A stretch of DNA of 64,000 nucleotides, taken from the NCBI GenBank assembly GCA_903834845.1, contig CAILKW010000142.1, positions 18-64,017 on the forward strand, read 5' to 3'. Under the pieces are notes generated by a model, which saw nothing but the letters and a program-made list of their open reading frames with translations, did no database searches and had not been told where the DNA came from. A program made the position numbers and the translations under genes. This stretch comes from an uncultured Bacteroidia bacterium. Its GTDB lineage: Bacteria; Bacteroidota; Bacteroidia; Bacteroidales; Prolixibacteraceae. Shown one piece after another: positions 1 through 64,000 of this stretch (the stretch's first letter is position 1; each line of letters begins with the position of its first letter).

Positions 1-209
1 ATAAATACCCCATCGAGTTAAAAATAATGTATTCAAAATCGGTCGTGCAGGAAGGTTTGGTGCAGCTTGGCAATTATATGACCACCCTCGGTGAAAAAAC
101 AGGCTGGTTGGTTATCTTTGACAGGGGCAATAAAAGAAGTTGGGACAAGAAAATATTCTGGAAAACTGAAATATCGGGAGGGAAGGTAATAAATATAGTT
201 GGTTGCTAA
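1..209 (+). CDS. 3' end of a gene cut by the window edge; PD-(D/E)XK-like C-terminal module of the kind that ends AAA-ATPase-like proteins
   Basis: Frame is open from base 3. The translation ..KYPIELKIMYSKSVVQEGLVQLGNYM..GWLVIFDRGNKRSWDKKIF..KVINIVGC* has an E-x-K strand (PIELK) and the LVIFD..W..KIF tail I associate with that family. Assignment is from memory only. Confidence 0.35.
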   Translation, partial: KYPIELKIMYSKSVVQEGLVQLGNYMTTLGEKTGWLVIFDRGNKRSWDKKIFWKTEISGGKVINIVGC

Positions 210-510
210 TTAACAGTAAATCAACAAACCATAATTTTACAAATTTCTTTTTTGAACCTTTTTTCGTTTTTTCTTATGATTTTAGTGACAAAGTAGTTTT
301 TCTACTCATTATTTTATATTTTTGTCGGGTCAAAAAGACAGATTTCAGAGAAATCAAACCTGTTCAGACCTTAACAAAAATGGGACTGAAGGGGCGAAGC
401 AGTGTAAGAGCACCACAGACGCAGTTCGTAACACGCTAAATATCAATCAATAACAAATATGGAACAACTCAGAGAATATCAACACAGTAACAAGCACCAT
501 CGCTTAACTA

Positions 511-580
511 TGTCCACAGATTTCACAGATTTCCACAGATAAATAAAAAACTCTGTGTTCATCTGAGTAATCTGTGGACA
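511..580. repeat. Palindromic word-repeat element (CACAGAT family)
   Basis: Perfect 12-nt inverted repeat TGTCCACAGATT (511-522) / AATCTGTGGACA (569-580). It encloses tandem CACAGAT words and an A-run. Related copies lie at 11959-12022 and, in opposite orientation, at 63205-63286. Confidence 0.7.
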
Positions 581-623
581 AAATATTCAAACTAATCATT
601 TAGTAATTGATAATAATCCTTCC

Positions 624-1000
624 ATGAAACAATCTAACCAATCACAACCAAATCCGGATTACCTTGTGTTAGGTTCAGGTATCAATGGGTTAGCCAATAC
701 CAAAGAACTAAACAATAGATTTCCAGAGGCTAAAATTGCATTATTGGAAAAGTAACATGATGTGGCCGAGCTCAGTAGCTGGCGAAATAGCGGAGTTCTT
801 CATGCCGGTACTATGTATATAGCCGATTCTTGAAAGGCAAAATTAAGGAGAGTTGATAGGGAATATTGTAGTAAATCAGCCTGCAATAATGCATCAGGTC
901 ATTTATTTAACAAATAGCTAAGGCGGGTAACCAAGACCAGTAGATTTCAGCAGGTTATGCAGGGCATGAATTACAAATCCGTGCCAGCTGGTTTAAAACT
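624..1000 (+). pseudogene. Decayed 5' part of an FAD-dependent 2-hydroxyglutarate-oxidase-like gene (lhgO-like)
   Basis: ATG at 624 gives MKQSNQSQPNPDYLVLGSGINGLANTKELNNRFPEAKIALLEK* with a GxGxxG dinucleotide-binding start. After the stop the frame reads ..NSGVLHAGTMYIADS*KAKL. The gene is broken by stops and deletions. Confidence 0.5.
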
Positions 1001-1084
1001 CGGTTTTGATCATGGTAATAACAAATAGTTAAGCATAGTTTATTTGATTACTAATTGTGAAGAATCATCTTAATACTAAGAGAA

Positions 1085-1294
1085 ATGAATAAATATGAAA
1101 TTATTCTTTATTGGAGCCGTGAAGATGACAGGTTTATTGCCGAAGTGCCTGAATTACCCGGCTGTATGGCTGACGGTGAAAATCAGATAGAAGCTCTTAA
1201 AAACGCAAATTTGGTTATAGATGAATGGATTGAAACTGCTATCCACACAAAGCGAAATATACCTATACCAAAAGGTAGGCTTATGTTTGCTTAG
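1085..1294 (+). CDS. hicB: HicB-like antitoxin (UPF0150 fold), no adjacent HicA
   Basis: 69 aa. YEIILYWSREDDRFIAEVPELPGCMADGENQIEALKNANLVIDEWIE matches the HicB-like pattern (..vPeLPGC.a.G.t.eEAl.n). Confidence 0.75.
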   Translation: MNKYEIILYWSREDDRFIAEVPELPGCMADGENQIEALKNANLVIDEWIETAIHTKRNIPIPKGRLMFA

Positions 1295-1345
1295 GTATCA
1301 GATTTGGTTTGTGCAATAGATTTTATATCTATTTATAACAAAAAA

Positions 1346-1633
1346 ATGAGGTTAAACAATTCTATCATCAATTTCTTTAAACAGGCTTTTGAAAAAGAGA
1401 TTCCGGGAGCAAAAGTTTATCTGTTTGGGTCCAGAGCAAATGATTCTGCTTTTGGCGGAGATATTGATCTGATGGTACTTACGCAAAATCAAGTTGACAA
1501 AAGGTTATTCAGGGCGATACGGATTGAATTCTACAAAAAATTTGGATGGCAGAAAATCGATCTCGTAAATTTCACTTTTGACGACCATTCTATATTCAGG
1601 CAGCTGATAACAACCAATGCTGTTGAACTATGA
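1346..1633 (+). CDS. MNT-type nucleotidyltransferase (antitoxin partner of HEPN)
   Basis: NTase motif LFGSRANDSAFGGDIDLMVL (GS...DxD). Start chosen at ATG 1346 inside ORF 1304..1633. The stop overlaps the next ATG (ATGA at 1630-1633). Confidence 0.8.
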   Translation: MRLNNSIINFFKQAFEKEIPGAKVYLFGSRANDSAFGGDIDLMVLTQNQVDKRLFRAIRIEFYKKFGWQKIDLVNFTFDDHSIFRQLITTNAVEL

Positions 1634-2094
1634 CAAATAACAAAGACCAACTTCTCCTCCTAATGCTTCAATCCGAATGGGTACTGCTTCAGGCATCACT
1701 GAAAACCCTTATTCAATCTGTTATAAAATGTAAAGCAATCGGAATAAAATCTGAATATTCTTTCGAAGAATAAGAGTCCGTTGATTCGCTTACATCAAAA
1801 TTTAACAGAACTTCGGACCTGTTTACCCAAAAAATAATCCGTACAACATGGATGTTGCTTCACGAACCGTTCGTGCCGTTTATTGATATGATGAATGGAG
1901 GAGAGAAAAATGGAATACTGCGTTCTTCTGATCAAATGATCGGAATTAGAGATATGCGTAATCAAATTGCCCACGAATACATTCCAGAAGTAATCCGTGA
2001 CCTTGTTCCAGAAGTGATTGAACTTACCAATCAATTATCAGAAAATATAACTTGTTGTCGTGATTTTCTGGAAGAAAGGAAATGGATAGATTGA
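1630..2094 (+). pseudogene. HEPN (DUF86/HepT-like) toxin gene interrupted by one in-frame TAA
   Basis: ATG at 1630 is translationally coupled to the MNT gene. The frame is open to 2094 except for TAA at 1771-1773. The C-terminal part carries the R-x4-H HEPN motif (RNQIAHEY). Confidence 0.7.
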
Positions 2095-2131
2095 ATTTAT
2101 TGATATAGGAAAATACACGCAATTTATTACC

Positions 2132-2479
2132 ATGCAAGTTCAGTACAGTCAAATAAAATCATATTTACATGGGAGGCAGACCATGCAAACTGAACAATAT
2201 GAGGAAATTCGTTTATCCGAATTGAATAATACTATTGAGATACTTCGAAAATATTTTACGAATAAAGTGGGTAAAGTATATATTTTTGGCTCAATTTGTC
2301 ATAAAGGCTGTTTCCTTAGCAATTCGGATATAGATATTGCTGTTGGTAATTTTCAGGGAAATAGAATTGATTTATATTGCGAGCTTTCAATACTATTCAA
2401 ACGTGAAATAGATTTGGTCTTTCTGGAAAAAACCAATATTAAAGACTATATTTTAAATGATAGCATTCAGATTATTTAA
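2132..2479 (+). CDS. MNT-type nucleotidyltransferase (second pair)
   Basis: IFGSICHKGCFLSNSDIDIAV NTase motif. Lies 2 nt upstream of a HEPN-like ORF. Confidence 0.75.
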   Translation: MQVQYSQIKSYLHGRQTMQTEQYEEIRLSELNNTIEILRKYFTNKVGKVYIFGSICHKGCFLSNSDIDIAVGNFQGNRIDLYCELSILFKREIDLVFLEKTNIKDYILNDSIQII

Positions 2480-2481
2480 TA

Positions 2482-2949
2482 ATGGAAAAAATAAAAATAC
2501 TTGTCGCATTTATTAGCAGGCAACTAAGGACAATTGAAAATCTAAAAGCCGCCATACTAAATCTCGATTTAAACGATTACAACCAACAATATGTATTTGC
2601 GTTGAAAACGCAACAACTCTATACCGCTGTTGAAGATTTGCTTAAATCTATTGCTGTTACATTTGAAAATAATATTGATTCGGCACAGAGTTATCATATT
2701 GAACTACTTAATCGAATGAAATTAGATATAAAAAACATTCGGCCTGCCGTTATATCCGATGATTCTTTTAAAATACTAAATAAACTCAGAGCTTTTCGTC
2801 ATTTTGTACGTCATGCTTACGATTATGAATTAGATAAGGACGAATTATTGCTCTTGCAAAAAAAGATGGGTGAGTCTTTTAAACACGTGAACAACGATAT
2901 TGGTATTTTTCTAAATTTTCTGGACGAACTATTAAAAACAGACATTTAA
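2482..2949 (+). CDS. HEPN-domain protein (HepT-like toxin candidate)
   Basis: 155 aa helical protein with R-x4-H in LRAFRHFVRHAYD. Paired with the preceding NTase. Confidence 0.65.
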   Translation: MEKIKILVAFISRQLRTIENLKAAILNLDLNDYNQQYVFALKTQQLYTAVEDLLKSIAVTFENNIDSAQSYHIELLNRMKLDIKNIRPAVISDDSFKILNKLRAFRHFVRHAYDYELDKDELLLLQKKMGESFKHVNNDIGIFLNFLDELLKTDI

Positions 2950-3049
2950 AGAGCGTTTTGCAAAAAAACGTCCTGTTATAAATTAGTAGGAAAGATCATG
3001 TTTACATTATAGTAAAAGCCGCGGTAAATCACAATAGCAACATTGAACT

Positions 3050-3195
3050 ATCAAAACGATAGGTAGCACAACCCAATCTGAATTACCTTGTGATAGGTAT
3101 CGGTGTTATTGGACTATCCATTGCCAGATAACTAAACAATAGATTTCCTGAGGCTAAAATTTCATTATTGAAAAAGTAACATGATGTGGCATAAT
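3050..3195 (+). pseudogene. Second copy of the decayed lhgO-like 5' fragment
   Basis: Aligns by eye to about 640-790, including the same premature-stop context (..GAAAAAGTAACATGATGTGGC vs ..GGAAAAGTAACATGATGTGGC). It is a direct repeat flanking the 1085-2949 TA patch. Confidence 0.6.
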
Positions 3196-3580
3196 AGAAA
3201 ATGGAAAAAGTAATCACTCAAAAAAAAAGTAACCCTGCATTCAATGCGATAATTCTTTTAGCTAACTTGGATGAATTAAGAAAACAAGCACGGCAAAAGA
3301 TCGCGTAATATTTGACAGTTGTGTTTTGATAAAAGCATTCAGGAGAGATGCTGCTGCAAAAAGCAATCTGAAAGTAATAATCCATCGTACAGCATATTCA
3401 GTAAATTGATTCAGTACCATATTCCCTGATTGCAGCAACCTCAATAATAACTAATTACCCTTTAATGACTTATAACAAAAAAAAATTTGAATTTATTGAA
3501 AGAATGATTTTTTACAAATAAGTGAGATTTTACAATAAAAATAACTCCATGTATCTCTGTGATAGTATAATCTGTGTTAA

Positions 3581-3745
3581 TATTTGACGTTTATAAATAT
3601 GTTTTAGATATAGTTAATTTATAACACTTTTTTACCATATTGGAGCATCATTAAAAGATTTGGGCAAAAAATGGTTCGCCTTCTCTAAAATCAACCTTGA
3701 TGTTGCAGAAATGTTAGCTAAATTGGAAAAGCCAAAATTATTTCA
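3581..3745 (+). pseudogene. ORF6N-family 3' remnant A (internally deleted)
   Basis: Matches the intact gene at about 6471-6505 and then 6728-6830 (..YHIGASLKDLGKKWFAFSKINLDVAEM.AKLEK). Shares the junction GTTAATTTATAACACTT with remnant B. Confidence 0.75.
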
Positions 3746-4044
3746 AAGACTTAATTATTAATAAATTAGGAAATTATAATCCTTGTGCAAGGTTGAAGTT
3801 ACAAATATCGGAGATTAAAATTCAATTACAAATAAAATAGTTTTGAAATTGAAATTTTCTTTATGCCTTTGTGCTTTTTAGATATTCCAGCGACCCAAAC
3901 AAATGGAATCCATAAGCCGTCCGGAATATAAACTTGATTACATTTTTCTTAAAAGTCTTCTCATAAACAAGTATAATCGTTGGCAGTTTTCAAAATAGGG
4001 TTTAATACCAGATTGCCGAGGAATATTATCGCAGACTTTATCAA

Positions 4045-5436
4045 ATGAAATCAGAACAAATCCAACAACTTATCAAGCAGGGAGAAGGTTTATCTGTTGA
4101 GTTTAAAAAAGCCAAAGATGAGCTTCCTTTAAATTTGTTTGAGACTGTGTGTGCATTTCTTAACAGAAATGGAGGTACCATCCTACTTGGCGTAAAAGAT
4201 GATATAACAATAGAAGGTGTAAACCCTCAAAAAGCAGATACTTTTTGCAAAAATATCGCAAATTTAAGTAACAATCCTCAAAAACTATTTCCCACATTTT
4301 TATTGGATGCCAGCATTGTTGAATATAATGGAAAAACTTTAATTTATATTTTAGTTCCCATCTCTTCGCAGGTGCATAAATGTAATAATAATATTTACGA
4401 CAGAAGTTCTGATGGAGATTTTGAAATATCATCAAGCGAACAGATCAAAAACCTTTACATTCGTAAGAGTACCTTGTATTCGGAAAACACTATCTACCCA
4501 TATTTATATGAATCTGATTTTGATAAAGGTATTGTTGAAAGAGTAAGAAAAATAATTAAGGTTCAGCGTCCCGAACATCCATGGAATGAACTTAATAATG
4601 ACGAATTTTTTAAAACCTCAGGTCTGTATCGAAAAGATTTCGCATCTGGATTAGAGGGATTTACTATGTCTGCACTATTACTTTTCGGAAAACCAGAAAC
4701 CATAAGTAGTGCTTTACCTCACTTTAAAATTGATGCTTTGCTAAGAGTTAAAGATATTGAGAGTTATGATGATCGCGAAAATATCCGTTGTAATTTAATT
4801 GATGCCCATGACAAACTAATGCAATTTGTTGCAAAGCATTTGCCAGACAAGTACTATCTCGAAGGCACACAACGAATTTCGCTAAGAGATACCATATTTA
4901 GAGAAATAGTAACAAATTTGTTAATCCATCGCGAATACACAAATGCATTCCCCACTACATTTATCATATATCTCGATCGTTTAATAGTTAAAAATGCAAA
5001 CAGGCCACATACTTATGGTCAATTGTTGCCAACAAAGTTTGAGCCGTTTCCAAAAAATCCTCATATTGCTCAGATTTTCACTCAAATGGGAAAATCGGAA
5101 GAGCTTGGAACAGGTATAAGAAAGGTGTACAAATATTCCAAGGCATATTCGGGAAGTGATGAAATTTTGTTTGAAGAAAATGATGTGTTTATAACTGTAG
5201 TGCCTCTCAATAATATTTCTCATTTTGATAATGTTACTGATAATGTTACTGATAAAAGATTACAAACCATATTAAATGAACTATCATTAAACTCGCAAAT
5301 CTCTTATGAACAACTTAGTAAAATTTTGGGTGTTGTTAGAATGACAATATATAGAGATATAGAAAAACTTAAAAAAGAAGGGAAAGTGAAACGAATAGGA
5401 TCAGCTAAAGCTGGCCATTGGTACGTAGTTGAATAG
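4045..5436 (+). CDS. AlbA_2 (Schlafen-type) domain / ATPase-like / wHTH protein, putative regulator or sensor
   Basis: N-terminal LSVEFKKAK ... AFLNRNGGTILLGVKDD (AlbA_2 signature). C-terminal wHTH-like MTIYRDIEKLKKEGKVKRIG. 463 aa. Confidence 0.7.
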   Translation: MKSEQIQQLIKQGEGLSVEFKKAKDELPLNLFETVCAFLNRNGGTILLGVKDDITIEGVNPQKADTFCKNIANLSNNPQKLFPTFLLDASIVEYNGKTLIYILVPISSQVHKCNNNIYDRSSDGDFEISSSEQIKNLYIRKSTLYSENTIYPYLYESDFDKGIVERVRKIIKVQRPEHPWNELNNDEFFKTSGLYRKDFASGLEGFTMSALLLFGKPETISSALPHFKIDALLRVKDIESYDDRENIRCNLIDAHDKLMQFVAKHLPDKYYLEGTQRISLRDTIFREIVTNLLIHREYTNAFPTTFIIYLDRLIVKNANRPHTYGQLLPTKFEPFPKNPHIAQIFTQMGKSEELGTGIRKVYKYSKAYSGSDEILFEENDVFITVVPLNNISHFDNVTDNVTDKRLQTILNELSLNSQISYEQLSKILGVVRMTIYRDIEKLKKEGKVKRIGSAKAGHWYVVE

Positions 5437-5502
5437 TCAGGATAATTTCAGGAATACTATCCTATAAAATATATAGACTTAAAAACAAATTTACCCCGTA
5501 AT

Positions 5503-5765
5503 GAAGGCATTTTTAATGATGGACAAATATTTGACGCTTATAAATATGTTTTAGATATAGTTAATTTATAACACTTTAATGCACAACATCCTAAATCGAG
5601 GTAAAAGTGTTTTCAAAATCGCACGATAGGTTTTTGATTATTGACAATAAAACAGTTTACCATATTGGAGCATCGTTAAAAGATTTGGGCAAAAAATGGT
5701 TCGCCTTCTCTAAAATCAACCTTGATGTTGCAGAAATGATAGCTAAATTGGAAAAGCAAAAATAA
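5503..5765 (+). pseudogene. ORF6N-family 3' remnant B
   Basis: Aligns to the intact gene from about 6445 to its stop, with an internal deletion (about 6505-6640). Ends ..AKLEKQK* like the intact copy. Confidence 0.8.
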
Positions 5766-5949
5766 CAAAAACACAACACCAATCTAAGAAAGCAAATCAG
5801 CTATAATATACAATTTTGTTATTAGAAGGCAATGGAAACTCAATTGAGTATTTCAGCAAAATGGAAAAAGAAACGCAATAATATATCTCTGGAACTGAAT
5901 GGGAGCTATCTCAAGTTTAGTTATATTTCTAATGTTTACTGTTCTTTAG

Positions 5950-6837
5950 ATGAAAGACTTACAGTTATACGATAATATTAAACGTAAAATTATCACGTTG
6001 CGCGGCACTGAAACAATTTTAGATAGAGATTTATCAGTAATGTATGGGGTTGAGACACGCGCATTAAAACAAGCAGTAAAGAGAAATATTACTCGCTTTC
6101 CGGATGACTTTATGTTTGAACTTAGAACAGATGAAATTGATTTTTTGGTATCACAATCTGTGATACCATCGAAGAGTTATTTTGGAGGTTCAAAACCTTA
6201 TGCTTTTACTGAACAGGGTGTTGCAATGCTTTCTTCAGTGTTAAATTCACAAACAGCTATTCAGGTTAGTATCCAAATAATGAAAGCTTTTGTGTTTGTG
6301 AGGTCTATCCTCAATGTAAATTACAATTTTTTCAAACAATTATCTAACTTAGAACAGAGACATACTGACCTTGAAATAAGCACTAACATTCGGTTTGACG
6401 AAGTTTTTAAGGCCATTTCTTCAAAAAAAAATTTGGCTGATCAAGGCATTTTTTACGATGGACAAATATTTGACGCTTATAAATTTGTTTCAGATATAGT
6501 TAAATCAGCAAATAGCACTATTGACTTGATTGACAATTATATAGACGAAAGTGTATTAACCTTACTTTCAAAAAGAAATATAACTGTAAAAGCGACCATT
6601 TATACCAATAAAATATCGAAGCAATTAACCTTAGATTTAGAACGCTTTAATGCTCAATACCCGAAAATCGAGGTAAAAGTGTTTTCCAAATCGCACGATA
6701 GGTTTTTGATTATTGACAATAAAACAGTTTACCATATTGGAGCATCATTAAAAGATTTAGGCAGAAAATGGTTCGCCTTCGCTAAAATCAACCTCGATGT
6801 TGCAGAAATGTCGGCTAAATTGGAAAGGCAAAAATAA
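5950..6837 (+). CDS. ORF6N (KilA-N related) DNA-binding domain protein, intact copy
   Basis: ITLRGTETILDRDLSVMYGVETRALKQAVKRNITRFPDDFMFEL...YAFTEQGVAMLSSVLNSQTAIQVSIQIMKAF is the classic ORF6N signature. The C-terminal half has HDRFLIIDNKTVYHIGASLKDLG. Confidence 0.8.
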   Translation: MKDLQLYDNIKRKIITLRGTETILDRDLSVMYGVETRALKQAVKRNITRFPDDFMFELRTDEIDFLVSQSVIPSKSYFGGSKPYAFTEQGVAMLSSVLNSQTAIQVSIQIMKAFVFVRSILNVNYNFFKQLSNLEQRHTDLEISTNIRFDEVFKAISSKKNLADQGIFYDGQIFDAYKFVSDIVKSANSTIDLIDNYIDESVLTLLSKRNITVKATIYTNKISKQLTLDLERFNAQYPKIEVKVFSKSHDRFLIIDNKTVYHIGASLKDLGRKWFAFAKINLDVAEMSAKLERQK

Positions 6838-6889
6838 CAAAAACACAGAACCCGTCAATGAAATAAATCCGGCTATGATACCTAAATTT

Positions 6890-7330
6890 GCAAGCAATAT
6901 GGTGAAATTACCAGCATATCCGACCATACAATGGATATTACTGTACCCGTAGCTTCCACGGTATATGGCTCAATGTTAATTGAAAAATACTTTACAACAG
7001 ATTGCACCATTTGTGGTACTGATTCATTTTTATTATCAAAATGACCAAGAATTTACAGACATGGTAAAGGCAGTCCTTGAAACAGAGGTAGCAATTGCAA
7101 AAATAGACAGTACGCTTACGGACAGAATGTTGAAAAGCTTTAAGTTTTCGCGATCGCTTTGTGTAGTTCATGAAATAAGTCAGGGAAGTTATCACTGAAA
7201 AGAATGTAAGAATCAATAGGTCAAGTTAAGGGAAGCATCAATAGTATTTTCCAAAGGTACTGGAGAAAATCGTAAGAGGATATGGAAAGAGGTACTCCAT
7301 TGAGAGATAGTGATATAAATTGCCCATAGA
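6890..7330 (+). pseudogene. Remnant of the 3' half of a pseI/neuB-type synthase gene
   Basis: Aligns by eye to 44915-45340 of the intact pseI: ..SDHTMDITVPVAS..IEKYF.. then MVKAVLETEVAIAKIDSTLTDRMLKSFKFSRSLCVV. It has several stops and frame changes. Confidence 0.65.
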
Positions 7331-7454
7331 GAAGAATTTGATTCTTTCATTTGCCAAGAATTTTAGGCAACTTCATTTAATTCCAAATCGTTGTTCCGAT
7401 TGATCCCCACTAAAAGATGAAACCATCACTAATAAATTAACATAAATAAATATC

Positions 7455-7664
7455 ATGACACTGACATTGGTAATTAAAAAAGGTAAAAATGGATACCTGA
7501 TTGGGCAGTTAAAAGAATTACCGGAAGTTTTTACGCAAGGACTTTCAGTTGAAGAGGTAAAAGAGAACATAGTTGATTCGTTAGAAATGTACCTCGAAGA
7601 TATGCGTGAGAAATATCAACCCGAAGGGGAAATGATACAGGAAAAGGAATTAATCTTCGCGTAA
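7455..7664 (+). CDS. hicB: HicB-family antitoxin
   Basis: 69 aa, LIGQLKELPEVFTQGLSVEEVKENIVDSLEMYLED. Lies 3 nt upstream of a HicA-like ORF. Confidence 0.7.
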   Translation: MTLTLVIKKGKNGYLIGQLKELPEVFTQGLSVEEVKENIVDSLEMYLEDMREKYQPEGEMIQEKELIFA

Positions 7665-7667
7665 TTC

Positions 7668-7856
7668 ATGAAGAGGAACAAATTTATCCAATATCTGAAT
7701 GAACATAACTGTGGTTTCATAAACCATGGAAGTAAACACGATAAATATATGAATCATGTCAACGGCAAAAGAACAAATATTCCGCGTCATCCCGACATTG
7801 ATGATGATCTTTGCCGGTTGATATGCAAACAACTAGAAATTCCTAAGCTGAAGTGA
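7668..7856 (+). CDS. hicA: HicA-family mRNA interferase toxin
   Basis: 62 aa, FINHGSKHDKYMNHVNGKRTNIPRHPDIDDDLCRLICKQLEIP matches the HicA pattern (GSKH...IPRH..i...l...I.kqL.I). Confidence 0.8.
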   Translation: MKRNKFIQYLNEHNCGFINHGSKHDKYMNHVNGKRTNIPRHPDIDDDLCRLICKQLEIPKLK

Positions 7857-8074
7857 CGAAAAACATCATTAAATACCTGCAAACTTTATCAACTTCATAG
7901 TTGAGCATTATTTAACTCTTCAAGAGTTTTTTCTTCTTTATTTACTCTTTCTCAAAAAAAAAATTCGTTTATACACAGTTTTCTCCTTTGGAGAAAAAAA
8001 CTTGAAAGGATTTCATAAGTAACTTAAATACAATTATGAGAGCATGTATTTTTTAACCAATATAATGCCAAATA

Positions 8075-8274
8075 ACCTTAGATTTAGAACGCTTTAATGC
8101 TCAATACCCGAAAATTGAGGTAAAAGTGTTTTCCAAATCGCATGATAGGTTTTTGATTATTGACAATAAAACAGTTTACCATATTGGAGCATCATTAAAA
8201 GATTTAGGCAAAAAATGGTTTGCACTCTCGAAAATCAACCTTGATGCCGCTGAGATGATAGCTAAATTAGAATA
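8075..8274 (+). pseudogene. ORF6N-family 3' remnant C
   Basis: Aligns to 6625-6837 of the intact gene (LDLERFNAQYPKIEVKVFSKSHDRFLIIDNKTVYHIGASLKDLGKKWFALSKINLDAAEMIAKLE*). It has no 5' part. Confidence 0.8.
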
Positions 8275-8345
8275 AAAACAAAAGATATTTAAAAAGGAAC
8301 ACCGATTTTGTCTAAACTAATCAAATAGATTTTTCAATTACCAAA

Positions 8346-9905
8346 ATGCAAACAATTATAAAACGCTTACCAATAGCTAAAACAGAAATTAAAGAATTAA
8401 TAGAAGGCAATTTTTGTTATGTTGATAAAACAAAATTTATAAAAGATTTGCTCGATGACGGTCATGGATATTACTTTTTATCTCGTCCACGTCGCTTTGG
8501 AAAATCTTTATTAATTGATACTATACGTGCCGCTTTTGAAGCTGAAAAAGAAATTTTCAATGGACTGTATATAGAAAATAATTGGGACTGGTCAATAAAA
8601 TATCCGGTTATTACGATTAGTTTTGGTGCCGGAACAGTTGACACTAATGATCAACTTGAAATACGACTAAATGAATTATTAAATAGAAATATTGATAATA
8701 ATAAAATAGAAATTAAAAATGTCTCTATTCCCGGCAGATTTGAAGAACTCATAAAAAAACTCTTCGATAAATTCAATTTGCCGGTAGTAATATTGATTGA
8801 CGAATACGACAAACCTATTCTTGATAATATCACCAATGAAAATGCAAATAAAATAAAAGAAGGACTAAGCAGTTTCTATTCTGTTTTAAAAGATGCAAGC
8901 AAATATCTTAAATTTGTTTTTTTAACAGGAGTTTCAAAATTCAGTAAAACAAACATTTTCAGCAAATTAAATAATATAACTGACATTTCGCTTGTTCCAA
9001 AATATGCAGATATTTGTGGTTATACACAAACCGACTTAGAAACTACCTTTGCGGATTATTTATACAATGTGGACTTGGAAAAAGTAAAAAATTGGTATGA
9101 TGGGTATAATTTTTTAGGAAGTAATTTATATAATCCGTATGACGTTTTATTGTTTTTGTGGGAAAAAAGATACCGTTGTTTTTGGTTCGAAACAGGTACA
9201 CCAACTTTTTTACTTGAACTTATAAAAAAACGAAATTACTATGTTCCCAATTTAGAAAGAATTCAAATCTCGGAATTTGAAATGGGTGAATTTGATATTA
9301 ACAATATTAAATTAGAGATCCTATTATATCAAACGGGCTATCTGACCATTGAGAAATTGGAAGAAATAAACGAAAACTATATTTATACCTTAAAAATACC
9401 CAATAAAGAAGTTAGAAAAGGACTTAACGAATATTTATTAACTGCTTTTTATGCTTCAGGAGTTAATGCTTACGAACGCACAAATGTTTCATTAATATTG
9501 AGCAAGGCATTAAACCAACATAATTTGGACGACCTAAAACTTGCATTTACAACTCTTTTTGCCGGAATACCAAATAATTGGTACACAAACAATAATATTG
9601 CTCAATACGAAGGCTTTTATTGCTCTTTATTTTATGCTTTTTTTGCTGCACTTGGTGTGGAGATAAAAAGCGAAGACACCACAAATAAGGGACGCATAGA
9701 TTTTACGATAATAACACAAACAGCTATATTTATTTTCGAAATAAAAATGAAACACATAAATAAAAAAGCTCTTGCACAAATAAGAGAACGGCAATACCAT
9801 CAAAAATATTTATCTGAAAAAAAAGATATTTATCTGATAGGTTTAGAATTTGACGAAACGGATAAAAATATTTCTACTTTTGAATATGAGAAGGTCATAG
9901 TATAA
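8346..9905 (+). CDS. AAA-ATPase-like protein with C-terminal PD-(D/E)XK (PDDEXK_9-type) domain
   Basis: N-terminus FCYVDKTKFIKDLL..YYFLSRPRRFGKSLLIDTI is the AAA-ATPase_like signature. C-terminus GRIDFTII..IFIFEIKMK gives D...E-x-K. Confidence 0.8.
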   Translation: MQTIIKRLPIAKTEIKELIEGNFCYVDKTKFIKDLLDDGHGYYFLSRPRRFGKSLLIDTIRAAFEAEKEIFNGLYIENNWDWSIKYPVITISFGAGTVDTNDQLEIRLNELLNRNIDNNKIEIKNVSIPGRFEELIKKLFDKFNLPVVILIDEYDKPILDNITNENANKIKEGLSSFYSVLKDASKYLKFVFLTGVSKFSKTNIFSKLNNITDISLVPKYADICGYTQTDLETTFADYLYNVDLEKVKNWYDGYNFLGSNLYNPYDVLLFLWEKRYRCFWFETGTPTFLLELIKKRNYYVPNLERIQISEFEMGEFDINNIKLEILLYQTGYLTIEKLEEINENYIYTLKIPNKEVRKGLNEYLLTAFYASGVNAYERTNVSLILSKALNQHNLDDLKLAFTTLFAGIPNNWYTNNNIAQYEGFYCSLFYAFFAALGVEIKSEDTTNKGRIDFTIITQTAIFIFEIKMKHINKKALAQIRERQYHQKYLSEKKDIYLIGLEFDETDKNISTFEYEKVIV

Positions 9906-9960
9906 AATATATAACAATATATTTCGATTTGGAAAGTGTAATAACTTTTTCGTTAGCATA

Positions 9961-10064
9961 AGAGAGCATCATTAAAAGATTTGGGCTAAAAATGGTTCGC
10001 CTTCTCTAAAATCAACCTTAATGTTGCAGAAATTTTATCAATATTAGAAAAACAAAACATTTAA
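9961..10064 (+). pseudogene. ORF6N-family 3' remnant D (shortest)
   Basis: GAGCATCATTAAAAGATTTGGGCTAAAAATGGTTCGCCTTCTCTAAAATCAACCTTAATGTTGCAGAAAT.. matches 6740-6815. It contains an internal stop. Confidence 0.7.
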
Positions 10065-10098
10065 TAATATCGGATGAATAAAACTAATTTCTCGGAGA

Positions 10099-11799
10099 AT
10101 GGTGCAGAACTATTCACGAAAGGAACAATGGGAAATATTGGATGCCAATGTAATGCCTTATCATTGGGAAGGTAAATCCAAATTTAACCACGACGCAAAA
10201 TTCCTAAGTTCATATTATGAGGAAATACTAATATTGGTGTCTTCTAAACTTAATGAGATTCATTGCACCAATAAAGGTCTTCGTTATTGGAGAATTTTTA
10301 TAGGGCCATGGTTGGCTTACTTTATTCAGATGCTGTTCGACAGATGGGAAAGTATTCATCATGCAATTGAAAAATAAGACTAAGGTGGAACTGTTGTATT
10401 GGAATTTGAGGAAGGCTCCTTCGTACCAAACGACATGAATGATTTTATTAAACTTTTTACTGAAGATAATTGGAATCATGAAATTTTCGGAATAATTCTT
10501 AAACAATATACAAAAACCAATTGCATTATTCAAAAACCATCGCACGTAGAATACACCGGTAGTTTATCCAAAAAACAATCAATAAAAAGATACACTAAAA
10601 AACAAACACGATCTTTTCTTTCTAAAATTGCATCAACATTTAAGAGGGATACCGATATGTTTTTAATAAACACTTATTTACCACTATATTTGGAAATATT
10701 GTTGCAGATTAAACTTGGACAGGTACCTCAGTTATGGAAATCCAACATCACACCTGTACGAACAAAACCAAATTTTAATTAACGGAATTGGGCTTTAAAG
10801 CATAATATGGATTCTCCTTTCGATGATTTTGTTAACCGTTTAATTCCAAAACATATTCCTGCAGTATTCTTAGAAGGATATAAAGCCATTGTCAAGCAAA
10901 CGGATGAATTATTGTGGCCCCAAAACCCAAAGGTTATCTACACAAGTAATGTATTATGGCATGATAGCGTTTCAATGGCATATACAGCCGAAAAAACTGA
11001 AAATGGAGCCGGACTTTTATATGGACAGCATGGCGGCTTTTACGGCTCGGCTCTTTACAGTTGGGCAGAAAGACATGAAATTGAAATAAGTGATAAGTAT
11101 TTAACATGGGGTTGGGATGAATTATTACAACCGAAAATAATTCCAACCGGTGTTTTAAAAACTGCCTCCTGGTACAATAATGCTGTTGATTTAAAAAAAA
11201 ATAAAACAAAAAAGCTCTTATTAGTACTGGTATCCACATCAATGTAAAGCTACAGAATTGATAGCGATCCTAAATCCGCAGAATTGATTCAACGTTTTGA
11301 GGAACACTTTCTATTTGTGAAATCGCTCCCAAAAACAATACAAAATCAAATCACTGTTCGGCTTCATAGAAATGAATATGGATGGTATATTGATAAACGG
11401 TGGAAAGATCAATTTTCAGATATTGTATTGGATGATGGTACTTCGAATATGGACCACCTTATGAGAAACAGCCGAATATTCGTCTATACATACAACTCAA
11501 CCGGATATTTAGAATCCTTATCTTGGAATATACCAACACTAATTTTTTGGAATTTAGATTCAAGTCCCCTGAGAGATGATGCAATGCCTTATTATAACAG
11601 GCTTAAAGAAGCAGGTATATTTCACCAAACCCCTCAATCTGCTGCTGCAAAGGTGGCTGAAATCTGGGATGTTGTACCAACATGGTGGAATCAACAGGAA
11701 ATTCAGGAGGCAAGAGAGTTATTCTGTTATCGCTTTGCACGTACCATTAGTAATCCTACGACAGTTCTAAAAAGTATTTTGCTGTCAATTAAAGAATGA
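10099..11799 (+). pseudogene. Putative polysaccharide-locus transferase (LIC12162-family-like, name from memory) inactivated by four in-frame TAA codons
   Basis: ORFs 10099..10377, 10399..10782, 10807..11247 and 11284..11799 are all in the same frame. They are separated only by TAA at 10375, 10381, 10780 and 11245, with no frameshift. Confidence 0.6.
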
Positions 11800-11958
11800 T
11801 AACACAATCGCTAAAAAACGTTATGTTGCCAAACTATCTGCAAATCTTGTGGGCATGGCGGTAGGTTTGGTTACAGCTACATAAACAAAAGTCGGTCTAT
11901 TGATAAACTTCGGAATAAAAAAGTTTTATAATACAAAAGATTCGTAAAATAAAGAAAA

Positions 11959-12022
11959 TGTCCATGTCCACAGATTACCACATAAAATAAAAAAATCTGT
12001 GCTACTCTGTGTAATCGGTGAC
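11959..12022. repeat. Palindromic word-repeat element (CACAGAT family), imperfect
   Basis: TGTCCACAGATTAC (11965-11978) ... A-run ... GTAATCGGTGACA (12010-12022). Same layout as 511-580. Confidence 0.55.
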
Positions 12023-12113
12023 AAAAAAAAGCCGACAATATATCCACCAACATAAAAAGCAACAAAGTTATAATAATATCGTTGCAAGAGTTATCAGAAA
12101 ATTAAATTACTAT

Positions 12114-13571
12114 ATGAAACAAATCGAAAAACTTAAATATTTTTTTAGTGAAAAAATAATTCTTCATCCAATTCTAATTGGAATTTTGTTCATAACAACG
12201 TCATTATATTCTAACTGGTTGATTTCTACAAGTAATAATAAATTATTTTTTATTGTATTGGTTATGGTTTTTTGTGTTGCTGTTAATAGACTATCCAGAT
12301 CTTTGGTTAGAAATAGAATAAAAGCCTCACTTATCGCAACTTTATTTATTACAATTAATCTCTATTACAAGTATATTGAAAAAATATTATCTGAATTTAG
12401 CCTCTTTAAATGGTTTATGGATTTATTTATAAATGAAAGGTTTGGATGGTTTATTTTTGCTTCAATATACATTAGTTTTTTAGCTGTAGCTTTTATAATT
12501 AGCAAAACAAGAAAAAAACTTTTCAGTCTCAATCTTTACCTAAATGTGGTAATTAGCTTGTTTTTAGCTTACGAAGTCGGTAGTATAATCTTTACAAAGC
12601 CCTTCAATGTTGAATTAGTTAATACACCAAAACAGCAAGAAAAAAAATTAATTAATTCCTTGATTCTGGATAAACCCAACGTTTACTTTATAATATTAGA
12701 TGCTTACACAAGCTCTGAAAGTTTAAAAAAGTATTGGGCCTATGACAATTCTTCTTTCGAAAATTCACTCACTAAAATGGGCTTTTTCGTTACACATACC
12801 AGTAAATCAGATTATGATTTTACACCTTACTGCATGGCATCATACTTAAATATGTCTTTAATAAAAGTTTATAACATCCAATTGTTATCTCAAAGATGGA
12901 ATTGGCAAAAAGACCACGTTCTTAAATTAATAGAGAATAGTAGCCTTATTCAGCAATTTGTATCTTCAGGTTACAAATTTATTAATTATTCCATATTCAA
13001 TATCGGAAACGACAAAGCACTTTTTTATACTCCCTTTCCAAAAGGGAATGAACCCATAGCTGTTTTTTTTCAACAAACAATTTATCCATATATCAATTAT
13101 AAAATTAAACGATTCACTCAGTCCTCAGAACAATTCCCATCCTATCCAAATCTAAAATTTTTCAAGCTATTAAGTGAAAAATACCCATTGAAAAGTGAAG
13201 TTCCAAAGTTCTATTATGCGCATATTTTAATGCCACACCAGCCATTTGAATATGATGAAAACGGAAACAAAATGAGTTATGAATACAGTACTTTAATAAA
13301 AAATGATAGTTATCTAAAACTATTACGCTATACAAATTCAATGGTTATTAAAACAATACAAAATATCCTGACTAATGAAAAGAAGAAGCCTTTTATAATT
13401 ATTCAAGGTGATCACGGTTATCGTTTTTTAGAAAATGTTGATACTAAAATTCAAAAAACTGAAGGTCATACAATTTTCAGTGCTTATCTCTACCCCAACG
13501 AACTTAAGATACAACTAAATGATTCAATTAAACCAATCGAGGCACTTTCATTATTATTTGATGAGAAATGA
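12114..13571 (+). CDS. Membrane-anchored sulfatase-like (alkaline-phosphatase superfamily) transferase/hydrolase
   Basis: Multi-TM N-terminal half followed by FIILDAYTSSESL, LMPHQPF and IIIQGDHGYRF core motifs. Start at ATG 12114 is preferred over the word-repeat-derived upstream extension. Confidence 0.65.
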   Translation: MKQIEKLKYFFSEKIILHPILIGILFITTSLYSNWLISTSNNKLFFIVLVMVFCVAVNRLSRSLVRNRIKASLIATLFITINLYYKYIEKILSEFSLFKWFMDLFINERFGWFIFASIYISFLAVAFIISKTRKKLFSLNLYLNVVISLFLAYEVGSIIFTKPFNVELVNTPKQQEKKLINSLILDKPNVYFIILDAYTSSESLKKYWAYDNSSFENSLTKMGFFVTHTSKSDYDFTPYCMASYLNMSLIKVYNIQLLSQRWNWQKDHVLKLIENSSLIQQFVSSGYKFINYSIFNIGNDKALFYTPFPKGNEPIAVFFQQTIYPYINYKIKRFTQSSEQFPSYPNLKFFKLLSEKYPLKSEVPKFYYAHILMPHQPFEYDENGNKMSYEYSTLIKNDSYLKLLRYTNSMVIKTIQNILTNEKKKPFIIIQGDHGYRFLENVDTKIQKTEGHTIFSAYLYPNELKIQLNDSIKPIEALSLLFDEK

Positions 13572-13624
13572 TCACAAAATTTACTTACCATAAATTATTA
13601 AAAACAAATATAATTTAAAATCCA

Positions 13625-14398
13625 ATGAAAGTTCTGATCTTAGCAGGAGGCCTTGGCTCACGGCTCTCAGAAGAAACAACCCTAAGGCCAAAACCAATGG
13701 TAGAAATTGGTGGAAAACCAATTCTTTGGCACATTATGAAAATATATTCACATTTTGGGTATAACGAATTTATCATTCTGTGTGGTTACAAAGGATATAT
13801 GATCAAAGAATTTTTCTCCCATTATTTTCTTCATACATCCGATATGACAATTGACATGACAACCAATACAATTACCCATCATAATAATCATTGCGAACCA
13901 TGGAAAGTAACCCTTGTGGATACAGGGCTCGACACAATGACTGGTGGGCGTATTAAAAAGGTACGGGATTATATTGGTAACGTACCCTTTATGCTTACTT
14001 ATGGTGATGGTGTTGGAGATGTTGATATTTCTAAGCTGGTTAAATATCATCAATCTCACGGTAAAGCAATAACAATGACCGCTGTACAACCTGAAGGAAG
14101 GTATGGTTCTTTGGTTCTTAACGAAAATGAAGAGGTAACCTCATTTCAGGAAAAACCAAAGGGAGATGGTGCATGGATCAATGCAGGTTATTTTGTTTGC
14201 CAACCTGAAGTATTCGACTATATTCCAGATGGAGATCAAATTATTTTTGAACGAGAACCTTTGGAAGGTTTAGCAAGTGCCTGTCAACTTCAAGCTTATA
14301 AACATGACGGATTATGGAAACCCATGGATACCCAACGCGACAAAAGCCAATTGGAAGATTTGATTGAAAAAGGGAAAGCGCCCTGGATACGCTGGTAG
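13625..14398 (+). CDS. rfbF: Glucose-1-phosphate cytidylyltransferase
   Basis: MKVLILAGGLGSRLSEETTLRPKPMVEIGGKPILWHIMKIYS.. at 257 aa is the typical RfbF/DdhA signature and length. Confidence 0.9.
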   Translation: MKVLILAGGLGSRLSEETTLRPKPMVEIGGKPILWHIMKIYSHFGYNEFIILCGYKGYMIKEFFSHYFLHTSDMTIDMTTNTITHHNNHCEPWKVTLVDTGLDTMTGGRIKKVRDYIGNVPFMLTYGDGVGDVDISKLVKYHQSHGKAITMTAVQPEGRYGSLVLNENEEVTSFQEKPKGDGAWINAGYFVCQPEVFDYIPDGDQIIFEREPLEGLASACQLQAYKHDGLWKPMDTQRDKSQLEDLIEKGKAPWIRW

Positions 14399-14445
14399 CG
14401 ATTACGAATTACACGAATTAAAACGAATTTTACGAACAAATTACA
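14399..14445. repeat. ACGAATT/AATTCGT word array (spacer after rfbF)
   Basis: ATTACGAATTACACGAATTAAAACGAATTTTACGAAC holds three ACGAATT words at 9-11 nt spacing. It is followed by CACAG-type words and an 8-bp hairpin (AAAGCACT..AGTGCTTT, about 14491-14520). Confidence 0.7.
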
Positions 14446-14550
14446 CAGTGTCACACAGAAAAAAAAGCACCGTGTCACACAATGTAGTTAAAAAGCACTC
14501 AGTTAAACTCAGTGCTTTCACTGAGATACCTTGTTCAACGAACACTTAAC

Positions 14551-15627
14551 ATGGAAAATCTTTTTGATAGAATATTTACCAATCGCAAGGTTTTGATCAC
14601 AGGGCATACCGGTTTTAAAGGATCGTGGTTGTGTTTATTATTGAATAAATTGGGTGCTGATGTTTTTGGTTATGCGTTAGACCCTCCTACTAACCCTAGT
14701 TTGTTCGTGGAAGCAAAAATTAACGAAATCATGACTTCCTTTATCGGCGATATTCGTGATTACGAAAATCTATTCAAAGTCATTCAGCAAGTTCAACCTG
14801 AAATTGTTATCCACATGGCTGCGCAACCGTTGGTTAGGGAATCATACAAGAAACCTGTTGAAACCTATGCGATCAATGTGATGGGAACAGTACACTTTCT
14901 TGAAGCATGTCGGCATACAAAAAGTGTAAAGGCCATTGTAAATGTAACAACCGACAAATGTTACGCAAATAAAGAGTGGCATTGGGGTTATCGTGAAAAT
15001 GAGCCAATGGGAGGTTACGATCCTTATTCAAACAGCAAAGGATGTTCGGAGCTTGTAACTTCTTCGTACCGCAATTCGTATTTTAATCCTGCAAAATACT
15101 CCGAACATGGTGTGGCTGTCGCTTCAGCTCGTGCAGGTAATGTTATTGGAGGTGGCGATTGGGCTAATGACAGACTTATCCCAGATTTTATCCGCTCCAT
15201 ATCCCAAGGTGAAAAAGTAAAAATCCGCAGTCCTTTTGCAATTCGTCCATGGCAACATGTATTAGAACCTTTAACAGGCTACCTTACTTTAGCTGCAAAA
15301 CTATTTACCGAAGGCGTAAAATATGCCGAGGGGTGGAACTTCGGACCCGATGATGAAGATGCCAAAAACGTGGAGTGGATCACATTAACAATCTGCGAAC
15401 TTTGGGGTGAGGGTGCCTCTTTCAGCATCGACAAAGACCCTCAGCTCCACGAGGCCAATTACCTGAAACTAGACTGTTCAAAATCTAAAGCCGAACTGGA
15501 TTGGACTCCCAAATGGAACATCCAAACAACTTTACAATCCATCGTAGAGTGGAACAAAGCTTATTTGCGTGGTGAAAACATGCGTACAGTATCGGAATAC
15601 CAAATAAATCAATATTATAACAATTAA
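14551..15627 (+). CDS. rfbG: CDP-glucose 4,6-dehydratase
   Basis: VLITGHTGFKGSWL Rossmann start, YSNSKGCSE (YxxxK) and about 358 aa. Start at ATG 14551 (MENLFDR). Confidence 0.9.
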   Translation: MENLFDRIFTNRKVLITGHTGFKGSWLCLLLNKLGADVFGYALDPPTNPSLFVEAKINEIMTSFIGDIRDYENLFKVIQQVQPEIVIHMAAQPLVRESYKKPVETYAINVMGTVHFLEACRHTKSVKAIVNVTTDKCYANKEWHWGYRENEPMGGYDPYSNSKGCSELVTSSYRNSYFNPAKYSEHGVAVASARAGNVIGGGDWANDRLIPDFIRSISQGEKVKIRSPFAIRPWQHVLEPLTGYLTLAAKLFTEGVKYAEGWNFGPDDEDAKNVEWITLTICELWGEGASFSIDKDPQLHEANYLKLDCSKSKAELDWTPKWNIQTTLQSIVEWNKAYLRGENMRTVSEYQINQYYNN

Positions 15628-15686
15628 AAACGAACCACTTCGTGTAATTCGTAATAATTCGTGTAATTCGTATAATTCGTAACAAT
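15628..15686. repeat. AATTCGT word array
   Basis: Four AATTCGT words start at 15646, 15656, 15665 and 15674, a 9-10 nt phasing. They lie immediately upstream of the antitoxin-like ORF. Confidence 0.8.
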
Positions 15687-15941
15687 ATGTTGGCAATAAA
15701 AGCAAATTATCATAATGGCATAATTACTTTTCTCGAAGCCATGCCAGAGAAAGTAAGGAATGCACGGTTGACCATTGTAGTGGAACCGGAGGAACAGGAC
15801 AATAGTTTTATCCCATCACAAGATTTTAAAAGTACACAAATTGATAGTGAAGTTGAATTTGAAGCCATGGGACTGAGTGCGCTTTTTGATGACGAAAACG
15901 ATAAAAACATTAATTGGGAGGATTATTTTGGACTCAAATAA
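15687..15941 (+). CDS. Small antitoxin-like protein (DUF104-like N-terminus)
   Basis: 84 aa, MLAIKANYHNGIITFLEAMPEKVRNARLTIVVEPE resembles the i.A.Y.NG.i..LE.. antitoxin family, with an acidic tail. Lies upstream of and overlapping a MazF-like module. Confidence 0.5.
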   Translation: MLAIKANYHNGIITFLEAMPEKVRNARLTIVVEPEEQDNSFIPSQDFKSTQIDSEVEFEAMGLSALFDDENDKNINWEDYFGLK

Positions 15942-16284
15942 ATTCAACATCGGCGAAATTGTCTTGATCGATTTCCCCTATTCTAATCTAAAAGGCTCTA
16001 AATATAGGCCTGCTGTTATCATTGGAGTAACTGACATTCAGAACGATTTAATCGTTGCATTTGTTACATCAGAAATTGAAAATTATAGTTGGAGCGAATA
16101 TGCTGTTAAGTTCAGCCAGGCACATTTACAATCTGGTACAATTAAACAAGAAAGTATCATACGCTGCGACAAAATGATCACCATCAGTCCGCAACGTATT
16201 TCACTCAGAAAAGTTGGGACATTAAAGAAAACAAAAACTGCAGAAGTTCTCCGGAAATTGTCTCGAATCAGTGTCAATGGGGTA
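15877..16284 (+). CDS. MazF/PemK-like toxin module with no stop codon, continuing in frame into rfbH
   Basis: NIGEIVLIDFPYSNLKGSKYRPAVIIGV... is the MazF/PemK N-terminal signature. Possible starts are ATG 15877, ATG 15889 and TTG 15928. The frame runs uninterrupted into ATG 16285. Confidence 0.6.
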
Positions 16285-17550
16285 ATGGAAACAATTCATG
16301 CCAAACAAGACTTTATCCCTGGCAAATCACGGGTTAATTATGCCGGACGTGTATTCGATGAGAAAGAAATCAACAACGCTGTCAATGCTTCTCTTGATTT
16401 CTGGCTCACTGAAGGACGTTTCTCTGAAGAATTCTCCGAAAAGATTGCAGAATTTATAGGTGTGGAACATGTATTATTGACCAATTCGGGTTCTTCAGCC
16501 AATTTGCTTGCGTTCTCGGCACTGACTTCCGAAAAACTTGGCGACAAACGATTACGTCCGGGAGATGAAGTGGTATCAGTTGCAGCCGGGTTTCCTGCTA
16601 CCGTTACGCCGATTATCCAAAATGGTTTGGTTCCTGTGTTTGTTGATGTTGAGATACCTACCTACAATATTGATGTAGAGATGATGCGTAAAGCGATCAC
16701 GCTTAAAACCAGATGTATCTTTATTGCACATACCTTGGGGAATCCATTCAATATCGATGCCGTAATGCAATTGGCCAAAGAACACGATTTGTGGGTAATC
16801 GAAGACAATTGCGATGCATTTGGAAGTGAGTACAACGGTAAGAAGACGGGATCTTTTGCTCATCTTTCAACCATATCCTTCTATCCTGCCCATCATATCA
16901 CCACAGGCGAAGGAGGTGCAATTTGTACAAATGATCCTCAATTGGCTCAATTAGTTCGTGCTTTCCGCGACTGGGGACGTGATTGCTATTGTGCAGGCGG
17001 TGAAAACAACACTTGCGGCAAACGTTTCTCGCAGTTGTTTGGAAACCTTCCTTTCGGATTCGATCATAAATATGTTTATTCCGAAATTGGTTATAACCTA
17101 AAGATGACAGATATACAAGCTGCAATTGGTGTAGAACAAATCGAAAAACTACCATATTTCTGCGAACGCCGGAAAGCAAATTTTCAGGAATGGGAACGAA
17201 TTTTCACGAAGTATCATGATTACTTTATTTTGCCGAAAGCAACCGAACGAGCCGATCCGGCATGGTTTGCATTTATTGTAACTCTTAAGGAAACCGCTCC
17301 TTTTAAACGTGATGATTTAACAGGTCACCTAAATGCAAAGCTAATTGAAACCCGTAATCTGTTTGCAGGCAACATCACCAAACAACCAGGCTTCATGGGC
17401 AAAAACTGGCGCATTGCCGATCATTTGAATAATACTGACTACATAATGAATAACACTTTCTTCCTTGGTACATACCCTGGACTAACGAAAGATATGTTTG
17501 ATTATGCTGAAGGCGTACTCGATTCATTTGTTCAAGATTTCACGAATTAG
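16285..17550 (+). CDS. rfbH: CDP-6-deoxy-D-xylo-4-hexulose 3-dehydrase (E1, RfbH/DdhC)
   Basis: From METIHAKQDFIPGKSRVNYAGRVFDEKEINNAVNASLDFWLTEGRF.. for about 421 aa. DegT-type PLP/PMP fold with the RfbH-typical N-terminus. It is part of the composite ORF 15877..17550. Confidence 0.85.
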   Translation: METIHAKQDFIPGKSRVNYAGRVFDEKEINNAVNASLDFWLTEGRFSEEFSEKIAEFIGVEHVLLTNSGSSANLLAFSALTSEKLGDKRLRPGDEVVSVAAGFPATVTPIIQNGLVPVFVDVEIPTYNIDVEMMRKAITLKTRCIFIAHTLGNPFNIDAVMQLAKEHDLWVIEDNCDAFGSEYNGKKTGSFAHLSTISFYPAHHITTGEGGAICTNDPQLAQLVRAFRDWGRDCYCAGGENNTCGKRFSQLFGNLPFGFDHKYVYSEIGYNLKMTDIQAAIGVEQIEKLPYFCERRKANFQEWERIFTKYHDYFILPKATERADPAWFAFIVTLKETAPFKRDDLTGHLNAKLIETRNLFAGNITKQPGFMGKNWRIADHLNNTDYIMNNTFFLGTYPGLTKDMFDYAEGVLDSFVQDFTN

Positions 17551-17570
17551 GACGAATTACACGAATCGAA

Positions 17571-17945
17571 ATGCCAGAGATTATCTACAAAGAAGAAAGC
17601 TACAAGATCATAGGGGCATGTATGGAAGTCCATAAAAAGCTTGGTTGTGGGTTTCTTGAAAGTGTATATTCTGAGGCACTCGAAATAGAATTTAAGAAGT
17701 CCGAAATACCCTACGAGCGTGAAAAAAAATTGCCCGTATTTTATGGAGACGTTCCGCTTAAAAAGTATTTCAAAGCCGACTTCGTTTGTTATAATTCAAT
17801 CATCCTTGAACTGAAGGCAACAAAGTTTATTATTGAAGCTGATCACCGTCAAACGGTTAATAATGTAAAAGCCACCAAATTTCAACTTGGTTTGCTTATC
17901 AATTTCGGTACTCCATCATTGACCTATAAACGAATCGTCAATTAG
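17571..17945 (+). CDS. GxxExxY protein (PD-(D/E)XK-like small nuclease-fold family)
   Basis: 124 aa with GCGFLESVY (G-x-x-E-x-x-Y) and D...ELK (ADFVCYNSIILELKA). Flanked on both sides by ACGAATT/AATTCGT words. Confidence 0.8.
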   Translation: MPEIIYKEESYKIIGACMEVHKKLGCGFLESVYSEALEIEFKKSEIPYEREKKLPVFYGDVPLKKYFKADFVCYNSIILELKATKFIIEADHRQTVNNVKATKFQLGLLINFGTPSLTYKRIVN

Positions 17946-17978
17946 TCTAATTCGTGTTCGTGTTATTCGTTTAAATTC

Positions 17979-18671
17979 ATGAAATCAATGCTACAAAAAA
18001 AATATAAATCAGCTGTTGTATCCGTAATAAATCCATTCTCAGGTATCTATACTTTGGAAATTAAATCCTTGGGAAACAAATTCAAATACTCGCCTGGCCA
18101 ATTTCTTCACATTGCGATTGATTCAGATTACGATGGTACCAGCCAATGGCCCGATTCCCGATGTTTCTCGATGCAAAGCAATCCCGACGAAGAAACCATC
18201 CGGATTACTTATGCGGTAAAGGGATCATTTACCAAACAGATGGAACAAAACTTTAAAGTAGGTTCCGAAGTCTGGTTGAAACTACCTTATGGCGATTTGT
18301 TTTCCCAGCCACACAACAAAATTAATACTGTATTTATTGCTGGCGGCACAGGCATCACCCCGTTCCTCTCCCTTTTTACACACGAATCTTTCAACGAATA
18401 CCTCAACCCAAAAATTTACCTCGGGTTTCGTTCCCAGTCTTACAACATATATCAGGATGAACTCGTCAGTTCGAGAAATTCGTCAAAATTCGTGAAATTG
18501 TATAACGAGGACACCGATGGAATTATTGACATCCAAAGCATCTTCAACGAGAATGGCCCGGAACCCAATTATTTTATCTCCGGACCACCGGCAATGATTA
18601 AAGCCTTCAAAAACACGCTGATCGGTAAAAAAGTTCCAGCAGGAAATATACTTACCGATGATTGGGAGTAA
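17979..18671 (+). CDS. FNR-like FAD/NAD(P)-binding oxidoreductase, candidate E3 reductase for RfbH (lacks a ferredoxin domain)
   Basis: 230 aa. FLHIAIDS..RCFSM (FAD-binding RxxS-like) and VFIAGGTGITPFLS (NAD-binding). Sits directly after rfbH. Confidence 0.7.
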   Translation: MKSMLQKKYKSAVVSVINPFSGIYTLEIKSLGNKFKYSPGQFLHIAIDSDYDGTSQWPDSRCFSMQSNPDEETIRITYAVKGSFTKQMEQNFKVGSEVWLKLPYGDLFSQPHNKINTVFIAGGTGITPFLSLFTHESFNEYLNPKIYLGFRSQSYNIYQDELVSSRNSSKFVKLYNEDTDGIIDIQSIFNENGPEPNYFISGPPAMIKAFKNTLIGKKVPAGNILTDDWE

Positions 18672-18747
18672 CATTCGTGAAATTCATCAAAGTTCATTGA
18701 TTTTTTTTCCCTTGATAAGGGCAACAATTCTCAATTTATTATTTCAC

Positions 18748-18755
18748 TAACTTTG
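18748..18755 (+). promoter_or_regulatory. Bacteroidota -7 promoter-like motif TAnnTTTG
   Basis: TAACTTTG lies 22 nt upstream of ATG 18777. The motif is short and the DNA is AT-rich, so a chance match is quite possible. Confidence 0.25.
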
Positions 18756-18776
18756 TAAAACAACAATGAAACCAGA

Positions 18777-19097
18777 ATGACGAGCAGTGACAGAGAAATA
18801 TTAAGCCAAAAACTGATTTCATGCAAAAGCTTTTGGTCTTTTAAAATACCACAGGAAATCCCTGATGATATTTTAATTGAAAAAACTCTGATATACCTTG
18901 ATCTGGTGGATATTAATGTATTGTTTAAACTATTTTCATCAAAAAAGATAAAACATATTTGGCGGTCCCGTGTCGTGATTCAGGACGATTATTACCATAC
19001 GCTAAATAAACTGCTTGCATGGATGTATTTTGAAATAAAAAACCCAGACCGTTACATAAAAATAACAATTCGTAACCACATTAACCATCTTTCATGA
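18777..19097 (+). CDS. Small protein upstream of an AbiEii-type NTase, putative cognate antitoxin
   Basis: 106 aa. SFWSFKIPQEIPDDILIEKTLIYLDLVDINVLFKLF resembles the LFWDvd..ld...fIIeRvL.yG family that I recall upstream of such NTases. The stop overlaps the next start (ATGA). Confidence 0.45.
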   Translation: MTSSDREILSQKLISCKSFWSFKIPQEIPDDILIEKTLIYLDLVDINVLFKLFSSKKIKHIWRSRVVIQDDYYHTLNKLLAWMYFEIKNPDRYIKITIRNHINHLS

Positions 19098-19741
19098 CGG
19101 CCTTAGCACCTAACACTGGTAAACTTTTCGATAAAGTCGCCGCTCTGGAATGTATAAAGCCTTATTTCCTGGTGGGAGGTACCGCTCTTTCTCTGCAACT
19201 AGATACCCGTCTTAGCGAAGATTTGGACTTCATGAACTGGAAGACACAGAAAAGGCAAAAACAAGAGGTTGATTGGTTTGCTATTGAAAAAGAATTATCA
19301 ACAATAGGAACTATTGAAGCCCACGATATTTGGGATTTTAATCACGTTGAATTTTTGGTTGCCGGAGTCAAATTCTCATTTTACAATTCCATGAAATCCT
19401 CTCCGATTGCAGCTCCGGTTTACTTAAAAGACAATTTACAACTTGCCGATATTGAAGCAATCGGTGCAATGAAAATGGAAGTAATGTTGCGCAGAAGCAA
19501 TTTTCGCGATTATTACGATATCTATGCTATACTTCAACATGGAATAGATTTTAAAAAGCTGGTTGATTTATCATTAAATTATTCGGGGCACATTTTAACA
19601 ACCAAAAATCTACTTGCTATACTAATCAATAGTTCACGTTTTAATATTGATCAAGGATTTGAACTGTTAAACCCAAAATATAAGGTAGGCCCTGCCGAAA
19701 TTGAGGCTTATCTGAAAATAAAGATTAAAGCATCATTTTGA
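19094..19741 (+). CDS. AbiEii/AbiGii-family nucleotidyltransferase toxin-like protein
   Basis: YFLVGGTALSLQLDTRLSEDLDFM is the AbiEii (DUF1814) N-terminal signature. 215 aa. Confidence 0.7.
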   Translation: MTALAPNTGKLFDKVAALECIKPYFLVGGTALSLQLDTRLSEDLDFMNWKTQKRQKQEVDWFAIEKELSTIGTIEAHDIWDFNHVEFLVAGVKFSFYNSMKSSPIAAPVYLKDNLQLADIEAIGAMKMEVMLRRSNFRDYYDIYAILQHGIDFKKLVDLSLNYSGHILTTKNLLAILINSSRFNIDQGFELLNPKYKVGPAEIEAYLKIKIKASF

Positions 19742-19784
19742 TTTGTAAAAATATATTACCTGGGTACAAATACTGGTAGTATAG

Positions 19785-19918
19785 AGATTTTTCATAGCAA
19801 GGCATCTGCTATCAACTACTTTATCTACGGCCCTCCGGCAATGATTAAAGCCTTTAAAAACACGCTGATCGGTAAAAAAGTTCCATCAGAAAATATTCTG
19901 ACCGACGATTGGGAGTAA
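19785..19918 (+). pseudogene. Reductase 3' remnant 1 (copy of the end of 17979..18671)
   Basis: ..NYFIYGPPAMIKAFKNTLIGKKVPSENILTDDWE* compares with the intact ..NYFISGPPAMIKAFKNTLIGKKVPAGNILTDDWE*. It has no 5' part. Confidence 0.85.
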
Positions 19919-19976
19919 CTTTCGAGTAATTCGTCTAAATTCGTGAAATCCGCAAAAATGTAATTCGTATTTTCTA

Positions 19977-20990
19977 ATGATTAATTCTGTACACACAAAT
20001 AATTTTGGGCCTTTAACTGATTTACAGTGGAATAAATTGGGGAATATTAACTTGATATTAGGCCCTAACAGTTGTGGAAAAACATTCTTGCTCAAAGCAT
20101 TGTACAGTGCAATCCGCACACTCGAAGATTACCGAAGGGGTGATGATCAGCGGACTGCCTCCGAAATCTTGCAAGAAAAATTATATTGGACTTTCCAATC
20201 CGATAAAATCGGAGATATAGTAACTAAAGGAGCTGAAACGCCCCTTTCATTTAAAATGCAAATTGACAACCACGATTTTCGATATTCATTTGGACGCGAT
20301 ACTGTGAAACAGATCTCTGAATTGGAAAACCATAATCCAAAGCGTGAAAGCAACTCCATATTCCTACCCGCTAAAGAAGTCTTGTCTATTCACCATATCA
20401 TCCTGAAGTCCAGAGAAATTGACAAAGTATTTGGATTTGACGATACCTATCTCGACTTGGCAAGGGCTATAAGGCAGTCACCGAAAAAAGGAAAAAACTT
20501 TGATGAATTTGCAAGGTCTCGGCAGAAATTAGAGGAAATGATTGGTGGCAAAATTGAATTTGATGAATTAACAGGCAAATGGCTTTTCAAAAAAGGCAAT
20601 GCAAAATTTACAATTGGCTCAACTGCTGAAGGGATAAAAAAAATTGCGATTGTTGACACGTTATTAGGAAACCGATATCTTGATGACAAATCGGTTGTAT
20701 TTATTGATGAACCCGAATCTGCCTTGCATCCTGATGCAATTGGCACATTGCTTGATATTGTGGCTCTTCTGGCCGAAAGGGGAATTCAGTTTTTTATGGC
20801 AAGTCACTCCTATTTTGTAGTCAAGAAACTTCTACTCATTGCATTGGAAAAGAACTTGTCCATCCCTGTAATTAGTTTTCAGGAAAATAGGTGGAATATG
20901 GCAGATCTAAGAGAAGGAATGCCATCGAATTCAATTGTCCAGGCCTCAATCGACCTCTACATGAAAGAGGTTGAAATTCAAACTACCTGA
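19977..20990 (+). CDS. ABC/SMC-like P-loop ATPase (AAA_21-like)
   Basis: Walker A LILGPNSCGKTF, Walker B VVFIDEPESALHP and H-loop-like MASHS. 337 aa with no transmembrane or transporter partner. Confidence 0.75.
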   Translation: MINSVHTNNFGPLTDLQWNKLGNINLILGPNSCGKTFLLKALYSAIRTLEDYRRGDDQRTASEILQEKLYWTFQSDKIGDIVTKGAETPLSFKMQIDNHDFRYSFGRDTVKQISELENHNPKRESNSIFLPAKEVLSIHHIILKSREIDKVFGFDDTYLDLARAIRQSPKKGKNFDEFARSRQKLEEMIGGKIEFDELTGKWLFKKGNAKFTIGSTAEGIKKIAIVDTLLGNRYLDDKSVVFIDEPESALHPDAIGTLLDIVALLAERGIQFFMASHSYFVVKKLLLIALEKNLSIPVISFQENRWNMADLREGMPSNSIVQASIDLYMKEVEIQTT

Positions 20991-20992
20991 TC

Positions 20993-21502
20993 ATGGTAAC
21001 AGTAGTAGAATCGGGAATGACTTTTGGTCCTTTCCATGAAGATCAATTTTTTTATATAGAAAAATGTATTGTTTACCGGGCAATTCAAGACCAGGTAAAA
21101 ATGGTCGAATTTGTTTTACATAAACCGAATGGAGTTGATGGACAAATATGGTTGATTGAGGCGAAACAAAGCTCACCTCAACCTAAAAATCAAGCAGATT
21201 GGGAGTTTTATTTGGGTGAACTAAAAGAAAAATTTGAAAATGGATTAAGCCTCTTTCTTGCTTTGTGTTTGAATAGGTATTCCGATCCGGATTTTCACGA
21301 AGCAATAAGAACTGTTGATATGGGGAACATACAATTCAAAATTACTTTAGTTATAAAAGGTCATAAAATCGAATGGTTACCTCCTCTTAAAGATGCACTT
21401 CAACAGAGACTTTTACCCCTTTGCAAATCCTTAAATCTTACACCCAACCCCGTGTTGGTAGTTAACGATGAAATGGCACGCGCGAAAGGATTAATCACTT
21501 AA
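20993..21502 (+). CDS. Uncharacterised 169-aa partner of the ATPase, possible PD-(D/E)XK-like fold
   Basis: Starts 2 nt after the ATPase stop. MVEFVLHKPNGVDGQIWLIEAKQS gives a D/E ... E-x-K arrangement. I recognise no family. Confidence 0.5.
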   Translation: MVTVVESGMTFGPFHEDQFFYIEKCIVYRAIQDQVKMVEFVLHKPNGVDGQIWLIEAKQSSPQPKNQADWEFYLGELKEKFENGLSLFLALCLNRYSDPDFHEAIRTVDMGNIQFKITLVIKGHKIEWLPPLKDALQQRLLPLCKSLNLTPNPVLVVNDEMARAKGLIT

Positions 21503-21552
21503 TTCGTGCAATTCGTGCAATTCGTTTTAATTCGTGTAATTCGTATTTTATA
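21503..21552. repeat. AATTCGT word array
   Basis: AATTCGTGCAATTCGTGCAATTCGTTTTAATTCGTGTAATTCGTATTTTATAAC carries five phased words. The same 3' junction (..GTAATTCGTATTTTATAACAAAACAAATAC) recurs at 22684-22712. Confidence 0.8.
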
Positions 21553-21947
21553 ACAAAACAAATACTGTATTTATTGCTGGTGGCACAGGTATCACCCCTT
21601 TCCTCTCGCTCTTTACCCACGAATCCTTCAACGACTATATAAAGCCAAAGATCTATTTAGGTTTCAGATCTAAGGAATATAACATCTATCAGGCTGAACT
21701 TGATCGAATGATACAACTTCGTAAAGAATCATCGGTCCCTGAGCGCGAAGCAGTCGAAGGGAAATTTGTGAAATCCTACATACAAGAAAGCGATGGTGTT
21801 ATAGATATAGAGGAAATCTTTCTTGACAACGGTATTCATTCGAACTACTTTATCTCCGGCCCTCCTGCCATGATCAAGAACTTTAAGCAGACTCTTCTTT
21901 CAAATGGAGTACCGACAAGAAATGTTCTAACCGACGATTGGGAGTAA
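21553..21947 (+). pseudogene. Reductase 3' remnant 2 (about the C-terminal half)
   Basis: The open frame reads NTVFIAGGTGITPFLSLFTHESFNDYIKPKIYLGFRS..NYFISGPPAMIKNFKQTLLSNGVPTRNVLTDDWE*. It has no start codon before M at 21708. It corresponds to intact 18330-18671. Confidence 0.85.
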
Positions 21948-22038
21948 ATTCGTGAAATTCCTGCCTACGGTAGGCAGACGTTTTGATTCGTGTAATCCGT
22001 ATTTACTAAATATGCGTATCTTAGCAAAAAAAAATGAT

Positions 22039-22245
22039 ATGACAGATGTTCAATTATATAAAAGGTTACAAAATCTCAAACCTTCTTTAAAAGCAGAGGT
22101 TTATGACTTTGTCGATTTTCTTTTGACCAAACAAGAGAAAGATATTAAACTTGTGAAACCTCAGTTTGGGTGCGCAAAAGGCAGGTTTAAAATGGCTCCT
22201 GATTTTGATGCACCACTAGATGATTTAAAAGAATATATGTACTAA
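22039..22245 (+). CDS. DUF2281-like antitoxin (VapB-type partner)
   Basis: MTDVQLYKRLQNLKPSLKAEVYDFVDFLLTKQ...GCAKGRFKMAPDFDAPLDDLKEYMY. The DFDaPL tail is typical. The stop overlaps the PIN gene start. Confidence 0.65.
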   Translation: MTDVQLYKRLQNLKPSLKAEVYDFVDFLLTKQEKDIKLVKPQFGCAKGRFKMAPDFDAPLDDLKEYMY

Positions 22246-22628
22246 TGGATATTTTACTGGATACACATACATTCATTTGGTTCTTTAATGGCGATGAACA
22301 ATTGTCTTTTAAAGCTAAAAAGCTTATAGAAGATTCAAAAATCAGAAAATTTGTAAGTATTGCATCAATTTGGGAGGTTGCAATTAAAATTGGGCTTAAA
22401 AAATTGTTTTTCGATGGTAACGTAAGTGAAGTAGCTGAACTAATTGAAAAAAATGGATTTCGAATATTGCAAATTTCAGTTGGTCACGCTGTTGCTTATG
22501 AAGCTTTGGAGTTGGTTCATCGTGATCCATTTGACAGGATTCTTGTAGCGCAGGGAATGGTAGAAAAGATGACAATAATTACGAAAGACGATAATATTAA
22601 AAAATACATAGTTAAAACAAATTGGTAA
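22245..22628 (+). CDS. vapC: PIN-domain VapC-family toxin
   Basis: MDILLDTHTFIWF.. at 127 aa, with DPFDRILVAQ near the C-terminus. Classic VapC layout. Confidence 0.8.
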   Translation: MDILLDTHTFIWFFNGDEQLSFKAKKLIEDSKIRKFVSIASIWEVAIKIGLKKLFFDGNVSEVAELIEKNGFRILQISVGHAVAYEALELVHRDPFDRILVAQGMVEKMTIITKDDNIKKYIVKTNW

Positions 22629-22707
22629 TAATTCAATTCTAATCAGCCTTTGCAAAAATTCGTGCCATTCGTTTTAATTCTTGTAATTCGTATTTTATAA
22701 CAAAACA

Positions 22708-23099
22708 AATACAGTCTTTATAGCCCGTGGAACAGGCATCACACCATTCCTCTCCCTTTTCACACACGAATCTTTCAACGAATACCTCAACCCGAAAATT
22801 TACTTTGGTTTCATTCAAAAGAATATAACATCTACCAGGAAGAACTGAACCGTATGATGGCAATTCGTACCATTCTTACAAATTTGGGTAATTCGAGTGA
22901 ATGTAATTCGTTTATATCCTTGAAATCTTACAATCAGGATACTGACGGAGTTATTGATATTCAGAAAATCCTAAATGAAAATGGTAAAAACTCGAACTAT
23001 TTTATCTCTGGTCCACCAATAATGATAAAATCTTTCAAGAAAACGTTGATTACCAACGGGATTCCATCTCAAAATGTGCTAATAGTTAACTGGGAATAA
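22708..23099 (+). pseudogene. Reductase 3' remnant 3 (frameshifted)
   Basis: NTVFIARGTGITPFLSLFTHESFNEYLNPKIYFGF.. then a frame break, then ..NYFISGPPIMIKSFKKTLITNGIPSQNVLIVNWE* (ORF 22854..23099). It begins at the same gene position as remnant 2. Confidence 0.85.
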
Positions 23100-23140
23100 A
23101 ATTAATACTAATCGTTTTAAATTCGTGCAATTCGCATTTT

Positions 23141-24064
23141 ATGAGGATTTTATTAACCGGTGCCACTGGGTTTATAGGTTCGAACATAGCCAGAGAACTA
23201 TTGGGAAATGGATACCAGGTTTCTGCAACGCATAGAACTACCTCTTCATTTGAAAAATGTTCTAGCATTAAAGACAAAATAAATTGGATTAACACAGATC
23301 TTCCGGATTGGAAAAAACAAGTAAAAGATGCAAAACCTGATCAATTAATTCATATTGCCTGGGGAGGTATTGAAGCAAAAGATAGGAACAATTGGGATAT
23401 TCAAATTAAAAATTTCTGGTTCTCTAAAGAATTATTCGATATCGCCAAAGAATATGAAATAAAAAAAGTAATTGGAATAGGTTCACAGGCAGAATATGGA
23501 GTATATGGATACCCGGTTAATGAGGAAACAGTGCCAAAGCCACAAGATGCCTACGGATCTACAAAAACATTAACTTGCAATTACCTTCGAAATTTATATG
23601 AAGGTTACCAAACAGAGTGGTACTGGATCCGTATTTTTTCTGTTTTTGGAGAAGGCGAAAACTCTGACTGGTTAATACCCACTGCTATATCAAAACTATT
23701 AAGAAATGAGTCAATCCAACTTACACCATGCGAACAGAAATATAATTACCTGTATATTGGTGATTTTGTGAAAGAAATTTATTCAGTAATTAATTGTTCA
23801 CAAAATAGATCAGGAATCTATAACCTATGTAATAATGAATCTATTGAATTAAAAGATTTATTGATTCAAATTTCAGAAATTATGAATGTATCTTCAGACC
23901 TACTTGAATTTGGGAAAATCCGGTATCGTAACAGCCAAAATATGTTAATTCATGGTGATAATTCAAAATTTAGAAAAACATTTTGTAGGGATCTTAACAA
24001 TTCAGGAAGTTTGAAAAAAGGATTATTAAATTCTATCCGTTATTTTAAAAATAAAGAATCTTGA
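23141..24064 (+). CDS. NAD-dependent epimerase/dehydratase-family SDR (candidate 4-keto or branched-chain reductase, YerF/RfbS/RfbJ-like)
   Basis: MRILLTGATGFIGSNIA Rossmann start and AYGSTK (YxxxK). 307 aa. Confidence 0.75.
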   Translation: MRILLTGATGFIGSNIARELLGNGYQVSATHRTTSSFEKCSSIKDKINWINTDLPDWKKQVKDAKPDQLIHIAWGGIEAKDRNNWDIQIKNFWFSKELFDIAKEYEIKKVIGIGSQAEYGVYGYPVNEETVPKPQDAYGSTKTLTCNYLRNLYEGYQTEWYWIRIFSVFGEGENSDWLIPTAISKLLRNESIQLTPCEQKYNYLYIGDFVKEIYSVINCSQNRSGIYNLCNNESIELKDLLIQISEIMNVSSDLLEFGKIRYRNSQNMLIHGDNSKFRKTFCRDLNNSGSLKKGLLNSIRYFKNKES

Positions 24065-25761
24065 AAGTAACTACATATATTGCAAAATTCCTAAAAAATA
24101 AAGGAATAGATACTGTATTCGAATTGCAGGGCGGTATGATTACCCGAATTATTGATGCCTTGCATCATGAAGTCGGAATAAAAATAGTAAGTATGCACCA
24201 CGAGCAGGCTGCAGCAATGGCTGCAGATGCTTACGGTCGTATAACAAATAAACCAGGGATTGCTTTGGCCACTAGTGGGCCAGGAGCTACTAACCTATTA
24301 ACCGGAATAGGCAATTGCTATTTTGATTCTGTTCCTGCCATTTTTATCACTGGACAAGTTAATATAAACGAACAAAAAGGTGATCGCCCTACCCGTCAAT
24401 TAGGTTTTCAAGAAACAGACATCGTGAGCATGGCAAAATCAATTACTAAAGAAGCTTTTGAAATTAACACCGCCAAAGAGATTCCTGTTATATTTGAGAA
24501 AGCATATCAAATTGCAATATCAGGCAGACCTGGTCCTGTTCTGATTGATATTCCGATGAACATTCAAAATCAGGAAATTGAATTACCTATTCCTGAAGTT
24601 TTTTCTCCTATTCTTGAAGTAAACAAAAGATATCATCAAGCTTTTTGTCGAAACTACCTTGATGCATTAAAAAAAAGCAAACAACCATTGGTTTTAGTAG
24701 GAAGAGGTATCCGATCTGCAGACGCAGTAGTACAGTTTCATAATTTCCTTGAAAAGCATCAGATACCCGTCGTTACTTCGCTTTTAGGTTTTGACGTTTT
24801 ACCTTATCAGTATCCCCAACGTATCGGTTTTATTGGAACCTATGGCAACCGTTGGGCCAATTATGCATTGGGAAGTTGCGATCTATTGTTGGTATTGGGT
24901 AGCCGTTTAGACCTTCGTCAAACAGGTTCTGACATTCCTTCGTTCGAAAGCGGAAAACAAATTTACCATGTTGACATTGAACAAGCGGAATTAAATAACC
25001 GGGTTACAGGATGCCACATATTAGAAGCTGACTTATCTGATTTCTTCACACAAGTAGCAAATCTTGATTCTGCCTACAACGCCCCAATAAGTTGGCTAAA
25101 TGAAATTGAAGAAAAGAAACAAGCCCGTTTAGATACCAGCGAATTGGGTTATATTAACGGAATTAACCCCAATGTATTTATTCATCAGCTCTCGCGTGCA
25201 TCACAACAAACCAAAGCATATACTGCCGATGTGGGTAATAACCAAATGTGGAGCGCACAGTCGTTGGAACTAACCGAGAACCAATTATTTCTGACTTCTG
25301 GAGGTATGGGGGCTATGGGTTATTCATTACCCGCTGCGATTGGTGCTTCAATTTCCTTGAAGAATGCTCCGGTTGTATGTATTGCAGGTGATGGTGGTTT
25401 TCAAATTAACATTCAAGAGCTGCAAACCATACGCAGAAATAACATGCCAATAAAAATCGTGATACTAAACAATAATTGCCTTGGTATGATTCGTCAGTTT
25501 CAGGATGCATACTTTGACAGTTGTTACCAATCAACAGTATGGGGATACAATACTCCCGACTTTACAAAAGTAGCTTTAGGCTATGGAATTGACTCATATT
25601 GTATTAGTAAAACAGAGGAAATTGGAGCTGGTCTATCTAAGCTTTGGGAAGATCCAACCCAACCTTTCCTACTCGAGGTTTCAATAGATATACACACCAA
25701 TGTATTTCCTAAAATGATGTTTGGTAGCCCGATAACAGAGATGGAACCGAAAATTTCATAA
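24061..25761 (+). CDS. Thiamine-diphosphate enzyme, acetolactate-synthase large-subunit-like (YerE-like candidate)
   Basis: 566 aa. ThDP-binding motif IAGDGGFQINIQELQTIRRNNMPIKIVILNNN (GDG..NN) and an ALS-like N-terminus. TTG start overlaps the SDR stop. Confidence 0.8.
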   Translation: MKVTTYIAKFLKNKGIDTVFELQGGMITRIIDALHHEVGIKIVSMHHEQAAAMAADAYGRITNKPGIALATSGPGATNLLTGIGNCYFDSVPAIFITGQVNINEQKGDRPTRQLGFQETDIVSMAKSITKEAFEINTAKEIPVIFEKAYQIAISGRPGPVLIDIPMNIQNQEIELPIPEVFSPILEVNKRYHQAFCRNYLDALKKSKQPLVLVGRGIRSADAVVQFHNFLEKHQIPVVTSLLGFDVLPYQYPQRIGFIGTYGNRWANYALGSCDLLLVLGSRLDLRQTGSDIPSFESGKQIYHVDIEQAELNNRVTGCHILEADLSDFFTQVANLDSAYNAPISWLNEIEEKKQARLDTSELGYINGINPNVFIHQLSRASQQTKAYTADVGNNQMWSAQSLELTENQLFLTSGGMGAMGYSLPAAIGASISLKNAPVVCIAGDGGFQINIQELQTIRRNNMPIKIVILNNNCLGMIRQFQDAYFDSCYQSTVWGYNTPDFTKVALGYGIDSYCISKTEEIGAGLSKLWEDPTQPFLLEVSIDIHTNVFPKMMFGSPITEMEPKIS

Positions 25762-25772
25762 AACTATTAAAT

Positions 25773-26795
25773 ATGATTAATTATGAGAAAAACAATATTT
25801 TGTCTTTTGTTATAACGACAAAAAATAGATGTGAAACCATAAAAGAAAGTTTGAGCCATCATTGTGCTGCTTTAAAACGTGAAGGTCTTGAAAATATTGT
25901 AAAAATTATCATTGTTGACAATGGATCGACGGATAATACACTTGACTTTCTAAGAGACTTTTGTTTATATCACGAGAACATCCTCGTAATTAGTAATGGG
26001 TACGATATTGGCTTCGATAAAAGCTTACTTGTAGGATTGGAATCTTCAAAAAGCAGATATGTGTGGTGTTTGCAAGATCACGCACTAGTTTTGATTGAGG
26101 AACTAAAATCCATTATTAGTTTACTTGAGAAACTTGAAATCGAGTACTCTTATGTCTTTGCACCTCTTCAGAATATAGAAAAGCTCAATAAAATAGACGA
26201 TAAGAAACTACATGTTATACTCAGAAGTGATATTCTAAACTCTAATATATTTAATAGAGAACTATTTTTACCCTATTATAAAAAACATATAGTTGAATTT
26301 GGCGGATCTGGACTCGTATTCTTTCTTGCTAATGTGGAAATGGTAATTAGTTATGGTATTGAAAGAATGTTGATATTGGATCGGGTTGCAACTATATATC
26401 AGCATTTCCAGGTTTTGCAGAAGGGGACTAATGATAGATGGCAAAAGTCGCATGGTGGGTACATTACCGTCAGCGTAGGTTACGCTAAAATAATTAAATA
26501 CTTTATCGGAAGAGGATTGTTATCTGAAGCGGCTATTAAGCGTCACTTAGCCGTAAATGACAATGGGCTAAACGCTCTTCACGCTTTTATTAAGTTTAGG
26601 AACTTGTTTTCTGTTAGTAATGTTTCTGTTGAGACAGCTCAAATTATAACCGGCATACCTAATTATAGTTACATTGAAAAACTTTTAATATCAGAAGCCC
26701 TGTGTGGGTCGAGATTTAAATTTGCTTTTTTAAAAGTGTTAGACTTTCCGTTGGTTGTATATTTAAAAGCCAAGAAGTGGTACTCCAATAACTAG
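25773..26795 (+). CDS. Family 2 glycosyltransferase
   Basis: SFVITTKNRCETIKESL...IIIVDNGSTDNT N-terminal GT-A signature. Confidence 0.7.
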   Translation: MINYEKNNILSFVITTKNRCETIKESLSHHCAALKREGLENIVKIIIVDNGSTDNTLDFLRDFCLYHENILVISNGYDIGFDKSLLVGLESSKSRYVWCLQDHALVLIEELKSIISLLEKLEIEYSYVFAPLQNIEKLNKIDDKKLHVILRSDILNSNIFNRELFLPYYKKHIVEFGGSGLVFFLANVEMVISYGIERMLILDRVATIYQHFQVLQKGTNDRWQKSHGGYITVSVGYAKIIKYFIGRGLLSEAAIKRHLAVNDNGLNALHAFIKFRNLFSVSNVSVETAQIITGIPNYSYIEKLLISEALCGSRFKFAFLKVLDFPLVVYLKAKKWYSNN

Positions 26796-26938
26796 ATGGA
26801 AGCAATACCACAAAAAGACCGAACATAAGCGAGCGGTGAGTTTAGGTTATATGTGTGCTTCAAAATCATTGATAAGCATAAAGAATGACTGAAAATTATT
26901 AAGATAGCCCATTGAAAGTAGAAATTTTGAAATAAACA

Positions 26939-28447
26939 ATGACCAGTAGAACAATTAAAGCCGTAAAGGGAACTGTTACAAGCCTTGTGTCTTATGGCGT
27001 GTTGGTATTGTTGCAAGCCGTGTTAGCCCCCATCGTTTTAAAAACAGCAGGACAGGAAGTATTGGGAGCTTACTCTATTATAATGCAGATAATTGGCTAT
27101 GGATTGATTTTGGATTTTGGGATAGGTGTTGCCCTCAGCCGGTACTTGGCACACAGCTTTGGTGAAGATGATCAAGGAGACAGATTCTCTACAATATTCA
27201 ATATTGGCAGATATTTTATCCTCGCAACCAACATGCTGCTAGCTGTTTTTATTCTTGTCCTTGCCTTTAATATTGATAACCTAATCACGGCCAGCTCTGC
27301 AATAATCATTGACGCCCGCGTTGCATTGTTACTTTTGTCAGCCTGGACAATTTTACGAACACCATTAACCTTATTTAGCCATGGCCTTTTTGCTTCACAG
27401 AACATGGCTGCTGTAAATATAATGGGGCTGATTAGCAGCACAAGTCGCTTATTGCTAACATTATATTTTGTATTTGCCGGGTATGGGTTAATCGGCATGA
27501 TTATAGCGAACATAGTGTCCGAATTTCTGGGTTTGCTATTACAAAAAGTTTATTTTAATAGGTTAAATCCCAAACTTGATCTAAAGTGGAAAAAACCGGA
27601 TTTACCATTATTAAAAGAGCTATTTTCTTTCGGGATAACCTACTGGGGTGTAAATATTGCAATTGTTCTTACAACAGGGAGTGACAGTATTGTTATAGGT
27701 CATCTGTATGGTGCTGCAGCAGCAGCTATTTTTTACACAACAAAGATCCCTTCATTTTTGATTATTCAAGTCATTTATAAAATATCGGATAATGCCGGGC
27801 CAGCAGCTAATGAACTACTGGCGCAAGGAAATTTTGAGGCCCTAAGGTCAGCTTACTTGAAAATATTACGTTATTCGCTATTACTGGCTGTCCCACTCGC
27901 GATTGGTATTGTCGGTTTTAACAAAGGCGTTATAACAGTTTGGGTTGGTGCAAATCAATACGCAGGCAATTTAATGTCTATTGCGCTTGCCTTGTTCGCA
28001 TTAACACAAGTTATCAACCATATTAACGCCATGATTACCTTGGCAGCAGGCAATATGCGAAACTGGATATCCATCTCGACTGTTACTGGTGGTTTAACGA
28101 TTACTCTGGCCTTTACATTAGGTAAATACTTAGGAATGCAATGGGTGATGGTTGCTATTGCCTTGATGGATTTACCTGGTTTTATTTTCCTGACGCGTCG
28201 TAGTTTTGCTGGTTTAGACTTGACATATGGACGAGCTTGGTGCGAAGCAATTTGGCCTGCTATTCTTGCTGCGATTCCAATGCTTGGATGGATGCTCTTT
28301 GTCATCGCGACCAACAGTGCAACCAGCTTTGTAAGTCTGGTTATCTGTATTGCTGTGTTTGCTTTCTTTTGGCTACTAGGAATGTATGCTTTTGGCATTA
28401 GCAAGTTAGAAATCAGATCAATAAAAAATAAACTTAGACTAATTTGA
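26939..28447 (+). CDS. wzx: Oligosaccharide flippase (Wzx / polysaccharide biosynthesis protein family)
   Basis: 502 aa polytopic membrane protein with many hydrophobic spans throughout. The N-terminal K.....G.......v..ll.....P pattern and the locus context support the call. Confidence 0.7.
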   Translation: MTSRTIKAVKGTVTSLVSYGVLVLLQAVLAPIVLKTAGQEVLGAYSIIMQIIGYGLILDFGIGVALSRYLAHSFGEDDQGDRFSTIFNIGRYFILATNMLLAVFILVLAFNIDNLITASSAIIIDARVALLLLSAWTILRTPLTLFSHGLFASQNMAAVNIMGLISSTSRLLLTLYFVFAGYGLIGMIIANIVSEFLGLLLQKVYFNRLNPKLDLKWKKPDLPLLKELFSFGITYWGVNIAIVLTTGSDSIVIGHLYGAAAAAIFYTTKIPSFLIIQVIYKISDNAGPAANELLAQGNFEALRSAYLKILRYSLLLAVPLAIGIVGFNKGVITVWVGANQYAGNLMSIALALFALTQVINHINAMITLAAGNMRNWISISTVTGGLTITLAFTLGKYLGMQWVMVAIALMDLPGFIFLTRRSFAGLDLTYGRAWCEAIWPAILAAIPMLGWMLFVIATNSATSFVSLVICIAVFAFFWLLGMYAFGISKLEIRSIKNKLRLI

Positions 28448-28496
28448 ATGATTGATCAGACTAACAACGCTCCAAATAAAATATAATTGAAATAAA

Positions 28497-29519
28497 ATGA
28501 TGAAGTTAACTATAGCAATCCCAACCTATAATAGAGCTAAAAGACTTGAAAAAGCTTTGTTTGACTTATCCTCTGAAATTAATTCGGCAAGCAACAAAGC
28601 GCTGATTGCAGTTTATGTAAGTAATAATGGTTCTAAGGATAACACTTCCGAAGTTATTGAGCGGTTCAGTAAACGATTTAATGAAAATGGCATTCCTTTT
28701 TCTTCACGCGAAGCTGCCATTAATCAAGGTTTTGACGCAAACGTTCTTGCCTGTTACGCAGGCAGCCAAAGCGAGTATGTCTGGTTTTTAAGTGACGATG
28801 ATAATATAATTACTGGTGCGATTGATGCGATAATACAGGATATAAACCAATATAACCCAACAGTGGTCTATTATAATCATGACCAAAAACCTTATGACAA
28901 AACCCAACCTTACATTCAGAAGATTGAATACTTTGATAAAGTCAATAAAGATAATATAAATGCCTTGCGCAAAATTGTATTCTGGCCAAAGTTAACATCC
29001 CTCGTCATTAAAAGGTGTAAAGCAGGACTGAATGTACCTAATAAGAATTGCGGGTTTTCGCATGTAACGCTTGCTTTGCAATGTGGATTAAACGGGGGAA
29101 TGGTACTCCACTCTCCTGTTTTTACGGCCCATCCAGATGACGACTACACAGAAAATATAGATTTTCCACCATACATTGCCAATAACCTGGACATTGGTAT
29201 TCGATGGGTGTTGGAGGACAACAACAAGATGCATCTGTACAACGATCTTGCTATAGGTTTGACAGACCCTTTAATTTCTACTTTAAACACTTTAGGCGCA
29301 TATTATCGCGGACGACATGTGCTAACCCTTCCACTTAAAACTGAGCTTTGGGAAACCGTATTTCGTGAAATTAAAGGGAAATGGCTTAAGCGGATCGTGG
29401 ATTGGAAATCAATTAAAGAGCTTGTTAAATTTCCTGTTTCTGTGGCTTACGGTTTTGTTTTTACTATGATAACACGTAAAAGAATCACAAAAATTAGACA
29501 ACTACTATCTGATAATTAA
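28497..29519 (+). CDS. Family 2 glycosyltransferase
   Basis: LTIAIPTYNRAKRLEKAL..YVSNNGSKDNT..WFLSDDD (GT-A with DxD). Confidence 0.7.
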   Translation: MMKLTIAIPTYNRAKRLEKALFDLSSEINSASNKALIAVYVSNNGSKDNTSEVIERFSKRFNENGIPFSSREAAINQGFDANVLACYAGSQSEYVWFLSDDDNIITGAIDAIIQDINQYNPTVVYYNHDQKPYDKTQPYIQKIEYFDKVNKDNINALRKIVFWPKLTSLVIKRCKAGLNVPNKNCGFSHVTLALQCGLNGGMVLHSPVFTAHPDDDYTENIDFPPYIANNLDIGIRWVLEDNNKMHLYNDLAIGLTDPLISTLNTLGAYYRGRHVLTLPLKTELWETVFREIKGKWLKRIVDWKSIKELVKFPVSVAYGFVFTMITRKRITKIRQLLSDN

Positions 29520-29535
29520 CAATACAACAACTTTC

Positions 29536-30333
29536 ATGATAAAGGACTCTTTGATAAAACTCCATTGGATTCTCTCAAGCCAATTCAGCTTGAACCCTCT
29601 CATTTTTCTACGATCATTCAAAGGCTTGCCATTTTACTTTCGCGATTGGGCTGCTTTCCGAAAGGGCTATTCGGGCACAATGCGGTTCAAACCCTGTCTG
29701 AATGACCGCTATGAAGAAGGTGGCTCCACCAGTAGTGAATACTTTTGGCAGGACCTAATTGTTGCTCGTGCCATTAATGCTGCCAAGCCGGTCAAGCATG
29801 TTGATATAGGTTCGCGTGTGGATGGGTTTGTGGCGCATGTGGCTAGCTTTCGGGAAATTGAAGTCTTTGATGTCAGGCTAAATAGCACTGTGTTGCCTGG
29901 CGTGGTATTTTGCCAGGCTGATTTGATGAAACCAACCTCGTTTTTGACAACTGATGAGGTGGGCTACTGTGATTCGCTATCTTGCCTCCATGCCATTGAA
30001 CACTTTGGGCTGGGGCGTTATGGTGACTCTGTCAACCCACAAGGCTATCAGAGCGGGATTGCGAACATGGCTAAGCTGCTACAATCGGGTGGCACATTTT
30101 ATCTTTCTACTCCAATCGGACAAGAGCGAGTTGAATTTAACGCTAACTGGGTGTTCGACCCGAGAAGCATTGTGCACCTTACCAAGGCGGCTGGCTTGAC
30201 ACTACAAAAACTCATCATAATTACGCCAACCAAGGGTCCGCAGGAGTCGGCTATAGACACAGAATCACTTACTGTTTTAGCCTTACAGCACTATCAGCTT
30301 GGTTTGTTCATTTTTACAAAAAACAAGTTCTAA
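29536..30333 (+). CDS. DUF268-like SAM-dependent methyltransferase
   Basis: HVDIGSRVDGFVAHVASF and LSCLHAIEHFGLGRYGD. Assignment is from memory of the DUF268 pattern. Confidence 0.5.
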   Translation: MIKDSLIKLHWILSSQFSLNPLIFLRSFKGLPFYFRDWAAFRKGYSGTMRFKPCLNDRYEEGGSTSSEYFWQDLIVARAINAAKPVKHVDIGSRVDGFVAHVASFREIEVFDVRLNSTVLPGVVFCQADLMKPTSFLTTDEVGYCDSLSCLHAIEHFGLGRYGDSVNPQGYQSGIANMAKLLQSGGTFYLSTPIGQERVEFNANWVFDPRSIVHLTKAAGLTLQKLIIITPTKGPQESAIDTESLTVLALQHYQLGLFIFTKNKF

Positions 30334-30346
30334 AAAAGTATCCAAT

Positions 30347-31036
30347 ATGTTCATCAAAAACATCAATGAAATTAATCGCCAGGCTTGGCTCAAACAAACC
30401 CTGCTTTCTTTGCCTAAAGGTGCATGCATACTGGATGCCGGTGCTGGCGAACTCAAGAACAGGAAGCACTGCGACCATCTGCACTATACCTCTCAAGATT
30501 TTAATCAATATACTGGGGGGGGGGAGCTGAACGAAGGGCTGCAAACTGGTTTGTGGGACACCAGCGGCATTGACCTGATAAGCGACATTACTTCAATCCC
30601 AGCGCCAGATTCCAGCTTTGATGCCATTATTTGCAGCGAGGTGTTAGAACACATCCCTGAACCAACTCATGCTCTCGATGAATTTTACAGACTGCTAAAA
30701 CCTGGCGGGATAATGATTCTTACGGCCCCCTTTGCATCACTTGTTCATTTTGCACCATATCATTATTGCACTGGATTCTCACGTTACTGGTATGAGCATC
30801 ATCTTACAAATCGTGGATTCAAAATTACAGAGCTTACCCCAAACGGTGACTGGTACGCTTATACCGAGCAGGAAATCACCCGCCTCGGCGGACTTGAACG
30901 CCAACACGGCAACTGGAGTTGGCCTCTGGCATATTTGTACTCACTGTTGGGCTTGCTCTATTTCAAACTGCGCAGCAAAAAACAGGCTGTGGATTTAGCT
31001 TGTTTTGGCTGGCATTGTGTGGCGGTTAAACAATAA
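30347..31036 (+). CDS. Class I SAM-dependent methyltransferase
   Basis: ILDAGAGELKN (motif I), FDAIICSEVLEHI and LLKPGGIMILTAPF. Start at ATG 30347. Confidence 0.75.
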   Translation: MFIKNINEINRQAWLKQTLLSLPKGACILDAGAGELKNRKHCDHLHYTSQDFNQYTGGGELNEGLQTGLWDTSGIDLISDITSIPAPDSSFDAIICSEVLEHIPEPTHALDEFYRLLKPGGIMILTAPFASLVHFAPYHYCTGFSRYWYEHHLTNRGFKITELTPNGDWYAYTEQEITRLGGLERQHGNWSWPLAYLYSLLGLLYFKLRSKKQAVDLACFGWHCVAVKQ

Positions 31037-31044
31037 TATAAGTA

Positions 31045-32535
31045 ATGGTTTCTGTTATAAAGAAACTGGATAAACCAGTAAAAAAAAAGTTTCTTACTTA
31101 TGGAGTGGGCGGCATTTTGTTGTCTTCTTTTGGATTAGTATTAGTAGGTGAATATGAAACAATGATGGCTTGGTGGCTGGTGATAATATTATTGATGCCA
31201 CCACTTTTATGGGCATTGAAAACCCCTTATGTGGCGTTGAAAACCATTACTATTATCTCATTTGTTACACAATTTGTTACAGTTCCATTTTTTTACCTTA
31301 ACAGAGATACCTTTGCTTTTGGAAACGTTAAGCCATTTCATTTTACAGCTTGGGAAGCATTTCCAATGCTCGCCAAAGTTTCTATATTTTTGTTTGCCCT
31401 GGTACTATTTTTCAAATTGCTTTATCCTATCTCTTGGTTGGGCGGTACACCCAGCAAGGTTACAAACTCAAACACGCAGAACATCGCATCAAAAGACCGT
31501 CTAAATAAATACTCTGATTTTGACATTAGAAAAAATAGAAACCCATTATTTTTTGTATCCATTATCATTCTCATGTTGGCAGTACTGGCACCTCTTAATT
31601 TATGGTTATATTCGAAAGGTATTGGCCTTACAGGTGTTGAATCATACCGGCTACCCTACAGACTATCTGGTATTTTATTTTATTTAACGAAATACGTAAC
31701 CCCATTGATTTTAGGTTATTTATATTCAAAAACCAAACGGGATTGGCCTTTGATGATGCTATTTTTGGCTTATGCATGGGAGCTGGGATTATGTTCTATC
31801 AGTAAGGGCGCAGTCATTATGGTTATGTTTCCAGTTATTATTTTTGCTTGGTTGGATCATCGTAAGATTATGTTTACATTCGTAAGTCTCGTCGCGCTTT
31901 TAGGCGTTTCGTTTGCTTCAGAGGCACGTAATTATGTTTACTTTGTTGAGAGTGGTACGTCAGGAGCAGATACCAGTTTTAGTATTTTAACCCTATTAGC
32001 AAAAGTATTTAATAGCTCGGATAGCAAAATATGGGATCTTGATTTTATACCTTTACTTATTAGTGGAATTCTATCCAGAATCGAAGGATTTGGTAACCTT
32101 GTTATGGCACAATTTTATGACCCGGACGCAGTGGATGGGGCCTGGAGTTTTATTTTAAGAATGATATGGAGAAATTTAGCTCCATTCGACGTAGATTTAC
32201 ATTCAATTCAATGGCAAGGATATACATTACCAATTGGTTTTTATAATGGGGGCGCTTTATTATCAAATGCAGTGATTGTCGGAAATACCAGTCTATGGTG
32301 GGTAGTTATTAGTGCAATGGTTACTGCATTGATACTGGTAATTCTGGAAAAAAGCACGAAACGCCTGTTCCAAATTTACAAGTTACATGCATATATAACC
32401 ACTGTGGTTATAGGTTTTTTTTCTATGTTATATTTTGCTGAAACAGGTGGTTCAGTTACTTTCGTTTTCCCATTCCTATTAATATTTATTCTAAGTTGGC
32501 TACCTCCACTTTTTCATTTAGATGATAATCAATGA
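31045..32535 (+). CDS. Polytopic membrane protein, Wzy-type polymerase candidate
   Basis: 496 aa, mostly hydrophobic spans with one larger loop. Lies among the wzx and GT genes. No soluble-enzyme motifs seen. Confidence 0.5.
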   Translation: MVSVIKKLDKPVKKKFLTYGVGGILLSSFGLVLVGEYETMMAWWLVIILLMPPLLWALKTPYVALKTITIISFVTQFVTVPFFYLNRDTFAFGNVKPFHFTAWEAFPMLAKVSIFLFALVLFFKLLYPISWLGGTPSKVTNSNTQNIASKDRLNKYSDFDIRKNRNPLFFVSIIILMLAVLAPLNLWLYSKGIGLTGVESYRLPYRLSGILFYLTKYVTPLILGYLYSKTKRDWPLMMLFLAYAWELGLCSISKGAVIMVMFPVIIFAWLDHRKIMFTFVSLVALLGVSFASEARNYVYFVESGTSGADTSFSILTLLAKVFNSSDSKIWDLDFIPLLISGILSRIEGFGNLVMAQFYDPDAVDGAWSFILRMIWRNLAPFDVDLHSIQWQGYTLPIGFYNGGALLSNAVIVGNTSLWWVVISAMVTALILVILEKSTKRLFQIYKLHAYITTVVIGFFSMLYFAETGGSVTFVFPFLLIFILSWLPPLFHLDDNQ

Positions 32536-32771
32536 ATAAAATCTTTTGCCCCAATTGAAATTCATGATTTTTAAAATCTTGAACCGAAATACTGAAGTCA
32601 GAAATGGTTTGAATGACAATCCAAACATCTTGTGTTAGAAAGAAGTGGACCAATCCATTTATCTGCTTGGTATTGGAAATCATTGATTATGGTTTGGCAA
32701 TTCATTCAATTACGGATAACAAAAACTGAAAGGCATGGTCAGCTATGTATGCCAAATAAAACTAAGTTGAA

Positions 32772-33686
32772 ATGAACCATTACTCACCCAACACAGCACC
32801 TTCAAAAATCATATGTCGCATTTTTGGCGGTCTCGGTAACCAGCTTTTCTGCTACGCCGCTGCCCGCCGGCTGGCATTGGTCAACAATGCAGAACTGGTA
32901 ATTGACAATGTTAGCGGCTTTGAGTACGACGTTGACTATCAGCGCCACAATCAGCTTGATCATTTTGCCATTTCTTGCCGCAAGGCAACATATGCAGAGA
33001 GATTTGAGCCATTCTCAAGAGTGCGCCGCTACGTCAAACGCAAATGGAACCAACGCAAACCGTTTGAGCAGCGCTCTTACCTTGTTCAAGAGGGCATTAA
33101 CTTCGACCCACGCCTTATATATTTCAAGCCACATGGTACTGTTTATCTTGAAGGCTATTGGCAAAGCGAGGATTACTTTAAGGACGTGGAGTCCATTATA
33201 CGGAAAGATCTTCAAATTACCCCCCCGATGGATTCAATCAATCTGTTCATGGTCGCTAAAATAAAAAGTTGCACTTCCGTGGCAGTTCATGTACGCTTTT
33301 TTGACTCCCCTATAGAAAACAATATAAATAATACACCTATTGATTATTATGCAAAAGCCATTTGTAAAATGGAGACACTTGTCTCTGGTGCCCACTACTT
33401 TGTATTCTCTGATCAATCTTCATCCGCACGAACCCGGATTCCACTTCCAAATGATCGTTTAACAATGGTAACACATAATCAGGGAGACGAATACGCTTAT
33501 GCTGACCTTTGGTTAATGTGTCAATGTCAACACTTCATCATTGCCAACAGTACTTTTAGTTGGTGGGGGGCGTGGTTGGCTGAGTATGATTCAAAATTGG
33601 TGATCGCTCCAGGGTTTGAAAAGCGCGATGGAAAGATGAGTTGGGGATTTAAAGGTCTTTTGCCTGAAACATGGATGAAATTATGA
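32772..33686 (+). CDS. Family 11 glycosyltransferase (alpha-1,2-fucosyltransferase-like)
   Basis: RIFGGLGNQLFCYAAARRLAL, VAVHVRFFD and IIANSTFSWWGAWL are the GT11 motifs. Confidence 0.8.
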   Translation: MNHYSPNTAPSKIICRIFGGLGNQLFCYAAARRLALVNNAELVIDNVSGFEYDVDYQRHNQLDHFAISCRKATYAERFEPFSRVRRYVKRKWNQRKPFEQRSYLVQEGINFDPRLIYFKPHGTVYLEGYWQSEDYFKDVESIIRKDLQITPPMDSINLFMVAKIKSCTSVAVHVRFFDSPIENNINNTPIDYYAKAICKMETLVSGAHYFVFSDQSSSARTRIPLPNDRLTMVTHNQGDEYAYADLWLMCQCQHFIIANSTFSWWGAWLAEYDSKLVIAPGFEKRDGKMSWGFKGLLPETWMKL

Positions 33687-34714
33687 AAATGATTTATGTT
33701 AGTACGTTGTCCACGGGTCCAGATCGTGATTCAGGATGGATTTATTCTTTTGGAGAGCTTGGATGGGAGGTCGTTTCATTTAGCACAATTCACAAAACAG
33801 CTCATGGGTTTGTTGGCAAATTTCAACGCAGGTTCAATCTAAGTAAAGCAAACCTCAAAATGCAGAATTCCTTAATAGAACTTGTCCATAAAATAAAACC
33901 AAGATGGGTGCATTTTCGGTTACCAATTGAATTCGACAGAAAAACAATCGAAAATATACAAAACTTGGGTTGCTTTGTGACAGAATACTTCAACGATGAT
34001 CCATTTTCATCAAAAAGCCCATTTGGGTTACACTGGAAGTTCCGGAAAGCTTTAAGTGCTTATGATGGGCACTTTGTATATAGGCCTCTAAATATTGATA
34101 AATTCAAAAGTTATGGTGCAAAATATGTTGAGCATTGCCCACCTACGTATGATACTAAACGACATTTTCTAGAAACAGCTTTTGCAGACGAAACCGTTTT
34201 GGCTGATGTAGCATTTATAGGGCATTGGGAAAATGATTGGCGAGTTAAATGCCTCACTTCATTAAAGGAAACGGGTTTTCATGTGATCTTGCGTGGGGGA
34301 GGATGGGACAGGGCCATTCAATCTGGTACACTTTCTTCGTTTTCTCCTGTTCAACATGCTTTCGGTGAAGAGTATAATAAAATATATAGAAATGTTATTG
34401 CCGGTTTATGTTTTTTCTCCAAGATTAATCGCGATGCATGGACAGAAAGGGCGTTAGAAATAATTGCCGTTGGTGGCGTACTCGTTTGTGAGCGTACAGA
34501 CGAGGCACAAAAATATTTCATAGATGGCAAAGAGGCTTGTTTTTTTTCAACAATTGAGGAATTGATTAAAATTGTGAAGGAGCTAAAGGAAGATCCATCC
34601 AAAAGAATATCCATCCAACAAGCTGGATATAAACGCCTAATAGCAGGTAATCATACAATAAAGGATAGAGCAATTCAAGTATCCAAGTTGGTTAATAGCA
34701 AAATAAAAGAATAA
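33671..34714 (+). CDS. GT-B type glycosyltransferase (CgeB/Glyco_trans_1_2-like C-terminus)
   Basis: The C-terminal ERALEIIAVGGVLVCERTDEAQKYFIDGKEACFFSTIEELIKIVKEL pattern is typical of that domain. Confidence 0.5.
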   Translation: MDEIMKMIYVSTLSTGPDRDSGWIYSFGELGWEVVSFSTIHKTAHGFVGKFQRRFNLSKANLKMQNSLIELVHKIKPRWVHFRLPIEFDRKTIENIQNLGCFVTEYFNDDPFSSKSPFGLHWKFRKALSAYDGHFVYRPLNIDKFKSYGAKYVEHCPPTYDTKRHFLETAFADETVLADVAFIGHWENDWRVKCLTSLKETGFHVILRGGGWDRAIQSGTLSSFSPVQHAFGEEYNKIYRNVIAGLCFFSKINRDAWTERALEIIAVGGVLVCERTDEAQKYFIDGKEACFFSTIEELIKIVKELKEDPSKRISIQQAGYKRLIAGNHTIKDRAIQVSKLVNSKIKE

Positions 34715-34719
34715 TATAG

Positions 34720-35871
34720 ATGACCAAAATCCCATACGGACGACAAAATATTACAGATGATGATATTCACGCGGTTGTTGATGTTCTCAAATCAGACTAT
34801 CTCACCCAGGGACCACATGTTCCCGAATTTGAGCAATCTTTCGCAAAATATATAGGTGCAAAATATGCAGTTGCTGTTTCAAATGGCACCGCGGCATTAC
34901 ATTTATGTACTTTGGCCCTTGGTGTTAAAAAGGGTGATAAAGTAATCACCACACCCATCACATTTGCCGCTTCAGCAAATTGTGTGCGATATGCTGATGG
35001 TGATGTGGCATTTGCCGATATTGATCCAGTAACCTATCTGATTGATATTAATAAAGTTCGGGAACTGCTGGAATCCTCCCCCCAAGGAACTTATAAAGGC
35101 ATAATCCCAGTAGATTTTGCCGGTAGGGCTGTTGATCTGGAAGCCTATAGAAAGTTAGCCGATGAATTCAACCTTTGGATTATTGAAGATGCCTGCCATG
35201 CACCAGGAGGCTACTTCATTGATTCTAAAGGAAAACAACAAAATTGTGGCAATGGGTTGTTCGCAGAATTGGCCATATTCTCATTTCACCCTGTTAAACA
35301 TATTGCCTGCGGAGAAGGTGGAATGATCACCACCAATGATAAAGCTTTATACGATAAATTGCGTAATCTTCGGTCGCATGGTATCCAGCAAAATCCGGAA
35401 CTTTACCAATATAATCACGGTATATGGTATTATGAGATGCAGGAACTTGGTTATAATTACCGTCTGACTGATTTTCAGTCTGCTTTGGGCATGAGTCAGC
35501 TTAAACGTGCTTATGAAGGAATAAACAGGCGAACTGAAATAGCAACTTTATATGAAAATGAATTTGCAGGAAAGCCTTATATTATACAACAAACAGGAGT
35601 CGTCCATGGACATGCTTATCATCTGTACATTGTTGAATTTAATAATAGGGATGGCTTGATTCGGCACCTCCGAGATAACAATATCTTTGCCCAGGTTCAT
35701 TATATCCCGGTTCATTTGATGCCGTATTACAGACAATTTGGATGGAAAGATGGAGATATGCCAATTTCTGAGAACTATTATGCACATTGCCTGAGTTTAC
35801 CAATTTATCCCTCATTAACCAAAGAGGAGCAGTTATTTGTGATCAAATCAATTGAAGCCTTTTATGAGTAA
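34720..35871 (+). CDS. pseC: UDP-4-amino-4,6-dideoxy-N-acetyl-beta-L-altrosamine transaminase
   Basis: IPYGRQNITDDDIHAVVDVLKSDYLTQGPHVPEFE (PseC-type DegT N-terminus). SFHPVKHIACGEGG carries the PLP lysine context. Confidence 0.85.
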   Translation: MTKIPYGRQNITDDDIHAVVDVLKSDYLTQGPHVPEFEQSFAKYIGAKYAVAVSNGTAALHLCTLALGVKKGDKVITTPITFAASANCVRYADGDVAFADIDPVTYLIDINKVRELLESSPQGTYKGIIPVDFAGRAVDLEAYRKLADEFNLWIIEDACHAPGGYFIDSKGKQQNCGNGLFAELAIFSFHPVKHIACGEGGMITTNDKALYDKLRNLRSHGIQQNPELYQYNHGIWYYEMQELGYNYRLTDFQSALGMSQLKRAYEGINRRTEIATLYENEFAGKPYIIQQTGVVHGHAYHLYIVEFNNRDGLIRHLRDNNIFAQVHYIPVHLMPYYRQFGWKDGDMPISENYYAHCLSLPIYPSLTKEEQLFVIKSIEAFYE

Positions 35872-36568
35872 ACTTGCCATCATACCTGCCAGGGGAGGAA
35901 GTAAACGTATTCCAAGAAAAAACATTAAAGACTTTCTCGGAAAACCCATCATAGCCTATTCGATTGAAGCAGCCTTACAAAGCGGCCTATTTGACGAAGT
36001 AATGGTTTCGACCGATGACCATGAAATAGCCGAAATAGCAATAAAATATGGTGCAAAGGTTCCATTTTTCCGTAGCCAAGAAAATTCCAATGATTATGCA
36101 ACAACAATGGCTGTAATTCAGGAGGTTATTACTAAATATAATGAAAATTCAAACGCTTTAGTTAATCTTGTTTGTTGCATATATCCTACAGCACCACTTA
36201 TTCAAATTAAGCATCTCATCGAAGGATGCTCTATGTTAAACGAAAAAAACCTGGATAGCGTTTACCCCGTTGTTGCATTCGGATATCCAATTTGGCGTGG
36301 TGTTGAGATTTTGGACAATGGAAAAGCACAAATGATCTGGCCTGAATACTTAAATTCAAGATCACAGGACCTGAAAAAAGTTTACCATGATGCAGGTCAA
36401 TGGTATTGGATGAATATGTCTTATATATACGATAATACGATATTAAAAAAAAATATTGGCACTCTTGTAATGACCGAATTAGAGGTACAGGACATTGATA
36501 ATGAAACCGATTGGAAGATTGCAGAATTAAAATATAAATTGCTGGTCAATAATGGAAAGATTATATAA
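35864..36568 (+). CDS. pseF: Pseudaminic acid cytidylyltransferase
   Basis: LAIIPARGGSKRIPRKNIKDFLGKPIIAYSIEAALQSGLFDEVMVSTDD. Start at ATG 35864. Confidence 0.85.
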   Translation: MSKLAIIPARGGSKRIPRKNIKDFLGKPIIAYSIEAALQSGLFDEVMVSTDDHEIAEIAIKYGAKVPFFRSQENSNDYATTMAVIQEVITKYNENSNALVNLVCCIYPTAPLIQIKHLIEGCSMLNEKNLDSVYPVVAFGYPIWRGVEILDNGKAQMIWPEYLNSRSQDLKKVYHDAGQWYWMNMSYIYDNTILKKNIGTLVMTELEVQDIDNETDWKIAELKYKLLVNNGKII

Positions 36569-37547
36569 AAAAATATATTTCCGAACTGATGCCTCATTCA
36601 CAATAGGCTATGGCCATTTTATCCGTTCATTGGCATTGGCAGAAATGTTGCAGGAGGACTTCGAATGCGTTATAGTAACGGTTAATCCGACGCAATACCA
36701 AATCAATGAGATTAATAAAGTCTGTGAATATATTTCTTTACCTTCTGATCAATCTCATTTTGAAACCTTTTTACAGACATTAAAAGGAGATGAAATTGTA
36801 GTATTGGATAATTATTTTTTCACATCCGATTATCAAAAGGCCATAAAATCAAAAGGATCTAAATTGGTTTGCATTGATGATTTGAGGGATAAGCATTATT
36901 TCGCTGACCTAATCATTCATCAGGGAATCAGTGATCCTTCCATGTTCTCAGCAGAAGCTTACACTAAATTTTGTATAGGAATTGATTGGGTCTTATTACG
37001 TGCACCTTTTCTAAAAGCATATAACGAGACAAAATCAAGACCGTTTCCTAAATCAATTGGAAGGATTGCGGTCTGCTTTGGTGGATCTGATATGAACAAT
37101 ATTACGGAACTGACAATTAGTGCTCTTTGCAATCAGAAAAATATTACACAAATCGATATTATTAGTAATCAAAACAAGTCAATTTTTTTAGGTAATGATA
37201 AAATTAAGCTCATATATCATCAGAATATTAGTGCTGATAAAATTGTTGAAATCTTTACAAATTGTGATTTAGGAATTCTTTCAACAAGTACAATATGTCT
37301 CGAGGCTTTAGCGTGTCATACATTATTAGCCGTTGGTTATTACGTTGATAATCAAGCTGAATTTTATAAATATCTGACTCAAAATAAGATGGCTTTAGGT
37401 TTGGGAAATCTTTTAAATGATAAGTATTTAAATGAATTAGCACTAATATTTGAAAAATTTGGTGCATCTGAGATTTCAAGATTTGATTTTAATTTTGATA
37501 GTGTGAAAAGTCGGTATATCAAAAGCTTTAATGAATTATGTATATAA
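36552..37547 (+). CDS. pseG: UDP-2,4-diacetamido-2,4,6-trideoxy-beta-L-altropyranose hydrolase
   Basis: IYFRTDASFTIGYGHFIRSLALAEML is the PseG N-terminal signature. 331 aa. Confidence 0.8.
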   Translation: MERLYKKIYFRTDASFTIGYGHFIRSLALAEMLQEDFECVIVTVNPTQYQINEINKVCEYISLPSDQSHFETFLQTLKGDEIVVLDNYFFTSDYQKAIKSKGSKLVCIDDLRDKHYFADLIIHQGISDPSMFSAEAYTKFCIGIDWVLLRAPFLKAYNETKSRPFPKSIGRIAVCFGGSDMNNITELTISALCNQKNITQIDIISNQNKSIFLGNDKIKLIYHQNISADKIVEIFTNCDLGILSTSTICLEALACHTLLAVGYYVDNQAEFYKYLTQNKMALGLGNLLNDKYLNELALIFEKFGASEISRFDFNFDSVKSRYIKSFNELCI

Positions 37548-38155
37548 TAGATAAGAATAAACCATATTCTCAAGATGATTTTTCCTACCATAACTTTATT
37601 CATCTTTCTCCTGATGAAATTGTAATGGTGCTAAATTGGCGAAACCATCCATCGGTAAGAAAATGGATGTTGAATACTAATATAATTGAAATAGAAAATC
37701 ATTTAAATTTTATTAATTCCTTAAAAGACCGGGAAGATTGTTATTACTGGTTGGTATATAGAAATTCTGAGGCTGTTGGAGTTGTTTCTGTAACGAATAT
37801 TGATAATGAAAACCTTTCATGTGAGTCTGGCTTTTATTTAAATCCTGAAAGAATTAACCAAGGCGATGGATTCGATTTTACGCTAAGTTTTCAAAAACTA
37901 ATATTCATGGAATTTAAGTTTGAGCATCTGGTCGGGATAATATTGAAGACTAATAAGTATGCCATTATAAATGCTCTATTTTTCGGCGCAAAAATAATAA
38001 AAGAGGTTCTAATTGCTGACATGGAATACTATATAACATATGTTTCAAAAAAAGATTTCTGCTCAAATTTGGATATTAAAGCCGACAAAAAGCAATTTGC
38101 ACAATTTGTCTATTCGATTAAGAAGGGTTCTATTTCAATAAAAACAAACGATTGA
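37538..38155 (+). CDS. pseH: GNAT N-acetyltransferase, PseH-like
   Basis: LSPDEIVMVLNWRNHPSVRKWM..IENHLNFI is the PseH-type pattern. Sits after pseG. Confidence 0.65.
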   Translation: MYIIDKNKPYSQDDFSYHNFIHLSPDEIVMVLNWRNHPSVRKWMLNTNIIEIENHLNFINSLKDREDCYYWLVYRNSEAVGVVSVTNIDNENLSCESGFYLNPERINQGDGFDFTLSFQKLIFMEFKFEHLVGIILKTNKYAIINALFFGAKIIKEVLIADMEYYITYVSKKDFCSNLDIKADKKQFAQFVYSIKKGSISIKTND

Positions 38156-39678
38156 TCATGCAAATTAATATCCTTGAATATTTTGAAAAAACGGTAATTA
38201 CCGTTCCCACTAAAACAGCCGTAATCGATGGAGAACTAAAAATCTCCTTTAACGAATTAAGTCGTAAAGCAAAATCTTTAGCGTCAGAATTGTGTGGGTT
38301 TAATTGTCTTAATAAACCCATCGCCGTATTCCTGCCAAAATCAATCGAAAGCATTATTGCTGATATAGCTATTACATATAGCGGTAATGCATACATGAAC
38401 CTTGACATTAAGACACCACCTGCCAGAATAGGAAATATTTTGGAATTGATTAAACCTGAAGCCGTCATAACCAATAGAAAACTTGCTGTTTTTATTAGTG
38501 AAATAAATCCAAGTTTGCCTTTGGTTTTAATTGATGAATTGGATTTTTCAGATATTGCCCCAAAAGAATTTTTCTTTGAAAGGCTTAAAAGTATAATTGA
38601 TACCGATCCTCTGTGCATTATAAATACTTCGGGTTCAACCGGTACTCCTAAAGGTGTTGTTTTAAATCATAAAAGTTTCATTGATTTTACTGAATGGGCA
38701 ATCGATACACTTAAAATAACAAACAATGAAATAATTGGGTCATTGTCACCTTTGGTTTTCGATATTTACAGTTTTGAGCTTTGCATGTTAATGGCAAAAG
38801 GAAGTACGATTGATTTACTGCCGGATTCACTAGCACCTTTTCCTGCTAAGATCCTAAGTTTGATGCAGGAAAACAAAGTGACCTTTCTATTTTGGGTGCC
38901 AACAATTATGGTGAATATTGCCAACATGGATTTATTAAGTAAAATAGCTTTGCCTGATTTAAGAACAGTTTGGTTTGCCGGTGAAGTGTTTCCAACTAAG
39001 CAGTTCAATTATTGGAGGAAGCAATTATCAGAAGTAAAATTTGTAAACCTATATGGACCAATTGAAATCACATTGGATTGCACCTATTTTATCGCTGAAA
39101 GAGAAATAAAAGATGACGAACCAATTCCTATTGGTTTCCCTTGCCGGAATACAGATATTTTGATTTTAAATGACAAAGATGAACGAGCGTCAACAAATGA
39201 GGAAGGCGAACTTTGTGTGCGCGGCACCTCGCTTGCCATGGGGTACTACAACAATCCTGAAAAGACGGCTGCTTCTTTTGTTCAAAATCCTTTGAATACC
39301 TCTTATCCCGAAATAATTTATCGAACCGGTGATATTGTCTATACAAACCAAAGAGGAGAAATATTTTTTAAAGGTAGGAAAGACAGCCTGATTAAGCATT
39401 TGGGATATCGTATTGAACTTGGTGAAATCGAACATGTTATTATCAATACACTAAAATTGGTAGAGAATGGTTGTATTGTTTACAACCACAATAAAAAAGA
39501 GATAACCTTGTTTTACGAGAGCCAAAGCAATATTGCAATTGCTGAAATGAAAAAAGCAATAGCTGAAGTATTTCCCAAGTATATGATTCCAACCGTATTT
39601 CATCAAATGGAAGTTCTTCCTAGAAATATTAATGGAAAGATAGACAGGTTGAAATTAAGCAAAAATGTCAATTCTTAA
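38152..39678 (+). CDS. Stand-alone adenylation enzyme (DltA/AMP-ligase type) loading a carrier protein
   Basis: A3 core NTSGSTGTPKGV, A8 FKGRKDSLIKHLGYRIELGEIE and A10 NGKIDR. 508 aa. Confidence 0.85.
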   Translation: MIMQINILEYFEKTVITVPTKTAVIDGELKISFNELSRKAKSLASELCGFNCLNKPIAVFLPKSIESIIADIAITYSGNAYMNLDIKTPPARIGNILELIKPEAVITNRKLAVFISEINPSLPLVLIDELDFSDIAPKEFFFERLKSIIDTDPLCIINTSGSTGTPKGVVLNHKSFIDFTEWAIDTLKITNNEIIGSLSPLVFDIYSFELCMLMAKGSTIDLLPDSLAPFPAKILSLMQENKVTFLFWVPTIMVNIANMDLLSKIALPDLRTVWFAGEVFPTKQFNYWRKQLSEVKFVNLYGPIEITLDCTYFIAEREIKDDEPIPIGFPCRNTDILILNDKDERASTNEEGELCVRGTSLAMGYYNNPEKTAASFVQNPLNTSYPEIIYRTGDIVYTNQRGEIFFKGRKDSLIKHLGYRIELGEIEHVIINTLKLVENGCIVYNHNKKEITLFYESQSNIAIAEMKKAIAEVFPKYMIPTVFHQMEVLPRNINGKIDRLKLSKNVNS

Positions 39679-39682
39679 TCTT

Positions 39683-40555
39683 ATGAAAATCGTTTTTTTT
39701 GGAGAAGATTCATTTAGTAATGTAGTGCTACAGTCATTAATTGGGGCAGGACATAATATACTGCTTGTTGTTAGCCCTTATTATCAAAATCTTATTCATA
39801 AACGACTTGAAAACACTTGTATAAGTAACAACATCGTATATATGAGGGTCCCCGATATAAAAGACCTAGGTTTTATTCAAAAATTGGGAGCCTCGACCGC
39901 TGATATGTTTGTAGTATCTCATTTCGAAAAATTATTAAAAAAAGAAATTATCGAAATTCCCAAAGCCGGTTGCATAAATTTGCATCCTTCTTTATTGCCA
40001 TATTATAGAGGAATGTCTCCACAACATTGGCCCATCATCAATGGAGATAGTGAAACAGGTATTACTGTACACTATATCGATGAAACTGCGGATACAGGCG
40101 ATATAATATTGCAGCGAAAAATTGAGATAAGACCAAACATGTATGTATCTGACTTACAGTTAGAATTCATAAATATTTACAAATCAATAGTCGTTGAATC
40201 AATTCAATTAACACAAAATAGTCAATTTATTCCTTTTAAGCAATCTGCACTTGAAGGAAGCTATTACGGTAAACTTAAAAGAAATCAATGCCAAATTTCT
40301 TTGGAAAAAACTCAAATGCAAACAATGAATCTGATCAGGGCTGTTTCAAAACCCTACTTTGGCGCTTTTTTTGATAATATAATTATTTGGAAAGCACATC
40401 CTGCCAACCAGATTGAAAATCAGATAACTTCGGATTTTAGCGGTTTAGGATTACACTATTCGGATAAATTAGGTTTATTTTTAAAATTGTTCGATGGAGA
40501 CATAATCATTGAAAAACACGAAAAAACAAACAATAATGAAACAACAAATAATTAA
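39683..40555 (+). CDS. Formyltransferase (Fmt/ArnA-N-like), candidate sugar N-formyltransferase
   Basis: MKIVFFGEDSF.. and NLHPSLLPYYRGMSPQHW (SLLPxxRG motif), plus an Fmt-like C-terminal domain. Confidence 0.75.
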   Translation: MKIVFFGEDSFSNVVLQSLIGAGHNILLVVSPYYQNLIHKRLENTCISNNIVYMRVPDIKDLGFIQKLGASTADMFVVSHFEKLLKKEIIEIPKAGCINLHPSLLPYYRGMSPQHWPIINGDSETGITVHYIDETADTGDIILQRKIEIRPNMYVSDLQLEFINIYKSIVVESIQLTQNSQFIPFKQSALEGSYYGKLKRNQCQISLEKTQMQTMNLIRAVSKPYFGAFFDNIIIWKAHPANQIENQITSDFSGLGLHYSDKLGLFLKLFDGDIIIEKHEKTNNNETTNN

Positions 40556-40769
40556 TATTCTTCAAGAGATTCGTCCAGAATTTGATTTTACACAAGATAT
40601 AAATTTCATTGAAGAAGGAATGCTTGATTCCTTTGATGTCGTAAGTTTAGTTACAACATTAGATGAAAATTATGGTATATCGATTGATGGAATGGATATC
40701 CTTCCTGAAAATTTTGCGACAGTTGATTCAATCATAAACCTGTTGATCAAAAACGGTGTAAAACAATGA
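40536..40769 (+). CDS. Acyl/peptidyl carrier protein 1
   Basis: 77 aa with GMLDSFDVVSLV (the DS phosphopantetheine site). Directly after the adenylase and formyltransferase. Confidence 0.75.
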   Translation: MKQQIINILQEIRPEFDFTQDINFIEEGMLDSFDVVSLVTTLDENYGISIDGMDILPENFATVDSIINLLIKNGVKQ

Positions 40770-41830
40770 ACCTAACATTTCGTAACAAGGCAATTACGGG
40801 CATATTGACTGTTTTGCCCGCAAATGAAATTAAGTTTGAGGATGAAATGGATAACTATAATTTCTCTGTTGCCAAATCGCTTAAACTTAAAATGGCTATG
40901 GGCTATAACAAGCACCGCATTGTGGAAGATGGGGTTACCATATCCGATTTATGTGTTTTTGGGCTTAACCATCTTTTCGAAAATGGACTTCTAAAAAAAG
41001 AAGATATTGATGCCGTCATATTGATAACGCAATCTCCTGAATACTTTATGCCACCAACCAGCAATGTTATTCAAGGTAAACTTGGTTTAAAACATGATTT
41101 GATTTGCATGGACATCAATCAGGGTTGTGCGGGCTTCGAAATCGGCCTTTTTCAGGCATTTATGCTCCTTGATCAGGATGAAATCAATAAGGTTGTCTTG
41201 CTAAATGCCGATATACTTAGCCCAAAAGTTTCGAAAAGAGACAGGAACAGTAACCCACTTATTGGAGATGGCGCTTCAATTACAATTGTGGAGAAATCAA
41301 TTAAACCAAATACCGTTTTTGCGAATATCAAAATGGATGGAACTGCTTTTGATGCCCTGATTATTCCAGCGGGCGGTTTTAAAACTCCGTCAACTCCTGA
41401 AACTGCCACAATGGTTGAAGATACAGCAGGAAACTTTAGATCGTTGGACAATCTTGTAATGAAAGGTGATGATGTTTTTAATTTCGTACAACGCGAGGTG
41501 CCTCCAATGATTGAAGATCTACTTTTAAAAGCCGGAGTTGACAAACAGGCAGTTGATTATTATATGTTCCATCAGCCCAATAAATTTATGCTTAATAAGC
41601 TGGCAGATAAATTGGAGTTGCCACGCGAGAAAATGCCCAGCAATATTGTGGAAAATTTCGGCAATGCCAGCGGAGTTTCTATTCCAACTGCAATAACATT
41701 TAATCTCGGTGAACGATTAACAAAAGAATCTTTTTTAATTTGCCTGGCAGGCTTTGGAGTTGGGTTGACTTGGGCTTCATTATTGCTCACTCTTGAAAAT
41801 CTAAATTTCTCAAAACAAATAGATTATTAA
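40766..41830 (+). CDS. 3-oxoacyl-ACP synthase III (FabH-like)
   Basis: DINQGCAGFEIGL (active-site Cys context), FHQPN and NFGNASGVSIP (His/Asn triad contexts). 354 aa. Confidence 0.8.
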   Translation: MNLTFRNKAITGILTVLPANEIKFEDEMDNYNFSVAKSLKLKMAMGYNKHRIVEDGVTISDLCVFGLNHLFENGLLKKEDIDAVILITQSPEYFMPPTSNVIQGKLGLKHDLICMDINQGCAGFEIGLFQAFMLLDQDEINKVVLLNADILSPKVSKRDRNSNPLIGDGASITIVEKSIKPNTVFANIKMDGTAFDALIIPAGGFKTPSTPETATMVEDTAGNFRSLDNLVMKGDDVFNFVQREVPPMIEDLLLKAGVDKQAVDYYMFHQPNKFMLNKLADKLELPREKMPSNIVENFGNASGVSIPTAITFNLGERLTKESFLICLAGFGVGLTWASLLLTLENLNFSKQIDY

Positions 41831-41846
41831 TTAAAAAACATTATTA

Positions 41847-42065
41847 ATGGAAAAACTAATTGAAAAACTAGAAGTAATACTGGAAGTTCAAAATATTGAT
41901 CTATCAAAGAAATTTGAAGAATTTGAAGAATGGGATTCATTGACAAGTCTGTCAATTATTGCTATGTTAGATTCAGATTATAAATTGACAACGAATCACA
42001 AACAATTAACTGACTTTTTAACAGTGGGTGACTTTTGTTCTTTTGTACTTCAGAATGAAAACTAA
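41847..42065 (+). CDS. Acyl carrier protein 2
   Basis: 72 aa with EEWDSLTSLSII (DSL Ser site). Confidence 0.7.
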   Translation: MEKLIEKLEVILEVQNIDLSKKFEEFEEWDSLTSLSIIAMLDSDYKLTTNHKQLTDFLTVGDFCSFVLQNEN

Positions 42066-42789
42066 ATATACCCTGGTTTCTGCTTCAACATCAGCCATTG
42101 GTGAAGCAATTGTCAGTAAACTATCTCCCTTGGGCAATATTATTCTACATGGCAGAAATCAGGAAGAGTTGGAAAGAATTGCACGCTCAATTAACTCTTC
42201 TAAAACATTGATTTGGAACTTTGACCTATTAAATGTTGAAGAAATAGGTAACAATCTAACATCCTTTTTAAACAAGAATGAAATTATCATCGAGCAATTT
42301 GTTCACTGTGCCGGAACAATTAAAATATTACCGGTAAAACACTTTCGACTTGACTTTGCCCGCGAGATATTTAATGTAAATTTTTTTAGTGCACTTGAAA
42401 TTATCAAAGTGTTACTGTTAAAAGTAAACGAAAAAGGATTATCAAATATTGTTTATATTTCAGCAATGTTCAGCAAATTCGGTGATAAAGGAAATTCAGT
42501 TTATGCAGCAAGCAAAGGTGCAATTGATTCTTTTGTGAAGTCCTTAGCAGTGGAACTTGCTCCGAAGGTTAGGGTTAATTCGGTATTACCAGGAGGTTTG
42601 AGAACACGTATGACCAATCATTTATTTGAAGATACGGAATATATGGAAAAATATCACAATAAGTATCTGCTCGGAGAAGGTATTCCTGACGATATTGCAT
42701 CAATGGTTCGCTTCTTATTGTCAAATGAATCTAAATGGATAACCGGGCAAAATTATATGGTTGATGGAGGTTGTTCTATCCACTTATAA
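42055..42789 (+). CDS. Short-chain dehydrogenase/reductase (FabG-like ketoreductase)
   Basis: LVSASTSAIGEAI and YAASKGAIDSF (YxxxK). Start at ATG 42055. Confidence 0.8.
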   Translation: MKTKYTLVSASTSAIGEAIVSKLSPLGNIILHGRNQEELERIARSINSSKTLIWNFDLLNVEEIGNNLTSFLNKNEIIIEQFVHCAGTIKILPVKHFRLDFAREIFNVNFFSALEIIKVLLLKVNEKGLSNIVYISAMFSKFGDKGNSVYAASKGAIDSFVKSLAVELAPKVRVNSVLPGGLRTRMTNHLFEDTEYMEKYHNKYLLGEGIPDDIASMVRFLLSNESKWITGQNYMVDGGCSIHL

Positions 42790-42798
42790 AACAAAAAA

Positions 42799-43647
42799 AT
42801 GAAAGAAGTATTACTTTTTACCGGACAACTTGGTTCAGTTACAAACATTAACCTGTTGGATGCGCTGAATACAATTGGTGCTCAAAATGCTGATATCCTT
42901 TATATTCATACAGCATTAAACTTCGGAATTCCTAATAATTTAATCCCTAAAAAGGAACTTCTCTTTGAATTATTAGAAACAATTAAGAAATTAAATGTTT
43001 CAACTTTGATTTTTCCATCCTATACATTCAGCTTTTGCAATGGGTTAAGTTATAATGTACAGGAATCAAAGACCTCGATGGGTTTGTTGAATAATTATGT
43101 TTTATCGCAAGAAGGTGCAGTTCGTTCATGTGATCCTTTGATGTCGAATGTTTTACTCGGTGAACATAAAGAGTTTATAACAGATATTGGTAAAAGTTCA
43201 ATTGGAGAGGATTCTACTTTTGACTTACTCCATAAAACTCAACTTAAAGTCAAATTCTTATTCCTTGGTCCATCTGTAGGGGATTGTTATACATATATGC
43301 ATTTTATTGAGGAGCGGGTTAATGCACCTTATAGGTATAAAAGAAACTTTACAGGTTTAATTACCAATAATAGTGATACTTATGAGGATACTTACGAACT
43401 TTTCGTGCGTTATAATAACGTTCTGCCAGGAACTGGGTCATACATTTACGAAAATATACTTATAGAACGAGAAGAAGCAAAACGGATTAAGATTGGCAAT
43501 GGAACAATTACTATAACTGATGAAAAGTCATCTTTTAACACATACGTGGAACTAATTTCGCGTTATCCAAATTTCTTTCTGAAAGAACCCTTTTCAAGTC
43601 ATGAAAGATCTGAAGAATTCAATGTTAAGAATATGATTGCGCTCTGA
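42799..43647 (+). CDS. AAC(3)-family (Antibiotic_NAT-like) N-acyltransferase
   Basis: LLDALNTIGAQNADILYIHTALNFGIP...STLIFPSYTFSF matches the AAC(3)-fold N-terminal pattern, from memory. Confidence 0.55.
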   Translation: MKEVLLFTGQLGSVTNINLLDALNTIGAQNADILYIHTALNFGIPNNLIPKKELLFELLETIKKLNVSTLIFPSYTFSFCNGLSYNVQESKTSMGLLNNYVLSQEGAVRSCDPLMSNVLLGEHKEFITDIGKSSIGEDSTFDLLHKTQLKVKFLFLGPSVGDCYTYMHFIEERVNAPYRYKRNFTGLITNNSDTYEDTYELFVRYNNVLPGTGSYIYENILIEREEAKRIKIGNGTITITDEKSSFNTYVELISRYPNFFLKEPFSSHERSEEFNVKNMIAL

Positions 43648-43659
43648 GTTTCATTTTGA

Positions 43660-44280
43660 ATGATAGAAATTACTGCTTTTCGCAATTCTCCAGTAAATTC
43701 AAACTGCTTTGTAGTTCAATCAACCAATACCAATAAATGTATTATAATTGATCCAGGCAGCGAGGATTCTTCTATTATAATAAATTTTATTACAAATAAA
43801 GCCCTAACTCCGGATTACATTGTTTTAACGCACGAACATTTTGATCACATTTGGGGCATCAATCATCTTAAAAAGGAATATCCGATTCAGGTTATTTGTT
43901 CAATCGAGTGTGCAAAAAACATTGCTGATCCCAAAAAAAACATGTCAATTTTTTATGATCAGGTCGGATTTAATGTTCAACCTGCAGATATAATCTTAAA
44001 AGAAAGCCATAATTGTTTTTTCTGGAATAACACAGAACTAAACTTCTTTTCTACACCAGGTCATACAAAAGGTAGTATTTGTCTATATTTTAAAAATTAT
44101 TTGTTTACAGGTGACACCTTGATAAAGGGTCTAAAAACCGTCACAAAACTACCTGGTGGAAGTATTACTGAACTCAATAAATCACTTAATTTTATCTCAA
44201 AAACTTTCAAATTGAGTAATCCAATGGTCTATCCTGGTCACAACGATTGCTTTTTTTTAAACGATTATCGATTTTTTTAA
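43660..44280 (+). CDS. Metallo-beta-lactamase-fold hydrolase (candidate thioesterase)
   Basis: LTHEHFDHIWG (HxHxDH), TPGHTKGS and a later GD and H. Confidence 0.8.
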   Translation: MIEITAFRNSPVNSNCFVVQSTNTNKCIIIDPGSEDSSIIINFITNKALTPDYIVLTHEHFDHIWGINHLKKEYPIQVICSIECAKNIADPKKNMSIFYDQVGFNVQPADIILKESHNCFFWNNTELNFFSTPGHTKGSICLYFKNYLFTGDTLIKGLKTVTKLPGGSITELNKSLNFISKTFKLSNPMVYPGHNDCFFLNDYRFF

Positions 44281-44338
44281 GCTTGAGATATTGATTCAGA
44301 ATATTTATTTATTAAAAATCATCAGTTAAAATATTTTC

Positions 44339-45352
44339 ATGAATAAAATCCTAATTGTTGCTGAACTTTCAGCCAACCATAATGGCAAAAAAGAAATTGC
44401 AATTGAAACCATTAAAGCCGCGAAGCGAGCCGGTGCTGATGCGATAAAACTGCAAACTTACACTGCTGATACGATAACGATAGATTGTCGCAATAAAGAT
44501 TTTTATATTCCATCTGGATTATGGGGTGGCAGATACCTTTATGATTTATATAAAGAAGCTTATACTCCTTGGGAATGGCATAAAGAGCTTTTTGAAGCTG
44601 CACGCAAGGAAGGGCTGATTTGTTTTTCATCTCCATTTGATAAAACAGCAGTTGATTTACTTGAGTCATTAAATAATCCTATTTATAAAATTGCGTCTTT
44701 TGAAATAACCGACATTCCGTTGATTGATTATGCGGCTAAAAAAATGAAACCCATGATAATTTCAACAGGTATTGCATCAATTGAAGATATTCAACTTGCC
44801 ATTGATACCTGTCGAATTGCTGGAAATTATGATATTACGTTATTAAAATGTACATCAGCGTATCCAGCTGCCTTAGAGGATGCCAATTTAGCAATGATAA
44901 AGGACATGGCTGAACAGTTTAATGTTAAGGTTGGCCTTTCTGATCACACAATGGGATCTACCGTTCCAATAACTTCAATTGCTATGGGTGCAACAGTTAT
45001 TGAAAAACATTTCATCATTGATAGAAGCATTGGAGGCCCTGATGCTTCGTTCTCAATGAATGAAGTAGAATTTACCGAAATGGTAAAAGCTATTCGTGAA
45101 GCAGAGGCAGCAATCGGAAAAATTGATTACACCCTTACTGATAAAATGCTCAAAGGTAGAGAATCAGCGCGATCGCTATATGTAGTGGAGGATATTAAAG
45201 CAGGTGAAGTTATATCCGAAAAGAATATTCGGAGTATAAGACCTGGATTTGGAATGCATCCGAAGTTTTATCATGAGGTGTTAGGGAAAACTTTGAAATA
45301 TGATATTGAAAAAGGAATTGCATTAACCAGCGAATTAATTGAAGATTTATAG
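44339..45352 (+). CDS. pseI: Pseudaminic acid synthase (NeuB family)
   Basis: ILIVAELSANHNG, AIKLQTY, IASFEITD, LSDHT and a C-terminal SAF domain. 337 aa. Confidence 0.85.
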   Translation: MNKILIVAELSANHNGKKEIAIETIKAAKRAGADAIKLQTYTADTITIDCRNKDFYIPSGLWGGRYLYDLYKEAYTPWEWHKELFEAARKEGLICFSSPFDKTAVDLLESLNNPIYKIASFEITDIPLIDYAAKKMKPMIISTGIASIEDIQLAIDTCRIAGNYDITLLKCTSAYPAALEDANLAMIKDMAEQFNVKVGLSDHTMGSTVPITSIAMGATVIEKHFIIDRSIGGPDASFSMNEVEFTEMVKAIREAEAAIGKIDYTLTDKMLKGRESARSLYVVEDIKAGEVISEKNIRSIRPGFGMHPKFYHEVLGKTLKYDIEKGIALTSELIEDL

Positions 45353-45450
45353 GGATTCAATTGAAATTGGGAAAATCAATATGTTTTTATTCAAATTCTT
45401 TGTGAAGCTGTCGGTTTCTTTAATAGTTCCACAAAATAAAAAAATTAACA

Positions 45451-46731
45451 TTGGAAAAAGATACCAATAAAATCATAGCATTCGATAGTTGGACAGGTGG
45501 TTCTAATCATTTCAGACGACTGCTACCCGCTTTAGCAGAACGGAAAATGGAACTTTTATTGGTTCATATAGCTTCATGGGGCAACGAGCCAAACTGTCCC
45601 AAAGAGCAACAAATTGGTGATTTAATTATGCGTGATATTTCGTATTATGGGGGTGATTCCTTTGAACGCGTATTGGATATAGAGCAACCGGATGCAGTGC
45701 TTCTACTTTCAACAGATACTTTTGCTCATCGGGCTTTTATTCGCTATTGCACTCAAAGGTCTATCCCATCTTTAAATCTCTACCATGGTCTGGTCAATGT
45801 TCAGGATACAGAAGATGAATCTGATGGATATTCAACATCACGCAAAGCTTATGTAATATACGTTGTTTCAAAGCTTGGTAAGTTGTTTCGACATACATTC
45901 CCGTGCTACATAAAATCATTAATCAAAACCAATGGCAATCTAAAAGATTGGGTTAGGTTTATTGATGATATTTTTAGTATGGCAAGGGGACTTCCATCAA
46001 AACGTGCCGCCAAGGATACAAAAACTGATAAATGTGCGGTATATGTAAATGCTGATGTTGAACACGCAATGCGTTTCTATGGGTTTATAAAAGAGGATGT
46101 AGTAGTTGTCGGCAATCCTGATTTTTTGCATTTCGGATTGAACCAAGAGATGATCGGTAACTGGGTGATACCTTCAAAAGATATTGACAAAACAATCATG
46201 TATATTGAAACTGGCTATTCCTCTGTTGGCTTGTTTTATTCTGGGACACAGGATTTTTCTGATCATCTGATAACTACTTCATATTCATTATTGCAGCAAG
46301 GATATAGATTGTGCGTTAAGCTTAAACCACATCAAGCTAACATACAATTAATTGAGAAAAATCTTCAAAAATCTGGGATTGAACTAATTACAAATGAGCA
46401 ATTTTTGACCAAATTAATGGATTGTTCTGCTTGTATAGTTGAGGCCAGTACGCTCGCGATGTTGCCAACATTAGTGGGTATGCCTTCACTACTGGCTAAT
46501 TATGGTAAACTAAAAGTATTACCTTTTGGTAAAGTATTAACAAGCTATCCACGAAGTTACATGCTTCGCGAAATTTCAGATGTCGCTAAAATTCTGCTTA
46601 AAGATCAGCAAACTTTCGATAAAGACGAGCTTAAAGCATGGATTGATCTTAATGTGGGGCCGCTTCCTCCTGATAAAATGCCTAACCGAGTGGTAGATAT
46701 TCTTGCAGAAATGATCTCAAAAAAAAACTAA
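45451..46731 (+). CDS. Hypothetical protein, possible GT-B-like transferase for the nonulosonic acid
   Basis: 426 aa soluble protein with no family recognised. Its position immediately after pseI and before the GT4 genes is the only basis for the functional guess. Confidence 0.3.
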   Translation: MEKDTNKIIAFDSWTGGSNHFRRLLPALAERKMELLLVHIASWGNEPNCPKEQQIGDLIMRDISYYGGDSFERVLDIEQPDAVLLLSTDTFAHRAFIRYCTQRSIPSLNLYHGLVNVQDTEDESDGYSTSRKAYVIYVVSKLGKLFRHTFPCYIKSLIKTNGNLKDWVRFIDDIFSMARGLPSKRAAKDTKTDKCAVYVNADVEHAMRFYGFIKEDVVVVGNPDFLHFGLNQEMIGNWVIPSKDIDKTIMYIETGYSSVGLFYSGTQDFSDHLITTSYSLLQQGYRLCVKLKPHQANIQLIEKNLQKSGIELITNEQFLTKLMDCSACIVEASTLAMLPTLVGMPSLLANYGKLKVLPFGKVLTSYPRSYMLREISDVAKILLKDQQTFDKDELKAWIDLNVGPLPPDKMPNRVVDILAEMISKKN

Positions 46732-46754
46732 ACTAAACTAATCTACTTACCATA

Positions 46755-47465
46755 ATGCCTTCTATTTCCCAAATCTGTGTTGAAGGCAATTCTGGTTCTA
46801 CAGGCAGGATTGCTGAAGAGATAGGGATTTTAGCAATACACAAGGGATGGGAAAGCTATATTGCATACGGTAGGTTTACACGACCAAGTAAATCCAAAAC
46901 CATTCGGATTGGATCCGACCGGGAGGTGTTTTATCATGGTTTGGAAACCCGCTTATTTGACAGGCATTGTCTGGGATCAAAAGCAGCTAAAATAAGACTT
47001 GTCAAACAGATTGAATCAATTAAACCTGATATTATCTACCTACACCATCTGCACGGATATTATATTAATATTGAAACATTATTTGCCTATCTCCCAAAAG
47101 CAACTATTCCTGCCGTCTGGACTTTTCACGATTGCTGGTCAATTACGGGTCATTGTGCCCATTTTGATTATTTCGGATGTGACAAATGGAAAACTGAATG
47201 TCATCACTGCCCTCAAACAAAAGAGTATCCTGCAAGCTTATGGATCGACCGGTCAACAAAGAATTATCGCCTGAAGAAAAAACTTTTTACTTCCGTTCAA
47301 AATATGGTTATCGTTACTCCATCCGATTGGTTAGCACACATTGTAAAGGAATCTTTTATGCAAAGTATTCCTGTTCGAACAATTCACAACGGTATCGATA
47401 CATCCGTTTTTAAACCACAAATTAACCATCGGGAAACAAGAGAAAAATACAGAATTATAGGCTAA
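46755..47465 (+). pseudogene. 5' truncated duplicate of the GT4 gene at 48976..50202
   Basis: 236 aa nearly colinear with residues 1-235 of the intact copy (ICVEGNSGSTGRIAEEIG ... FKPQINHRETREKY), then diverging and stopping. The catalytic C-terminal half is missing. Confidence 0.8.
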
Positions 47466-47482
47466 ATTTGTTACAACAAAAT

Positions 47483-47516
47483 ATTAGTGGTTATTAGCGG
47501 TTATTAGTGGTTATTG
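47483..47516. repeat. GGTTATTAG word array
   Basis: ATTAGTGGTTATTAGCGGTTATTAGTGGTTATTG holds three tandem 10-nt words. It sits at the breakpoint of the truncated GT4 copy. Confidence 0.75.
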
Positions 47517-47550
47517 TTTATACTTTTTAGTATTAAATTTAGATTTATCC

Positions 47551-48767
47551 ATGAAGTTCAACCCATTCAGACCAAATAGTATTGCCTCAGCCGATCTTTT
47601 TCAAGGTAGGAAGGAATAAATGCTGATAATCGAACAGAGACTGTTCCAAACAAAGAATGGTAATCCTCAACATTTTTTAATAGAAGGCGAACGTGGTTTG
47701 GGAAAATCATCACTTTTTCTAATGGTTGAGAAACAAGCAACTGGCAAAATTCCACTACGAAACTCAGAAAAAGTAAACTTCGTTGTAATCAATATTGAAC
47801 TTGATTCCACCCAATCCTTTTTTGAAATATTAAAAGCAATTGCTGTAGATTTCAAACGTGCCCTGTCCGAAAGAGATAGAATAAAAACTCTTGCATCGGG
47901 GGTTTGGGTTTTTTGAGCAATTGGGAGATACTTGGCGTTCGATATCACAAGTTTGATGAGAACCTAATCCAACCTTATGAAATATTGATTGAGTTGGTAT
48001 TGAATTTTGAAAAAGTAGTTAAACTAATCAAAAACGAAATTGATGGTATCCTAATTCTCATTGATGAAGCAGACCGCCCCAGTGAGAAATCCTCCCTTGG
48101 CGAAATAGTGAAATTATTAACCGAAAAACTTTCAAAAAGAGGATGCGACCAAGTTGCAATTGGGATGACCGGCCAACCAGGATTGATAGCAAAACTTAAG
48201 GCAAGCCACGAATCGGCATCCCGCATTTTTACTGAACTTACACTTAAACCCTTAAGTGACGAGGAAAATAAGGCAGTAGTTATGAGCGGATTAACAAAAG
48301 CAAATCTGATAAATAAAGAGCAAGCAATGATTGATAATGATGCTTTTGATTTAATATCACAGTTGTCTGAAGGTTATCCCCACTTTTTGCAGGAATTTTC
48401 ATATAAAGCATTTGAAAAGGATAACGATTACCGGATTTGTGCCGAAGATGTAATAGATGGCGCATTTGGTGTTAATGGAGCACTCAACCAGTTGGGGAAT
48501 AAATATTTTAACGAATTGTATTTCACACAAATTGGTTCAGATGAGTACAGAAGAGTATTACAAGCTATGGCCAACTTTTCTGACTCATGGGTCAATAGGG
48601 ATAAAATAAAAAGTGAAATTACGATTAAAGACACTACCCTGAATAATGCTCTGCAAGCACTGAAAACGCGCAATATCATTATTCCGAATCCAGGACAGCA
48701 GGGTGAATTCAGATTACCAACCAAGTCATTTGCCGCTTGGATAAAAGCATTTTATATGTTAGACTAA
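47551..48767 (+). pseudogene. P-loop NTPase (AAA_22/ORC-like ATP-binding protein) with a nonsense codon and a frameshift
   Basis: MKFNPFRPNSIASADLFQGRKE then TAA at 47617-47619, then in frame LIIEQRLFQTKNGNPQHFLIEGERGLGKSSL (Walker A). A frame change near 47904-47916 leads into ORF 47904..48767, which has ILILIDEADR (Walker B). Confidence 0.7.
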
Positions 48768-48975
48768 GAACCTTTTAACAGCACAGATCACAAATATTAA
48801 ACTAACATGTTTACCGTAATAGGTTATAAGATCTAATTTACAATCATGCCAAATACCTATAATTTCTGTAATAGCAACGACTCAATGTTTAAATATGTAG
48901 AAGAGTTTAGCAGCTTTGAAAATGTAGTTGCAATAGAAATTGTAAAGCAAGAATATGCGATTCAGCATTGTTTTT

Positions 48976-50202
48976 ATGTCTAACATTTTCCAAATCTGTG
49001 TCGAAGGGAATACCGGTTCAACCGGTAGGATTGCAGAAGAAATTGGAATTTCAGCAATGCAGCAAGGTTGGGAAAGCTATATTGCATTCGGTAGGTTTCC
49101 ACGTCCAAGTAAGTCCAAAACCATACGGATTGGATCCGATTTGGCGGTATTCTGTCATGGTTTGGAAACCCGCTTTTTTGACCGGCATTGTCTGGGATCA
49201 AAAACAGCTACAATAAGACTTGTCAAACAGATTGAATCAATTAAACCCGATATCATCCACCTGCACCATTTGCATGGATACTACATTAATATCGAAATAT
49301 TATTTAATTACTTAGCAAAAGCAGCTATTTCTGTCGTCTGGACTTTTCACGATTGTTGGTCAATTACAGGTCATTGTGCCCATTTTGATTATATCGGATG
49401 TGACAAATGGAAAACCGAATGTAATCATTGTCCCCAAACAAAAGAGTATCCTGCAAGCTTATGGTTCGACCGGTCAACAAAGAATTATCGCCTGAAGAAA
49501 AAACTTTTTACTTCCGTTCAAAATATGGTGATCGTTACACCATCCCATTGGTTAGCAAATATTGTCAAGGAATCTTTTATGCAAAGTATTCCGGTTCAGA
49601 TAATTCACAACGGTATCGATACTTCAGTTTTTAAACCACAAATTAACCATCGAGAAACAAGAGAAAAATACCACATTGGTGAAAGGTTTGTGATTTTGGG
49701 GGTTGCTAATCCATGGACACAGAAGAAAGGTTTTGATGATTTTATTGCTTTAAGTAAGCTATTATCTAAAGATGATGTTATAGTTTTGGTAGGATTGGAT
49801 AAGTCTCAAATAAAACAATTACCAAAGAACATCATCGGTCTAACCAAAACAGAAAACAGACAAGAATTGGTGGATTTGTATTCGGCTGCCGACCTGTTTG
49901 TTAATCCAACCTGGGAAGATAATTTTCCAACAACCAATATCGAGTCATTGGCTTGTGGAACACCTGTGGTAACCTATCGCACCGGTGGAAGTATTGAGGC
50001 GGTTTCACCGGAAACAGGATTTATTGTGGATAAAGGAGATATTAACAGTCTTGTTGAAATCGTCAGAAGTGTTAAAGTAACTGGTAAGCTTGCCTACACA
50101 GCATCATGCCGAAAACGGGCAGTTGATTTTTTTTCGAAAAATGACCGTTTTGCGGAATACATGGTTTTGTATGAAAACCTGCTCAGACAAAAAAATGGTT
50201 AG
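48976..50202 (+). CDS. Family 4 glycosyltransferase (intact copy)
   Basis: N-terminus ICVEGNTGSTGRIAEEIG. C-terminal GT-B motif NPTWEDNFPTTNIESLACGTPVVTYRTGGSIE (EX7E-like). Start at ATG 48976. Confidence 0.8.
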   Translation: MSNIFQICVEGNTGSTGRIAEEIGISAMQQGWESYIAFGRFPRPSKSKTIRIGSDLAVFCHGLETRFFDRHCLGSKTATIRLVKQIESIKPDIIHLHHLHGYYINIEILFNYLAKAAISVVWTFHDCWSITGHCAHFDYIGCDKWKTECNHCPQTKEYPASLWFDRSTKNYRLKKKLFTSVQNMVIVTPSHWLANIVKESFMQSIPVQIIHNGIDTSVFKPQINHRETREKYHIGERFVILGVANPWTQKKGFDDFIALSKLLSKDDVIVLVGLDKSQIKQLPKNIIGLTKTENRQELVDLYSAADLFVNPTWEDNFPTTNIESLACGTPVVTYRTGGSIEAVSPETGFIVDKGDINSLVEIVRSVKVTGKLAYTASCRKRAVDFFSKNDRFAEYMVLYENLLRQKNG

Positions 50203-50242
50203 ATATTAAAAAAAAATGTTGATTAAAAATTGAAGGAAAAAC

Positions 50243-51385
50243 ATGAAAAACAGTAATTTCATTGAAATTATTCAACAAGGTGAAAATTCAGCCATCGAAT
50301 TTAAGTCGGCAGATGTTAAAACTGATAGTTTGGCGAAAGAGATAATTGCTTTTGCCAATATGAATGGTGGAATCATCCTGATTGGAATTGAAGATGATAG
50401 GACGATTAGCGGTGTTTCAAAAGAAAAAAACTGGGAGGAGTGGACGATGAATATTGCACGCAACAATATAAATCCACCATTAAATATTGGTTTCGAATAT
50501 ATTGAATTGAAGGAGAAAATAATTGCAATCATTACGGTTGATAAAGGAAAAAATAAGCCATACCAAACCATTGATGGCAAATATTATATCAGGATTGGTT
50601 CTACAAATCGAATAGCTTCCATTGCCGAATTAATGCGCCTGTTTCAGGAAAGTGGTGCGTTTAATTATGATTTGTTCAAGGTAGAAAAATCGAAAATTTC
50701 AGATTTAAACTCTAATAAATTAGATACTTATTTCAGTAAATATGGTGTGGACTTCAGCTTGGATAAGGATAAAGAAAAATTGCTGGTGAATACAGATATT
50801 ATGACAGAAGAGGGCAACCTGACAGTAGGTGGGCTTCTTATTTTTGGAATAAATCCACAACGATATTTATACAATTCATACATTGTATTTGCTCATTTTA
50901 ATGGAAATATAATTTCTGATGAATTAATTGATAAGCAGAATATTGAAGGCACAATTGATATGCAGGTTGATTTAGCGGTATCAGTGATAAAAAATAACCT
51001 GCTTACACCTTCAAAAATTATTGGATTAAAAAGAGAACATAGTAAGCATTTATATGAAGATAAGGTATTTCGTGAAATTGTGTTAAATGCTGTTGTACAC
51101 CGTAATTATGCCATTTTGGGCAGCTCAATACGTATATTTTTATTTAGTGATAGATTAGAAGTAATTAGTCCTGGAAAATTGCCAAACACCGTAACCCTCG
51201 AAAAAATAAAAGCGGGTGTTTCGTATTCGCGAAATTCAGTAATTCTAAAATATTTAGAAAACCTAAGATATATTGATAAGCTTGGTAGGGGCATACCAAT
51301 GATCATAAATGAAACAAAAAAAGCCAATAAGAATGTAATTTTTGAAGAAATTGGCGAAGAATTTAAAGTTACTCTGGAGTTGTGA
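50243..51385 (+). CDS. AlbA_2 (Schlafen-type) + ATPase-like domain protein
   Basis: GENSAIEFKSAD ... AFANMNGGIILIGIEDD. 380 aa. Mosaic paralogue of 56997..58145. Confidence 0.7.
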   Translation: MKNSNFIEIIQQGENSAIEFKSADVKTDSLAKEIIAFANMNGGIILIGIEDDRTISGVSKEKNWEEWTMNIARNNINPPLNIGFEYIELKEKIIAIITVDKGKNKPYQTIDGKYYIRIGSTNRIASIAELMRLFQESGAFNYDLFKVEKSKISDLNSNKLDTYFSKYGVDFSLDKDKEKLLVNTDIMTEEGNLTVGGLLIFGINPQRYLYNSYIVFAHFNGNIISDELIDKQNIEGTIDMQVDLAVSVIKNNLLTPSKIIGLKREHSKHLYEDKVFREIVLNAVVHRNYAILGSSIRIFLFSDRLEVISPGKLPNTVTLEKIKAGVSYSRNSVILKYLENLRYIDKLGRGIPMIINETKKANKNVIFEEIGEEFKVTLEL

Positions 51386-51425
51386 AGTTAATTATTAAAA
51401 AAATAGTGCAGAAAAAAAACAAAAA

Positions 51426-52667
51426 ATGCCTATACTATTTCAAATCAACGTAGTACGAAATACCCGATCAACAGGGACGATAGCTGAGGAGATTGGCCGA
51501 CTTGCTATTGAACATGGTTGGGAAAGCTATATAGCACATGGCCGTTATACAGTGAAATGTGATTCCCAAATCATTAAAATAGGAACTGAGTTATCTGTTA
51601 TTTTGCATGGCCTTCAAACCCGGCTTTTTGACCGGCACGGTTTAGGTTCCCGTAGGGCAACTATAAAATTAATCGAACAAATTAAAACCATTAAGCCAGA
51701 TGTTATCCATTTACATAACATACATGGCTATTATATTAATATCGAAGTTTTATTTAACTTTCTTGCAATTTCCTCAATCCCTATTATTTGGACACTACAT
51801 GATTGTTGGTTGATGACTGGCCATTGTGCCCATTTCGAATATGTAAAATGTGATAAATGGAAAACTGAATGTAATAATTGTCCCCAATTGGGCGAATATC
51901 CCAAAAGTTTATTTGTGGACAGGTCAACTAAAAATTTCTATCTGAAAAAGACCTTGTTTACATCGGTATCAAATATGGTTCTTGTACCTGTATCAAATTG
52001 GCTTAAAAATCTGGCAAAAGAATCTTTTATGGGTAGTTTCCCTATAAAAACCATTTATAATGGATTAGATATTTCTATATTTAAACCACAAAATAACAAC
52101 GAAAACACAAGAACGAAATATGGGATTGGCAATCGTCTGATGATTTTAGGGGTAGCAATGCCTTGGACAAAGAAAAAAGGGCTTTATGATTTTGCCCAGT
52201 TAAGTAAACGGATAAAGTTGGATGAAGTGATTGTTTTAGTGGGATTAAGCGATAGGCAAATAAAAGAATTACCTAAAGAGATTATTGGTTTGCCTAAAAC
52301 AAATAATCATCAGGAATTAACAGATCTTTATTCGGCTTCCGATCTGTTCGTGAATCCAACCTGGGAAGATAATTTCCCGACCACCAATATTGAGGCTTTG
52401 GCGTGTGGGACACCTATAGTTACCTATCGGACTGGTGGAAGTATTGAAGCTGTTTCGCCTGAAACAGGTTTTATCGTCGAAAAAAGAGATATTGATGGAC
52501 TGTTAAAAGTGATCGCAACCATCAAGAAAAACGGCAAATCGTTTTATTCGGATGCCTGCCGTAACCGCGCAATAAAATACTATAATAAAAATGAACGTTT
52601 CGCCGAATATATCGAATTATATGAAAGGCGTTTAGAAAAAAAGATTGTAAAAGGGCCAGCAGATGTA
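51426..52667 (+). CDS. Family 4 glycosyltransferase module (third paralogue) lacking a stop codon
   Basis: Colinear with 48976..50202 to ..ERFAEYIELYERRLEKK, then reads through a CT-rich spacer into the next gene. It is part of the composite ORF 51426..53903. Confidence 0.75.
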
Positions 52668-52748
52668 GATTTGTCTCCCCCTCCCACTCTCCCCCCCTCT
52701 CTCCCTCTCTCCCACTCCCCTTCTCAACCCCTAAAAATCAAAACATTT

Positions 52749-53903
52749 ATGACAACACACTACAAACCAAAGGCAACTTACAGAATCTGCACCAACTGTA
52801 TAATGGATACCTCTGATCCCAACATCACCTTTGATGAACGTGGGTGGTGCGACTATTGCAGAAATTATTACAAAAACATTGTACCCTACTGGCATCCCAA
52901 TGAACAAGGGATGAAGGAATTGCAACCCTTGATTGATAAAATTAAAAGGGATGGTAAGGGCAAACCGCATGATTGTTTGATCGGCCTGAGCGGCGGTGTG
53001 GACAGCTCGTATGTTGTCTGGTTGGCAAAGGAAAAATTCGGGCTGCGACCCATGCTGTTCCATGTCGATGCCGGATGGAATTCACAGGAGGCAGTTAACA
53101 ACATTGAGAAATTAGTTGATGGGCTTGGGCTCGACTTATATACGGAGGTCGTTAACTGGGAGGAGATGAAAGACTTGCAATTGGCATTTTTTAAAGCGCA
53201 GGTTCCCCATATCGATACCCCACAGGATCATGCTTTCTTCGCAGGGCTCTATAACTTTGCGGCCGAACACAAACAAAAATATATTTTTACAGGTGCTAAC
53301 TATTCAACTGAATGTGTACGCGAACCACTCGAATGGCATTACCATGCCTCAGACCTGGTCCAATTACAAGATATCCACCGGAAATTTGGGACACGGCCTC
53401 TCAAATCATTTCCATTAGCCGATATCTTTAAATTCAAAATATATTATCGGTTTATCAAAGGAGTACAAGTCGTTAAGCCATTAAATCATGTCCATTACAT
53501 CAAAGAGGAGGCAATGAATATGTTGGTGGAGCGTTTTGGTTGGCAAAAATATGCGCACAAACATTACGAATCGCGCTTTACCCGCTTTTATGAAGGGTAT
53601 TGGTTGCCCACAAAATTTGGTTATCAGAAACACCGTGCCCACTATTCGAGCCTGATCCTCACGGGTCAAATGACACGCGATGAAGCCCTTGACCTGATTT
53701 CCAAGCCGGCATACGACCCCGAAACCATTGCACAAGATTTTGAGTACATTGCCAAAAAACTGGAGATCTCCGTCCAGGAATTGCAGGAATTGATGGATGG
53801 TGAGAACAAGACCTATCGTGATTATAAATCCAGAATGCCACTCATTAATCTGGGAACAAAAATATTAACTCTGTTTGGAATACAAAAATCTATCATACGA
53901 TAA
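52749..53903 (+). CDS. wbuX: N-acetyl sugar amidotransferase (WbuX/PseA type, PP-loop)
   Basis: From ATG 52749. Zn-ribbon-like CTNCIMDTS..CDYCRNY and PP-loop GLSGGVDSS. About 384 aa, the normal size for the family. Confidence 0.8.
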   Translation: MTTHYKPKATYRICTNCIMDTSDPNITFDERGWCDYCRNYYKNIVPYWHPNEQGMKELQPLIDKIKRDGKGKPHDCLIGLSGGVDSSYVVWLAKEKFGLRPMLFHVDAGWNSQEAVNNIEKLVDGLGLDLYTEVVNWEEMKDLQLAFFKAQVPHIDTPQDHAFFAGLYNFAAEHKQKYIFTGANYSTECVREPLEWHYHASDLVQLQDIHRKFGTRPLKSFPLADIFKFKIYYRFIKGVQVVKPLNHVHYIKEEAMNMLVERFGWQKYAHKHYESRFTRFYEGYWLPTKFGYQKHRAHYSSLILTGQMTRDEALDLISKPAYDPETIAQDFEYIAKKLEISVQELQELMDGENKTYRDYKSRMPLINLGTKILTLFGIQKSIIR

Positions 53904-53937
53904 TGTCTTTAACCCACTCATGCTTTTACATTTTTTT

Positions 53938-53945
53938 TATTTTTG
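53938..53945 (+). promoter_or_regulatory. Bacteroidota -7 promoter-like motif TAnnTTTG
   Basis: TATTTTTG lies about 26 nt upstream of ATG 53971. Weak evidence in AT-rich DNA. Confidence 0.25.
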
Positions 53946-53970
53946 CATTTTAAATCAAAAACAAAATGTC

Positions 53971-54168
53971 ATGAACACAAATGAGCACGAACAATATTTG
54001 AGCGAATTTAAATCTTATTTACTCGACGTGGTATCAACCCACAAGAAAGCTCAAGATTTTTTGATACGCTCTGGCATCAACACAAAATCAGGTAAATTGT
54101 CTAAACAATATTCACCTTCCCCAACTAAAAAAAGTCAAAGTACATGTATTCCAAAAGAACCGGCTTAA
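53971..54168 (+). CDS. Small (65 aa) protein overlapping the start of the DUF3990-like gene, antitoxin-like position
   Basis: MNTNEHEQYLSEFKSYLLDVVSTHKKAQDFLIRSGI.. is helical with a basic tail. Its 3' end overlaps ORF 54144 by 25 nt. Confidence 0.4.
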   Translation: MNTNEHEQYLSEFKSYLLDVVSTHKKAQDFLIRSGINTKSGKLSKQYSPSPTKKSQSTCIPKEPA

Positions 54169-54764
54169 TTTTGGGTTTTCATGGTTGCGACCAAACAGTA
54201 AGGGATGCCATTGTTTCGATGGAAGGAGGTAAGCTTCTTCCAAGCAGTAATAATTACGACTGGTTGGGTCATGGTGTTTATTTTTGGGAGAACAATTATA
54301 AAAGAGCACTCGAATTTGCAAAATTTCTAATGCAAAACACACCACATAATTCTAAACAGCGGATTAAAATACCATCGGTTGTTGGAGCAGTTATTGATTT
54401 GGGATATTGTTTGGATTTACTCGATTCTGAATATTTGAACCTCCTTAAAGCAGGCTATTATTCATTGAAAGAGACACATGTAAAATATGATTTAGAAATC
54501 CCAAAAAACTTGTCTTTGTTTAAAGATGGTGATTTATTAAAAAGACATCTCGATTGTGCTGTTGTAGAAACGATCCATCAGTTTAATATAGACACCAATA
54601 AACACGAATTCGATTCTGTTCGTGGAGTTTTTTTTGAAGGAGACGATTTGTATGAAAATGCAGGGTTTAAAGAAAAGAATCATATTCAAATTGCAAAAAA
54701 TCCGAATTGTATTAAGGGTTATTTTATACCTCGTAAATTAGATACAAAATATCCAAAGCCATAA
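54144..54764 (+). CDS. Distant DUF3990-like protein
   Basis: Shares LILGFHGC, DWLGHGVYFWENNYKRALEFA, FDSVRGVF and NHIQIA with LYHGG, DFGKGFYTTRNRDQSEKWA, FDIVIGAV and DQISF of 56132..56620. Confidence 0.5.
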   Translation: MYSKRTGLILGFHGCDQTVRDAIVSMEGGKLLPSSNNYDWLGHGVYFWENNYKRALEFAKFLMQNTPHNSKQRIKIPSVVGAVIDLGYCLDLLDSEYLNLLKAGYYSLKETHVKYDLEIPKNLSLFKDGDLLKRHLDCAVVETIHQFNIDTNKHEFDSVRGVFFEGDDLYENAGFKEKNHIQIAKNPNCIKGYFIPRKLDTKYPKP

Positions 54765-54794
54765 TTGTCCTTATCCATCTTAAATATTCAAATT

Positions 54795-55409
54795 ATGATC
54801 GCAATAATAGATTATGGGTTAGGTAATATAAAAGCTTTTGCCAATGTGCATAAACAGCAAAACATTCCGGCCACCATTGCACAGTTTCCGTATCAATTGA
54901 GGGAAGCAGATAAAATTATCCTGCCTGGAGTTGGTTCTTTTGATTATGCCATGCAGCGGCTCAATAGTTCCGGAATGCGCGAAACGCTTGATGATTTGGT
55001 ATTAAATAACCAAATACCGATTTTAGGGATCTGCGTGGGCATGCAGATGTTGGCCAAAACGAGTGAAGAAGGAGAGCTTCCGGGATTGGGATGGATCGAT
55101 GGGGTTGTCAAACGATTCGATCCGGCAACATTTAAAGATCCCGCATGTATCCCACACATGGGCTGGAACGATGTTAACCCAACGGGAAATTCGCTACTTA
55201 TGCAAAATCTTGAACAAAATGCAAGGTTTTATTTTCTTCATTCCTACTACTTTAGTTGCAACAACCCCGAAGATACAATCGCTGTCACCGATTACGGTAT
55301 TCAGTTTTCGAGTGCTGTTTGCCATCAAAACATTTACGGTGTTCAGTTTCATCCTGAGAAAAGCCATCAGTGGGGAATGCAGTTGCTCAGGAACTTTGCC
55401 TTACTTTAA
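54795..55409 (+). CDS. hisH: Glutamine amidotransferase, HisH paralogue of glycan loci (WbuY-like)
   Basis: MIAIIDYGLGNIKAF, GICVGMQML (nucleophile Cys) and GVQFHPEKS. Start at ATG 54795. Confidence 0.85.
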   Translation: MIAIIDYGLGNIKAFANVHKQQNIPATIAQFPYQLREADKIILPGVGSFDYAMQRLNSSGMRETLDDLVLNNQIPILGICVGMQMLAKTSEEGELPGLGWIDGVVKRFDPATFKDPACIPHMGWNDVNPTGNSLLMQNLEQNARFYFLHSYYFSCNNPEDTIAVTDYGIQFSSAVCHQNIYGVQFHPEKSHQWGMQLLRNFALL

Positions 55410-55675
55410 TGCAAAAGTGCGGTAGCACTGATAACCCCTTGAACACTGATAACATTTGGGAACACGGATGACAAGGATATTACGGGTTTAATAATTCTTA
55501 TCTGTGTAAATCTGTTCAACCCCCCGAGGGTTCCCGAAAATCGGGACAGGCAGGGGCAGGCTGTGTAGTCTCCCGATGCTCGGGACAAGTTGTGTTCCAA
55601 AAATGTAATCTATGTTCTAATCAGTCATCACTGTTCTAAAAAAATCCGATATTTTCGTGTTGAAATCCAAAAGCT

Positions 55676-55915
55676 ATGGACAATAATGTTTTCAAATCTA
55701 TACTTCCATTTAAGATACAGGATTTAATATCGATTATTAAGGATCGGAAGCATTTGAATTTTACGGAAGCGCTTCATTATCTTTATGAATCTAAACTTTA
55801 CAATGCTTTTTCAATAGAGGATACTAAACTTTGGCACCTAAGTTCAGAAAAACTTTTTGATATGCTTGAGAACGAGAAACTAACAAAAGAAATCATTTTC
55901 CCTGACTACGTATAA
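55676..55915 (+). CDS. Small helical protein, first of a DUF3791-like pair
   Basis: 79 aa, immediately upstream (3-nt gaps) of a DUF3791-like and a DUF3990 gene. Weak resemblance only. Confidence 0.4.
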   Translation: MDNNVFKSILPFKIQDLISIIKDRKHLNFTEALHYLYESKLYNAFSIEDTKLWHLSSEKLFDMLENEKLTKEIIFPDYV

Positions 55916-55918
55916 AAG

Positions 55919-56128
55919 ATGATCAAACTCAATAAAATAGAGCAGTTTCAGCTATTTTGTCTCGAATATTATAAGAATCAGATTAGTATTTCGGGCAAAA
56001 TGGCTTTGGATGTTTTTGAATCAAAAGGTGTCTTTAATTTTCTTGAAATGGGCTATGAAATATTGCATACACAAAGTATTAAGTATGTTGTTGACGAAAT
56101 TATCCTTTTCATTAAAAACAGATCGTAA
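55919..56128 (+). CDS. DUF3791-like protein
   Basis: QLFCLEYYKNQISISGKMALDVFESKGVFNFLEMGYEILHTQSIKYVVDEI matches my recollection of DUF3791 (..y.iLHt.s..y.v.di). Confidence 0.55.
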   Translation: MIKLNKIEQFQLFCLEYYKNQISISGKMALDVFESKGVFNFLEMGYEILHTQSIKYVVDEIILFIKNRS

Positions 56129-56131
56129 TTA

Positions 56132-56620
56132 ATGAACCTATACCATGGTGGCTTAAATGTGGTTGAATTTCCGGTTATACAGGATTCTCAAAGATTGTTG
56201 GACTTCGGTAAAGGGTTCTATACCACAAGAAATCGGGATCAGTCTGAAAAATGGGCTATAATCAAGCAAAACAGGGAAGACAATAAGCCTAAACCTATCG
56301 TTACCGTGTATAAAATAGACGAGGATATACTTAAAAACGAGACTTTTAATGTGAAGATGTTTGCAAAAGCAGATGAACAATGGTTGGATTTTATCTTTTC
56401 TAACAGAATGGGATTAAATGTTCACACTTTTGATATTGTCATTGGTGCTGTTGCCAATGATACACTATATTCAACACTTGTTTTATATGAATCCGGAGTG
56501 CTTTCAAAAATTGAAACCATCAGAAGACTTAAAACCCATAAACTCTTTGACCAAATCTCGTTTCATAATCAAACAGTTCTAAAAAAACTTCAATTCATTG
56601 AAAGCTATGTGGTTAAATAA
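56132..56620 (+). CDS. DUF3990 protein
   Basis: MNLYHGGLN..DFGKGFYTTRNRDQSEKWA... at 162 aa. Canonical DUF3990 N-terminus and the usual DUF3791 neighbourhood. Confidence 0.65.
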   Translation: MNLYHGGLNVVEFPVIQDSQRLLDFGKGFYTTRNRDQSEKWAIIKQNREDNKPKPIVTVYKIDEDILKNETFNVKMFAKADEQWLDFIFSNRMGLNVHTFDIVIGAVANDTLYSTLVLYESGVLSKIETIRRLKTHKLFDQISFHNQTVLKKLQFIESYVVK

Positions 56621-56996
56621 ATTTTCAGAAACACGGATGGAACTGATGTTACAGCCTGCCTCGTTTTTTCGGGAGATGATACAGATGGACGCAGTTTTAA
56701 TTTAGGAATACTTTATTAATCCGTGGAATCCTGTTTAATTTGTGTAATCTTTACTCCGAAAAAAAACATGAACTCTGTATTCCGAAAAAAAATCCTTACA
56801 TTTATCCACTACAACAGCAAATGAAGAAGTTGAATAACTGGTTGCAGCAATAAATAGTTTAAATAATTTCAAATACTTGATATAAATGAAACGAGCCATG
56901 AACAGCAATTCTCGTAAAGCAGGATGATTTTCATGGCGAGTTCCCCCGAAGGATCGGGGCTGGCTATGTGGCCATTAAAAAATAAATTATAAACAC

Positions 56997-58145
56997 ATGA
57001 ACCACAGTAATTTAATTGAAATTATTCATCAAGGTGAAAATTCCGCCATCGAATTTAAGTCAGCTGATGTTAAAACTGATAGTTTGGCAAAAGAGATAAT
57101 TGCTTTTGCCAATATGAATGGTGGAATCATCCTGATAGGAATTGAAGATGATAGGACGATCAGCGGAGTTTCAAAAGAAAAAAACTGGGAAGAGTGGACC
57201 ATGAATATTGCCCGCAACAATATAAAACCTCCATTAAATATTGGTTTCGAGTATATTGAATTGAAGGAGAAAATAATCGCAAGTATTACGGTTGAGAAAG
57301 GGAAAAATAAGCCATATCAAACCATTGATAGCAAGTACTATATCAGAATCGGCTCTACAAATCGGATAGCCTCCATTGCCGAATTAATGCGCCTGTTTCA
57401 GGAAAGTGGAGTTTTTCATTATGATTTGTGCAAGGTAGAAAACACGTCAATTAAATCGCTAAATTATTATAAGATAGCTGAATATTTTAAACATTTTGAA
57501 ATTGATTTTGAAAAGGAAATCGATGAAAATAGGGTCAATTTACTTACAAATACCGATATACTGACTGTGAACGGAGAAGTTACACTGGCTGGTTTGTTGG
57601 TTTTTGGAATCAATCCAGCCCGGTATCTTTTTCAATCGGGAATCACTTTTGTTCATTACAATGGAAATGATGTTACTGGCGATATAATTGATAGCAGGCA
57701 CATTGAAGGCGATATGGATTATGTCATTTCTACTGCATTTACATCAATAAAAAACAATATTTTAACACCTTCTGTAATTATCGGATTAAAAAGAGTTGAT
57801 ACCAAAGAAATATATCCTGATAAAGTATTCAGAGAGTTGATAACAAATTGTTGTGCTCATCGAAATTATGCAATTACCGGTTCAAAAATAAGGATTTTAT
57901 TATTTCACAATAGAATTGAATTTATCAGTCCCGGCAGGTTGCCAAATACAATAACTATCGAGAAATTATCCGCAGGCGTTTCATTTAGACGAAATCAGCT
58001 TTTGACAAAATTTATGGTTGTTCTTCGGCTAATGGACACTTTTGGAAGAGGATTGCCCAATGTAATTTCCGAAGCCAAAAGATTGAAAAAAAGTATCCTA
58101 TTTGAGGAAATTGGCGAAGAATTTAAAGTTACTTTAGATTTGTGA
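56997..58145 (+). CDS. AlbA_2 (Schlafen-type) + ATPase-like domain protein
   Basis: 382 aa. The first 147 aa differ from 50243..51385 at 11 positions (hand count), the centre is diverged, and the last 13 aa differ at one position. Confidence 0.7.
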   Translation: MNHSNLIEIIHQGENSAIEFKSADVKTDSLAKEIIAFANMNGGIILIGIEDDRTISGVSKEKNWEEWTMNIARNNIKPPLNIGFEYIELKEKIIASITVEKGKNKPYQTIDSKYYIRIGSTNRIASIAELMRLFQESGVFHYDLCKVENTSIKSLNYYKIAEYFKHFEIDFEKEIDENRVNLLTNTDILTVNGEVTLAGLLVFGINPARYLFQSGITFVHYNGNDVTGDIIDSRHIEGDMDYVISTAFTSIKNNILTPSVIIGLKRVDTKEIYPDKVFRELITNCCAHRNYAITGSKIRILLFHNRIEFISPGRLPNTITIEKLSAGVSFRRNQLLTKFMVVLRLMDTFGRGLPNVISEAKRLKKSILFEEIGEEFKVTLDL

Positions 58146-58147
58146 TT

Positions 58148-58338
58148 TATATCAATGAGGAGGCGATGAATGTATTGGTGGAGGTTCTGTTGCTAAAATC
58201 CTGATGATAAAACAGCAATAACCGAATATGTTATCCGTTTTTCGAGTGTTGTCAGCCATCAAGATATTTGCGGTGTACAATTCAATCCTGAGAAAAGTCA
58301 TTAGTGGGGCATGCCGTTGCGAAGGAGATCTGCCTTGA
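58148..58338 (+). pseudogene. Composite remnant: internal wbuX piece fused to a hisH 3' end copy
   Basis: 58148-58200 aligns to 53494-53550 (..IKEEAMNMLVERFGWQK). 58200-58338 aligns to 55265-55405 (..[32 protein letters not shown]), with stops. Confidence 0.7.
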
Positions 58339-58648
58339 AAGGAGAGTGGAAGAAATTACGAGGTTTATAAATTTAGAGATTATGAAGTTTGGCCTCTCTT
58401 CTCGTAAGTTTTTGATTCTATTCGTTTTTTTATATAAAGGGAGAAATGAAGAGGTTAGAAGGATAGATATTAGAAATGGTTGATATTAAAAACAATAGCC
58501 TCCTTTTTACCAACCTTCTAATCTCCTTACCTCTTAATTTCTTACCCTATTATTTTCAATATATTACCCTCTTATCCATTTAACCTCTAAACTCCTCATC
58601 TTCTAAACTCCTCACCTTCGAATCTTTTCACCTTCTAAACTCCTGCAA

Positions 58649-59434
58649 ATGCTACGACCCAGAATTATCCCCTGTTTACTTGTCCATGACAAAGGCCTGG
58701 TTAAAACCATTCGGTTTAGTGATCCCAAATATGTTGGTGATCCTATCAATGCTGTAAGGATTTTCAATGAAAAAGAGGTAGATGAGTTAATAGTGTTAGA
58801 TATTGATGCCACCCGTGAAAAAAGAGAACCTGACTATAGGATGATTGCTCATCTGGCAGAGGAATGTCGGATGCCTCTTTGCTACGGTGGCGGTGTAACA
58901 ACCAGTGATCAGGTGAGAAAAATAATTGGCCTTGGAGTTGAAAAAGTGGCAATCAGTGCAGCTGCAATCAATCATCCACATCTTATTGCTGAGGCAGCCG
59001 GTAAGGTAGGAAATCAAAGTATTGTTGCTGTACTTGATGTTAAAAAACTACTTTTCTCGGGGAAATATGAAGTAAAAATAAACAATGGAACCAAATCAAC
59101 AGGTAAGAGTCCTTTTGAATTTGCCAAAGAATTGGAACAACTTGGTGCTGGCGAAATCGTAATTAATTCCATTGATAACGATGGTATTATGAAGGGTTAC
59201 GATCATCAGTTGGTCGAAAAAATTTGTAAAGCTATTCATATTCCATTAACGGTTCTTGGCGGAGCTGGTTCACTTCAAGACATAGGTCAGCTATTTCAAA
59301 GACATGGTACTTTGGGTGCTGCTGCGGGAAGCCTATTTGTTTTCAAAGGAATTTATCGAGCTGTTTTGATTAATTATCCCAACCGTGATGAAAAAGATAC
59401 TCTTATCAGACAAAACATTCAATATCTGTCCTAG
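58649..59434 (+). CDS. hisF: HisF paralogue of glycan loci (WbuZ / AglZ-HisF2-like cyclase subunit)
   Basis: RIIPCLLVHDKGLVKTIRF..YVGDPINAVRIFNEKEVDELIVLDI. 261 aa. Confidence 0.85.
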   Translation: MLRPRIIPCLLVHDKGLVKTIRFSDPKYVGDPINAVRIFNEKEVDELIVLDIDATREKREPDYRMIAHLAEECRMPLCYGGGVTTSDQVRKIIGLGVEKVAISAAAINHPHLIAEAAGKVGNQSIVAVLDVKKLLFSGKYEVKINNGTKSTGKSPFEFAKELEQLGAGEIVINSIDNDGIMKGYDHQLVEKICKAIHIPLTVLGGAGSLQDIGQLFQRHGTLGAAAGSLFVFKGIYRAVLINYPNRDEKDTLIRQNIQYLS

Positions 59435-59585
59435 ATAATCACCACACTGATGGTATATTAACCGGTGGTAAGCAGTGATAAACACAAACTGCTCCACAGT
59501 TTAACACTGAGTCAACATTGTGAAGCACTTTTGAAAGATTAAAATACGATTAATAATCCAACATATTTTTCCTAATATTGATAGC

Positions 59586-59725
59586 ATGTTTAAAAACAAA
59601 ATACTTCTAATTACGGGCGGCACATACTCTTATGGAAATGCCCTAATCAACCGCTTTTTAGACACCGATTAAAAAAAAATCGTATTTTTTCGCGAGACGA
59701 GAAAAGCAGGCCGATATGAATGTTG
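59586..59725 (+). pseudogene. fnlA 5' remnant 1
   Basis: ATGTTTAAAAACAAAATACTTCTAATTACGGGCGGCACATACTCTTATGGAAATGCC.. aligns to 62182-62320 (MFKNKILLITGGTYSYGNALINRFLDTD*). It has a stop and an indel. Confidence 0.8.
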
Positions 59726-59747
59726 TTTTTAGCAATAACAATTCGCA

Positions 59748-60810
59748 GTGGATATTAAAACAATTATAACCCAATCAGAAGGCCGTCGCCTTGAGTTTAA
59801 GGAGACAATGCCTAAACGTTCGGATTTGGCAAAGACAGTTATTGCCTTTGCCAACGATGCCGGTGGAGATATAATCATTGGGATAGGGGACAAACCTCGT
59901 GCTGTTATCGGTCTTCCGGAAGTAGAACTTGTGTCTATGGAGGAACAAATCAGCGACATTATATACAGTCGTTGTTATCCTGGAATATTGCCTGAAATAA
60001 CATTTCTGAGTGTTGCCGACAAACACCTGATTAAGGTTACTGTTTATAGAGGAAGTATGCCGCCATATTACATTAAAGAGAAAGGTAAGTTACAAGGAAC
60101 ATATATTCGTGTTGGTTCTTCAAACAGATTAGCCGACGAGTCAATAATTACAGAATTAGAGCGTAGAAAACGAAATGTATCGTTTGATAGCGAACTTGTT
60201 TCGGATAAACTGGCAGAAGCATTAAAAACAGATCCCTTTGCTTCCATTTTCAATGAAAAAACCGGTAAAGAACTCAGTAAACAAACGTTGAAAAAATTGG
60301 AATTGACGAAAGAGAATCACGGAGTAATTTACCCAACCAATGCGTTGGTTTTGTTTTCAGATGATGAATTACGCAACTCACTATTTCACTATGCAAAAGT
60401 GGAATGTGCACGTTTTAAAGGAATATCCGAATATTGAATTCCGTTGGAAGGAAGTGGGTTTGTCATTTCAGGTACAGTTCGTAAAGTTGAATTATATTGT
60501 CGAGCAACAACATCAGCAAGAGTTAGGGCAAGAGTTAGGGCAAGAGTTGAGCCAAGAGCAAAAAGAGAAAACTCTTTTCAGTTTAATATTCAAACATTTA
60601 CAAGTTCGACCTCAGTCGCGTAATGAACTAAAAGAGGCATTTGGCCTTAAAAAAGTATCTGGTTACCTAAATAGAACCATAATAAAATTGCAATTATATA
60701 ATTTAATAGAACAAACAATCCCGAAAAATCTCAATCACCCCAGCCAAATGTTGCGTATTACAGAGCGTGGAGTAAATCTCATACAATTAGTTGAACAAAG
60801 ACATAAATAA
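59748..60810 (+). pseudogene. AlbA_2-family gene with its central region lost and a frame break
   Basis: N-terminal part (ORF 59748..60437) has EGRRLEFKE ... AFANDAGGDIIIGIGDK. The C-terminal wHTH-like part is in another frame (60340..60810). Total length is far below the 380-463 aa of the paralogues. Confidence 0.6.
60517..60558 (+). repeat. 12-nt tandem repeat (CAAGAGTTAGGG x about 3.5) inside the pseudogene
   Basis: CAAGAGTTAGGGCAAGAGTTAGGGCAAGAGTTGAGCCAAGAG encodes QELGQELGQELSQE. Confidence 0.85.
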
Positions 60811-60825
60811 AATATTATCCATTAC

Positions 60826-60975
60826 CATTTTTTAAAACAAAACCTCTTAATTACCGTGGCACAGGCTCTTATGGTACTGCCGTACTCAATCTCTTTTTTG
60901 ATACCGATATCAAAGAAATCCGCTTCTTTTCAAGTGATGAAAAGAAGCAGGACGATATGCGATATGGTTTTTGAA
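60826..60975 (+). pseudogene. fnlA 5' remnant 2
   Basis: ..AAAACAAAACCTCTTAATTACCGTGGCACAGGCTCTTATGGTACTGCCGTACTCAATC..GATACCGATATCAAAGAAATCCGC..GATGAAAAGAAGCAGGACGATATGCG aligns to 62190-62330. Confidence 0.8.
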
Positions 60976-61026
60976 AGATGCCTTTGTTTGCGTAATACGA
61001 AGAGTTTTAAATTTTCAATAAAATAG

Positions 61027-61059
61027 TTCTGATTATTTCAGAACAATTACATATCTTTG
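61027..61059 (+). promoter_or_regulatory. Possible HigBA promoter/operator: inverted repeat TTCTGA-N5-TCAGAA plus TAnnTTTG
   Basis: TTCTGATTATTTCAGAA (61027-61043) is followed by TATCTTTG (61052-61059), 10 nt before ATG 61069. Short motifs, so weak evidence. Confidence 0.3.
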
Positions 61060-61068
61060 TACACGCTT

Positions 61069-61407
61069 ATGAGATTAATTGGTAAGCAAAAATTAGAAAA
61101 ACTTAAAAGAAAAAACAAAGGAAACGTTTCTTTGACAAAAGATATTAACAAGCTGATTGTTGATATTGAAATGAATGAGTGGAAAAGTAAGGCTGATTTA
61201 AAAGAAACAAGATCAGATGCCAATTGTGTGCATAGCGATGGCTTCTACTTCTTTAATCTGGAAGTAAGCCGAACTATGATACTTGTAGTATTTGAAGAAG
61301 GAGAAGCCTCGGTAGTATGGGTTGGTAATCATCAGGAATATGAAATTACCTTCAAAAATAATAAAGACACCATCAAAAAATGGTTAAAGGATAACAATTG
61401 GATATAA
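61069..61407 (+). CDS. higB: HigB-family (RelE-fold) toxin
   Basis: MRLIGKQKLEKLKRKN...YFFNLEVSRTMILVVFEEGEASVVWVGNHQEYE fits the HigB_toxin pattern (..f.i.gn.yRli..i......v.i..igtH.eYd). Confidence 0.7.
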   Translation: MRLIGKQKLEKLKRKNKGNVSLTKDINKLIVDIEMNEWKSKADLKETRSDANCVHSDGFYFFNLEVSRTMILVVFEEGEASVVWVGNHQEYEITFKNNKDTIKKWLKDNNWI

Positions 61408-61413
61408 TAGCTT

Positions 61414-61974
61414 ATGCAAACAGATTTCGACATAAATAAGGTTATTAAGTCAGGCAAAATTCAAAATGAATTGGATTTTGAAAAAGCCTTGATTGCCGAC
61501 AGAAAGTTAAGGGTACTTTCAAAAGAAAATCCCGAATATAGGTCAGTAAGGAGTAAATTACGCGATTTAATTGAGGCATGGGAAAGCAAGCATTGGATGG
61601 CAGATTCGGAAATATCGGATGAAAAAATCCGAGAAAGTGATCTGGCGGGTTCTATCGCGGAAAACGAACGTCAATTTATTGAAAAAAGAAAGAATCTGAT
61701 CAGAAATCAATTAAAAAGCCTGAACCTTACGCAGCAAGCCTTGGGTGGCCTATTAGGGCATAAGAATAAATCATATATTTCAGAATTAATGAATGGAGTT
61801 GCACCTTTTTCATTGCGGGATTTAATCGTTATTAACCTTCTAATGAAAATTGATTTGTCCGATTTGATACCGGCATTCTTATCTCATAACGAACGGTTAA
61901 GGATAAAAGCATCTCTGGAGAAACTGGAAAATACCAAATTAAAACTACGCAAGGCCGATTTTACAATAGTTTGA
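61414..61974 (+). CDS. higA: HTH (XRE-type) antitoxin, HigA-like
   Basis: C-terminal LKSLNLTQQALGGLLGHKNKSYISELMNGVAPFSLRDL is an XRE helix-turn-helix. Located 6 nt after higB. Confidence 0.65.
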   Translation: MQTDFDINKVIKSGKIQNELDFEKALIADRKLRVLSKENPEYRSVRSKLRDLIEAWESKHWMADSEISDEKIRESDLAGSIAENERQFIEKRKNLIRNQLKSLNLTQQALGGLLGHKNKSYISELMNGVAPFSLRDLIVINLLMKIDLSDLIPAFLSHNERLRIKASLEKLENTKLKLRKADFTIV

Positions 61975-62181
61975 TTTTTAGAGTCCAATTCTTTAAGCGA
62001 TTTTTACAGAATTACGCTCCATAGCGTAACGCCTGAAGGCGTAATATCAAAAATCAACCTAAAACAAACACACTACAGTGTTTCAAAACTTGTCCCGATT
62101 TGTCGGACGAGGTAACACAGTGTTACACTGTGAAATTAATTATCAATTTCAACAAATTGTTTTTTCTCAAAATTTACGATC

Positions 62182-63198
62182 ATGTTTAAAAACAAAACCC
62201 TCTTAATTACCGGAGGCACAGGCTCATTTGGGAATGCCGTACTAAACCGCTTTTTAGATACCGATATCAAAGAAATTCGCATCTTTTCACGTGATGAAAA
62301 AAAACAGGATGATATGCGCCATCAGTACCAAAACCCCAAGATCAAATTTTACATTGGCGATGTACGCGACAAACGTAGTGTGGACGGAGCAATGTTTGGC
62401 GTAGATTATATATTTCATGCCGCTGCATTAAAACAAGTACCGTCCTGCGAGTTTTTCCCTACACAAGCAGTAAAAACAAATGTGTTTGGAACTGAAAATG
62501 TTTTGGACTCAGCCATCGAACATGGCGTAAAAAATATAGTGATTTTAAGTACCGACAAGGCTTGTTATCCAATCAATGCAATGGGAATCAGCAAAGCCAT
62601 GATGGAAAAAGTAGCTATTGCAAAAGGACGGGCATTAGGTAAAGATTCGAAAACAACGATCTGTTGTACCCGGTATGGGAATGTAATGGCTTCGAGAGGA
62701 TCGGTTATTCCATTATTTGTCGATCAACTTAAAGCTGGAAAAGATTTGACCATCACCGACCCCAACATGACCCGGTTTATGATGACTCTGGAAGATGCCG
62801 TTGATTTGGTTCTCTATGCCTTTTCAAATGGCCAAAACGGCGATCTTTTTGTACAAAAAGCACCTGCAGCAACTATTCTTACCTTGGCTGAATCAATTAT
62901 TAACTTATACCAATCGAATCAACAAGTAAGAGTGATAGGGACTCGTCATGGGGAAAAGCTTTATGAAACACTGGTAACCCGTGAAGAAATGGCCAAAGCA
63001 GAAGATATGGGGAATTATTACCGGGTACCTTGTGATTCGCGCGACTTAAACTACGATAAATATTTTGTGGAAGGTGAAGAAGAAATCTCCAAAATCGAAG
63101 ATTATCATTCACACAACACACGCCGTCTGGACAAGGACGGGATGAAAGAGCTTTTACTCAAACTCCCGATGATCAGAAAAGACATTTTGAACGAATAA
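62182..63198 (+). CDS. fnlA: UDP-N-acetylglucosamine 4,6-dehydratase/5-epimerase (FnlA/CapE type)
   Basis: MFKNKTLLITGGTGSFGNAVLNRFLDTDIKEIRIFSRDEKKQDDMR..KFYIGDVRD is almost the CapE/FnlA N-terminus as I remember it. 338 aa. Confidence 0.85.
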   Translation: MFKNKTLLITGGTGSFGNAVLNRFLDTDIKEIRIFSRDEKKQDDMRHQYQNPKIKFYIGDVRDKRSVDGAMFGVDYIFHAAALKQVPSCEFFPTQAVKTNVFGTENVLDSAIEHGVKNIVILSTDKACYPINAMGISKAMMEKVAIAKGRALGKDSKTTICCTRYGNVMASRGSVIPLFVDQLKAGKDLTITDPNMTRFMMTLEDAVDLVLYAFSNGQNGDLFVQKAPAATILTLAESIINLYQSNQQVRVIGTRHGEKLYETLVTREEMAKAEDMGNYYRVPCDSRDLNYDKYFVEGEEEISKIEDYHSHNTRRLDKDGMKELLLKLPMIRKDILNE

Positions 63199-63204
63199 AT
63201 TTTT

Positions 63205-63286
63205 GAACGCAGATGACGCTGATTGAAAGGATTAACACAGATTTTTTTATCCGTATAAGTCATTAGCATTTGTGTCATCTGCGTTC
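63205..63286. repeat. Palindromic word-repeat element (CACAGAT family, inverted orientation)
   Basis: Perfect 13-nt inverted repeat GAACGCAGATGAC (63205-63217) / GTCATCTGCGTTC (63274-63286). It encloses ..TTAACACAGATTTTTTTATCCG.. Confidence 0.7.
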
Positions 63287-63299
63287 TAATCTTAAAATT

Positions 63300-63746
63300 A
63301 TGTCCGAACAACCAACTATTATTAAAGGTGGTAACTTCACCGATCACCGTGGTTCGATGCGTTTTGTCAATGATTTTCGTTTTGAAGACATAAAACGTTT
63401 CTATTTTATCAAACATCCTGAGACTTCTGTTATTCGTGCATGGCAAGGACATCAGTTTGAGAAAAAGTATTTCTACCCTATTTCGGGTCGTTTTGTGGTT
63501 GCCTGGGTGAAAATTTATGACTTTGAAAATCCATCAAAAGACTTGATCCCTGAATACCATTTCCTTTCAGCCGAGAACAGTGAAATCATTTCAGTTCCAA
63601 AAGGATATGCCAACGGATTAAAAGCTTTGGAGACAAACTCCGAACTTATGATCTTCTCTGACATGAATCTGGAAGAATCGGTCAATGAAAAAATACGCTA
63701 TCCTGCTTATTGGTGGCTTAACTGGGAAACGATAGAACACAGATAA
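63300..63746 (+). CDS. WxcM/FdtA-like cupin (sugar ketoisomerase-like)
   Basis: MSEQPTIIKGGNFTDHRGSMRFVNDF..FKRFYFIKH..IRAWQGHQFEKKYFYPISG is the cupin pattern of WxcM-like domains. Start at ATG 63300. Confidence 0.6.
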   Translation: MSEQPTIIKGGNFTDHRGSMRFVNDFRFEDIKRFYFIKHPETSVIRAWQGHQFEKKYFYPISGRFVVAWVKIYDFENPSKDLIPEYHFLSAENSEIISVPKGYANGLKALETNSELMIFSDMNLEESVNEKIRYPAYWWLNWETIEHR

Positions 63747-63776
63747 CACAGATTAAACGGATTTACACAGGAAAAG

Positions 63777-64000
63777 ATGGATCGGTATTTACATGAGGAT
63801 GTTACTAAAAAGATAATTCAGGCTTATTACAAAGTATATAATACGCTGGGATATGGATTTCTTGAAAAAGTATACCACAATGCTTTACTGATCGAGCTCC
63901 GAAAAATGGGGTTGGAATGTAAAAGTCAGTATCCCATTAAAGTCTTTTATGAAAATCAATCTGTTGGTGAATACTTTGCCGATATAATAGTGAATGATTG
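63777..64000 (+). CDS. GxxExxY protein, 3' end beyond the window
   Basis: MDRYLHEDVTKKIIQAYYKVYNTLGYGFLEKVYHNAL..GEYFADIIVND has G-F-L-E-K-V-Y. It is preceded by ACACAGAT words (63738-63770). This ORF is not in the supplied track because it is open-ended. Confidence 0.75.
   Translation, partial: MDRYLHEDVTKKIIQAYYKVYNTLGYGFLEKVYHNALLIELRKMGLECKSQYPIKVFYENQSVGEYFADIIVND

Follow-up and report, generated by a model that had tools for sequence, protein, structure and literature searches.

Two putative ADP-ribosyltransferase-type toxin modules flank hisH in a polysaccharide operon of an uncultured Bacteroidia bacterium

In the window studied here, namely the whole stretch of 64,000 nucleotides from an uncultured Bacteroidia bacterium, a wbuX-hisH-hisF trio carries one additional gene module on either side of hisH, all genes being on the + strand, and in our judgement these are probably two independent, horizontally mobile toxin modules of the ADP-ribosyltransferase (ART) type, whose toxicity and targets we infer. 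This reading is based on the family assignments of the proteins, the fold of the DUF3990 protein, the conservation of the partner genes across genomic contexts and the carriage of the first module on plasmids. Module 1 encodes a 65-aa and a 206-aa protein, whose reading frames overlap by 25 nt, and module 2 encodes proteins of 79, 69 and 162 aa, which are separated by gaps of 3 nt each (Table 1). An earlier note on this DNA had described these reading frames with their positions, sizes and spacing, and all of the coordinates were recovered.

The trio is an acetamidino-sugar polysaccharide operon, with which both modules are co-oriented, and the NCBIfam profiles for WbuX, HisH and HisF2 agree with the earlier placement of the modules within an amidotransferase trio. 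The gene upstream of module 1 is a fusion, the N-terminal half of its product being formed by the Pfam domains Glycos_transf_1 and Glyco_transf_4. For hisH the start may be ATG at 54795 (204 aa) or TTG at 54765, and related contigs use the ATG. Ahead of module 1 stands a sequence that fits the Bacteroidetes-type -7 promoter motif, but TAnnTTTG occurs at 0.84 per kb across the window, so that TATTTTTG is not unlikely to occur by chance and is weak evidence for a promoter. Two GC-rich palindromes lie in the 266 nt that separate hisH from module 2, and a third one follows downstream of the module; in the whole window there are 3 such matches against 0.10 expected, all of them flanking module 2, and an Rfam search of the palindromes found no family. 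Between an AlbA_2 gene and hisF there remains the 3' part of a second, divergent hisH, which corresponds to HisH residues 148-203 with 57% identity and two in-frame stops (tblastn E 1e-19 against the 601-nt segment 58100-58700, and 1e-16 against the whole window) and is likewise marked by the DNA repeat D3. This decayed fragment upstream of hisF indicates that the operon was rearranged. One related locus, L176, equals the window at 53924-56979 with 99.9% identity and then diverges, which sets a strain-variant break at 56979.

Table 1. Features of the hisH region, given in window coordinates
Feature	Position	Strand	Basis or remark
GT4 glycosyltransferase-WbuX fusion (N-acetyl sugar amidotransferase), 825 aa	51426..53903	+	TIGR03573, 4.7e-96, residues 453-791
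Match to Bacteroidetes-type -7 promoter motif TAnnTTTG, TATTTTTG	53938..53945	+	33 nt upstream of module 1 start codon
Module 1 small partner, 65 aa, basic, putative antitoxin/regulator	53971..54168	+	partner homologue upstream of toxin in 85/90 loci
Module 1 effector, 206 aa, CmdT-related ADP-ribosyltransferase-like	54144..54764	+	PADLOC PD-T4-9_A, hhalign against CmdT, conserved residues
hisH (WbuY-type glutamine amidotransferase subunit)	54795..55409	+	TIGR01855, 2.5e-67
Two GC-rich palindromes, CCCGAAAATCGGG and CCCGATGCTCGGG	55533..55584	+	between hisH and module 2
Module 2 small protein a, 79 aa, divergent acidic DUF3791 paralogue	55676..55915	+	PADLOC PDLC04439, 3.2e-20
Module 2 small protein b, 69 aa, acidic DUF3791	55919..56128	+	Pfam PF12668, 1.4e-17, 63.9 bits
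Module 2 effector (T), 162 aa, DUF3990 (ART clan)	56132..56620	+	Pfam PF13151, 5.3e-45
Third palindrome, CCCGA-N-TCGGG	56945..56958	+	downstream of module 2
Decayed 3' remnant of second, divergent hisH	58170..58337	+	tblastn
hisF2/WbuZ, cyclase-like amidotransferase subunit	58649..59434	+	NF038364 AglZ/HisF2, 1.6e-114; TIGR03572 WbuZ, 1.2e-86

The 206-aa effector of module 1 belongs to a large, unannotated family, which profile comparison shows to be a relative of the ART toxin CmdT. As many as 7806 database clusters match the protein at E<=1e-3, which marks it as a real gene and not a chance ORF, and the family comprises 2307 clusters at 50% identity, with an unusual conservation of 65-75% identity across phyla. 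The window protein matches PD-T4-9_A, the PADLOC model of CmdT, with E 0.0025, and 68 of 76 diverse family members match it too, the best at 1e-9. As the CmdT reference we took the toxin-antitoxin-SecB locus of an E. coli P2-like prophage, recovered via a published Y41A primer; the family profile aligns with this CmdT at an hhalign probability of 95.4% (E 1.7e-8, 54 columns), and BLASTP against it gives E 6e-5. GYY41FW of CmdT is aligned to GVY46FW of the window protein, which places Y46 at the position of the catalytic Y41; the alignment is confined to about 54 columns at the N-terminal end and does not map the third catalytic residue. Among 152 family members, H13 is conserved in 99%, Y46 in 100% and E165 in 98%, and these three form the predicted triad, E165 being assigned by its conservation and by an hhalign alignment with DUF3990. 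A Pfam search of the window protein gave no match even at E<=10, and its earlier label as DUF3990-like is replaced by that of a CmdT relative; weak Pfam matches among the family members are to PARP (9/76) and Exotox-A_cataly (2/76). The AlphaFold2 model is mediocre (pLDDT 72) and Foldseek found nothing at E<=0.001 in PDB and BFVD, PARP1 and a Tpt1-like protein appearing only at E>1, so that the ART fold of this protein is a prediction from sequence.

CmdTAC is a toxin-antitoxin-chaperone phage-defence system of E. coli, in which CmdT ADP-ribosylates mRNA. It is identical with PD-T4-9, of which CmdT is the first gene (PMC9519451), and CmdT has been characterised biochemically, a substitution of Y41 abolishing both defence and toxicity (PMC11618068). 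Module 1 resembles this system by its effector, whose family is homologous to CmdT in the N-terminal half of the ART domain (GFHxC ... WLxxGxYFW ... A..W), and by a small operon with a tiny partner gene. In contrast to CmdTAC, where the antitoxin CmdA is encoded downstream, the partner in module 1 is encoded upstream and hisH follows the 206-aa gene; CmdA has a C-terminal chaperone-addiction tail, whereas the module 1 partner has no similarity to CmdA; neither a SecB-like chaperone nor a third conserved gene belongs to module 1, and none is present at the window position. What is more, the C-terminal halves of CmdT and the 206-aa family do not align, and the latter family is far larger and more conserved. 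In the literature we found no description of a CmdT relative in two-gene form.

Across genomes, module 1 presents itself as an autonomous two-gene cassette of toxin-antitoxin (TA) type with a putative toxin. Of 90 loci, which come from many phyla and from plasmids, 85 have a partner homologue immediately 5' of the 206-aa-type gene and on the same strand; the gap is -25 nt in about 25 loci and mostly -4 to +8 nt in the others. The carriers include at least 592 species genomes of many phyla and 68 plasmids, among them one of 8.5 kb from Acinetobacter; in Pseudomonas syringae plasmids the module is found in the replication/partition regions. The surroundings vary, with type I restriction-modification genes in some loci and flagellar or housekeeping genes in others; no other family occurs near the module in more than 6 of 84 loci, and SecB is not conserved. 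The module may then work as follows: the 65-aa protein would be translationally coupled to an H-Y-E, diphtheria-toxin-type ART, which by analogy with CmdT would most likely transfer ADP-ribose from NAD+ to nucleic acid, probably to RNA, with growth arrest as the result; the small partner would most likely keep the effector inactive or control its expression, and together they would serve to stabilise their carrier DNA or to abort an infection by phage.

There is also an unlikely reading in which the small protein of module 1 is not an antitoxin but a folding helper, an activator or a nucleic-acid-binding regulator, and the 206-aa ART is either a defence effector that becomes active under certain conditions or a modifying enzyme without toxicity. 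In its favour, the partner homologues, of about 50 aa, are strongly basic (median pI 9.7) and show weak, scattered resemblance to winged-helix segments, and the effector is unusually conserved as noted above; the 65-aa protein itself matched no Pfam or PDB family and no recognisable antitoxin fold. In addition, CmdT alone is insoluble and non-toxic and requires CmdA to fold and accumulate (PMC11618068), so such a partner may be something other than a plain inhibitor. However, the strict upstream position, the coupling, the plasmid carriage and the lack of a third gene are the usual signature of type II TA systems, and we prefer the antitoxin-like role on this ground.

Regarding module 2, its 162-aa effector is the DUF3990 protein that the earlier note had taken it for: the Pfam match is full-length with 153.3 bits (gathering threshold 32.2 bits), the PADLOC model PDLC04438 matches at 1.6e-50, and matches in 520 database clusters point to a real gene instead of a chance ORF. 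The earlier note had grouped DUF3990 near the ART superfamily, and the Pfam ART clan indeed includes it (PMC7955679). The AlphaFold2 model (pLDDT 91) matches in Foldseek the RES toxins 9r35 and 6gw6 (probability 0.99-1.0, TM 0.45-0.52), and also ParT 6d0h, PltA/pertussis-like toxins, diphtheria toxin and an Rhs ART toxin domain, a support that is modest in size (E about 2e-3, TM about 0.5, sequence identity 5-6%). Structural comparison had been proposed for both large proteins; it favours an ART-fold toxin for the 162-aa protein, whereas the 206-aa model is without significant match, and the early idea of an ART fold is sustained by the RES and ParT matches for the one and by the relation to CmdT for the other. 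DUF3990 itself has no detectable similarity to CmdT. H5 is conserved in 98% of the DUF3990 family and Y30, D110 and Q141 in 100%, and N109/D110 likely provides the third catalytic residue, as suggested by the hhalign alignment with the 206-aa family, which would give an ART fold with an H-Y-D/N-type site. For both effectors the likely third residue lies just after the FD.V.G motif, and not in the Q-I motif on which emphasis had been laid.

The RES-Xre and ParT-ParS systems, too, consist of compact ART-fold toxins with a neutralising partner next door, and the DUF3990 protein, a putative toxin, is structurally closest to them. The RES of Pseudomonas putida is an NAD+-degrading toxin. Since DUF3990 finds its best structural matches among the RES toxins of Xre-RES systems, one or both effectors might deplete NAD+ as glycohydrolases, instead of modifying RNA, DNA or protein as transferases. 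We give this possibility the same low likelihood as the non-antitoxin role of the partner, because the DUF3990 model also matches transferases (ParT, pertussis-like and diphtheria toxins) and the specific relative of the 206-aa family is CmdT, an RNA transferase. RES proteins, moreover, carry an R-E-S signature, in place of which DUF3990 has the conserved H5, Y30, D110 and Q141, and the antitoxin there is an Xre/HTH protein, whereas module 2 has two small acidic DUF3791 proteins, which would probably act as a neutralising or sensing partner of the transferase-like effector.

These two proteins belong to paralogous families (hhalign probability 94%, E 9.5e-8). The 69-aa protein, earlier called DUF3791-like, is placed in that family by its Pfam match and also matches PADLOC models of PDC-M13 at about 5e-16 (PDLC04445, 5.1e-16); the 79-aa protein is more divergent, its Pfam DUF3791 match (0.0056, 17.1 bits) being below the gathering threshold of 25 bits. 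All three adjacent genes match protein models of PDC-M13, and by these matches module 2 is a DUF3791-DUF3791-DUF3990 trio, the PADLOC candidate defence system PDC-M13, with matches to three gene models and both Pfam families and without substantive difference from it. Among 80 metagenomic DUF3990 loci, the order T-a-b was seen in 24, b-T-a in 14 and a-b-T, that of the window, in 12, while a and b are fused into one gene in 4; a trio of genes is the rule in relatives, in cyclically permuted orders. The TA-like coupling noticed earlier is in line with this, as both modules keep their small partners however much the genomic surroundings differ. That the function of DUF3990/DUF3791 modules is not established still holds, but they had already been catalogued; PDC denotes a candidate system in PADLOC, we found no validation of PDC-M13 in the literature, and the one study found, on rumen genomes, reported its abundance, not its function (PMC13356809).

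DUF3990 is also known from T6SS Rhs proteins, such as Serratia Rhs5 and Enterobacter RhsA, where it forms the C-terminal toxin domain and serves as a deliverable tip with an immunity gene downstream (PMC4524185, PMC10763514); the window protein, in contrast, is free-standing with 162 aa and two DUF3791 partners and is not fused to an Rhs scaffold. DarTG is a further two-gene toxin-antitoxin and defence module with an ART-fold toxin acting on nucleic acid, but this toxin ADP-ribosylates DNA and belongs to a different ART family (DUF4433), and its antitoxin is a macrodomain enzyme removing the modification, while modules 1 and 2 encode no macrodomain or NADAR hydrolase.

The two large proteins had been described as distant homologues in homologous modules, and a reading still less likely than the two weighed above is that they are diverged copies of one DUF3990-like family, i.e. 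the same module twice. The four motifs named in the earlier note are indeed all present and collinear in both proteins, the second with a one-residue indel, and they contain family-conserved positions (H13, G14, G42, G44, Y46, A55 and Q182 in the 206-aa protein; H5, G6, G26, G28, Y30, G105 and Q141 in DUF3990). The hhalign comparison adds a fifth shared motif, R-x-LDCAV versus WLDFV, the order of secondary structures is parallel between the two models, and one or two members of the 206-aa family match the DUF3990 models of Pfam (1/76, E 0.032) and PADLOC (2/76, about 0.002). The direct link, however, is weak. BLASTP between the two proteins gives E 0.44, and hhalign with increasingly diverse profiles gives E 0.3, 0.11 and 0.012 at probabilities of 0.2-3.6%, the last and most permissive (152 versus 119 sequences, 137 columns in order) reaching 3.6%, which means homology at best at the superfamily level. 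Against a single family there are also the missing Pfam DUF3990 match of the window 206-aa protein and the CmdT match, which is obtained by its family (95%) and not at all by DUF3990. The partner proteins are unrelated and differ in sequence, number and charge, a basic protein of about 50 aa versus two acidic DUF3791 paralogues, and the sequences of the two large proteins point to superfamily cousins at most.

The idea that the inserted genes are metabolically recruited accessory enzymes of the polysaccharide pathway, e.g. sugar-modifying ART-like enzymes, is very improbable, for although they are co-oriented and tightly packed with wbuX-hisH-hisF in an arrangement that recurs in several metagenome samples, these recurrences are near-identical strains (97.8-99.9% DNA identity), most copies of either module have no polysaccharide genes nearby, module 1 is found on plasmids and without a conserved neighbour in 84 loci, and DUF3990 trios are present in many unrelated contigs.

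Of the two TA-like modules, module 2 is known as a catalogued candidate, and it is the two-gene form of the CmdT-related module 1 for which we found no earlier description. We propose tentatively, at somewhat less than even confidence, that module 1 is a chaperone-independent two-gene toxin system of CmdT type with a new basic partner of about 50 aa, which would use ADP-ribosylation of nucleic acid, probably mRNA, as a mechanism of plasmid addiction or abortive infection. The family is annotated as "hypothetical" everywhere, although it counts no fewer than 2300 clusters at 50% identity, is present in at least 590 species of more than 10 phyla and occurs on plasmids as well; if the proposal is true, such ADP-ribosylation systems would extend far beyond the Enterobacterial CmdTAC.

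Two candidate toxin modules, each consisting of one large protein with small proteins encoded upstream, lie on either side of hisH among the genes of the acetamidino-sugar amidotransferase trio (WbuX, HisH and HisF), and we conclude that both large proteins belong to the ADP-ribosyltransferase (ART) superfamily, on independent evidence for each, but in different families. The ORF positions on the plus strand, the 25-nt overlap in module 1 and the 3-nt gaps in module 2, which an earlier note had read from the sequence, were all reproduced in the window; its statement that wbuX, hisH and hisF normally adjoin agrees with the TIGRFAM family descriptions and is established knowledge. Its observation is confirmed and its interpretation is supported in part.

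Features of the interval around the two modules (window positions)
Feature	Position	Strand	Remark
GT4 ORF, third	46755-47465		236 aa, N-terminal domain only
GT4, first copy	48955-50202
AlbA_2 5' repeat	50237-50536		300 nt
AlbA_2 gene, first	50243-51385		also HATPase_c_4
GT4, second copy	51426-52700		joined to WbuX
GT4-WbuX fusion			825 aa; TIGR03573, 4.7e-96
65-aa ORF	53971-54168	+	module 1 partner; overlaps 206-aa ORF by 25 nt
206-aa ORF	54144-54764	+	module 1 effector
hisH	54795 (ATG) to 55409	+	TIGR01855, 2.5e-67; directly after 206-aa ORF
Spacer			266 nt, between hisH and 79-aa ORF
Palindrome	55533-55545		flanks module 2
Palindrome	55572-55584		flanks module 2
79-aa ORF	55676-55915	+	module 2 'a'
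69-aa ORF	55919-56128	+	module 2 'b'; 3-nt gap to each neighbour ORF
162-aa ORF	56132-56620	+	module 2 effector
Palindrome	56945-56958		flanks module 2
AlbA_2 5' repeat	56991-57290		300 nt
AlbA_2 gene, second	56997-58145		also HATPase_c_4
hisH 3' fragment	58170-58337		decayed; between AlbA_2 gene and hisF
hisF	58649-59434		AglZ/HisF2 family, 1.6e-114
AlbA_2 gene, third	59748-60437 (with 60340-60810)		appears truncated or frameshifted
HigB_toxin-family ORF	61057-61407
HTH_3 protein	61414-61974		186 aa

The 206-aa protein of module 1 has no Pfam or NCBIfam match even at E<=10, and it belongs to a large family with 7806 database clusters at E<=1e-3, or 2307 clusters at 50% identity in an exhaustive search. 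The closest 120 clusters, at 63-99% identity, span different phyla with no Pfam domain or informative name among them, and no description of the family was found in the literature searched. To our knowledge only a few mRNA ADP-ribosylating enzymes are known, CmdT among them, and CmdT has so far been studied within a three-gene, chaperone-controlled system of E. coli. In this system, namely CmdTAC (PD-T4-9), the first gene encodes CmdT, a diphtheria-toxin-type ART acting on mRNA (PMC9519451, PMC11618068). The PADLOC model PD-T4-9_A matches the window protein weakly (E 0.0025), and it matches 68 of 76 diverse family members, the best at 1e-9. As reference CmdT we used the protein from a P2-like prophage of E. 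coli, where the published Y41A mutagenesis primer led to a CmdT-antitoxin-SecB locus. Against this CmdT the family profile gave an hhalign probability of 95.4% (E 1.7e-8, 54 columns) and the window protein a BLASTP E of 6e-5, the match being limited to the N-terminal half; DUF3990, which has no similarity to CmdT, served as the negative control for this match. The alignment places GFH13GC of the window against GFHNC of CmdT, and GVY46FW against GYY41FW, where loss of Y41 abolishes CmdT function (PMC11618068). H13, Y46 and E165 are kept in 98-100% of 152 family members, and weak matches to Pfam PARP and exotoxin A occur in 9/76 and 2/76 members, respectively. On these sequence comparisons the 206-aa protein is a CmdT relative, in a family distinct from DUF3990. 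PDB profile searches with the 206-aa and DUF3990 families gave nothing significant, exotoxin A appearing at E 0.8-2.3. In the phage collection the only match was a partial one, in Synechococcus phage S-B28 (MK016662.1), where a 117-aa 'hypothetical protein' (1974-2327 of locus L174) matches only the N-terminal 83 residues at 30% identity (E 4e-6); the PHROG family phrog_14664, without annotated function, matches the full length (6e-23).

The two genes of module 1 form an autonomous cassette. The sample comprised 90 loci, from 79 species genomes and 11 metagenomic contigs, a few of them redundant; in 85 of these a homologue of the 65-aa partner, called by HMM at E<=1e-3, lies immediately upstream of the effector gene on the same strand. 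The two genes overlap by 25 nt in about 25 loci (among relatives L010-L091), as they do at 54144-54168 in the window, and the rest are mostly separated by -4 to +8 nt. This overlap is recurrent within a subclade whose partners share a conserved C-terminal tail (...NLCIPxxQx; STCIPKEPA in the window version); since it recurs together with the tail, the overlap codes for a conserved peptide rather than being a chance feature of this genome. Among other neighbour families, none is common to more than 6 of 84 loci, SecB is absent, and the surrounding genes include those for type I restriction-modification, flagella and housekeeping. A genome scan found carriers in at least 592 species, including Bacteroidota, Clostridia, Paenibacillus, Hyphomicrobiales, Thiomargarita, Spirochaetia, Phycisphaerae, Lentisphaeria, Nitrospirales and Ignavibacteriota. 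Furthermore, the pair occurs on 68 plasmids, for example an 8.5-kb Acinetobacter plasmid and the replication/partition regions of Pseudomonas syringae plasmids, with every plasmid copy annotated 'hypothetical protein'. An accessory role of the modules in the polysaccharide pathway is judged very unlikely, given the unrelated contexts elsewhere and the plasmid carriage.

The module 1 partner is a basic protein of about 48-65 aa (median pI 9.7), in which a helix precedes a conserved segment, AGI-x-T-xx-G-x-L-x-K-x-Y. It belongs to no Pfam or PDB family: 32 members scanned against Pfam and a profile run against PDB gave scattered weak matches only. No relationship to the antitoxin CmdA was detected. 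Whereas CmdTAC comprises three genes with a SecB-type chaperone, module 1 comprises two, lacks SecB and has a partner unlike CmdA; we regard it as a new architectural variant around a CmdT-type putative toxin, within a very large family.

Module 2, judged from profile matches, is a textbook DUF3791/DUF3990 unit, already catalogued by PADLOC as the candidate phage-defence system PDC-M13. Along its full length the 162-aa protein fits Pfam DUF3990 (5.3e-45); the 69-aa protein is assigned to DUF3791 (1.4e-17), to which the 79-aa protein has a weak similarity, below the cut-off (0.0056). The PDC-M13 models match all three (1.6e-50, 5.1e-16 and 3.2e-20, respectively). The 'a' and 'b' families, represented here by the 79-aa and 69-aa proteins, are paralogues (hhalign probability 94%, E 9.5e-8), and both are acidic (median pI 4.9 and 5.4). 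In a gene-context sample of 80 metagenomic loci, both types accompany the effector gene T in the orders T-a-b (24), b-T-a (14) and a-b-T (12, the window's order), 4 loci have a and b fused into one gene before T, and an 'a' or 'b' partner was undetected in 12, some of them at contig ends. The three main orders (relatives L092-L171) are rotations of one circular order, and one relative, L137, carries two tandem copies of the trio (3038-4927); the trio operons may derive from tandem arrays that were cut anew. Residues conserved in the effector are H5, G6, D24, G26, G28, Y30, Q37, W84, R92, G105, A108, D110 and Q141.

The suggestion that DUF3990 has an ART fold was borne out, since Pfam assigns it to the ART clan (PMC7955679) and the model of the 162-aa protein matches RES and ParT. 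This AlphaFold2 model is confident (pLDDT 91, pTM 0.85), and its best PDB matches are RES toxins of Xre-RES systems (probability 0.99-1.0, E 2-6e-3, TM 0.45-0.52), followed by ParT, pertussis-like PltA, diphtheria toxin and an Rhs ART toxin domain, at 5-6% sequence identity. Foldseek with the mediocre model of the 206-aa protein (pLDDT 72, too weak to test the fold) found nothing significant in PDB and BFVD. The model-based support for an ART fold in the DUF3990 protein is real but modest. DUF3990 is also the C-terminal toxin domain of some T6SS Rhs proteins (PMC4524185, PMC10763514), an occurrence that fits an antibacterial activity.

The two large proteins had been read as homologues, in two DUF3990-like modules; we assign both to the ART superfamily, but the 206-aa protein is not DUF3990 and that description was overstated. 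Compared directly, they gave a BLASTP E of 0.44, hhalign E values of 0.3 with shallow profiles and 0.11 with a diverse 206-aa profile, and nothing in hhalign global mode. With larger profiles and permissive local settings, a collinear alignment of 137 columns was obtained (E 0.012, probability 3.6%), which matches up all the previously listed motifs plus R-x-LDCAV with WLDFV. It pairs E165 of the 206-aa protein with N109/D110 of DUF3990, which suggests catalytic sites H-Y-E and H-Y-D/N, respectively. With such weak scores, direct homology is kept as suggestive, not established.

As for the operon setting, G+C is 0.40-0.43 in wbuX, hisH and hisF (52500-53500, 55000-55500 and 58500-59000), higher than the 0.31-0.35 of the inserted modules and AlbA_2 genes. 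The decayed hisH fragment aligns with residues 148-203 of HisH (57% identity), contains two in-frame stops and derives from a second, divergent hisH; evidently an insertion or replacement disrupted the original junction of hisH and hisF. The polysaccharide operon is interspersed with three Schlafen AlbA_2 genes, and the 300-nt 5' repeats of the two AlbA_2/HATPase_c_4 paralogues are 93% identical. One metagenomic contig has an AlbA_2 gene of 380 aa directly after module 2, versus 382 aa in the window by protein-level comparison, and seemingly connects module 2 with the other paralogue, which suggests recombination between the repeats or assembly ambiguity. In addition, a 99.9% identical strain variant (L176, 3071-3347) departs from the window at 56979, immediately ahead of the AlbA_2 gene, and continues into an unrelated minus-strand gene. 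No strain with an empty site for either module was found, all close relatives found carrying both. Three copies of the GC-rich palindrome CCCGA-N(4-5)-TCGGG are present in the 64-kb window, against 0.1 expected; they have no Rfam match and may represent hairpin terminators or remnants of a small repeat element. Rfam found no RNA elements between the genes of the interval, and a scan for sigma-70 promoters and terminators did not do better than on shuffled sequence. The GT4 glycosyltransferase gene is duplicated, with a 237-nt stretch 79% identical, and its second copy is joined to WbuX by a proline-rich linker (…SPPPTLPPSLPLSHSPSQP…) resembling formerly intergenic DNA that is now translated. 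Downstream lies a further toxin-antitoxin-like pair, HigB_toxin and HTH_3, the former assigned from precomputed Pfam on the matching contig L175.

Taken as a whole, each module resembles a toxin system in which the small proteins are the cognate partners. For module 1 we favour, by analogy with CmdT, NAD+-dependent ADP-ribosylation of RNA by an enzyme that the upstream small protein would neutralise or regulate, and the cassette would stabilise plasmids or islands, or act in abortive infection. For module 2 an ART-fold effector, either transferase or NADase, is favoured, restrained presumably by a heteromeric pair of DUF3791 proteins. The locus is an example of selfish modules carried within a long co-directional polysaccharide operon, and offers handles for testing, namely H13, Y46, E165 and a defined partner gene, with similar ones for the very abundant candidate system DUF3791/DUF3990 (PDC-M13). 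If the 206-aa family shares the chemistry of CmdT, RNA ADP-ribosylation would be a much commoner bacterial weapon than currently documented, found as a minimal cassette of two genes in Bacteroidota, Firmicutes, Proteobacteria, Planctomycetes and others, as well as on plasmids, with a small protein of a new kind controlling it.
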